37,644 bases of DNA from Pseudomonadota bacterium (GCA_031408275.1 JANNWA010000627.1:1-37644), one strand, 5' to 3'; positions 1 to 37,644 are shown, counted from the first letter of the stretch. Notes: generated by a model not told the origin, from the letters alone. Numbers and translations: made by a program.

Positions 1-165
1 TACTCGTCGCTCACCCGCATCGGCCGCACTTCGGTGACAGTAAAGGTCGAGGTGTTCGCCGAGAGAATCCGCAATCAGGGCGAGTACGTCAAGGTGACGG
101 AGGCGACGCTGACCTACGTCGCGATCGACCCGGACGGCCAGCCACGCCAGATCCCGAAGAAATGA
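1..165 (+). CDS. Acyl-CoA thioesterase, YciA-like hotdog fold; C-terminal fragment, 5' end outside the window
   Basis: Frame 1 is open from the window edge and translates as YSSLTRIGRTSVTVKVEVFAERIRNQGEYVKVTEATLTYVAIDPDGQPRQIPKK*. This resembles YciA-type thioesterase C-termini. TGA at 163-165. Confidence 0.55.
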   Translation, partial: YSSLTRIGRTSVTVKVEVFAERIRNQGEYVKVTEATLTYVAIDPDGQPRQIPKK

Positions 166-656
166 AATCGCTGGGCAGGAAGGTCGCCACCGGCTTCACG
201 CTGGTGGAGATGGTGGTCGTCCTCGGCATCATCGCGATCCTCGCCATGATGGCGCTGCCGCTGTACATCGAGCGCAACGTCCAGCAGCAGGTGAAGGAAG
301 GCGTGGCATTCGCCGAGTTCATGCAGCGCGGCGTGTCGGCGGCCTATGCGCTGACCGGCGCGCTGCCAAAAGACAACGCGGGCGCGGGACTTCCGCCGCC
401 CGAGAAGGTCATCGGCAACTACGTCGTTTCGGGGTCCGTGACCGACGGCGTGATCACGCTGGTCTTCGGCAACCTCGCGGTCAGCAACATCAGGGGCAAG
501 AAGGTCACGCTCCGCCCGGGCTACGTGCCCGATGCTCCGCAGGTGCCGATCTCGTGGATCTGCGGGATGGGCAAGATCCCCTCCGGCCTGACCATCGCCG
601 GCAACAATGCCACCGACATCCCGGAGCAGTGGCTGCCGGTGGCGTGCCGGCCCTGA
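162..656 (+). CDS. Type IV pilin (type IVa-like major/minor pilin)
   Basis: Prepilin leader and methylation motif MKSLGRKVATG|FTLVEM, with Glu at +5. Hydrophobic N-terminal helix VVVLGIIAILAMMALPLY. C-terminal Cys pair (WIC...VAC) typical of the D-region disulfide. The ATG overlaps the upstream stop as ATGA (162-165). Confidence 0.8.
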   Translation: MKSLGRKVATGFTLVEMVVVLGIIAILAMMALPLYIERNVQQQVKEGVAFAEFMQRGVSAAYALTGALPKDNAGAGLPPPEKVIGNYVVSGSVTDGVITLVFGNLAVSNIRGKKVTLRPGYVPDAPQVPISWICGMGKIPSGLTIAGNNATDIPEQWLPVACRP

Positions 657-660
657 ACGC

Positions 661-1458
661 CTAGCGCCCTTTGAACGCGGGCTTGCGCTTCTCCATGAAG
701 GCCGTGCGCCCTTCGACGTAGTCCTCGCTGGCGAAGCACCGGTCCACCACCTGCTTGCACAGCGCCATGTCCCGCACGGCGGCATCCTTCACCGCCTCGC
801 CGACCAGCGTCTTGATCGAACCGACGGTGAGTGGTGCATTGGCAGCGATGCCGGCGGCCGTATCGCGCACATAGGCCTCCAGTTCCGCCTCCGGCACGAC
901 CCGGTTGACGAGGCCCATCGTGAGCGCCTCCGCCGTGCTGAACTGGCGCGCGGTGTAGAAGATCTCCTTGGCGAAGGCCGGACCCACCAGGTCCACCAAC
1001 CGCTTCACGCCGTCGAACTCGTAGCCGAGGCCGAGCTTTGCGGCCGGCACGCCGAACTTCGAACCTTCCGCTGCGATGCGCAGGTCGCAGCCCAGTGCCA
1101 CGGCCACACCGCCGCCGATGCAGAAGCCGCGGATCATCGCGATCGTCGGCTTGCCCGCACCGCGCAGTTCCTTCTGTGCATTGGCCGAAACCTTGTGGTA
1201 CGCCTCGGTCGTCTCGGGCGACGAGCGCTTCTCCTCGAACTCCGAGATGTCGGCGCCCGACACGAAGGCCTTGTCGCCCGCGCCCTTCAGCACGATCACG
1301 CGGATCGCAGGGTCCGCGGCATAGTCGCGCATGATGTCCGACAGCCCCTCCCACATCGCCATCGAGACCGCGTTGCGCCGGGCAGGATTGTTGAACGTGA
1401 CCCAGCCGATCGCCCCGTCCTTCTCGGCGATCATCTTTTCGGTCCTGGAAATCGTCAT
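661..1458 (-). CDS. Enoyl-CoA hydratase/isomerase (crotonase family)
   Basis: 265 aa. Crotonase motifs KAFVSGADI and IRGFCIGGG; the C-terminus EGRTAFMEKRKPAFKGR is typical of the family. Confidence 0.85.
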   Translation of the reverse strand: MTISRTEKMIAEKDGAIGWVTFNNPARRNAVSMAMWEGLSDIMRDYAADPAIRVIVLKGAGDKAFVSGADISEFEEKRSSPETTEAYHKVSANAQKELRGAGKPTIAMIRGFCIGGGVAVALGCDLRIAAEGSKFGVPAAKLGLGYEFDGVKRLVDLVGPAFAKEIFYTARQFSTAEALTMGLVNRVVPEAELEAYVRDTAAGIAANAPLTVGSIKTLVGEAVKDAAVRDMALCKQVVDRCFASEDYVEGRTAFMEKRKPAFKGR

Positions 1459-1526
1459 CTGCTGCTCCTCGGCTGGGTCTAAATAAGTTGAAGTTTAAAC
1501 TAAAATACTCTAATCTGGGTGCGGTG

Positions 1527-1558
1527 AACGTGTTAGTCACGTTGTGCGGTTACACAAC
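1527..1558. promoter_or_regulatory. Two overlapping operator-like inverted repeats in a divergent promoter region
   Basis: AACGTG-N5-CACGTT (1527-1543) overlaps GTTGTG-N6-CACAAC (1541-1558). They lie 20 bp upstream of the HTH gene start and next to an AT-rich island (about 1470-1520). Confidence 0.35.
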
Positions 1559-1578
1559 ACTTCCTGAAGGAATCTCAC

Positions 1579-1824
1579 ATGGCCCTGGCACCCGCAAGCA
1601 AGGACCTGCGCGAAACCCTGCGCGCCCGCATGCTCAAGCGTATCGAAGAACTCCAGCTTGCGCCCAAGGAGGCTGCCGAGGCCATGGGATTCGACCGCCA
1701 GCAGATGTGGCGCTTCAGGGCCGGGGAGGATGTGTACACGTTCGACCGGCTGGTTGAGGCGGCTGTAGGGCTGGGGTTGGAGGTGAGGGTGAAGGCGGTG
1801 AGGCCTTGGGGCGCAGAAGACTAG
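1579..1824 (+). CDS. Small XRE/HTH_37-like DNA-binding protein (antitoxin-like, orphan)
   Basis: 81 aa. Pattern L..I....L...EAAEAMGF.RQQMWRFRAGE....FDRLVEAAVGLGLEVRVKAV resembles HigA/HTH_37-type regulators. SD-like AAGGA lies 7 nt upstream. Confidence 0.6.
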   Translation: MALAPASKDLRETLRARMLKRIEELQLAPKEAAEAMGFDRQQMWRFRAGEDVYTFDRLVEAAVGLGLEVRVKAVRPWGAED

Positions 1825-2015
1825 ACTGATATCATTGCATCAAGCCAGCGTCCAGCCTGCCAGGATCCGGCGAGGCTCCGCTAGATAAATTCCTCGAAGA
1901 TTCGAGAACCGGTAGTCCGGCCTGTAGTGCCCTCAGGGTCGAGAGAGAGCGCGCGATTCGGCCGTTCCTATTGCGGAATGGATGGATCAGCACCAGTGCC
2001 ACATGAGCCTCACCC

Positions 2016-2657
2016 TCATCCCGCCAGCACCGGGAACAACCCCTTCATCCCCTCCGCCATGGTCTGGATCGCAATCGCCGCGAGCAGGAGCCCCAGCAGG
2101 CGCGTGGCAATGTTCAATCCCGTCTGCCCGATCCGCGTCGCGATCCCGTGCGCGACCCGCAGCATGACCCACAGCAGCACGCACACGAGGACGATGCACG
2201 CCACGATCGCGACCCGGTGTCCGAGCCCGCCGGCCTCCGCCGCGATGATGGTGGTGCTGATCGCGCCCGGCCCGGCCAGCAGCGGGATCGCCAGCGGCAC
2301 CACTCCGGAGAGTTGCCCCTGTTCCAGTTCCGCGGCTTCGGCCTCGGACTGCCGCACACCACCGGCCTGCGCATTCAGCATGGCGAGCGCCATCAGCAGC
2401 AGCACCAATCCGCCGCCTACGCGGAACGCGGGCAGGCTCGCCCCCATCAGCGACAGCATTTGCTCGCCGACGACGGCGCTGACAACCAGCACCGCGAGCA
2501 CCGTCAACGTGACCACCCGGGACAGCGCCCGGCGATAGTCCTGGCTGCGCGCGGCAGTGACGCTGACGTAGATCGGCACCGCCAGGAACGGGTCGAGCAC
2601 CGCCAGCAGGGTGACAGTGAACCGGACGTAGTCGCGCAGTTCGGCAAGCTCGTTCAT
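2016..2657 (-). CDS. MarC family (UPF0056/NAAT) integral membrane protein
   Basis: 213 aa, multi-TM. N-terminus FTVTLLAVLDPFLAVPIYVS and overall layout are typical of the MarC family. Confidence 0.75.
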   Translation of the reverse strand: MNELAELRDYVRFTVTLLAVLDPFLAVPIYVSVTAARSQDYRRALSRVVTLTVLAVLVVSAVVGEQMLSLMGASLPAFRVGGGLVLLLMALAMLNAQAGGVRQSEAEAAELEQGQLSGVVPLAIPLLAGPGAISTTIIAAEAGGLGHRVAIVACIVLVCVLLWVMLRVAHGIATRIGQTGLNIATRLLGLLLAAIAIQTMAEGMKGLFPVLAG

Positions 2658-2720
2658 GTATGCATTCTGGCACAGGCATTGCGTGCGGTTTACACTCGGA
2701 AAAACACAGAGGGAACCATC

Positions 2721-3683
2721 ATGAACTTCATACGCACACTCGCCGCAGCCGCGCTTGCCGCCTGCGCGCTCGCAGCCACCGCCCAGCCGTACCCGAACAA
2801 GCCGATCAAGATCATCATCGGCTTCCCGCCCGGCTCGGGCGGCGAAACGCAGGTGCGGCTCGTCGGCCAGAAACTCACCGAGGCCTGGGGCCAGCCCATC
2901 GTCGTCGACGCGCGCCCGGGCGCAAGCGGCAACATCGCCGCCGAACTGCTGGTGAAGTCACCGGCCGACGGCTACACACTGCTGTACTTCCCGGCGGCGC
3001 TGGCGATCAACCCGAGCCTGTTCCCGAAGGTGCCCTACGACCTCGCGAAGGACTTCACCCCGGTCGCGCTGCTCGGCACTTTCCCGCTCGTGCTGGTGGA
3101 GAACCCCGGGGTGCCGGCGAAGAACGTGGCCGAACTGATTGCGCTCGCGAAAGCCAAACCCGGCTCGATCAACTACGCCTCGATCGGCAACGCCAGCCCG
3201 CCGCACCTCGCGGGCGAGCTCTTCAACCAGTTGGCGGGCGTGCAGATGGTGCACGTGCCTTACAAGGGCTCGGCGCCCGCGCAGACCGACCTGATCGGCG
3301 GCCAGGTGCAGGTGATGTTCGACACCGCGGTGTCCGCGATCCCGCACGTGAAGGCGGGCCGCACGCGAGCACTGGCGGTGACCACCAAGAATCGCTCGCG
3401 CCTGCTGCCCGACCTGCCGTCGCTGGACGAATCCGGCCTGAAGGGCTACGACCTGTACGGCTGGGGCGGGATCGTCGGGCCGGCCGGCATGCCGGCGGAC
3501 ATCACGGCCAGGCTGAATGCCGAGATCGTGAAGGCGCTGCGCCAGCCGGACGTGGCCGACAAGCTCATGGCGCTGGGCTCGGAGCCCGGCGGGATGACCT
3601 CGCCCGAATTCGGCCGCTTCATCCAGGACGAGGCGGCGAAGTGGAAGAAACTCGTCGTTTCTACCGGCGCAAAGTTAGATTAG
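2721..3683 (+). CDS. Bug family / TctC tripartite tricarboxylate transporter substrate-binding protein
   Basis: The internal ATG at 2721 follows GAGGGA. Signal peptide MNFIRTLAAAALAACALAATAQ, then YPNKPIKIIIGFPPGSGGE and the PYKGSAPA motif characteristic of Bug proteins. The ORF-track extension back to 2148 is antisense to the MarC gene and is an artefact. Confidence 0.85.
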   Translation: MNFIRTLAAAALAACALAATAQPYPNKPIKIIIGFPPGSGGETQVRLVGQKLTEAWGQPIVVDARPGASGNIAAELLVKSPADGYTLLYFPAALAINPSLFPKVPYDLAKDFTPVALLGTFPLVLVENPGVPAKNVAELIALAKAKPGSINYASIGNASPPHLAGELFNQLAGVQMVHVPYKGSAPAQTDLIGGQVQVMFDTAVSAIPHVKAGRTRALAVTTKNRSRLLPDLPSLDESGLKGYDLYGWGGIVGPAGMPADITARLNAEIVKALRQPDVADKLMALGSEPGGMTSPEFGRFIQDEAAKWKKLVVSTGAKLD

Positions 3684-4520
3684 GAATTCGCTGAGGTCTT
3701 CCGCGAACTCGAACGGCCCGGCGTAATCGCGCGCAATGTCGGCGCGCATCTCCTCTATCAGCTTGGGCGTAGTCTCGCGGAAATGCGTGAGCACGAGCCG
3801 CTTCACGCCGGCGCGCGCGGCGATCTTGCCAGCCGTATCGGAACACGCGAGCGTGTATTTCCCCACGCCCTTGAAGTGCTCGCTCTGCATCTCGGATGAA
3901 GCCATATAGCAGCACTGCAGGTGCAGGTCGGAGCCCCGTGCAATCTCCACCAACGGATCGCACATGACTGCGTCGCCGCTGAAGGTGAACACTTTGCCTT
4001 CGGCTTCCACACGGTACGCGAGGCAGACCCAGCGCTGCTTGAACAACGGCCCGAAAGGCAGGCCGTGGCCGTGCTCCATCTCGGCGCAACTGACCTTGTA
4101 CGTACCGGCATCGACGACCGCACCCGCCCGCACCTCCGTGACCTCGGCGCCGATGAACGGCCCGAACGCAGTCTCGCCCTGGGTGCGGAAGCCGATGTCG
4201 AGCTCGTAGACCGACTTGATGAGGACGTCGACGATCCCCGCGATGCCCGGCGGGCCGTACACGCGCAGCGGCTTCCTGCGCCCCGCGAGCCAGCTCGTGA
4301 TGAGGTAGTTCGCCAGCTCGCCGATGTGGTCGACGTGCAGGTGCGAAACGAACAGGGGCCCGATGCCGGCCATCGGGAACCCTTTTTGCGCCACGTGCTG
4401 GATCGCGCCGCGGCCGATGTCGAACATCAACCGCTCAGGCCCGATCTCGAGCACATGGCAGGCGGAGGTACGCGCTGGATCGGGCCGGGGCCCGCCGGTG
4501 CCAAGGGTATGTAGCTTCAA
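3675..4520 (-). CDS. MBL-fold metallo-hydrolase (RNase Z/arylsulfatase-like subgroup)
   Basis: 281 aa. N-terminus MKLHTLGTGG and HxHxDH motif HLHVDHIGE. The TTG start overlaps the GST stop (TTGA, 4517-4520). Confidence 0.75.
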   Translation of the reverse strand: MKLHTLGTGGPRPDPARTSACHVLEIGPERLMFDIGRGAIQHVAQKGFPMAGIGPLFVSHLHVDHIGELANYLITSWLAGRRKPLRVYGPPGIAGIVDVLIKSVYELDIGFRTQGETAFGPFIGAEVTEVRAGAVVDAGTYKVSCAEMEHGHGLPFGPLFKQRWVCLAYRVEAEGKVFTFSGDAVMCDPLVEIARGSDLHLQCCYMASSEMQSEHFKGVGKYTLACSDTAGKIAARAGVKRLVLTHFRETTPKLIEEMRADIARDYAGPFEFAEDLSEFLI

Positions 4521-5185
4521 CCCGCTTTTTTCGCCGCCGCCGCAGCCGCCGCCGCTTCCGAGGCCGCCTTGCGATCGGCATTGACCTTCGCGAAATGCGG
4601 CCGCTCGCCGAGCATCTTCAGGTAGGGCCTCACCTGCGGCAGGCCCTCCAGGGCGTCCTTGCCGTACGCGAGCTTGGTCGCCATCGAGATCAGCGGCAGG
4701 TTCACGAACGCGGAGCAGTCGGCCAGGGTGAGCTCCTTCCCGGCGACATACGGGTCGAACTTCGCCAGCTTCGCAAACGCGCGGACGCCCTTGGCGAGGT
4801 CGCGCTCGACTTCCTTCTTCGTCTCTTCAGAGACCGTGCCGCCGAAGAACACCCCGCCGTACAGCCGGCGGGCGACGAGCTCCATGTGCAGTTCCATCAC
4901 CGTGATCAGTTCCCGGACCTTGGCCTTCGCGAGCGGGTCCTTGGGATACAACGGCACCTGCGGATAGGCGTCCTCGATGTAATCGCAGATCACCTGCGAT
5001 TCGGCCAGCGACCCGCCGTCCACCTCGACGATCGGCACCTTGCCCACCGGCGAGCGGGCCAGCCACTCGTCCTTCTGCGACGGGCGGCAGTTGGAATCCT
5101 CCTCGAACGCGACGCCCTTCTCGAGCAGTGCGAGGCGCACCTTGTTGTGGTAGTTGCTGATGTGGAAACCGCACAGCTTGAGCAT
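4517..5185 (-). CDS. Glutathione S-transferase
   Basis: 222 aa. The N-terminal thioredoxin-like domain (MLKLCGFHISNYHNKVRLALLEKG...VGKVPIVEVDG..LAESQVICDYIED) and helical C-domain are typical of GSTs. Ala-rich tail. Confidence 0.85.
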   Translation of the reverse strand: MLKLCGFHISNYHNKVRLALLEKGVAFEEDSNCRPSQKDEWLARSPVGKVPIVEVDGGSLAESQVICDYIEDAYPQVPLYPKDPLAKAKVRELITVMELHMELVARRLYGGVFFGGTVSEETKKEVERDLAKGVRAFAKLAKFDPYVAGKELTLADCSAFVNLPLISMATKLAYGKDALEGLPQVRPYLKMLGERPHFAKVNADRKAASEAAAAAAAAKKAG

Positions 5186-5200
5186 GGGACCTCCTCCCGG

Positions 5201-5223
5201 GTTGACATGGCATTATAGTCAAC
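5201..5223. promoter_or_regulatory. Operator-like palindrome with embedded promoter hexamers (GST/MBL versus kynAU divergent region)
   Basis: GTTGAC-N11-GTCAAC. It contains TTGACA on the + strand (5202-5207) and a perfect TATAAT on the - strand (5217-5212), about 27 nt upstream of the GST ATG. Confidence 0.3.
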
Positions 5224-5254
5224 ACCCCGCAGGTACAGACCCAAGGAGAGCGCC

Positions 5255-6103
5255 ATGGCCTCGAGCCCCACTGCCGCGGACGCCGGCATGATCACCGACC
5301 TCGCGCCGGAGACGTCCTACGGCGGGTACCTGCGCCTCGACCTCGTCCTCGCCGCCCAACAGCCGCGCTCGGTGCCGCCGCACCACGACGAGATGATGTT
5401 CATCATCCAGCACCAGACATCCGAGCTGTGGATGAAGCTGATGCTACACGAGCTCACCGCCGCGATCGGCCACGTGCAGGCCGACCGCCTGGAGGCCTCG
5501 TTCAAGATTCTTGCGCGCGTGAAGCAGGTGCAGCGGCAGCTTTTCGAGCAGTGGTCGGTGCTCGAGACCCTCACGCCCGCGGAGTACGTGGAGTTTCGCG
5601 ATGCGCTGGGACCGGCGTCGGGGCTGCAGTCCTACCAGTTCCGCGCGATCGAGTTCCTGCTCGGCAACAAGAAGCCGAACCTGCTGGAGGTCCACCGCCA
5701 CGACGCGAAGGTGCACGCCGAACTCACGCGACTGCTCGGCTCCCCAAGCCTGTATGACGAGTTCCTGCGCCACCTCGCCCGGCGCGGGCTGCCGGTACCG
5801 CCGCAGAATACCGATCGCGACTGGTCGCAGCCGTATGCGCGGCATGACGCCGTGGTCGCCGTATTCAAGACCATCTACGAGAACCGCGACAAGCACTGGG
5901 ACGCCTACGAGATGTGCGAAAAACTCGTCGATGTGGAGGAAAACTTCCAGCTCTGGCGCTTCCGCCACGTGAAGACCGTGGAACGCGTGATCGGCTTCAA
6001 GCGCGGCACCGGCGGCACTGCGGGCGTGGCGTTCCTCAGGAAGACACTCGAGACGGCGCTGTTCCCCGAGCTGCTCGAAGTGCGCACCGAGATCGGCGCA
6101 TGA
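5255..6103 (+). CDS. kynA: Tryptophan 2,3-dioxygenase
   Basis: 282 aa. [27 protein letters not shown] and GTGGTAG.AFL motifs are typical of bacterial TDO. SD AAGGAG lies upstream. Confidence 0.9.
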
Positions 6104-7284
6104 AGATCGAAGGGCCGCTCACCGAGGAGAACCTGCGCGCCGAGGCCTGGCCGCTGTTCTCGCGCGTGCTGGAGCGCTCGAAGAGGCACATCTACCTCGC
6201 CAATCACTCGCTCGGCCGGCCGCCGGACCGTGCCGCGGCCGACATCGCCGAAGGCGTGGCGGCGTGGTACCGGGACATGAACGACGCCTGGGGCCCGTGG
6301 ATGGAAGCGCGCGACCGCTTTCGCGAATTGACGGCGCAACTCCTGAACGCCCCCCAGCCCGACTGCATCGTGCCCAAGACCGCCGCGGGCCAGGGCCTGC
6401 GCGCCGTCCTGAACGCCCTCCCCGGCAAGCCGCGTGTGGTGGCCACCGAAGGCGAGTTCGACTCGCTCGATTTCATCCTGCGGGTCTACCGAGACAAGGG
6501 GCGCATCGACCTCGAGCTCGTCCCGCCGCGCGAAGACGGCCGCTTCCACGCCGCAGACATCGCCCGCGCCGTCACGCCGGGCACCGCCCTGCTGGTCGTA
6601 TCGAGCGTGATGTTCCGTACCGGGCAGGTGCTCGGCGACCTCGCGGGACTCGTGCTGGCCGCACATGCGGCCGGCGCGAAGGCGCTTGTCGACGTCTATC
6701 ACGGCGCGGGCGTTATCCCTACGGATGTGCAGGCGCTGGACGCGGACTTCGCGGTCGGCGGCTCGTACAAGTACCTGCGCGGCGGGCCGGGGGCGTGCTG
6801 GCTGTACGTACGGCCCGACCACCTCGACACGCTGCGTACGCTGGACACCGGGTGGTTCGCGAAGAAGGACGTGTTCTCCTACCAGCGGCCCGAGCCGCCC
6901 GCATTCGCGCCGGGCGGCGAAGGCTGGAACGAGTCGACCCCGCCGGTGTTCGCGCCGTACCAGGCGCTGGCGGGGCTCGAGTTCACGCTGGCGATCGGCG
7001 TGGAGCGGCTGCGCGCCTACTCGCTGCGCCAGCAGGCGCGCCTGAAGGACCTGCTGCGGTCGCAGGGCTTCGAGGCCGTAGGGGCCAGCGAGGACCGCGG
7101 CGCCTTCCTCACGCTGCGCCATACCCGGGCGGGCGAACTTGCCGCCGCGCTCGACGCGCAGGGCGTGCATGTCGATGCAAGGGGCGAGTACCTGCGCCTG
7201 TGCCCGGACATCCTCAACCCGGACACCGAACTGGTCGCCGTGGCGGAACGCTTCGGCGGTGCGATGAAGGCCCTGCCCGGCTGA
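6100..7284 (+). CDS. kynU: Kynureninase-like PLP-dependent enzyme (aminotransferase class V fold)
   Basis: The ATG at 6100 overlaps the kynA stop (ATGA). [10 protein letters not shown] near the N-terminus and [16 protein letters not shown] resemble the kynureninase PLP-Lys region (recalled as YKYLNGGPG). At 394 aa it is slightly shorter than classical KynU. Confidence 0.7.
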
Positions 7285-7306
7285 GTCCCGCCGGGCGGCT
7301 CAGCCG
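7278..7306. terminator. GC-rich hairpin between convergent kynU and SDR genes (possible bidirectional terminator)
   Basis: CGGCTGAG (7278-7285) pairs with CTCAGCCG (7299-7306), with a 13-nt loop. Both stop codons sit inside the stem arms. No U-tract. Confidence 0.35.
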
Positions 7307-8067
7307 CCTTCCTGGTGCTTCAGGTAGAGCTTCTGCATGCCGCCGAGCCAGCGGTCGTAGTTGGCGGTTTTCGCGCGCATGTAATCGAGCACGGTTGCGT
7401 GCGGCAGGATGAGGAAAGTCTCCGCTTCCATCACCTTCACGATTTCGTCGGCCACCTGCTCCGCGCTCAGCGCTCCGTCCACACCGGCCGAGCCACCCAG
7501 CCCCGTGTACATCCCGGTCATGACCGCCTGTGGGCAGAGGCACGAGACATGCACGCCCTTGCGGCCGTAGGCGATGGCCATCCATTCGGCGAAGGCCACC
7601 GCGCCGTGCTTGGTCACGCCGTAGGAAGCCGACTCGACGATGTTGAGCAGGCCCGCAGCCGACGCGGTGACGAGGAAGTACCCCTCGCCGCGCGCCGCCA
7701 TCTTGTCGGCCACCGCGCGCGCCGCCCAAACGTGCGCCATGCAGTGGATCTTCCAGTTCTTCTCCCAGATCTCGTCGGGAGTCTCGATGCCACCGCGCAT
7801 CACGACGCCCGCGTTGGAGAAATACACGTCGACGCGGCCGTACCTGGCCTCGGCTGAAGCGACCAGCGCCTGGATGTCTTCCTCCCGGCTGACGTCGCAG
7901 CGCACCGCGTGCCCGCCGATCTCGGTCGCGACCGCCTGCGCGCCCTCGAGGTTGAGGTCGGCCGCGACGACGCCGGCTGCCCCGCCCGCCGCAAAACGGC
8001 GCGCGGTGGCGCGGCCGATGCCGCTGGCCGCGCCGGTGACGACCGCTACCTTGCCGCGGATATCCAC
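7300..8067 (-). CDS. SDR family oxidoreductase (LvaD-like position)
   Basis: 255 aa, GTG start. Cofactor motif VTGAASGIG, NAG, and catalytic YGVTK. Confidence 0.8.
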   Translation of the reverse strand: MDIRGKVAVVTGAASGIGRATARRFAAGGAAGVVAADLNLEGAQAVATEIGGHAVRCDVSREEDIQALVASAEARYGRVDVYFSNAGVVMRGGIETPDEIWEKNWKIHCMAHVWAARAVADKMAARGEGYFLVTASAAGLLNIVESASYGVTKHGAVAFAEWMAIAYGRKGVHVSCLCPQAVMTGMYTGLGGSAGVDGALSAEQVADEIVKVMEAETFLILPHATVLDYMRAKTANYDRWLGGMQKLYLKHQEGG

Positions 8068-8070
8068 GGC

Positions 8071-9312
8071 TTAGTGCTTCTTGCTGGCGAGCGCCTCGCC
8101 GATCGAGGTGTGGTTGGCGATCTCCTGCTTGGCGATCGCGTTGCGGTGCACTTCGTCCGGGCCGTCCGCGAAGCGCAGCGTGCGCGCGTGCGCGTAGGCG
8201 TTGGCGAGGCCATAGTCGTCCGATACGCCGCCACCGCCGTGCACCTGCATGGCCCAGTCGATCACCTGGCATGCCATGGTCGGCGCGAGCACCTTGATCA
8301 TCGCGATCTCCTGCTTGGCGACCTTGTTGCCGGCCACGTCCATTTTCCAGGCCGCGTGCAGCACCATGAACCGGGTCGAGTCGATCATGATGCGCGACTC
8401 CGCGATCCGCTCCCGCGTCACGCCCTGCTCGGCCACCGTGCGGCCGAACGCCACGCGCGAACTGGCGCGCTTGCACATCTTCTCCAGCGCCCTCTCGGCC
8501 TGGCCGATGAGGCGCATGCAGTGGTGGATGCGGCCGGGCCCGAGGCGCCCCTGCGCGATCTCGAAGCCGCGCCCCTCGCCCAGCAGAATGTTCGAGGCCG
8601 GGACCTTGACGTCCTTGAGCTCGATCTCCATGTGGCCGTGCGGCGCGTCGTCGTAGCCGAACACCGGCAGGTGGCGCAGGATCTTGACGCCCGGGGTGCC
8701 CGCGGGCACCAGGACCATCGATTGCTGGCTGTGGCGCGAGGCGTTGTCCGGGTCGGTCTTGCCCATCAGGATGTAGATCTTGCAGCGAGGGTCGCCTGCG
8801 CCCGACGACCACCACTTGGTACCGTTGATGACGTAGTTGTCGCCCTCTTTCTTGATGCGGCACTGGATGTTGGTCGCATCCGAACTGGCCACGGCCGGCT
8901 CGGTCATGAGGAAGGCCGAGCGAATCTCGCCGCGCAGGAGCGGGTCGAGCCACTGGCGTTTGTGGTCTTCCGTTCCGTAGCGCTCGATGGTCTCCATGTT
9001 GCCGGTGTCCGGCGCCGAGCAGTTGAACACCTCGCCTGCCCAGGTCACGCGGCCCATGATCTCGCACAGCGGCGCGTATTCCAGGTTCGACAGGCCCTCG
9101 GGCACGCGCTTGGAGTGCGGCAGGAACAGGTTCCACAGGCCCGCGGCGCGCGCCTTGGGCTTCAATTCCTCGATGATCGGCACCGGCTCCCAGCGCTTGT
9201 CGCCGCGCACATGGGCGTAGTACTTGTCCTCGTTCGGGTAGATGTGCTCGTCCATGAACGCGATAAGCCGCTTACGGAGGTCCTTCACTTTCGGTGAATA
9301 TTCGAAGTCCAT
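8071..9312 (-). CDS. Acyl-CoA dehydrogenase, ACAD10/ACAD11/FadE2-like subgroup
   Basis: 413 aa. N-terminus [27 protein letters not shown] and [16 protein letters not shown]...[17 protein letters not shown] are typical of the ACAD10/11-type dehydrogenase domain. AGGAGA SD lies upstream. Confidence 0.9.
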
Positions 9313-9321
9313 GTCTGTCTC

Positions 9322-10401
9322 CTATGCGGCCCGGCCGCTTCTCTTCAAGATTTTTTCCACCTGCTGCCAGCCGAGCTCGGCCAGCAGCGGTGCCTTCGAT
9401 CCTGCCTCCACCGCATGCGCGCTCGCGGCGGTGCCGTCGAGCACGCGCTTGGCGATGCCCTGCGTGATCCCGGCGATGCGAAAGAGGTTGTATGCCATGT
9501 TGAAATCCCACGTGAAGGGATCGATGCCCGCGCGGCCCGTGCGCTTGCAGTACAGGTCGATGTACTGCTGCTCTGTCGGGATGCCGAGTTCCTCGTAGGG
9601 CAAGCCCGCGATCCCGCGGAACTTGCCCGCCGGGATGTGCCAGCTCATGCAATGGTACGAAAAATCCGCGATCGGGTGGCCGAGCGTGGACAGCTCCCAG
9701 TCGAGCACCGCGAGGATGCGCGGCTCGGTCGGGTGGAAGATGGTGTTGTCCAGGCGGAAGTCGCCGTGCACCACCGTGGTTTCGTCGCCCGGCGGGATGT
9801 TCTTCGGCAGCCAGGCGATGAGGTTGTCCATCGCCTCGATCTTCTGCGTCTCGGAGGCCTGGTACTGCTTGGTCCAGCGGCCGATCTGGCGCTCGAGGTA
9901 ATTGCCCGGCTTGCCGAATGTCTCGAGCCCCGCGGCCTTGTAGTCGATGGTGTGCAGTTGCGCCATGACGCGGTTCAATTCGTCCCAGATCCCCAAACGC
10001 TCCGCCTTCGTCATCCCGGGCAGGGCCTGGTCCCAGAGCACGCGGCCCTCGACGCAGTCCATGACGTAGAACGCCGTGCCGATCACGGCCTCGTCCTCGC
10101 ACAGCGCGTAGGTCCGCGGGGCCGGGAAGCCCGCCCCGTGCAGGGCCGTGATCACCCGGAATTCGCGGTCCACCGCGTGCGCCGAAGGCAGCAGCTTGCC
10201 GGGCGGCTTCTTGCGCAGCACGTAGTTCTTCCCGCCGGCGGAAAGGCGATAGGTCGGGTTCGACTGCCCGCCCTTGAACTGGGCCACTTCGAGCGCGCCC
10301 GAATAGTCCTCGACGTTCGCGCGCATGTACGCGTCGAGCCGCGCAGTATCGAGCCGGTGGCGCTCTTCGACCGGCTTGGTGCCGACGAACTGGTCAAACA
10401 T
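9322..10401 (-). CDS. Phosphotransferase (APH/choline-kinase-like) family protein, ACAD10/11 N-domain-like / LvaA-like
   Basis: 359 aa. Kinase catalytic loop VVHGDFRLDN and metal-binding VLDWELS. FKGGQSNPTY near the N-terminus is typical of this subgroup. Confidence 0.85.
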   Translation of the reverse strand: MFDQFVGTKPVEERHRLDTARLDAYMRANVEDYSGALEVAQFKGGQSNPTYRLSAGGKNYVLRKKPPGKLLPSAHAVDREFRVITALHGAGFPAPRTYALCEDEAVIGTAFYVMDCVEGRVLWDQALPGMTKAERLGIWDELNRVMAQLHTIDYKAAGLETFGKPGNYLERQIGRWTKQYQASETQKIEAMDNLIAWLPKNIPPGDETTVVHGDFRLDNTIFHPTEPRILAVLDWELSTLGHPIADFSYHCMSWHIPAGKFRGIAGLPYEELGIPTEQQYIDLYCKRTGRAGIDPFTWDFNMAYNLFRIAGITQGIAKRVLDGTAASAHAVEAGSKAPLLAELGWQQVEKILKRSGRAA

Positions 10402-10527
10402 GCTTTAGGGGGTGCGGGGGGAGGCCCGCAGGCGTGTAATTGTTGTGCGGAAAGCTTACGCCGTTTCGCCCTGCGTTGCCAACGCGGTTCGCTGCGGGCG
10501 CCCCCGACCCGCTAGAATCCTGCGGCG

Positions 10528-12081
10528 ATGAAAATAATCTCCTATGCCGAAGCCGCCTCGCTGGTCGAGGACGGCTGGACGGTGTCCACCTCCGGGTTCA
10601 CCGGGTCCGGGCACCCCGAAGGCCTGTCCACCGCGATCGAGAAGCGCTTTCTCGAAACCGGTCGCCCGCGCGACCTGACCCTGCTCTACGCGGCGGGCCA
10701 GGGTGACCGCGCCACGCGCGGCACCGGCCGCTTCGGCCACGAGGGCATGGTCAGGCGCATTATCGGCGGACACTGGGGCGCCGCGCCACGCCTGGGTGCG
10801 CTGGCCGTGGCGAACAAGGTCGAAGCCTACAACTGGCCCCAGGGCGTCATGGCACAGATGTTCCGCGCCATCGCGGGCAGGAAACCCGGCGTAATTTCCC
10901 AGATCGGGCTGCACACCTTCGTCGATCCGCGCTACGACGGCGGGAAACTGAACGCGCGCACGACCGAGGAACTGGTCGAACTGATCATGCTGCGCGGGCA
11001 GGAATGCCTCTTCTATCCCGCGTTTCCGCTTCATTGCGCGATCCTGCGCGGGACCTCTAGCGATCCGGACGGCAACATCAGCATGGAGCACGAGGTGTTC
11101 TTCAACGACGTGCTGTCGCTCGCGCAGGCCGCGCGCAACTCCGGCGGCATCGTGATCGTGCAGGTGAAACGGATGGTGGGCAAACACTCGATCCACCCGC
11201 ACCTCGTGCGCATCCCCGGCATCCTCGTGGATTACGTGTGCGTGGCCGAGCATCCCGAGGACCACTGGCAGACCTACGGCGAGGACTACAACCCGGCCTA
11301 CACAGGGGACCGGCGCGAGGAGCCGCACGAGGTGAAAATCCTGCCGCTGGAACTGCGCAAGGTCGTGCAGCGCCGCGCCATGTTCGAACTGCTCAAATGG
11401 AAGCGGCCGATCGTGAACCTCGGCACCGGCATGCCCGCGGGCGTGGGCCAGGTCGCACGCGAGGAAGGCCTGTCGGATTTCGTGATGACCGTGGAGTCGG
11501 GCCCCATCGGCGGGACGCCTGCGCAGCCGCCCTCGTTCGGCGCCTCGGCCAATCCCGACGCGATCGTCACGCACGCGGAGCAGTTCGATTTCTACGACGG
11601 CGGGGGCCTCGACATCGCGTTCCTGGGCCTCGCCGAAATGGACCTGCACGGCAACGTGAACGTCTCCAAGTTCGGCGACCGGGTAGCCGGCGTGGGCGGC
11701 TTCATCAACATCACCCAGACCGCCAGGGAAGTGGTGTTCATGGGCTCGCTCACCGCCAAGGGGGTGCACGTGAAGGCCGCCGACGGGAAGCTGGCCATAC
11801 TTAAGGAAGGCACGGTAAAGAAGGTCGTGCACAAGGTGGAGCACCTGTCCTTCAACGGCCCCTACACGGTCGGCAAGGGCACCAAAGTCCTGTACGTGAC
11901 CGAGCGCGCGGTGTTCGACTTGCGCGACGGCCGGCTCACGCTCGTAGAAATAGCGCCGGGAATCGACCTACAGCGCGACGTGCTGGACCAGCTCGCCGCG
12001 CCGATCCCCGTGGCGAAAGACCTCAAGCTGATGGACGAACGCATTTTCCGGGACGCACCCATGCTCAAGGAGGCTTCATGA
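10528..12081 (+). CDS. Acyl-CoA:carboxylate CoA-transferase (family I, fused alpha/beta, YdiF-like)
   Basis: 517 aa. N-terminus MKIISYAEAASLVEDGWTVSTSGFTGSGHPE and the catalytic-Glu region MTVESGPIGG. Confidence 0.85.
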   Translation: MKIISYAEAASLVEDGWTVSTSGFTGSGHPEGLSTAIEKRFLETGRPRDLTLLYAAGQGDRATRGTGRFGHEGMVRRIIGGHWGAAPRLGALAVANKVEAYNWPQGVMAQMFRAIAGRKPGVISQIGLHTFVDPRYDGGKLNARTTEELVELIMLRGQECLFYPAFPLHCAILRGTSSDPDGNISMEHEVFFNDVLSLAQAARNSGGIVIVQVKRMVGKHSIHPHLVRIPGILVDYVCVAEHPEDHWQTYGEDYNPAYTGDRREEPHEVKILPLELRKVVQRRAMFELLKWKRPIVNLGTGMPAGVGQVAREEGLSDFVMTVESGPIGGTPAQPPSFGASANPDAIVTHAEQFDFYDGGGLDIAFLGLAEMDLHGNVNVSKFGDRVAGVGGFINITQTAREVVFMGSLTAKGVHVKAADGKLAILKEGTVKKVVHKVEHLSFNGPYTVGKGTKVLYVTERAVFDLRDGRLTLVEIAPGIDLQRDVLDQLAAPIPVAKDLKLMDERIFRDAPMLKEAS

Positions 12082-12485
12082 AGGCGATGACGACGGCAGC
12101 ATCAACGAAGCGCGCAAAAGGGTTCACGGTCAGCCACGCGGCCGATTCGAAGTTCGTCAGGCGCGGCCTGCGGGCTTATTTCGAATACCGCGACCTTGGC
12201 ATAGAAAAGGCATCGAAAGGCAAGGTGGTCGCGCACACGATCCGCGCGCGCCCAGGCAAGTCGCCTGAAGGCGAATGGCACCGCCACGATTGCAACCTGC
12301 AGTTCGTCTACGTGCTCAAGGGATGGATCCGGTTTGAATACGAGGGCGTGGGCGTGGTCACCATGAAGAAAGGCACCTGCTTCCAGCAGCCGCCGAACAT
12401 CCGCCACCGGGAGCTCGCTCATTCGAAGGACGTGGAGATGCTCGAAATCGTCGCGCCGGCCGACTTCACCACACATGAGACCTAA
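12078..12485 (+). CDS. Cupin domain protein
   Basis: 135 aa. The ATG overlaps the CoA-transferase stop (ATGA). Cupin-like GEWHRH.......FVYVLKGW and PPNIRHRE motifs. Confidence 0.65.
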
Positions 12486-12934
12486 GGAACTGCGGGCTTC
12501 ACCTGCAGCCAGAAGGTGACCGGCCCGTCGTTCAGCAGCGAAACCTTCATGTCGGCGCCGAAGCGCCCGGTTTCCACCGTCGGGTGCTGCGCAAGGGCCA
12601 GCGCAACAAGAAAATCGAACAGCCGCTCGCCCTCGTCCGGCGGCGCCGCTGACGAAAAGCTCGGCCGGGTGCCCTTGTGAGTGTCGGCCGCCAGCGTGAA
12701 CTGCGGCACCAGCAGCAGGCCGCCGGCCGTGTCGGCCAGCGAGCGGTTCATCTTCCCGTCGGAGTCCGCGAAGATCCGATAGCCGAGCACGCGCTCCAGA
12801 AGCCTGCGGGCCTGGCTTTCAGTGTCGCCCTTCTCCACCCCGACCAGTGCGAGGATGCCCGGCCCGATCTCACCGGTGACGGCGCCATCGACCACCACCC
12901 GCGCCTCGGAAACACGCTGGACGAGGGCGATCAC
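12482..12934 (-). CDS. dtd: D-aminoacyl-tRNA deacylase
   Basis: GTG start at 12934 gives [17 protein letters not shown]... Motifs [16 protein letters not shown] and [10 protein letters not shown] (NxGPVT). The longer ORF-track N-terminus is Arg/His/Pro-rich and implausible. Confidence 0.85.
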
Positions 12935-13152
12935 GCGAGGATGTCGGGGATCAGCCGGTCGCGCAGCCGCGCGATGGTGTCCTTGAGGAACAACTTTCGT
13001 TTTTTGAGCCGGCGCAGTTGCAGCTGGTCCTGCGTCACATGCAGGCCCAGGCGGTCGATGATGTCGTTGAGGTCGCCGTGCTCGATCTCGAGCTCGCGAA
13101 TGCGTTGCTCGATCTCGATGCGTTCTTCGTCGGTGAGCGCGATGTTGCCCAT
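12931..13152 (-). CDS. DUF465 (YdcH-like) small coiled-coil protein
   Basis: The internal ATG at 13152 gives 73 aa: [32 protein letters not shown]...[12 protein letters not shown]. This is typical of DUF465. The stop overlaps the dtd GTG start (GTGA). Confidence 0.7.
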
Positions 13153-13186
13153 AACCGCCCATCGTAGCCGGAGTGGGCGGGCCGCG

Positions 13187-14173
13187 CTAGAGCGTGGGCT
13201 TGGCGCGAAAGTATTCCACGCGGTCGATCGAACGCACGTTGATGTCGCGGATCTGCGTGCCCTGCAGCACACGCAGCGGCACCTCGACGCCGGCGGTGCC
13301 ACGCGCCCAGACTTTCCTGTAGAACTCCGCCAGGGACGCGACCTCCTCGCCGCCCACGCCGACCAGGATGTCGCCGCGATTCAGGCCGGCGCGCGCAGCC
13401 GGGCCGTCCGGAGAGAGGCGCGAAACGAAAAGGCGCCCGCGAAACTCCTCCGTCGACATTCCCAGCCACGGCCGCACCGGGCCGGCGCGGCCCTTCTCGA
13501 TCAGGTCGTTGAGGATCGGCTTGATCAAGTCCACCGGCACGAACATGTTTCCCGGCGACTGCGTGCCCGGGCTCATCGCATCGGCGACGACCAGCGAGCC
13601 GATCCCGAGCAGGTCGCCCTTGGGGCCGATCAGCGCGGCGCCCGACCAGTTCATCACCGGCGGGTAGGTGAAGATGGCCGATTCGAGGAGATACTCCCAG
13701 CTGCCCGTGAACTGGCGGCGGGACACGACGTAGGCAAGGCTGACGCCTTCGCGCCCGCCGTGCGAGGCCACCATCACCGGATCGCGTTCGGCCAGGTCCT
13801 TCGCGTCGCCGAGCGGGATCGGCTTCGCGTCGATCGGCGCCACCAGCCTGAGCACGCCGAAACCGCTCGCGTGGTCGTAGCCCGCCAGTGTCGCGGGCAC
13901 GGCCCTGCCGTCGCCTGAAATCACCTCGATGCCTTCGGCTTCGATCACCAGGTAGCCGATCGTGAGCACGTAGTTGTCGCGGATCAGTACGCCGTTGCCC
14001 TCGCGCTGCGTACCCAGCGTTTCGGCCGAGCGCGCGTTCGGCAGGATGCGGGCCTTGACGCGGACCACGGCCGACAGGGTCTCGGGCACATCTTCCCGGG
14101 GCTTGTCCTGCGCGCGGGCAGGCGCCACCGACAGGATCACCACACAAAACAACAGTCGCAGCACAGCATTCAC
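13187..14173 (-). CDS. Secreted S1C (DegP/HtrA-like) trypsin-fold protein with C-terminal PDZ domain; catalytic His not evident
   Basis: 328 aa, GTG start preceded by GGAGG. Signal peptide MNAVLRLLFCVVILSVAPARA. Protease-fold blocks GNGVLIRDNYVLTIGYLV, GFGVLRL and NWSGAALIGPKGDLLGIGS. PDZ-like block GLNRGDILVGVGGEEV. Confidence 0.75.
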   Translation of the reverse strand: MNAVLRLLFCVVILSVAPARAQDKPREDVPETLSAVVRVKARILPNARSAETLGTQREGNGVLIRDNYVLTIGYLVIEAEGIEVISGDGRAVPATLAGYDHASGFGVLRLVAPIDAKPIPLGDAKDLAERDPVMVASHGGREGVSLAYVVSRRQFTGSWEYLLESAIFTYPPVMNWSGAALIGPKGDLLGIGSLVVADAMSPGTQSPGNMFVPVDLIKPILNDLIEKGRAGPVRPWLGMSTEEFRGRLFVSRLSPDGPAARAGLNRGDILVGVGGEEVASLAEFYRKVWARGTAGVEVPLRVLQGTQIRDINVRSIDRVEYFRAKPTL

Positions 14174-14366
14174 GGGAACCTCCGCATCGCGGGGAAGGGC
14201 TTACCGGCAACTGTAGACCTGCGGGGGCGCGATTGCCAGCGCCGCAGCGCGCACTGCGGGTTCGGCCGCCGGTTTGAGCCAGGTCAAGGTCCGGACGCGG
14301 CGACCGAATACGATTTGAGGTGACGGTCGCACCCGCAATGTGCGCCCCCACCGTTTTGGAGACGGC

Positions 14367-15161
14367 ATGGCTCCGGGCACCGCAGCTCCCGCTGCGCAAC
14401 GCGTCACCCTGTGGCAGTTCGTGCTGCTGGTGCTGTCGGTGTTCGTGCTGGGGTCGCTGGTTGCCGAGACCATCCTCGAGCTTCCTGAGTCCGTCGCGAC
14501 CCTCCTCCAGTGGACAGACACCGCGATCTGCGTTGTGTTCCTCGGGGATTTCTTCTACAACGTCGCCACCGCGCCGAGCAGGCTCGCCTACCTCAAATGG
14601 GGATGGATCGACCTGGTGTCGAGCATCCCCAACCTCGACCTGCTGCGCTGGGGGCGCCTGGTCCGCATGGTGCGCATCCTGCGCATCCTGCGCGCGGTGC
14701 GTTCGGTGCGCACCGTGTTCAAGCTGCTGTTCGCCAATCGCGCGGCCGGCGTATTCGTGACGACCGCCGTCGCCACATTCCTGGTGGTCGCCTTTTCGTC
14801 GATCGGGATCCTCAACCTGGAAGACGTGCCCGACGCCAATATCCGCACGGCCGGGGACGCGCTGTGGTGGTCGTTCGAGATGCTGAGCAGCCAGAGTTCC
14901 TCGCGCAATTATCCGGTGACCACGGGCGGCCGTGTCCTCGCCGTCGGTCTGATGTTCGCCGGGGCCGGCGTGTTCGGCGCCTTCATTGCGATAGTGTCCT
15001 CGCTGATCATGGGCGAGGAGGAACAGAAGATCGAGGGCAAGGAAGACGAAATACTTTCAGAACTGCGCCAACTGCGCGCGCGCGTCGACGCGCTCGGCGC
15101 TCGGATCGACTCCCCCGCGCAGGGAGAGAAGAAAGTCAGGCCTCCGACCACCAGCCGGTGA
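14367..15161 (+). CDS. Voltage-gated ion channel superfamily protein (6-TM, S4 Arg repeat, non-canonical pore)
   Basis: ATG at 14367 follows GGAGA (an alternative GTG lies at 14340). S4-like segment RLVRMVRILRILRAVRSVR has Arg at every third position. Pore helix DALWWSFEML is followed by SSQSSSRNYPVTTGGR. C-terminal coiled coil. Confidence 0.75.
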   Translation: MAPGTAAPAAQRVTLWQFVLLVLSVFVLGSLVAETILELPESVATLLQWTDTAICVVFLGDFFYNVATAPSRLAYLKWGWIDLVSSIPNLDLLRWGRLVRMVRILRILRAVRSVRTVFKLLFANRAAGVFVTTAVATFLVVAFSSIGILNLEDVPDANIRTAGDALWWSFEMLSSQSSSRNYPVTTGGRVLAVGLMFAGAGVFGAFIAIVSSLIMGEEEQKIEGKEDEILSELRQLRARVDALGARIDSPAQGEKKVRPPTTSR

Positions 15162-15193
15162 TCGTTGAACTATCATGAAGCCTGGCCCGACGA

Positions 15194-15703
15194 TCAGGCG
15201 GTGACGACCTTGCGCGCGGCCCCGAACCGCGCGCGGATCGACTCGATGCGCATCCGATTGACCCCGAAATCCCTGCGCCCGAGGCGGGATGCCGAACGCA
15301 CGTGGATCACGCCTTCCTTTTCGGAGGCGTAGAACTCGACGTCGTCGACGAAGCCCATGAGCTTCGAGGTGAACTCGGCATAAAGGTAGTTCCCCTCGTG
15401 CTTCACCACGAGGGTGCGCCCGGTGCCCTCGACGACCTTGCGCAGGGCGGCGATCGCATCTGCCGGGCTGCCGCTGAAACCGATGGGCGCAATGTAGTGC
15501 TCCGCATCCGAGGGGTCTGCCTGGCTCGAGACGCAGTTCGGGGATTTCTTAGGCGCGGCGAGCCGGCCTTCGGTGACGCCGAGGTTGGTGGGGCGATTGC
15601 CTGCGAACATGGTTTCCCCCGTTGAGAGCGCGGTGTGCAGGGCAATGCCTGCGAGCGCTCCGGCGAGAACGAGGCCGAACCCGGGCAGGAGTCTTTTCAG
15701 CAT
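15194..15703 (-). CDS. DUF1499 family protein (N-terminal membrane anchor)
   Basis: The internal ATG at 15703 gives MLKRLLPGFGLVLAGALAGIAL... Motifs SPNCVSSQ, YLYAEF.S.LMGFVDDVEF and VRSASRLGRRDFGVNR.R.E are typical of DUF1499. Confidence 0.6.
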   Translation of the reverse strand: MLKRLLPGFGLVLAGALAGIALHTALSTGETMFAGNRPTNLGVTEGRLAAPKKSPNCVSSQADPSDAEHYIAPIGFSGSPADAIAALRKVVEGTGRTLVVKHEGNYLYAEFTSKLMGFVDDVEFYASEKEGVIHVRSASRLGRRDFGVNRMRIESIRARFGAARKVVTA

Positions 15704-15780
15704 TCGGGCGCGGCCATCCGGGGCGAATACGGCGATGTTACCATCGACGAAATTTCCGGAACCACCACGGGAGGATCGCC

Positions 15781-16137
15781 ATGCTGCAAATCTCCGCACA
15801 ACAACTCGCAGAATTGCTCTCGGGAATCGCCCGTGCGCAAAATGCAGTCATGAACGGCATCGACAGCGCGATGGCGGGCATCAAGAGCCAGCACATCCTT
15901 CCCGCCCTGAACAACGCTGCGCACCTGCGCGACCGCCCGGACCCGCAACTGGTGGACCTGCCGGTTCGGATCCTGATGTCCTACCAGAGCCGGGTCGGCC
16001 CGGACATTGCCGGGATCGCGCGCGACCTCGAGCGCCTGTGCGCCGCATCCGGCACCGCACCGGCGCCCGCCGCGACTCCGCCGGCCGCGGACGCCGGCGG
16101 CGGCCTCGACTTCAGCGACCTGACGCCCAAAGCCTAA
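15781..16137 (+). CDS. Hypothetical protein (helical N-part, Pro/Ala-rich tail)
   Basis: ATG at 15781 is preceded by GGGAGGA. 118 aa with GC3-rich codon usage. I recognise no family. Confidence 0.45.
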
Positions 16138-16940
16138 CCCGCCGTTCCGTCCGGGAAGTTGGGTTTGCGCTTCTCGCGGTGGGAGGCGATCCCCTCCCGA
16201 ACCTCCGGTCCCGCGAACCCCAGGAATTCCAGCGCCAGCGACGCATCGAACGTGGGCCCCGCCATGCGCAGCCAGTTGTTCAGGCTGTACTTGGTCCAGC
16301 GCAACGCGCTCTGCGCGCCGCCCGCGAGCGTCCGCGCGACCTCAAGCGCCATCGCCTTGAGTTCCGCCACCTCGCAGCAGACCCACACGAGGCCGATGCG
16401 CTCGGCCTCCTCGCCGCTCACCTGCTCGCACGTGAGCAGGAAGTACTTCGCCTTCGCCATCCCGCACAGGAGCGGCCAGACGATCGCGGCGTGGTCCCCG
16501 GCCGCGACCCCCAGCCGCGTATGCCCATCGATGATGCGCGCGTTCTTCGCCGCGATCGAGATGTCCGCGAGCAGCCCGACCACCAACCCGGCGCCGACCG
16601 CCGGCCCGTGCATCGCCGAAACTATGATCTTCGAGCAGTTGATGACGTTGTAGACGATGTCGCGCGCCTCCCGCCAGACGCGCTGGCGCACGGCGGGATC
16701 GTCCGCGATGTCCTGCACGAGCGACAGGTCGCCGCCCGCCGAGAATCCGCGGCCGGCGCCACGGATGATGGCGACGCGCGTGTCCGGGTCGCGGTCGATG
16801 TCGCGCCAGATATCGGCGAGCTCCCCGTGCATGCGGTGGCCCGCGGTCGAGAGCTTGCCGTCCTCGCTGCCCATCACGATCTCCAGGATCCCCGGCTCGA
16901 TCATGCGGACGTTCAGGTCCTTGTAGTGCGAATAATCCAT
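16134..16940 (-). CDS. Enoyl-CoA hydratase/isomerase family protein
   Basis: The internal ATG at 16940 is preceded by GGAGGAAG. Motifs RGFSAGGDL and [10 protein letters not shown]; C-terminus [14 protein letters not shown]. Confidence 0.85.
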
Positions 16941-17011
16941 GACGCTTCCTCCACGTTGGTGCGCGGATTGTACGCCGCCGACGCGCATGCCCATCCCTTA
17001 CAATATCGACC

Positions 17012-17989
17012 ATGAACCCAACCGATTTCGGCCCGCTGCTGGTTTCCTACGACGACGTGGCCGGCGCGGCGCAGCGCATTGCCGGCCACGCCCGCCGCAC
17101 ACCCGTGCTCACCTCGACCACCGTGGACGAGCGCACCGGCGCGCAGGTGTTTTTCAAGTGCGAGAACTTCCAGCGCATGGGGGCGTTCAAGTTCCGGGGA
17201 GCGTACAACGCGCTGTCATTGCTTTCCCCCTCGGAGAGGCAGCGCGGCGTGCTGGCCTACTCCTCAGGCAACCACGCGCAGGCAGTCGCGCTCGCCGGCC
17301 GGATGCTGGGCGTAAAGCCGGTGATCGTCATGCCCCTGGACGCGCCGCCCGTCAAAGTCGAGGCGACGCGCGGCTACGGCGCGGAAGTGGTGCTCTACGA
17401 CAAGCACAAGGTGGATCGCGAGGCCTTTGCCCGCGACCTCGCGGCCCAGCGCGGCCTGGCGGTCATCCCGCCCTTCGACCATCCGCACGTCGTGGCCGGC
17501 CAGGGCACCGCCACCAAGGAACTCATCGAAGAAGCCGGCAAGCTCGACTACCTTCTCGTCTGTTGCGGGGGCGGCGGACTGCTCTCGGGCTGCGCCATCG
17601 CCGCGCATGCGCTCTCCCCGGACTGCAAGACCATCGGCGTGGAGCCCGCGCTCGGCGACGACGCGACGCGCTCCTTCAAGACGCGGACCCTGCAAAGCTG
17701 CCACAACCCCGAGACGATTGCGGACGGCGCGCGCACCCATTCGATGGGCAAGGTCACCTTCCCGCTTGTCATGCATTACGTAAACGACATGCTCACAGTC
17801 GACGACACGGAACTCCTGCGGACGATGTTCTGGCTCTGGGAGCGCATGAAGATCGTGGTCGAGCCCACCGGCGCGCTGGCCGCCGCCGCCCTGCTGGAAG
17901 GCAAGCTGGTCGCGCCAGGCGCCCGCGTGGGCGTCATCATCTCCGGCGGGAACGTCGACCTGCACTGGGCCGCGCAGCAGTTGCGCTGA
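17012..17989 (+). CDS. PLP-dependent threonine/serine dehydratase family (serine racemase / threo-3-hydroxyaspartate ammonia-lyase-like)
   Basis: 325 aa. PLP-Lys motif CENFQRMGAFKFRGA, SSGNHAQAVA, and Gly-rich loop CCGGGGLLSG. Confidence 0.85.
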   Translation: MNPTDFGPLLVSYDDVAGAAQRIAGHARRTPVLTSTTVDERTGAQVFFKCENFQRMGAFKFRGAYNALSLLSPSERQRGVLAYSSGNHAQAVALAGRMLGVKPVIVMPLDAPPVKVEATRGYGAEVVLYDKHKVDREAFARDLAAQRGLAVIPPFDHPHVVAGQGTATKELIEEAGKLDYLLVCCGGGGLLSGCAIAAHALSPDCKTIGVEPALGDDATRSFKTRTLQSCHNPETIADGARTHSMGKVTFPLVMHYVNDMLTVDDTELLRTMFWLWERMKIVVEPTGALAAAALLEGKLVAPGARVGVIISGGNVDLHWAAQQLR

Positions 17990-18061
17990 AGCGTTTCGCA
18001 CCCCCGGTCGCTGCGCTATCATCCGCCGCCTCCTCACCCTTTTTCCCATGGAAAACCCCCA

Positions 18062-19057
18062 ATGAGCCTGCCAGCAAAGATGCGCGCCGTCGAAATATCC
18101 CAACCCGGCGGACCGGAAGTCCTCAGGCCGGTGGAACGCCAGCTGCCCCAGCCCAAGCCGCACGAGATCCTGATCAAAGTGGCGGCCGCCGGCGTCAACC
18201 GGCCCGACATCCTGCAGCGGATGGGCTTGTATGCGGTCCCGCCCGACGCGTCGGACCTGCCGGGCCTTGAGGTCGCGGGCACCGTCGCGGCCATCGGCGG
18301 CAGCGTGACGATGTGGAAGGTCGGCGACCAAGTGTGCGCGCTGACGCACGGCGGCGGCTACGCCGAATACTGCGTGACGCCCGAGGTGCAGGCCCTGCCC
18401 GTGCCCAAGGGGGTGTCGCTTACCGAGGCGGGGTCGCTGCCCGAGACTTTCTTTACCGTGTACAGCAACGTCTTCGATCGCGGCGGCCTCAAGGCGGGTG
18501 AAACGCTGCTCGTGCAGGGCGGCTCCTCCGGAATCGGCGTCACCGCGATCCAGATGGCGGCCGCCATGGGCAACCGCGTGTTCGCCACCGCCGGCAGCGA
18601 CGAAAAGTGTGCCGCCTGCGTAAAACTCGGGGCTGAGAAAGCTTTCAACTACAAGACCGGGGACTGGGCGGAAGGGCTGAAGGCCGCGACCGGCGGCAAG
18701 GGCGTGAACGTCATCCTGGACATGGTCGGCGGCGGCTATGTGCCCAACGAACTCAAAAGCCTCGCCGACGAGGGGCGCCTGGTGATGATCGCTTTCCTCG
18801 GCGGCATGAAGACGGAAGTCGACCTGAGCGTGGTCATGAGCAAGCGCCTGCAGATCACCGGTTCGACGCTGCGTCCGCGCACGGTGGAATTCAAAGGACA
18901 GGTGGCGAAATCGCTGCGCGAGCGCGTCTGGCCCCTGATCGAGGCCGGCCGGATCAAGCCCGTGCTCTACAAGACTTTCCCGCTCGCCGAGGCCGCGCAA
19001 GCCCACAAGCTGATGGAAACCTCGCAGCACATCGGGAAGATCGTCCTGACCGTCTAG
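18062..19057 (+). CDS. NAD(P)H:quinone oxidoreductase (MDR superfamily, PIG3-like)
   Basis: 331 aa. AAGVNRPDILQRMGLY, PGLEVAG, nucleotide motif VQGGSSGIG, and C-terminus GKIVLTV. Confidence 0.85.
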   Translation: MSLPAKMRAVEISQPGGPEVLRPVERQLPQPKPHEILIKVAAAGVNRPDILQRMGLYAVPPDASDLPGLEVAGTVAAIGGSVTMWKVGDQVCALTHGGGYAEYCVTPEVQALPVPKGVSLTEAGSLPETFFTVYSNVFDRGGLKAGETLLVQGGSSGIGVTAIQMAAAMGNRVFATAGSDEKCAACVKLGAEKAFNYKTGDWAEGLKAATGGKGVNVILDMVGGGYVPNELKSLADEGRLVMIAFLGGMKTEVDLSVVMSKRLQITGSTLRPRTVEFKGQVAKSLRERVWPLIEAGRIKPVLYKTFPLAEAAQAHKLMETSQHIGKIVLTV

Positions 19058-19093
19058 AATAAGCGCTTTCACTGATTTGGTCAGGGGACGCGC

Positions 19094-19969
19094 ATGTTCA
19101 AGGAAGGCCTGCTCAAGGACAAACGAATCCTCGTCACCGGAGGAGGCACGGGCCTCGGCCGGGAAATCGCCGCGCAGTACCTGTCGCTCGGCGCCGAGGT
19201 CTGGATCGCCGGGCGCCGCGGCCCCACGCTGAACGCGACCGCGAAGGAACTGATGGCGGCGCACGGCGGCACGGTCCGCACCCATTCGGTCGACATCCGC
19301 GACGCGCAGGCCGTCGACGCGATGATCGAGCACATCTGGACCGAGGCGGGACCGCTGACCGGGCTAGTGAACAACGCGGCGGGCAACTTCATCAGCCCCA
19401 CCAAGGACCTCACGGTCAACGGTTTCAACGCGATCGCCAACATCGTGTTTCACGGCAGCTTTTATGTGACCCACGCGGTCGGCAAGCGCTGGATCGCCGG
19501 CGGGCACAAGGGTTCGGTGATTTCGATCCTAGTGACCTGGGTATGGACCGGCTCACCGTATGTGGTCCCCTCGGCGATGTCCAAGGCCGGGCTGCACGTC
19601 ATGACGAAGTCGCTGGCGGTCGAATGGGGCCGTTATGGGATAAGGCTCAATGCGATCGCGCCGGGCGCCTTCCCCACCGAAGGGGCGTCCAAGCGCCTGC
19701 GCCCGGACGGCAAGTTCGAGGACGGCAACGACAAGAACCCGATGCGCCGCATCGGCCTGATGCCCGAGCTGCAGAACCTGGCGGCTTTCCTGATGGCCGA
19801 CGGGTGCGAATGGCTCACCGGCGAGACCATCGCGATCGACGGCGGGGGGTATCTCGCCAACGGCGGCTCGTTCACCGAACTGGACAAGCTGACCGACGCC
19901 GACTGGGACCGCATGCGCGCGCTGATCAAGACGCAAAACGAGAAGGACCGCTCGGGCCGCACGGCCTGA
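19094..19969 (+). CDS. SDR family, 2,4-dienoyl-CoA reductase (DECR/DECR2)-like
   Basis: 291 aa. VTGGGTGLG, NNAAGNF, and SAMSKAG in place of the classical YxxxK, as in DECR-type enzymes. Confidence 0.8.
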   Translation: MFKEGLLKDKRILVTGGGTGLGREIAAQYLSLGAEVWIAGRRGPTLNATAKELMAAHGGTVRTHSVDIRDAQAVDAMIEHIWTEAGPLTGLVNNAAGNFISPTKDLTVNGFNAIANIVFHGSFYVTHAVGKRWIAGGHKGSVISILVTWVWTGSPYVVPSAMSKAGLHVMTKSLAVEWGRYGIRLNAIAPGAFPTEGASKRLRPDGKFEDGNDKNPMRRIGLMPELQNLAAFLMADGCEWLTGETIAIDGGGYLANGGSFTELDKLTDADWDRMRALIKTQNEKDRSGRTA

Positions 19970-19986
19970 GCCCCGGAGGAATCCAG

Positions 19987-21630
19987 ATGGCACAGATCGT
20001 CCCGCGCCCCGCGGCCACGCTGATCCTGCTGCGCGACGGCGACACAGGACCGGAAATATTCATGCTCAAGCGCAGCCCTTCGGCCGCGTTCGTCGCGAAC
20101 GCCTATGTGTTTCCGGGTGGCGGGCTCGACGCGGCGGACCACAAGGCGCTCGATCGCGTGACCGGTCTGACCGAAGCCGAAGCAAACCGCCGACTCGGGG
20201 TGGACGCGGGCGGTCTTGCCTACTGGGTGGCCGCCGTGCGCGAATGCTTCGAGGAGGCCGGCATCCTCATAGCGATGGAGGAGTCGGGCGCGCCGCTCGA
20301 CCCGGAGCGCGCGGACGCGCTTGCGGTCCATCGCGCCGCAGTCAACGCGGGCACGCTCGCCTTCGGCGAGTTGCTCGAGCGCGAAAAGCTCGCCATCCCC
20401 GCCGAGAATATCGCCTACTTCAGCCACTGGATCACCGCCCCGGGGCGGCCGCGCCGGTTTTCGGCGCGCTTCTTCGTCGCCCGCGCCCCGCACGGCCAGC
20501 ACGGCTCGCACGATGACGGCGAGACGGTGGCGAGCGAATGGGTGCGCCCGCACCTTGCCCTTGAGCGTTGCGCGAAAGGCGAAATCGAACTCGTGCATCC
20601 CACGCGCATTTCGCTGACCGAGCTCGCGGCGTTCGAGCGTGCGCAGTCGGCTTTCGAGTTCGCCAGCAACCGCGTGGACATCGAGGCCGACGCCTCGTGC
20701 TGGGCCGCAGGCAAGGACGGCAGGAAACTCTTCCGGCGCAACGACCCGCCCTACGCCGAGATCCACTGGAGCGACCCGGAGGAAGCGGGTGACACGAGCT
20801 ACGACCTCGTCCCGGGCGTGGCCAAGCGCCTCGACCGCTTGGTCACGCGCATCATCGCGCCCAATCCGGGCATGATGACGGGCCCCGGCACCAACAGTTA
20901 CCTCGTCGGCGGCGACGAACTGGTGCTGGTCGACCCCGGCCCCGCCATCGACAGCCATATCGAAGCGCTGCTCGCGGCCGGCGCGGGGCGCATCAAGTGG
21001 GTGGTCTGCACGCACACGCACATGGACCACTCGCCCGCGGCAAAGCGCATCAAGGATGCGACCGGGGCGACGGTGATGGGCATGCCCGCGCCGCGCGGCG
21101 GCAGCCAGGACCAGGCGTTCGCGCCAGACCGCGTGCCCGGGCACGGCGAACGCATCGCGTGCGGCCCGCTTACGCTGCGCGTGATCCATACGCCGGGCCA
21201 CGCATCCAACCACCTGTGCTACCTGCTCGAGGAAACCCGCATGCTGTTCACGGGCGACCACGTGATGCAGGGTTCGACGGTCGTCATCAACCCGCCCGAC
21301 GGCGACATGCGCGCCTATTTCGCCTCGCTCGAGATGCTGCTCGCCGAGGACCTCGCCATCCTCGCCCCGGGCCACGGCTACCTGATCGGCCGGCCGCACC
21401 GCGAAGTAAGGCGCCTGATCGCCCATCGCCTTGCCCGCGAGGAAAAAGTCGTCGCCGCATTGCGCAAGCTCGGCAGCGCAAAACTCGACGCGCTGGTCGC
21501 GGAGGTGTACGCCGATGTCCCGCCGAAACTCCACCCCGTCGCGGCGCGTTCCCTAACGGCGCATCTCGACAAACTGCGGGCCGAGGGCCGCGCGCTGCAA
21601 CAGTCGGACGCGTGGAGCCTTGCGGCCTGA
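19987..21630 (+). CDS. Fusion protein: NUDT19-like Nudix domain + MBL-fold metallo-hydrolase (LACTB2-like) domain
   Basis: The internal ATG at 19987 gives 547 aa. The N-terminal half has AATLILLRDG...EIFMLKRS....F..NAYVFPGGGLD and RECFEEAGI (a split Nudix box). The C-terminal half has HxHxDH as CTHTHMDH, then HTPGHASNH and APGHG. Confidence 0.75.
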   Translation: MAQIVPRPAATLILLRDGDTGPEIFMLKRSPSAAFVANAYVFPGGGLDAADHKALDRVTGLTEAEANRRLGVDAGGLAYWVAAVRECFEEAGILIAMEESGAPLDPERADALAVHRAAVNAGTLAFGELLEREKLAIPAENIAYFSHWITAPGRPRRFSARFFVARAPHGQHGSHDDGETVASEWVRPHLALERCAKGEIELVHPTRISLTELAAFERAQSAFEFASNRVDIEADASCWAAGKDGRKLFRRNDPPYAEIHWSDPEEAGDTSYDLVPGVAKRLDRLVTRIIAPNPGMMTGPGTNSYLVGGDELVLVDPGPAIDSHIEALLAAGAGRIKWVVCTHTHMDHSPAAKRIKDATGATVMGMPAPRGGSQDQAFAPDRVPGHGERIACGPLTLRVIHTPGHASNHLCYLLEETRMLFTGDHVMQGSTVVINPPDGDMRAYFASLEMLLAEDLAILAPGHGYLIGRPHREVRRLIAHRLAREEKVVAALRKLGSAKLDALVAEVYADVPPKLHPVAARSLTAHLDKLRAEGRALQQSDAWSLAA

Positions 21631-21738
21631 TGGTGCAACGGCAGATCGGATGGAAGTATCCCGCCCGGGTGCTAAGATTCGGCCGGAGCCATTCCCGCCC
21701 GACACAATCCACGGCCAAGCAACGTCCAAGGAGCCCGC

Positions 21739-21999
21739 ATGGATAGCGACAAGACCCTGAAGATCGTTACGAACCTCGACCGCAACGCCATCGAGGCCAA
21801 GCTCGGCGAAGTGCGCATGCTCGCGCAGGCCAAGAGCCTCCCGGAGCTCGCCGCGCTGTTCAACGGGGTCCAGGGCATGCCGCGCGCGCAGCTCGAGCAG
21901 CGCGTGACCAACGCGCTCAAGTGGCTGGCCGACAAGCCGCAGCACAACGACATCACGGCGCAGCTCGAGATGGTCGAACTCAACCTCAAGAACATCTAG
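21739..21999 (+). CDS. Hypothetical small helical protein
   Basis: 86 aa. Strong SD AAGGAG lies 5 nt upstream. GC3-rich codons. Sits 28 nt upstream of gor. I recognise no family. Confidence 0.5.
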   Translation: MDSDKTLKIVTNLDRNAIEAKLGEVRMLAQAKSLPELAALFNGVQGMPRAQLEQRVTNALKWLADKPQHNDITAQLEMVELNLKNI

Positions 22000-22027
22000 C
22001 AAGCACGGCTCGCAGGTCCAGGCGCCA

Positions 22028-23386
22028 GTGTCCCGCTTCGATTTCGACCTGTTCACCATCGGCGCCGGATCCGGAGGCGTGCGCGCGAGCCGCTTCTGCG
22101 CCAACTACGGCGCAAAGGTGGCGATCGCAGAAGAGCGCTACTTCGGCGGCACCTGCGTCAACGTGGGATGCATCCCCAAGAAGCTTTTCTCGTACGCCGC
22201 GCACTATCGCGAGGACTTCCACGACGCCGCCGGGTTCGGCTGGACCGTGCCGGAACCCTCCTTCGACTGGCCGACCCTCGTCGCCAACAAGGACAAGGAG
22301 ATCGCGCGGCTCAACGGCGTGTACGAGCGCGTGCTGGCGGGCGCCGGCGTCACCATCCTCAAGCACCGCGCGACGATCGTCGATCCGCACCACGTCGAGT
22401 GCGGTGGCAGGTCCTGGTCGGCAAAGCACATCCTCGTCGCCACAGGTTCATGGCCCACGGTGCCGCACATCCCCGGACACGAGCTCGCGATCACCTCCAA
22501 CGAGGCATTCTTCCTCCCGCAGCTGCCGGAATCGGTCATCGTGGTCGGCGGCGGCTACATAGCGGTGGAGTTCGCTTCGATCTTCAATGGCCTGGGCGTG
22601 CGAACGACGCTCGTCTATCGCGGCAAGCGCCTCCTGCGCGGCTTCGACGCCGAACTCGGCCTGCGGCTGGCCGAGGAAATGACGAAGAAAGGCGTCACGA
22701 TCCGCCTCGAAAGCGACATCGCCACCCTCGAAAAGACCGCTGGCGTAGCGATCGCGGCGACCTTCAGGGACGGCACGCGGAGCGAGGCCGGCGCCGTGAT
22801 GTACGCCACCGGCCGCAAGCCCAACACGCGCAACCTCGGCCTCGAAGCGGCGGGGGTCAACCTCGCCACCGACGGCGCGGTCCAGGTCGACAGGCATTAC
22901 AAGAGCTCGGTCGGGTCGATCCACGCCATCGGCGACGTCACCAACCGCGTGAACCTCACGCCGGTGGCGACCGCGGAAGGCATGGCGCTGGCGAAGACGC
23001 TGTTTCGCAACGAACCGACCGCCCTGGACTACGACAACATCCCGACCGCGATCTTCGCGATCCCCAACGTGGCGACGGTGGGCTTGTCCGAGGAAGCGGC
23101 CAGGGAGCGCGGCCTCGCGGTGGATATCTACAAGACCGGCTTTCGCGCGCTGCGGCACACGCTCTCCGGCAACGAGGAAAAGACCTTCATGAAGCTCGTC
23201 GTGGATACGGCAAGCCAGAAAGTCCTCGGCGCCCACATGATGGGCCCGGACGCGGGCGAGATCATCCAGGGGATCGCCATCGCCCTCAAATGCGGCGCCA
23301 CCAAGGCGCAATTCGATTCGACCATCGGCGTCCATCCGACGGCGGCAGAGGAGTTCGTGACCATGCGCGAGAAAACCACACCATGA
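22028..23386 (+). CDS. gor: Glutathione-disulfide reductase
   Basis: 452 aa, GTG start. FAD motif GAGSGGVRASR, redox-active disulfide GGTCVNVGCIPKK, NAD(P) motif VVGGGYIAVEFA, and C-terminus HPTAAEEFVTM. Confidence 0.9.
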   Translation: MSRFDFDLFTIGAGSGGVRASRFCANYGAKVAIAEERYFGGTCVNVGCIPKKLFSYAAHYREDFHDAAGFGWTVPEPSFDWPTLVANKDKEIARLNGVYERVLAGAGVTILKHRATIVDPHHVECGGRSWSAKHILVATGSWPTVPHIPGHELAITSNEAFFLPQLPESVIVVGGGYIAVEFASIFNGLGVRTTLVYRGKRLLRGFDAELGLRLAEEMTKKGVTIRLESDIATLEKTAGVAIAATFRDGTRSEAGAVMYATGRKPNTRNLGLEAAGVNLATDGAVQVDRHYKSSVGSIHAIGDVTNRVNLTPVATAEGMALAKTLFRNEPTALDYDNIPTAIFAIPNVATVGLSEEAARERGLAVDIYKTGFRALRHTLSGNEEKTFMKLVVDTASQKVLGAHMMGPDAGEIIQGIAIALKCGATKAQFDSTIGVHPTAAEEFVTMREKTTP

Positions 23387-24924
23387 ACGGCGCCGAAAGC
23401 CTCGCCCGCACCCTCCTCGCCTCCGGCGTCGAGGTGTGCTTCGCCAACCCCGGCACCTCGGAGATGCATTTCGTCGCGGCGCTCGATCGCGTGCCGGGAC
23501 TGCGCTGCGTGCTGGGCCTCGCCGAGACCGTGGTCACGGGCTGCGCGGACGGCTATGGGCGCATGACCGGCAAGCCCGCGGCCACCCTGCTGCATTGCGG
23601 ACCGGGCCTGGCCAACGGCATCGCGAACCTGCACAACGCAAAGCGCGCGAACTCGCCCATCGTGAACGTGGTGGGAGACCAGGCGACCTATCACCGGCCT
23701 TACGACGCCCCGCTCACCGCGGACACCGAAGGCCTCGCGCGCGCGGTATCGCACTGGGTGCGCACCTGCGCCACGGCCGACGAAGTGCCGGCCGCGGGCG
23801 CTGCCGCCGTGCAGGCCGCGCGCACCTCGCCGGGCCAGATCGCCACCCTCATCCTGCCGGCGGACACTGCATGGAACGAAAGCACCGGGCCGGCCGCCGC
23901 GCTTGCCGTGCCCGCCCGTCCCGGCGTTGCGCCCGATACGCTCGCCACGGTTGCACGCGCGCTGCGCACCGGCGCGCCCGCAATGCTGGTGCTGGCCGGT
24001 GCCGCACTTTCCGAGGCGGGCCTGCGCGCGGCGCATCGCATCTCGGTCAAGACCGGCGCGAAGCTGCGGGTTCCCACCCAGATCTCGCGCATGGCCCGCG
24101 GCCGCGGACGGCCGCAGATCGACCGGATCCCGTACGCCGTGGACCGCGCGCTCGAAGTGCTCGGCGGGCTCGCGCACCTCGTTCTCGTGGGCGCGAAGCC
24201 GCCGGTGGGTTTCTTTGCCTATCCGGGAAAGCCGAGCGAACTCTGGCCGCGCGACTGCACCGTGCACATGTTCGCGCGCCCCGAGGAAGACGCCGTCGCC
24301 GCGCTCGAAGCCCTGGCCGACGAACTCGGCGCACCCAGGGACACGCCGATCCCCGAAGCACCCCGGGCAACGGTTGCGAGCGGCCCGTTTTCGCCGGATG
24401 CCTTCGCAAGCACGATCGCCGCGCTCATCCCGGAGAACGCCATCGTCGCCGAGGATGCAGTGACCTCCGGGCGCCAGCTGTTCGCACCGACCTTCGCCGC
24501 CGCACCCAATGACTGGATCCAGATCACCGGCGGCGCGATCGGCTGCGGCCTGCCGCTCGCAACCGGCGCCGCGTTTGCCTGCCCGGACAGGAAGACCGTG
24601 TGCCTGCAGTCCGACGGCGGCGGAATGTACACGGTGCAGGCGCTGTGGACCCAGGCCCGCGAGAAGCTCAACGTGGTGAACGTGATCTTCGCCAACCGCA
24701 GCTACCGCATCCTGATGGGCGAACTGACCGCGGTCGGCGCCACGCCGGGCAAGAGCGCGCGCCAGCTGTTCGACCTTGGCCCGCCCGACCTCGACTGGGT
24801 CAAGCTGGCCGGCGGCATGGGCATGGAAGCCGTGCGAGTGGACACGCTGACCGCGTTCGCGGACGTGTTCCGGGCGGCCTGCGCGCGGCCCGGCCCGTTC
24901 CTGATCGAACTGGTCGTGCCGTAG
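23383..24924 (+). CDS. Thiamine-diphosphate-dependent enzyme (acetolactate synthase large-subunit-like)
   Basis: The ATG at 23383 overlaps the gor stop (ATGA). 513 aa. N-terminal Pyr domain ESLARTLLASGVEVCFANPGTSEMHF and C-terminal PP-domain motif GGAIGCGLP...SDGGGMY...N. Confidence 0.8.
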   Translation: MNGAESLARTLLASGVEVCFANPGTSEMHFVAALDRVPGLRCVLGLAETVVTGCADGYGRMTGKPAATLLHCGPGLANGIANLHNAKRANSPIVNVVGDQATYHRPYDAPLTADTEGLARAVSHWVRTCATADEVPAAGAAAVQAARTSPGQIATLILPADTAWNESTGPAAALAVPARPGVAPDTLATVARALRTGAPAMLVLAGAALSEAGLRAAHRISVKTGAKLRVPTQISRMARGRGRPQIDRIPYAVDRALEVLGGLAHLVLVGAKPPVGFFAYPGKPSELWPRDCTVHMFARPEEDAVAALEALADELGAPRDTPIPEAPRATVASGPFSPDAFASTIAALIPENAIVAEDAVTSGRQLFAPTFAAAPNDWIQITGGAIGCGLPLATGAAFACPDRKTVCLQSDGGGMYTVQALWTQAREKLNVVNVIFANRSYRILMGELTAVGATPGKSARQLFDLGPPDLDWVKLAGGMGMEAVRVDTLTAFADVFRAACARPGPFLIELVVP

Positions 24925-25049
24925 GAACGCACCCCGGCCACGGCTGTTTTTACCTGATAAAGTTTGACTTTTATTTTAAAGATCGGCCACAGAAGCCGTT
25001 CTGCAGCCAGTATCGTTACTGGTTTTGAAAAAACGTCGGAGGAGAAATC

Positions 25050-26006
25050 ATGCTGAGGAATGCAATCGCCGGGGCGCTGCTCGCCATCGCTTCGCTCGCC
25101 GCGCAGGCCCAGGGCTACCCGTCCCAGACCGTCAGGATCATCGTCGGGTTCCCGCCCGGCGGGACGACGGACGTGATCGGCCGGCTGGTGGCGCAGGAAC
25201 TCACCGAGTCGCTCGGCAGGGCGGTCGTCGTCGAGAATCGCGCCGGGGCCAGCGGCACCATCGGCGCCGGCATCGCCTCGAAGGCGACGCCCGACGGGCA
25301 TACGCTGGTCCTGGTCCCGAGCACGCACGGCACGGCGCCCGCGCTGTACGCGTCCCTGCCGTACGAAGACAAGGACCTCGTGCCGGCCGCCTTGATAGCG
25401 ACCACGCCCTATGTCCTCGTGGTGCACCCGTCCATGGCGGCGACGAACATGGCGCAACTGCTTGCGTACCTCAAGCAGAACCCCGGCAAGGTCGAATACG
25501 CGTCCTCCAGCCCCGGCACAGCGCAGCACCTGTCAGGAGAACTCCTGCAGCGCATGGCGGGCGTGAGCATCGTCCACATCCCCTACAAGGGCTCGGGCGC
25601 ACTGATGCCCGACCTGCTCTCCGGCCGCGTGCCGATGATGTTCGAGAACATCGCGATCATGACGCCCCACATCAAGAAGGGCGCGCTGCGCCCGATCGCC
25701 GTATCGAGCGTGAAGCGCACGCCCCTGTTGCCGGACGTGCCCACCGTTGCCGAAACAGGCCTCGCGGGCTTCGAAGTGCTGGGCTGGTTTGCGCTGATGG
25801 CCCCGGCCAGGACGCCGCCCGAAATCATCCGGCGGCTCAATGCCGACGTGAACGCGTCGATCGTGCGGCCCGCGATCGTCACGCGCTTCGCGGAACTCGG
25901 CGCCGAACCCCTGGGCGGCTCGCCCGACCAGGCGGCCGCGTTCATCCGAGCCGAGCAGGACAAGTGGGGCAAGATCATCCGCGACGCGGGTATCAAGCAG
26001 CAGTAA
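25050..26006 (+). CDS. Bug family / TctC substrate-binding protein (second copy)
   Basis: 318 aa. Signal peptide, then YPSQTVRIIVGFPPGGTTD and PYKGSGALMPDLLSG. SD GGAGGAG lies upstream. Confidence 0.85.
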   Translation: MLRNAIAGALLAIASLAAQAQGYPSQTVRIIVGFPPGGTTDVIGRLVAQELTESLGRAVVVENRAGASGTIGAGIASKATPDGHTLVLVPSTHGTAPALYASLPYEDKDLVPAALIATTPYVLVVHPSMAATNMAQLLAYLKQNPGKVEYASSSPGTAQHLSGELLQRMAGVSIVHIPYKGSGALMPDLLSGRVPMMFENIAIMTPHIKKGALRPIAVSSVKRTPLLPDVPTVAETGLAGFEVLGWFALMAPARTPPEIIRRLNADVNASIVRPAIVTRFAELGAEPLGGSPDQAAAFIRAEQDKWGKIIRDAGIKQQ

Positions 26007-26016
26007 GGCGCGATGC

Positions 26017-26763
26017 TCAGGCCGCCAGCGCGCGCACGATCAGGGAGATGCCGCTGGCCGCCAGCATGAGGCCGATCGCGCGGATCAGCGTGTCGCGCGA
26101 GAAGCGCGCAAATGCTTTCGACGCGACCCACAGACCCGCGAAGGACGCAGGCAAAGCGGCCAGCGCATACAGCCAAGGCGTGGCCGACTGCAGAGGGCCC
26201 GCAATGAAGAAGGCGACTACACGCAGGGAAATGCTGAACATCGTGCAGACGCCCAGCGTCGAGCGGTACTGCTCCTTGCTGAGCGGCCGGCGCGACAGGT
26301 AGATCGCGTACGGCGGGCCGCCGGCACCGAACAGGGTGCTCGTGACGCCCCCGGCCAGCCCGGCCACTGGCGCCCATGCCCGGCCTATGGTCCCCACTGC
26401 GCCGGCGCGAACGATGTTGGAGATCGCGATCGAAAGGACGAAAACGCCGAGCGCCGCCATCGATACGGCACGCGGCAGGTTCACCAGGATCGTCATCCCC
26501 ACAACCGTGCCAAGGACGACTCCCGGGAGGATCCGCTTCCACTCCGGCCCCTGCGCGCTCTTCGGGTCGTGCATCCCGATGCGCCAGGCGCTGGTGCAGT
26601 CGAGCACCGAAAACATCGCCAGCGCGAACGGCAGCGGGACCAGGTGCGCGGCGAGCGGGATCGTGAGCAGGGCGGAACCAAAGCCCGTCACCCCGAAGAT
26701 GAAAGCGCCGCCGAACGCGATCGCCGCAAGCGCGGCCAGCGTGGCGTAATCGGCGGCGGTCAA
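26017..26763 (-). CDS. TauE/SafE (DUF81) family sulfite/anion exporter-like membrane protein
   Basis: The proposed TTG start at 26763 overlaps the upstream stop (TTGA) and gives about 248 aa with 7-8 TM segments and the Gly-rich motifs GVTGFGSALL and LFGAGGPP. The ORF-track upstream extension overlaps the SpeE-like gene in another frame. Confidence 0.7.
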   Translation of the reverse strand: MTAADYATLAALAAIAFGGAFIFGVTGFGSALLTIPLAAHLVPLPFALAMFSVLDCTSAWRIGMHDPKSAQGPEWKRILPGVVLGTVVGMTILVNLPRAVSMAALGVFVLSIAISNIVRAGAVGTIGRAWAPVAGLAGGVTSTLFGAGGPPYAIYLSRRPLSKEQYRSTLGVCTMFSISLRVVAFFIAGPLQSATPWLYALAALPASFAGLWVASKAFARFSRDTLIRAIGLMLAASGISLIVRALAA

Positions 26764-27545
26764 TCCGGTTCCGGCGAGAGCAGGAGCGCCGCCCGCGTCC
26801 AGCGGTTCATCTTGCGCAGGCCCGGGACGCACCGCTCGAAGGGCAGCCCGAGCTTTTGCTCGAGCTTCGCGGCGCAGCGCCGCATCTCGTCCCAGGTAAT
26901 CGCCTCCGGCGCGCCCTTGAGCGCGAACACGATCACGTTGCCGTCCTCGCGCGCCTCGAGGCACACGACACACCCGGAGAATGCCGCCTCGATCCGCTGC
27001 AGGTACCGGTCGAAGCGCCGGTCGTGCCCGAAGAAATTGACCACGAGCACGCCGGGCGCGCGCAACGCGCGGTGGGCCGCGGCATAGAACTCCTCGCTGA
27101 CCAGGTCCGGCACCTGCGCGCCGTCGTCGAACCCGTCGACAAACAGCAGGTCGCAGGACGCGTCGGCCGCATGCACGGCCTTCGCGCCGTCCCCGAGTTC
27201 GATGCGCAGCCTCGCACAGTCGTCCGGAACGTTGAACAGCGACCGCGCCGCGGTGATGACCGCCGGGTTGAGTTCCACTACGCGCGTGCGCACACCCGGC
27301 ATGCGGCGATAGATGAACTTCGGGATCGACCCGCCCCCCAGTCCCACCATCAGGCATTCCCGCGGCCGGGGATGGAAGAGGAGGAACGCCATCATGGTCC
27401 TGGTGTAATCGAGCTCGAGGTCGTCGGGGGCGTCGATGCGCATCGCGCTCTGTATGTGCTCCCCGCCCAGGTGGAGGGACCGCACCCCGTCCTCTTCGCT
27501 CACCACCACTTCGGATTGGGGTTGCGCGCGCCGGCCCCGCTTCAT
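26760..27545 (-). CDS. Spermidine synthase-like SAM-dependent transferase
   Basis: 261 aa. Motifs MVGLGGGS, VELNP.V, LFVDGFD and the following EFY resemble spermidine-synthase-fold proteins. Confidence 0.65.
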   Translation of the reverse strand: MKRGRRAQPQSEVVVSEEDGVRSLHLGGEHIQSAMRIDAPDDLELDYTRTMMAFLLFHPRPRECLMVGLGGGSIPKFIYRRMPGVRTRVVELNPAVITAARSLFNVPDDCARLRIELGDGAKAVHAADASCDLLFVDGFDDGAQVPDLVSEEFYAAAHRALRAPGVLVVNFFGHDRRFDRYLQRIEAAFSGCVVCLEAREDGNVIVFALKGAPEAITWDEMRRCAAKLEQKLGLPFERCVPGLRKMNRWTRAALLLSPEPD

Positions 27546-27638
27546 CGGGCGCGCTGCCTGGCGGAATTCTCTCTCATGGCGCCAGTATAGCGGCGGGGCG
27601 CGGCCATCCGGCGGACCGGCGCGAACCGGCTGCGCCCA

Positions 27639-28856
27639 TCAGCGTGCGCCCTGCTGTTTACCGCGCACCAGCAGCACGCCTGCCGCGCCGGCGAACGAAA
27701 GCACGGCTGCGCCGACGATGGGCGCGTCGTAACTGCCCAGGCGGTCGAACCCGTATCCCGCGAGGGGCGGCCCGATCAGGGTGCCGATCCCGGGCGCGGT
27801 GTAGAGCCAGCCGATGATGGCCGACACTGCCCGGCCACCGAAGATATCCATCACCACCGCCGGCAGCGTGGCGACGAAGCCGCCGTAGAACAAGCCTATC
27901 CCGACCGAAACGGCGGCCAGCGCCCACAGGCTCTGCGACTGCCACCACAGAAGGAAGCAGGCGCCGAGGCCCGCATACATCAGCGCGAGGGAGCGCAACC
28001 GCCCCATGCGATCGGCCAGCCCGCCGATGCTGAATCGTCCGAGCAGGCTTCCCAGCCCGATCAGGCTGACCAGCATCACGCCGGCCGAATCCGGGTGGCC
28101 CAGGTCGGTCGCATAGGGCGCGAGGTGCACCATGGGAACGAAGACCCCGATCGTCGGCAGGAATAACGAGGCGTACAGGATCCAGAAATCCCTCGACCCG
28201 AGCGCCTGCGAAAGCGTCGATCCCGCCAGTGGCTGGGTCGCAGCCGCGGGATCCGGCGTTTCCCCGGTGCGCAGCTCGCGGCGGGCGGGATTGTTGTCGA
28301 CGAACCATGCCGCAACACCAGCCAGCACCAGGGCAAACGCGGCGAGCACCAGGTAGGCGCCCCGCCAGCCGTATAACCCGATCCACCACGCGGCCAGCGG
28401 CGGCACGATGAGGTTGCCGGCGCCGATGCCGGACACGGCGATACCCGTGGCGAACGCGCGCCTGCGCATGAACCAGGGCTGCACCGCGCCTACCGAAGGC
28501 ACGTAGGTCAGCCCCACGCCCACGCCGATGCCGATGCTGTAGGTGACATAGAGCGCGGCAAGCGAAGGGGCGAAACTCGCCCCCGCCAGGCCCAGCGCGA
28601 GCGCGGCGGCGCCGGCCAGCGCCACCCGCCGCGGGCCGAAACGGTCGGCCAGCATCCCGGCCGGCGCGCCGAGCATGAAATACAGGAACGCGCACAAGGA
28701 GAACACGAGCGAGACATGGCCGCGCGGCGCGCCGAACTCGGCCTGGAAGGCCTTGAAGAACGCAGCAAAGGTGTACACGGCGCCGAAGCCCGTGAACATC
28801 AGCGTGAACGCTGCCGCTACGACCACCCAGCCCTGGTAAGCGTGGCGCCGGCTCAA
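27639..28856 (-). CDS. MFS transporter (oxalate/formate antiporter-like)
   Basis: 405 aa, about 12 TM. TTG start. GMLADRFGPRR matches MFS signature motif A. Confidence 0.8.
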   Translation of the reverse strand: MSRRHAYQGWVVVAAAFTLMFTGFGAVYTFAAFFKAFQAEFGAPRGHVSLVFSLCAFLYFMLGAPAGMLADRFGPRRVALAGAAALALGLAGASFAPSLAALYVTYSIGIGVGVGLTYVPSVGAVQPWFMRRRAFATGIAVSGIGAGNLIVPPLAAWWIGLYGWRGAYLVLAAFALVLAGVAAWFVDNNPARRELRTGETPDPAAATQPLAGSTLSQALGSRDFWILYASLFLPTIGVFVPMVHLAPYATDLGHPDSAGVMLVSLIGLGSLLGRFSIGGLADRMGRLRSLALMYAGLGACFLLWWQSQSLWALAAVSVGIGLFYGGFVATLPAVVMDIFGGRAVSAIIGWLYTAPGIGTLIGPPLAGYGFDRLGSYDAPIVGAAVLSFAGAAGVLLVRGKQQGAR

Positions 28857-28863
28857 GGGCCCC

Positions 28864-29982
28864 TCAGGCCAGCGCGCCGCGCGCCGTGATCGGCCACAGC
28901 GCCTCCACGACCCCGCCGCGCATGCACACGTACCAGTCGTACAGGTTCACCGTCGGGTCGCAGTGTCCGGGCACCAGCAACAGCTTTTCCCCGAGGGCCG
29001 GCGCGGTCGAGCCGGGTTGCACGTCGATCACGCCATGCTCGTCCGAGGCGCGCGCATAGGTCAGGCCGGGACGGCCCCACACAGTGGGCAACCCGGAGTC
29101 GACACTGGAGGCCTTGAGGCCGGCGTCGAGGACCGCGCGCCCCGGCACGGGCGTGCTCATGACGCAAGCGAGCACGAACAGGGAATGCTCGAACCGCGGC
29201 AAAGGCGGCGCCCATTCGTTTTTCGCGTAGTCGGCGTCCATGAAGATGTAGGACCCCGGCTGGAGTTCGTCGTAGACACCGCTCGCGGCCTCGAACATGA
29301 AGCTGCCGCTGCCCGCACCCGTGACGATCGGGCAAGCAATGCCGCTGGAAGCGATCAACTCGCGCGTGGTGCGTGCCGCCTCGATCGCTATCCCGATCCG
29401 CTCCTTGCGTTCCGTCATCGTGCGCACGTGCTGCGCGGAGCCCTGGTAGGCCTGCAGGCCCGCAAAACGCAGCCCGGGAGCACTCGATATGCGCCGCGCG
29501 ACTTCGAGCGCCGGGGCGCCCGGCGCGACCCCGCAACGGTGCGCGCCGACATCGATCTCGACGTAGACGTCGAGTTGCACGCCTTCGTTGCGCGCGGCCG
29601 CGCCGAGGGCGTCCACCTGGAGGACGTGGTCCACGCAGATGCCGATGCGGGCCCGCTTCGCAAGGCGCGCCAGGCGCGCGAGTTTCGAAGCCCCGACGAC
29701 TTCGTTCGACACCAGCACGTCGCCCACGCCCCCGTCGACCATCGCCTCGGCCTCGGACACCTTCTGGCAGCACACGCCGATCGCGCCTGCGGCGATCTGG
29801 CGCAGGGCGATCTCCGGGCATTTGTGCGTCTTGGCGTGCGCGCGGACGCGAACGCTGCGCCCGGCCAGGGCCTCGTTCAGCCGCCTGATGTTCGCCTCGA
29901 ACGCATCCAGGTCGAGGATCAACGCCGGGGTGTCGACCTCCTCGAGCCGCTGGCCCAGCCGCGCTGGAAGGATCGCGGTCAA
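28864..29982 (-). CDS. DSD1-family PLP enzyme (D-serine dehydratase / D-threonine aldolase-like, alanine racemase N-domain fold)
   Basis: The proposed TTG start at 29982 overlaps the upstream stop (TTGA). Motifs TPALILDLDAFE.N, PLP-Lys region RAHAKTHKCPE, and C-terminus LVPGHCDPTVNLYD. Confidence 0.8.
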   Translation of the reverse strand: MTAILPARLGQRLEEVDTPALILDLDAFEANIRRLNEALAGRSVRVRAHAKTHKCPEIALRQIAAGAIGVCCQKVSEAEAMVDGGVGDVLVSNEVVGASKLARLARLAKRARIGICVDHVLQVDALGAAARNEGVQLDVYVEIDVGAHRCGVAPGAPALEVARRISSAPGLRFAGLQAYQGSAQHVRTMTERKERIGIAIEAARTTRELIASSGIACPIVTGAGSGSFMFEAASGVYDELQPGSYIFMDADYAKNEWAPPLPRFEHSLFVLACVMSTPVPGRAVLDAGLKASSVDSGLPTVWGRPGLTYARASDEHGVIDVQPGSTAPALGEKLLLVPGHCDPTVNLYDWYVCMRGGVVEALWPITARGALA

Positions 29983-31154
29983 GCGGCGACCCCTTTCCCG
30001 CGCAGGGCGAGCCAGACGGCCGCAACCGCGACCACGGCGAGCAGGGGCAGCGCAAGCAGGTTTACCGTATCCCATCCGGCCCTCGACACGAGCAGGCCCG
30101 AGGTCAGCGACGAGACCACCATCATCGCGAAGATGCACATGTCGTTGGCGCCCTGGGCCTTGGCCTTCTCCTCGGGACGGTAGGTCTCGGTGAGCAATGC
30201 CGTCCCGCCGATGTACATGAAATTCCACCCGACGCCGACAAGCACCAGGGAAAGCCAGAAGTGCGCGACGTCCACCCCGTTCAGCGCCACCGCGATGCAT
30301 GCCACGTTCAGGGCTGCGCCGAGCAGGATGATGTTCAGCACGCCGAAACGCTTGATCAGCGCTCCGGCGAACAGGGACGGCGCGAACATGGCGATGACGT
30401 GCGACGAGATGACGAACGCCGCATCGCCGAAGGGGTGGCCGCACATGTCCATCGCAATCGGCGTCGCGGTCATCAGCAGGTTCATCACGCCGTAGCTGAT
30501 CGCACCGGACAGGACGGCCACGACGAACTTCGGCTGCTGCGCGATCTTCCACAAGCTGCGGCCGCCGCCCGCCTGCTCGGCCGCGGTGGGGTTCGGGATG
30601 CGCGTTGCGGACAGCAGCGCAATGGTGGCCATGCAGAAGACGATGAGAAAGAGATAGGCGCCGAGGAAACGATCCGCGAACGCGTCCACCGAGTAGCGGC
30701 TCATGCCGGGCCCGAGGATCCCGCCCACCAGCCCCCCGGCAAGCACCAGCGAAATCGCGCGCGCCTTGTAGCTGGCCGGCGATACGTCCGCCGCGGCGAA
30801 CCGGTAGTACTGGCCCGTTGCGTTTGACGCCCCGAAGATCAGTGTCCCCAGGCACAGCAGCCAGAAATCGTGCAGCCCGATCGCCAGGGCGCAGACCAGC
30901 GCCGCGACGATCCCCGTTGCCGCTCCGGCCATCAGTCCCTGGGTGCGGCCGACCCGTTTCATGTAGAGGGAGGCCGGCAGGGTGGAGATCGCGCCCCCGA
31001 GCACCCAGGTCGTCACCGGCAGGGTGCCAAGCGCGGGGTTGGTGGCAAGCGACATTCCCGCCAGCCCGTTGATCGAGGCAAGCGTGGAACTGTTGCTGAA
31101 CAGCATCGCCTGGCAGGCGGCCAGCAAAGCGACGTTACGGCGGGTACTGTCCAT
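29979..31154 (-). CDS. MFS transporter
   Basis: The internal ATG at 31154 gives 391 aa, about 12 TM. LYMKRVGRTQG is motif-A-like. The longer ORF-track N-terminus is Arg-rich and implausible. Confidence 0.8.
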   Translation of the reverse strand: MDSTRRNVALLAACQAMLFSNSSTLASINGLAGMSLATNPALGTLPVTTWVLGGAISTLPASLYMKRVGRTQGLMAGAATGIVAALVCALAIGLHDFWLLCLGTLIFGASNATGQYYRFAAADVSPASYKARAISLVLAGGLVGGILGPGMSRYSVDAFADRFLGAYLFLIVFCMATIALLSATRIPNPTAAEQAGGGRSLWKIAQQPKFVVAVLSGAISYGVMNLLMTATPIAMDMCGHPFGDAAFVISSHVIAMFAPSLFAGALIKRFGVLNIILLGAALNVACIAVALNGVDVAHFWLSLVLVGVGWNFMYIGGTALLTETYRPEEKAKAQGANDMCIFAMMVVSSLTSGLLVSRAGWDTVNLLALPLLAVVAVAAVWLALRGKGVAA

Positions 31155-31219
31155 ATGTACAGTATAATCCAGGGTAACCCGGCCCACGGGCCGCGAGGCC
31201 CATTCTAACCACCGCCCCC

Positions 31220-32353
31220 ATGCCAAACGACCTGCGGAGCGAAATGCATTCGATCCCCGTGCATGCGGCGCGCGCCGATGCGGCCGACAAGTCGCGCGGC
31301 GCGACCGACGCACGCCAGGGCCGCTTCGGGACGCAGGCGCGCGAATCCTTTGACGACGGCTGGACGCACGACGACGAGCCTTCGCCCGCACTTGAAACCC
31401 GGGTCACCGAGGAACGCGCGCGCTCGATCATCTCGACCAATGAATCCCCCGACGTTCCGTTCAGCCAGTCGATCAATCCCTACCGCGGCTGCGAGCACGG
31501 CTGCGTCTACTGCTATGCGCGCCCGAGCCACTCCTACCTGGAACTCTCCCCGGGCCTGGATTTCGAAACGAAGCTGTACGCCAAGACAAACGCGGTCGAG
31601 CTGCTGCGCACCGAACTCGGCCGCCGGGGCTACGTCCCCAGCCCGGTCGCACTGGGCGCGAATACCGACTGCTACCAGCCCGTGGAGCGGCGCTACCGGC
31701 TGACGCGGGGCATAGTCGAGCTGCTCGCCGAATGCGATCACCCGCTGACGATAGTCACCAAGTCGGCCCTCGTGGAGAGGGACCTCGACCTGCTCGCGCC
31801 GATGGCGAGGAAAAACCTGGTCCGTGCGTTCGTCTCGATCGGGACGCTGGACCGCACGCTGGCACGGCGGCTCGAGCCGCGCGCGGCCAGCCCGCAGCGC
31901 CGCCTCGACACACTGCGCGCGCTGTCGGCGGCGGGCATACCCTGCGGGGTGATGGTCGCACCGGTCATCCCGGCGCTGTCGGACAAGAGCATCGAGGAAG
32001 TCCTCGAGGCCGCGCAGGCTGCAGGCGCGCAGAGCGCCGCCTATATCATCATGCGCCTGCCGAACGAACTCAAAGGGCTGTTCCGCGAGTGGCTCGAAGT
32101 CCACTACCCCTTGCGCGCCGAACACGTCATGAGCGTGGTCCGGCAGCTGCGCGGCGGGAAAGACAACGACCCGCGATTCGGGGAGCGCATGACAGGGACC
32201 GGCCTCTTTGCCGACCTGATCGGCCGGCGCTTTGCGATCGCATGCAAACGGCTCGGGCTGAACGGCCGGGGCGAGGGAGGCCGCGAGCCGCCGAAGCTGG
32301 ATACGAAACTGTTCCGCCCGCCATCGCCCGCAGGCCAATTGAGCCTGTTTTGA
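31220..32353 (+). CDS. PA0069-family radical SAM protein
   Basis: 377 aa. INPYRGCEHGCVYCYARPSH carries the Cx3Cx2C cluster motif, followed by LSPGLDFETKL. The start is uncertain (alternative ATG at 31244). Confidence 0.85.
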   Translation: MPNDLRSEMHSIPVHAARADAADKSRGATDARQGRFGTQARESFDDGWTHDDEPSPALETRVTEERARSIISTNESPDVPFSQSINPYRGCEHGCVYCYARPSHSYLELSPGLDFETKLYAKTNAVELLRTELGRRGYVPSPVALGANTDCYQPVERRYRLTRGIVELLAECDHPLTIVTKSALVERDLDLLAPMARKNLVRAFVSIGTLDRTLARRLEPRAASPQRRLDTLRALSAAGIPCGVMVAPVIPALSDKSIEEVLEAAQAAGAQSAAYIIMRLPNELKGLFREWLEVHYPLRAEHVMSVVRQLRGGKDNDPRFGERMTGTGLFADLIGRRFAIACKRLGLNGRGEGGREPPKLDTKLFRPPSPAGQLSLF

Positions 32354-32394
32354 CAGCGTTCTTTGATATATATATTACTTTTAGTATTGTGACC

Positions 32395-32415
32395 GGCTGG
32401 AAACCCGCTCCAGCC
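32395..32415. terminator. Hairpin 1 between the convergent radical SAM gene and the adaptor operon
   Basis: GGCTGGA-aacccgc-TCCAGCC (7-bp stem), flanked by an AT-rich tract (32361-32390) that includes TATATATAT. Confidence 0.4.
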
Positions 32416-32418
32416 CTT

Positions 32419-32436
32419 GATTCCTTGAAAGGAATC
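32419..32436. terminator. Hairpin 2 between the convergent radical SAM gene and the adaptor operon
   Basis: GATTCCT-tgaa-AGGAATC (7-bp stem), followed by CTCAAAATTCTC. It lies 17 nt from the stop of the 32453-33805 gene. Confidence 0.4.
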
Positions 32437-32452
32437 CTCAAAATTCTCAGCT

Positions 32453-33805
32453 CTAGACGCCGAAGCTCTTGCGCAGGAACAGGATGGGCTTGCGCAGGAG
32501 GTAATACCCAAGGGAAACCTCCTCCGCGTAGACCTTTGCCGTTCCGCGCAAACCGATCCGCGGCAACTGGCCCGGCGCAAGCTGCGCCTTGACGACATAG
32601 GCGAGGCTGTTGTCCGGCATGGTGATCGTTTCGTAGCTGGTCTGCACGATCTTCGCCTTGAGCGGCGATAGCGGGTCGACATTCAGGAACACGGAAACTT
32701 CGCTGCCGAGGTCCAACTGGACGGCGTCCTCGGGCGGGACAAATACGGTCACCTCCACCAGCGAGGGATCGGCGATCATCATGATGCGTTCGCCGGGCTG
32801 CACCGGGCGGCCACGCCACTCCTCGGAATCGGAAAAGATCGCGAGCCCGCCCTGCGGCGCCGAAATGCTGTAGCGGTCGAGCATTTCGGACAGGAACGCC
32901 ACTTCAGCCACTTTTTCGCGCACTCGCGCTTCCAGGACGTTGAGCTCACCCTTGCTCGCATCGTCAGAGAAGGACTTGTTAATGGCGCGCTGCAGGTCCG
33001 CCTTGGCGATGTCGAGGGCCTTGACCGAGACCGCGAGCTTGTTGCGGGTGGTGGTGTCGTTGAGCACGACCAGGGGTTGGTCGGCCGCCACGATCTGGTT
33101 CGGTTGGACCAGAATCGAGTCGACGACCCCGTCCACGGGGGCAGTGATCGGAAACGGGCGCACGGGGGTGATTTCCGCCTGGGCCAGCGCGCTCAGCCGG
33201 ACGGGCAGGAAGGACAGCAAAGCGACTGCAAGCGCTGCCCCCATGATCAGGCGCTGGGTGGATGTCCGGCGCAGCCAGCGCTGCACGGGCCGGTAATCGC
33301 GGCGCCATGCCCAAAGCGCAAACCCGGTGGCCGACCCTATCCACTGCGCGATGGCGCGCTCGACCTCTTCGAACGGCTCGTCGCGCGCGAAGAGCAGCCC
33401 GCCAAGTACTATGCCTTCCGGGCTCGTCAGTGCGCAGTGGAGCAGCTGGTCGGGGGCCCATTCGGCCCCGTCCTGCGAAAGCGAATCGGGCAGGTCGGCG
33501 AGGGCCGCTGCGACCACGGGCTGGCCCGGCGCTTCGGAAAAGTGCACGGCCGCACGCGCCAGCCACTGCATGTAAGGCGCCTCGGGCGTGATCTCCGCCA
33601 GGCCGGATACCGCTTCCACCGACACCTGCGAGCGCAGGTCGTATTGCCAGATGACCGCCTGGTCGAAGCGCAATGCGCTGTAACCTTCGTTCACGGCCGC
33701 GAACGCAAGTTCGCGCAACGTCTTGCACGCCTGCAGCTTTCGCTGGAACTCCAGCAATTCTGCGGCGATATTGGTGCTTTTCGGCCCGGTTGCCGGTTCG
33801 GTCAC
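32453..33805 (-). CDS. HlyD-family periplasmic adaptor with a cytoplasmic N-terminal domain of about 185 aa (T1SS-type topology)
   Basis: 450 aa. The GTG start overlaps the upstream stop (GTGA). Single TM LIMGAALAVALLSFLPV (about residues 186-202). Lipoyl-like halves ITAPVDGVVDSILVQPNQIVAADQPLVVL and ISAPQGGLAIFS...GRPVQPGERIMMI flank a short coiled coil. Beta-barrel C-terminus. Confidence 0.8.
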   Translation of the reverse strand: MTEPATGPKSTNIAAELLEFQRKLQACKTLRELAFAAVNEGYSALRFDQAVIWQYDLRSQVSVEAVSGLAEITPEAPYMQWLARAAVHFSEAPGQPVVAAALADLPDSLSQDGAEWAPDQLLHCALTSPEGIVLGGLLFARDEPFEEVERAIAQWIGSATGFALWAWRRDYRPVQRWLRRTSTQRLIMGAALAVALLSFLPVRLSALAQAEITPVRPFPITAPVDGVVDSILVQPNQIVAADQPLVVLNDTTTRNKLAVSVKALDIAKADLQRAINKSFSDDASKGELNVLEARVREKVAEVAFLSEMLDRYSISAPQGGLAIFSDSEEWRGRPVQPGERIMMIADPSLVEVTVFVPPEDAVQLDLGSEVSVFLNVDPLSPLKAKIVQTSYETITMPDNSLAYVVKAQLAPGQLPRIGLRGTAKVYAEEVSLGYYLLRKPILFLRKSFGV

Positions 33806-34692
33806 GGTTTGGGACGATCAGGAAACACGGCCGTGCCCACCATGCCGGGAAGGAGCCCCTGGGTGGAGCCCTCGAACTTCGCCTCGAGCTCCAGCGACTG
33901 GCTCACGCCTTCTACACGCGCGTTCAGCTTGGACACGCGCGCGCGGTAGGTCCGCCCGTCCTGGGAGGTCCTTACCGAGAACTGCGAGCCGGGCCTGATC
34001 CAGCCGAGCCAGGCCGCCGGCACGTAAAGCTGCGCCTTAAGCGAGCCCGGATTGACGAGGTCGAGCAACGGCTGTCCCAGTGACACGCTTTCGGCCAGCT
34101 TGGCCTTGACCTTGACGAGGCGCCCGGTGAACGGCGCGACAACCTTGCAATAGGCGATCTGCGACTCGCGCAGCGTCACCTGGCTCCTCGCCTTGTCTGC
34201 CGCCGAAGCGGCGACGGTGACTTCGAGCTCCCCCGCCGCACCAAGCGCCTGCAGGCGCAGCTTGGTGAGGTGAGTCTCCCTGGCGCCCCGGTACTCGGCC
34301 TCGACGGACTGGAGCTGCGCCTCCTGCTCCTCGCAGTCGAACTCCAGGATGACCGCCTTCGCGGCGACGTTGTCGCCGAGCCCGTAATTGATCTTCTTGA
34401 TCTTCCCGGCCATCTGGCTTGAAAGGGTCGTCTCATCTCCGGACGTGACGAGTACGGAGATATCGCGATCCTCCAGCGTGGTGAACTGGTCGAGCAGCGC
34501 CCCCATCCCGATGCGGCTCGACGAGGCGGCCGGGGCCGCGCCCCCGGGAGCCGGGGACTGGGCCCTCGCCGCAGGTTTCGCCTGCCCGCCCGCAGCAGGA
34601 ACCTGGGCACCGGATTCGAACGGCATGATAACGATCAACGCCGGGAGTGCCACCAGGAAGGCTGCGACCCTATTGCGCAAGGCGGACTCCAC
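33802..34692 (-). CDS. HlyD/efflux-adaptor family protein (anchor-only N-terminus)
   Basis: The proposed GTG start at 34692 gives an N-terminal anchor AAFLVALPALIVIM. Alternatives are TTG at 34695 and the longest ORF start at 34746. Ala/Pro-rich linker, then SSQMAGKIKKINYGLGDNVAAKAVILEFD ... VVAPFTGRLVKVKAKLAESVSLGQPLLDL. The gene overlaps the TolC-like 3' end. Confidence 0.75.
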   Translation of the reverse strand: MESALRNRVAAFLVALPALIVIMPFESGAQVPAAGGQAKPAARAQSPAPGGAAPAASSSRIGMGALLDQFTTLEDRDISVLVTSGDETTLSSQMAGKIKKINYGLGDNVAAKAVILEFDCEEQEAQLQSVEAEYRGARETHLTKLRLQALGAAGELEVTVAASAADKARSQVTLRESQIAYCKVVAPFTGRLVKVKAKLAESVSLGQPLLDLVNPGSLKAQLYVPAAWLGWIRPGSQFSVRTSQDGRTYRARVSKLNARVEGVSQSLELEAKFEGSTQGLLPGMVGTAVFPDRPKP

Positions 34693-36802
34693 CAAACTCG
34701 GCTCTTGAAATCCGTTCGACTGCGGGCCAGGCCAGAGCCTGCGCAATCCGCAGGCTGAGGGATTCCGAGTTTTCAGCCGGGGGCTCCGGCTGCACAGCGG
34801 CCGCGGCCCCGCTTGCAGTGCTGCGGGCGAGCCTCAGGTTGGAGTCGCCCCAAGGCGCAGACAGCTTGTTCTGGGCGACGGCGCGACCCGACTGGAGCCT
34901 CGCGATCGGGCCGACAGCCCGATAGGCGGCCCCTTCGCCGAGGGTGCTCCACTGCTGCGCGTCCACCGGCTCGCTGAGCGTGGTCTTGAATTCCGAGGAA
35001 AACCTGACGCTGCCCGACGCGTCATCCACCAGCGCCACCCTGACGCGCGCCGGCCGCCCACCGTCGCGGGGCGGTTCGAGCAACACCGCCGAGTTGATGG
35101 TCAGTTTTCCCTCGCCGGGCTCGGCGACCTTGATCTTGGACAGCTCGAGAATTCGCACGAGTGCGGCGCGAAACTCCTTGGCCTGGGCATCGGGCACGCC
35201 GTCGATCCGGCCGATCATCACCGGGAGTTCGTTCGGCGGCGCCTTGGGGCCGAAGTTCTCGTTCTCCCAACCGACCATCCTTGCCTGCAGCTCCCCGGCA
35301 AGCGACGCGGTTTCATGGCTGTCGACTTCGGGCGGAAGCGCATCCAGCCCCACCGAGTTGTAGATTTTCCCCAGCGACGCTTCGAGGTAGGCGTAGGTCA
35401 GGTCGCGGTTGACTTTGCTCAGCAGGTAGCGCGCCTTCGCGCGGATCAGCTCGAACTCCGTATCGATGCCCACTTCGGCGCTTGAGGAGAGATAGCCGAC
35501 GATCTGCTCGTCATCCCTGGTCGCCAGGTCCCACACGCCGAACTCGTACGCGAGCAGCGAGTACCGGACTGCGGCAAGCCTGGTCTGGGTCATGACCGCC
35601 ATGCCCATCGCAAGGCGCCGGGTCTCGTCCAGCTTGCTCTGCGCCTCGGCCGAGCGGTTGACGGCCGGCAGCGAGAACGCCTTGACGAGGTTGAAGGCGA
35701 CGTTAACGCCGATCGACATCCATGCTCTGTTCACGAGGAACTTGTTGCTGTCGTAATTGCTCGCCACGTCCAGGTTGAGGTTCGGGAACAGCGCGAGAAC
35801 GGCCCGTCGCGCTTCGTCCTCGTTCACGCGGGTTTTGTAGGCTTCCTCGCCCAGTTCCGGCCGGTTGCGCAGCGCGACCGCCTCGAGCGTTTCCATGCGC
35901 GTCTTGAGCTCGAGGGTGGCTGCCGGGAAGCGGCTGGGCGGATCGACCTGCACCTGCGTTCCCGGCGGGACGTTGAGCAATGCCGCGAGTTCCACGCGCG
36001 CCTGGCCGAGGTCTACCCTGCGCAGGCTGATCTGCTGCTCGAGGTCGAGGAGCCCCCGGCGCAACGAGGCAGTCTGCATGGGCGGCAGCAGCTTCCGGTT
36101 CTCGATCACCCTGGATTTCTCGACGGCCAGGGCGATCTCCTCCTGGAGTTCCTCGATCTGCGGCATGAGCCGCTGCGCGGCCTCGCTCCTCCACCAGGCC
36201 AGGCGAACGTCCTGCACGAGGTTCTGGAGCGCCTTGCGCCGGCGCTCTTCGGTGATCAGGCTCTGGTCGGCCAGCTGCCTCGCGCGATAGTAGCTCAGGC
36301 CGAAGTCCAGCACGCTCCAGGTGAACGCCACGCTGGTGGTGTCCCGCGTCCGCTCCTGCGATGCCGACGGGTTGAGGGCCACTTGGCCGCTCGGCGAAAA
36401 CCCGAAGCCGAACGAATCGTTGCTGCGCGACGTATAGCCGGCGTTGGCGGTGAGCTTCGGGAGCATGTCGAACTTTGCGACATCGAGCTGGCCGAGCGAC
36501 ACCGCCTGCTCCATCATGCGGACCCGGTACTCCATCTGGTACTTGATAGACCGCGCAGTCGCCTCGTACAGGGTCACCGGCCGGTTGAGGGGTTCCTGGC
36601 CTGCAAACAGCTTGGCCTCCGCCTCCGCGGCGACGCTCTCCCGCTGGGCGGCATCCAACGGCACCGGGACCACCGAACAACCGGAGGCCAGCGATAGTGC
36701 GCAACCGAGGAGCAGGCGCCAGCGATCGAAGTTGATTGGTTTTCCTGACGGCACAAGTACACATCCGGGATGTTGATCTGATCGTACCCCTTGCGGGGCC
36801 AT
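34670..36802 (-). CDS. TolC/OMF-family outer-membrane lipoprotein with a C-terminal extension of about 224 aa
   Basis: 710 aa. Lipobox-like LLLGC / SLASGC at residues 30-42. Two OEP-type repeats span about residues 75-486 (YEATARSIKYQ..., LDFGLSYYRARQ, LALFPNLNLDVASNYDSN, LIRAKARYL). Residues 487-710 have no TolC counterpart. The start is uncertain because the ATG at 36802 has no SD. Confidence 0.8.
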   Translation of the reverse strand: MAPQGVRSDQHPGCVLVPSGKPINFDRWRLLLGCALSLASGCSVVPVPLDAAQRESVAAEAEAKLFAGQEPLNRPVTLYEATARSIKYQMEYRVRMMEQAVSLGQLDVAKFDMLPKLTANAGYTSRSNDSFGFGFSPSGQVALNPSASQERTRDTTSVAFTWSVLDFGLSYYRARQLADQSLITEERRRKALQNLVQDVRLAWWRSEAAQRLMPQIEELQEEIALAVEKSRVIENRKLLPPMQTASLRRGLLDLEQQISLRRVDLGQARVELAALLNVPPGTQVQVDPPSRFPAATLELKTRMETLEAVALRNRPELGEEAYKTRVNEDEARRAVLALFPNLNLDVASNYDSNKFLVNRAWMSIGVNVAFNLVKAFSLPAVNRSAEAQSKLDETRRLAMGMAVMTQTRLAAVRYSLLAYEFGVWDLATRDDEQIVGYLSSSAEVGIDTEFELIRAKARYLLSKVNRDLTYAYLEASLGKIYNSVGLDALPPEVDSHETASLAGELQARMVGWENENFGPKAPPNELPVMIGRIDGVPDAQAKEFRAALVRILELSKIKVAEPGEGKLTINSAVLLEPPRDGGRPARVRVALVDDASGSVRFSSEFKTTLSEPVDAQQWSTLGEGAAYRAVGPIARLQSGRAVAQNKLSAPWGDSNLRLARSTASGAAAAVQPEPPAENSESLSLRIAQALAWPAVERISRAEFGGVRLAQ

Positions 36803-36833
36803 TTTAACTTGTTATTTAAAGTGTCCTGAATCA

Positions 36834-36841
36834 CCCCCCCC
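36834..36841. repeat. C8 (G8 on the coding strand) homopolymer in the 44-nt spacer between the Ig-domain gene and the TolC-like gene
   Basis: Read directly: tcaCCCCCCCCggg at 36834-36841. The adjacent stretch 36803-36830 is AT-rich. Confidence 0.9.
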
Positions 36842-36846
36842 GGGAG

Positions 36847-37644
36847 CTAGAGGTTGGTGCGGCCCGGCCGCGTCTCTTTCGTCCCCAGGATCTTGGCAAG
36901 GAGGGGATCCCCCGCCGCCTTCGCTGCCCGAACCTGCTCCCCGAAAGGCGCCGCTCCGGCCCGCGTGGGCTTCGCCTTCTCCAGTTTGCCCTTGATCGGG
37001 GCATCGCCCGCATCCGCGAGGGGCGCTTCAACAGCATCCTCGTCTTCGGTTTCATCGTCGGGATCGGCCCAGGGTCGGACCGGTGCGGATACGCCCGACG
37101 CGTCCACGCGGGCGGGCTCGGCATCCCCGGCCTTCACGCCCAGTTCCAGCGTGAAGGCGATGTTCGCTTCGCGGCCGTCTTCGTCCCTGGCGCTGAGCAC
37201 TATCTCAAGGGAAGTCCGTGCGCCGCCCGGAGGCGTGCCCCGGAAAGTCCCGGTAAGTGAGTCGAATTGCAGCCAGGCGGGCAAGGGGCTTCCGTCGGCA
37301 CTCCGCGCCTCGAGCCTGACGATCGAGGCCGGATCCGTATGGCCGAACGCGTCCCGCGGAATCTCGAACACGCCGTCGCCGACCCCGCTGAGCACCCCGT
37401 GGAACACGAACAGCCTGTGCTCGGCGAGCGCTCCGCCGTCGCTTCCTGATACGCGGAGCAGATCCTCGGTGGCAACCCGCGCGACCGGAAATCCACGATC
37501 GATCGCCTGCGATGAACCCAGTGCGGCGGCCTGCAGCGCCGCGAGGTCGCCCTGGGCCATCTTGAGGACCTCGGCGACGCCATCCGCTCCGCGACCGGAT
37601 GCGCCTTGCGGCCCCGGCGCCCCGCCGGCGGCGGGCTCGATATC
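36847..37644 (-). CDS. Dystroglycan-type cadherin-like / putative Ig (He_PIG-like) domain protein; frame open to the window edge, so possibly the C-terminus of a larger protein
   Basis: The frame has no stop from 37644 down to TAG at 36847-36849. The first in-window ATG is at 37560 (237 aa). Domain signature FEIPRDAFGHTDPASIVRLEARSADGSPLPAWLQFDSLTGTFRGTPPGG.RTSLEIVLSARDEDGREANIAFTLEL. Acidic stretch DPDDETEDEDA. No N-terminal signal peptide if it starts at 37560. Confidence 0.6.
   Translation of the reverse strand, partial: DIEPAAGGAPGPQGASGRGADGVAEVLKMAQGDLAALQAAALGSSQAIDRGFPVARVATEDLLRVSGSDGGALAEHRLFVFHGVLSGVGDGVFEIPRDAFGHTDPASIVRLEARSADGSPLPAWLQFDSLTGTFRGTPPGGARTSLEIVLSARDEDGREANIAFTLELGVKAGDAEPARVDASGVSAPVRPWADPDDETEDEDAVEAPLADAGDAPIKGKLEKAKPTRAGAAPFGEQVRAAKAAGDPLLAKILGTKETRPGRTNL

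Follow-up and report, generated by a model that had tools for sequence, protein, structure and literature searches.

A giant surface-protein gene and its own TolC-type envelope machine in a probable conserved five-gene locus

One end of a 37,644-nucleotide stretch of DNA from a Pseudomonadota bacterium (GCA_031408275.1 JANNWA010000627.1:1-37644; hereafter the window) probably carries the distal portion of a conserved locus of five genes, in which a giant surface protein is encoded together with its own TolC-type envelope machine. On balance, we favour the reading of this locus as a dedicated, ABC-independent and leader-dependent machine for the export or anchoring of giant adhesins. The window is one entire contig, breaking inside the giant gene, and contains the machine genes for an outer-membrane factor (OMF), a small adaptor and an adaptor with a predicted GAF-fold head (GAF-adaptor), with the last 265 codons of the giant gene. 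The features concerned are:

32395 to 32436 (approximate), no strand assigned: a pair of neighbouring stem-loops in the gap where the GAF-adaptor and radical-SAM genes converge
32453 to 33805, minus strand: GAF-adaptor with a transmembrane segment, 450 aa (HlyD_3, HlyD_D23, AF2, Foldseek)
33802 to 34746, minus strand: small periplasmic adaptor (MFP), up to 314 aa (HlyD_3, HlyD_D23, RND_mfp)
34670 to 36802, minus strand: TolC-family OMF, 710 aa (OEP, 1.4e-20)
36847 to 37644, minus strand: 3' end of a giant adhesin-like gene (265 codons and stop), running off the contig (He_PIG and an open frame)

The initial annotation had described four packed, co-directional minus-strand genes at 32453-37644, and all four ORFs (GAF-adaptor, small adaptor, TolC-family protein and He_PIG ORF) were found with the spacing that it gave. 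A 44-nt spacer separates the stop codon of the Ig-like ORF (36847) from the ATG of the OMF gene (36802), and the small adaptor and GAF-adaptor genes share a GTGA overlap (GTG at 33805, TGA at 33802). The reported overlap of about 23 nt between the OMF and small adaptor genes applies with a GTG start at 34692, and becomes 11 nt with TTG at 34680 and 77 nt with the longest ORF. The small adaptor likely starts at TTG 34680 (292 aa), which is preceded by GGAG at 6 nt and was chosen in the gene call for an identical contig (L001), or at GTG 34692. The two hairpins were likewise present, with stems GAUUCCU-loop-AGGAAUC and GGCUGGAG-loop-UUUCCAGCC, and the pair folds at -22.1 kcal/mol with z = -1.57, a modest signal. 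They were missed by a scan for intrinsic terminators because no T-run (U-tract) follows them; transcription of the unit probably ends there.

The OMF matched OEP over two stretches (74.4 bits against a cut-off of 22) and supplies the TolC-family component that a type 1 secretion system (T1SS) requires. Its N-terminal hydrophobic segment carries LASGC, a possible lipobox, and residues 44-511 are 33-36% identical to the OMFs of the corresponding modules of Pectobacterium, Paraburkholderia and Bordetella. A C-terminal extension of about 200 aa, which gave no family match, bears out the earlier description of the OMF as extended. Both adaptors of the window matched HlyD_3 and HlyD_D23 (2.2e-16 and 2.6e-08 for the small adaptor; 3.3e-16 and 6.1e-10 for the GAF-adaptor) and show the features of the periplasmic adaptor family (lipoyl, alpha-hairpin and beta-barrel), with the small adaptor also reaching 95.2 bits for RND_mfp (cut-off 94.9). 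They had been described as two distinct adaptors, one anchor-only and one with a large cytoplasmic head, and hydrophobicity agreed: the sole hydrophobic feature of the small adaptor is an N-terminal anchor or signal, and the GAF-adaptor has one transmembrane segment at residues ~184-210 (bases ~33176-33256), preceded by a long helix and a cytoplasmic domain of ~180 aa.

The cytoplasmic head of the 450-aa adaptor, at residues ~13-165 (bases ~33311-33769), is a GAF fold in the AF2 model. By sequence the head gave no PDB and no Pfam match, and it was identified by fold comparison alone, with Foldseek returning GAF domains of phytochromes and sensor kinases at probability 1.0 (3hcy_B, TMt 0.81, rmsd 3.1). 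The full-length model had a pLDDT of 76.6 and the separate N-domain model a pLDDT of 86.6 and a pTM of 0.82. The orthologue from Desulfuromusa matched Pfam GAF at 3.5e-09, and the head occurs in 1,015 cluster representatives (50% identity), nearly all full-length ones being ~440-480 aa with the head N-terminal. The periplasmic part resembles MacA, EmrA and MexA, with an alpha-hairpin, and all three were returned by Foldseek at E = 1e-10 to 1e-14 (MacA 4.5e-14).

The reading frame of the Ig-like ORF is open to base 37644, and the ORF is the C-terminal fragment of a giant protein, cut by the contig end, and not a separate protein as first annotated. The absence of a visible signal peptide that had been remarked on in this ORF says nothing, because the ORF is a C-terminal fragment. 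A He_PIG Ig-like domain was found at ~37144-37362 (4.4e-08; 33.9 bits, cut-off 24), the acidic tract noted earlier is present at ~36979-37068 (ADPDDETEDEDAVEAPLADAGD), and a conserved C-terminal motif lies at ~36883-36957 (GAAPFGEQVRAAKAAGDPLLAKILG). This motif is kept as far as Pectobacterium and Brenneria, and homologous C-termini in three further loci (L008, L014 and L074) sit in ORFs with DUF4347, Cadherin_4, Big_9, Cadherin, LapA and He_PIG domains.

An exact-match look-up with the window proteins brought up nothing but short identical contigs (6.2 and 2.5 kb), and therefore gave no direct extension of the window contig. The full locus, consisting of an M50-HlyD fusion gene, the giant gene, and the OMF, small adaptor and GAF-adaptor genes, was found in scaffold_984 (ENA) and two other members of the clade. 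Scaffold_984 encodes a GAF-adaptor 85% identical to that of the window and is collinear with window positions 21046-37501 at 77-80% nucleotide identity, with matching downstream genes; its M50-HlyD protein (724 aa) precedes the giant gene (3140-17855), which is followed by the OMF, adaptor and GAF-adaptor genes. The layout is the same in L041/L014 (73% identity). Similarly, in MAG CBDIHI01, contig_2 (L077) ends with M50-HlyD and the LEPR/DUF4347 start of the giant gene, and contig_7 (L005) begins inside the giant gene and continues through OMF, adaptor and GAF-adaptor. M50-HlyD is directly upstream of the giant gene in the clade of the window and closes the operon in other lineages, and by tblastn it was found neither in the window nor downstream in close relatives. 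Judging from relatives with 73-86% identity, M50-HlyD and the rest of the giant gene would lie beyond the end of the window contig.

The apparent lack of an inner-membrane component in the initial annotation is thus an artefact of the window edge, as the relatives carry a polytopic, site-2-protease-like Peptidase_M50 domain fused to a periplasmic HlyD adaptor, and the proposal that the big-headed adaptor itself serves as that component is not needed. Peptidase_M50 was matched in the relatives at 31.7-35 bits (cut-off 27.2), and the HExxH and NxxPxxxxDG motifs (the latter N-x-S-P-x-M-R-F-D-G-Y) were invariant in 12-13 diverse M50-HlyD sequences; in scaffold_984 they read HELGH219 and NASPFMRFDG313, among ~7-8 hydrophobic segments. 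Motif conservation suggests that the protease is likely active. A recent duplication of the three adaptors was ruled out, BLASTP between their periplasmic parts being not significant (best pair 25%, E = 0.004).

The N-terminus of the giant gene is outside the window, and all data on LEPR-XLL and DUF4347 come from relatives. There the giant protein has about 3,000-5,000 aa (~3,400 aa in L041/L014 and ~4,900 aa in scaffold_984), arranged as a basic N-terminus, LEPR-XLL, DUF4347 (~1e-52) and then cadherin/Big_9/He_PIG repeats. A basic stretch and LE(P/Q)RxxFD(A/G) were N-terminal in 15 of 16 giant ORFs. The NF012209 LEPR-XLL profile (cut-off 17) scored 26.6 bits in L067, 18.8 in L061 and 12.6 in L043; the closest relatives carry LEQR, not LEPR, and the closest of all, L041, had no NF012209 match. 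No Sec- or Tat-type signal was present in the giant proteins of relatives. The suggestion of a type-1-like cargo needs amending: the conserved signal is N-terminal (LEPR-XLL), unlike that of classical type 1 cargo, although the protein has a conserved C-terminal helix motif as well. The giant protein would be the substrate of the machine, synteny being what links the two. The module is missing from the 10 kb around some of the LEPR/DUF4347 giant genes (L056), and some come from bins with the label Actinomycetota or Mycobacterium, in which an OMF is not expected.

The five families were found together in Paraburkholderia, Bordetella, Trinickia, Pandoraea, Pectobacterium/Brenneria, Coxiellaceae and other Gammaproteobacteria, Desulfuromusa and Ignavibacteria. 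Gene order, whose conservation the initial annotation had wanted checked, is conserved in relatives, and it is variable over the full range of the module, which covers Beta-, Gamma- and Alphaproteobacteria, Desulfobacterota and other phyla; the small adaptor is retained across taxa. Of 80 loci seeded with the M50-HlyD motif, 65 had a GAF-adaptor within 10 kb. Clustering of ORFs across module loci gave no sixth conserved family and no ABC, RND or MFS partner, nor was an inner-membrane RND, MFS (EmrB-type) or MacB-type transporter found encoded with the adaptor. The earlier statement that no transporter lies downstream held, and no ABC or RND gene was upstream in any relative with a complete locus. 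The architecture is non-canonical, as had been claimed. An MFS gene at ~30-31.4 kb, 1.1 kb downstream, was considered as an EmrB-like partner and rejected, because an opposite-strand radical-SAM gene lies between and because it is not conserved, being absent from Pectobacterium, Paraburkholderia and other module loci.

That MFS gene would fit a small-molecule or peptide pump which merely adjoins the giant gene, with the M50 protein processing a small RiPP-like peptide exported by the duct. Database names for the module genes ('multidrug resistance efflux pump', 'HlyD family efflux transporter periplasmic adaptor', 'putative peptide zinc metalloprotease') point the same way, as does the kinship of the M50 domain with RiPP leader proteases. 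We consider such a pump very improbable, since linkage to the giant LEPR/DUF4347 gene persists across phyla through changes of order (upstream, downstream or divergent), neither a gene for a small precursor nor a transporter is conserved, and the MFS gene is set apart as described. The best NCBIfam relatives of the M50 part are S2P-like HExxH proteases of RiPP systems (daptide NF041824, a leader-removing intramembrane metalloprotease, and YydH/LiaK NF058609) at 146-157 bits, which share its N-terminal cytoplasmic region and both catalytic motifs and have a known role in leader removal. These scores are, however, far under the family cut-offs (300 and 225 bits), and the M50 domain here is fused to a periplasmic adaptor in an OMF operon with no RiPP genes nearby.

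A conventional T1SS with its ABC exporter elsewhere in the genome, in which the M50 fusion and the additional adaptors would have accessory roles (for example in retention or release, like LapG/LapD for LapA), is a more serious competitor, and still an unlikely one. In its favour, the genes of a T1SS need not be linked, an OMF and HlyD-type adaptors belong to such systems, and the putative cargo, a giant repeat adhesin, combines a LapA domain and cadherin-like repeats with an acidic C-terminal region and a conserved C-terminal motif. Against this, an ABC ATPase signature (Walker A/LSGGQ pair) was found neither in the 37.6-kb window nor in ~60 module loci with 10-kb flanks, and among the 80 M50-seeded loci it appeared in only 10, with neither position nor strand consistent. 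The GAF-adaptor scored 16.2 bits with TIGR01843 (T1SS HlyD; cut-off 208.65), a profile not listed for the 314-aa small adaptor, and the giant protein of scaffold_984 gave no match to HemolysinCabind (RTX repeats). Across phyla it is an N-terminal signal that is conserved, and the module already has a polytopic membrane component.

The module nevertheless resembles the systems for T1SS giant adhesins (LapA-LapBCE/LapG/LapD, SiiE, MpIBP) in its giant repeat cargo with cadherin/Ig-like and LapA domains, in its TolC-family OMF and HlyD-type adaptor with genes adjoining the cargo gene, and probably in having an N-terminal element of the cargo handled by a protease. It differs in lacking an ABC exporter and RTX repeats, in having three unrelated adaptors instead of one and an intramembrane M50 protease fused to an adaptor in place of periplasmic LapG, and in a conserved cargo signal that consists of N-terminal LEPR-XLL and DUF4347. 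PCATs (colicin V CvaAB-TolC, bacteriocin) likewise have a protease fused to the inner-membrane component, an adaptor and TolC completing the duct, and a cargo N-terminal leader removed during export, as is presumably the case here. Their protease is a C39 cysteine peptidase, however, as opposed to a zinc M50 (HExxH) enzyme, and their cargo a peptide as opposed to thousands of residues; no ABC ATPase is present in the module. The initial annotation had taken known tripartite systems to have one adaptor, a rule to which TriABC-OpmH of Pseudomonas aeruginosa is a two-adaptor exception. There too more than one non-identical adaptor serves one OMF, implying a hetero-oligomeric adaptor ring, but TriC is an RND triclosan pump, whereas the present module has no RND protein, has three adaptors, two of them with cytoplasmic or membrane domains, and neighbours a giant protein.

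Beyond gene content, co-occurrence, motif conservation and folds, we infer the assembly, cleavage, transport direction and energy source of the machine as follows. The three different adaptors would assemble round the OMF trimer to form one duct. Recognition of the N-terminal leader of the giant protein would fall to the cytoplasmic parts, namely the GAF head and, in the M50 protein, an N-terminal domain common to leader-removing RiPP proteases; the M50 active site would cleave or hold the leader. The giant protein would then pass, or be anchored, via the duct without a dedicated ABC ATPase, with energy that may come from extracellular folding of the cadherin-like domains or from the proton-motive force. 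We know of no protein duct that works with neither an ATPase nor a known PMF-coupled transporter; an energiser, ABC or other, may be encoded elsewhere in the genome, and E. coli TolC is itself encoded away from hlyBD.

The same parts could also form an envelope-spanning tether and not a conduit, with the giant protein reaching the surface otherwise and the OMF, adaptors and M50 protein anchoring it or releasing it by regulated proteolysis. M50 proteases are known for regulated intramembrane cleavage and GAF heads usually sense ligands; in addition, the OMFs of some lineages carry extra domains (OmpA in Desulfuromusa, the C-terminal extension in the window) and one giant protein (L067) terminates in a hydrophobic helix. 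We think a tether improbable, as a Sec- or Tat-type signal is absent from the giant proteins, the neighbourhood has no further conserved export genes, and three adaptors with an OMF are standard duct anatomy. The export or anchoring machine stays our preferred reading. That it represents a distinct, widespread pathway, made up of a TolC channel, a three-adaptor hetero-ring (one adaptor with an active site-2-type protease and one with a GAF sensor) and a LEPR-XLL leader, with no ABC, RND or MFS energiser, is a bolder proposal that we advance tentatively.

To our knowledge, all TolC-dependent systems characterised so far are driven by an ABC, RND or MFS motor. A conserved machine of OMF and adaptors in which a protease-adaptor fusion is the one polytopic membrane part would mean either an unknown form of energy coupling or motor-free ratcheting of giant adhesins. 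The machine is apparently undescribed, the searchable literature on M50/HlyD/TolC, DUF4347 and LEPR-XLL offering passing mentions only. The LEPR-XLL/DUF4347 cargo genes are among the largest bacterial genes, and the system is under-annotated because giant genes routinely break assemblies. Recognition of the module would correct the widespread 'multidrug efflux' labels on its genes, and its presence in culturable Pectobacterium, Paraburkholderia, Pseudomonas, Variovorax, Azospirillum and Chromobacterium makes it directly testable.

At the right end of the window, the ORF listing gave four co-directional minus-strand genes, as the initial annotation had observed, and its reading of them as two HlyD adaptors, a TolC-like protein and an Ig-like protein agreed with Pfam and NCBIfam searches:

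32453-33805, minus strand: GAF-adaptor, a big-headed adaptor of 450 aa, with HlyD_3 (3.3e-16) and HlyD_D23 matches both in the C-terminal 250 residues (Pfam/NCBIfam)
33802-34746, minus strand: small adaptor of up to 314 aa, matching HlyD_3, HlyD_D23 and RND_mfp (95.2 bits against a cut-off of 94.9)
34670-36802, minus strand: TolC-family outer-membrane factor (OMF) of 710 aa, OEP 74.4 bits (Pfam)
36847-37560 as listed, with the frame running on to 37644, minus strand: 3' end of a giant gene, He_PIG 33.9 bits against a cut-off of 24

The tight packing claimed for these genes also held, with a 44-nt spacer ahead of the OMF gene, a GTGA start/stop overlap at 33802-33805, and an OMF/small-adaptor overlap of 23 nt if the start is GTG 34692, or of 11 nt with TTG 34680, the start called on the identical contig L001 and one preceded by a suitably spaced GGAG. 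Hydrophobicity scans bore out the proposed adaptor topologies, giving a single TM at ~184-210 in the GAF-adaptor (residues 1-200 of which matched no Pfam or NCBIfam family) and an N-terminal anchor alone in the small adaptor; in the OMF, a hydrophobic segment at the N-terminus ends in LASGC. A C-terminal extension of ~200 aa in the OMF (residues ~500-710; window 34670-35300, minus strand), without a Pfam or NCBIfam match, is kept in the close clade and is absent or different in the 606-aa Pectobacterium OMF. The two hairpins described as closing the operon are real stem-loops at ~32395-32436, between convergent genes, and are unremarkable (-22.1 kcal/mol, z = -1.57, no T-run). The contig, otherwise of 65-70% GC, has a short AT-rich stretch (tatatatat) at ~32370-32380. 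Convergent with the operon end is a radical-SAM gene (31220-32353, plus strand) and, beyond it, an MFS transporter gene (~29979-31391, minus strand); both were also found in scaffold_984, an ENA relative of the window, and in locus L075, and were judged unrelated to the system because they are absent from more distant loci.

The fourth ORF had been taken for an Ig-domain protein without a visible signal peptide. Direct reading of the sequence gave no stop in the He_PIG frame from 37560 to base 37644, so the ORF is open at the window edge; it is the C-terminal fragment of a giant cargo gene, inside which the complete contig of 37,644 bp ends, and the lack of a visible signal peptide is therefore uninformative about the protein. 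Related contigs in public assemblies mostly begin within the giant gene, contig position 1 falling inside the homologous upstream gene in L003-L006, L010, L013, L015 and L016. In L008 the Cadherin_4, Big_9 and He_PIG repeats that it encodes run to more than 2,300 residues. It spans ~10.2 kb in L014/L041, and in scaffold_984 it occupies 3140-17855 (~4,900 aa, with a 100-N gap inside) and encodes DUF4347, PA14, Cadherin_3/4, Big_9, BNR, Cadherin, LapA and three He_PIG domains, with no RTX repeats in the domain search. So long and repetitive a gene systematically breaks short-read assemblies, and the machine genes and their M50 component therefore come to lie on separate contigs, where the system is easily overlooked.

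This M50 component was seen in Pectobacterium and Brenneria, where the giant gene is followed in turn by the genes for the OMF (606 aa), the small adaptor (252 aa), the big-headed adaptor (451 aa; 37-38% identical to the 450-aa protein of the window) and a protein of 709 aa whose N-terminal half matches Peptidase_M50 and whose C-terminal half matches HlyD_3/HlyD_D23. No M50-HlyD gene was found in the window or in the 10-kb flanks of close Burkholderiales relatives; in the window's clade it lies on the opposite side of the giant gene from its position in Pectobacterium/Brenneria. In L041 a 726-aa M50-HlyD gene (4448-6628) stops 145 nt short of the giant-gene start, with unrelated metabolic genes further upstream. 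The best witness for the full locus is scaffold_984, which is collinear with window 21046-37501 at 77-80% nucleotide identity, encodes a GAF-adaptor 85% identical to the window's, shares its downstream radical-SAM, MFS and D-serine-dehydratase-like genes, and has an M50-HlyD gene (760-2934) immediately preceding the giant gene. The locus of MAG CBDIHI01 is split over two contigs, one (L077) with M50-HlyD followed by the LEPR/DUF4347 start of the giant gene and the other (L005) with the giant-gene end and then the three machine genes, and M50-HlyD is likewise upstream of the giant gene in L054/L078. Because these relatives have it there, we infer that the window's genome carries an M50-HlyD gene and the rest of the giant gene beyond base 37644. 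HExxH and N-x-S-P-x-M-R-F-D-G-Y were invariant in 12-13 M50 domains of only 31-39% mutual identity, and the domain is probably an active protease. Its closest curated relatives (NCBIfam) are the leader-removing intramembrane proteases of RiPP pathways, with scores of 146-157 bits for daptide_HExxH and 32-38 bits for YydH/LiaK, all under the family cut-offs; the match takes in the cytoplasmic N-terminal region.

The initial annotation had proposed a non-canonical architecture without an inner-membrane energiser, and this was partly supported: the architecture is non-canonical and conserved across taxa, while the predicted inner-membrane component, M50-HlyD, would lie beyond the contig end and is not a motor of any known type. 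Mapping by tblastn placed all five families (M50-HlyD, giant gene, OMF, small adaptor and GAF-adaptor) together in Paraburkholderia, Bordetella, Trinickia, Pandoraea, Pectobacterium, Brenneria and Desulfuromusa, and in three Coxiellaceae and two other gammaproteobacterial MAGs; an Ignavibacteria MAG had a partial set because its contig ends. The neighbourhood conservation to be looked for across relatives was present as co-occurrence, the set staying constant while gene order varied by lineage, with the machine downstream of the cargo gene, divergent from it or split around it. When ORFs of at least 90 aa from 23 representative loci were clustered all against all, only these five families were conserved across taxa, the remaining clusters being antisense shadows of module genes or clade-specific neighbours.

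A conventional type 1 secretion system (T1SS) with its ABC gene at a distance would also join HlyD adaptors and a TolC-family protein to a large cargo, and we regard it as unlikely. No ABC ATPase was found in the window or any module locus by a Walker A...LSGGQ search, no ABC or RND gene lay upstream in any relative with a complete locus, M50-HlyD being upstream in close relatives instead, and the adaptors did not match the T1SS HlyD subfamily model (NCBIfam). M50-HlyD motifs, with at least 590 matches in 185,579 species genomes, were used alone to seed an independent sample of 80 genome loci, in which a GAF-adaptor lay within 10 kb in 65 and a recognisable OMF was present in 49, loci lacking partners being mostly short contigs or split arrangements; an ABC signature appeared in only 10, at varying distances and on varying strands. 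The taxa included Pseudomonas, Variovorax, Comamonas, Chromobacterium, Azospirillum, Phytobacter, Methylomonas, Desulfopila, Zetaproteobacteria and Scalindua. A full M50-HlyD/GAF-adaptor module with a DUF4347 match was also present in a bin labelled Candidatus Paceibacteria (L120), which is probably mis-assigned, since an outer membrane is not expected in these CPR bacteria.

AlphaFold2 modelled the whole GAF-adaptor at pLDDT 76.6, and its N-domain alone at pLDDT 86.6 and pTM 0.82. The modelled cytoplasmic head has a GAF fold matching phytochrome GAF domains (3hcy_B, TMt 0.81), and the Desulfuromusa orthologue matches Pfam GAF by sequence (3.5e-09). A profile of the head gave 1,015 representatives of 50%-identity clusters, the full-length proteins being nearly all of 440-480 aa with the head N-terminal. 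Pairwise comparison of the small, GAF- and M50-fused adaptor domains found no significant mutual similarity; an origin as duplicates was rejected, and the three are old, distinct partners. The modelled periplasmic part of the GAF-adaptor matches MacA, EmrA and MexA in fold. The OMF and adaptors are genetically tied to a giant protein with conserved termini and no Sec signal, and we consider an efflux or peptide pump very improbable.

These termini were consistent among relatives. In 15 of 16 loci the giant ORF opens with a Lys/Arg-rich stretch and LE(P/Q)R-x-x-(F/Y)-D-(A/G)-(S/A), followed by ~80-120 variable residues and DUF4347, with no hydrophobic Sec-type region in the N-termini of the relatives' loci. 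The motif corresponds to NCBIfam NF012209 (LEPR-8K, "LEPR-XLL domain-containing protein"), whose cut-off was passed in L067 and L061 and not in L043 or the LEQR variant of the closest relatives. The C-termini of the giant proteins, Pectobacterium and the window included, have in common a He_PIG domain, a linker that is acidic in the window, and a motif, (G/A)(K/A)-x-(S/A/P)-(F/L)-x-(E/A/Q)-Q-(V/F/L), ~30-45 residues before the stop. The motif reads GAAPFGEQVRAAKAAGDPLLAKILG at ~36883-36957 (minus strand) in the window, is common to the giant-gene 3' ends of Burkholderiales, Paraburkholderia/Bordetella and Pectobacterium/Brenneria (L023, L029, L034, L043-L053), and might act as a signal, an anchor or a plug. 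The Desulfuromusa protein (L067, ORF end ~14164) closes with a hydrophobic helix and acidic tail without an SFxEQ motif, and its OMF (4485-6806, minus strand) has an OmpA peptidoglycan-binding domain ahead of OEP. A giant ORF with a LEPR-type N-terminus and DUF4347 was seen in a bin labelled Mycobacterium sp. MAG (L071) and, with no module within 10 kb, in Granulosicoccaceae (L056); giant-repeat matches occur in two Actinomycetota-labelled MAGs (L059, L069), and a Zoogloea protein (L070) has DUF4347 directly at its N-terminus without the leader. More than one route of export may use the LEPR leader, or bins such as L071 may be mis-assigned.

One OMF and three distinct adaptors, two of which have cytoplasmic or membrane domains, make up the conserved set, and with moderate confidence we favour a dedicated ABC-less machine for the giant cargo. 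The three adaptors would form one hetero-oligomeric ring beneath the OMF trimer; TriA and TriB of TriABC-OpmH share such a ring. The GAF head and M50 N-domain might recognise the basic LEPR leader, which the M50 site would cleave or hold, and the giant protein would be threaded outward or anchored. A tether or release device is a reading that we think improbable. A candidate energy source for the ABC-less machine is Ca2+-dependent folding of the cadherin-like domains outside the cell, acting as a ratchet as has been proposed for RTX proteins; the proton-motive force or an unlinked ATPase are other candidates.

OMF, adaptor, S2P-type protease and GAF are all known components. The system resembles LapA-type adhesin secretion in its cargo, PCAT/colicin V export in its N-terminal leader and its fusion of a protease to the membrane component, and TriABC in its multiple adaptors. 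It lacks an ABC, RND or MFS partner, and with it the feature that defines every known tripartite class. LEPR-XLL and DUF4347 appear only as passing annotations in the openly searchable full-text literature, in which no description of the system was found, subscription literature lying outside this scope so that a prior description is possible. The locus could represent a separate secretion pathway, a possibility to which we give somewhat less than even weight.
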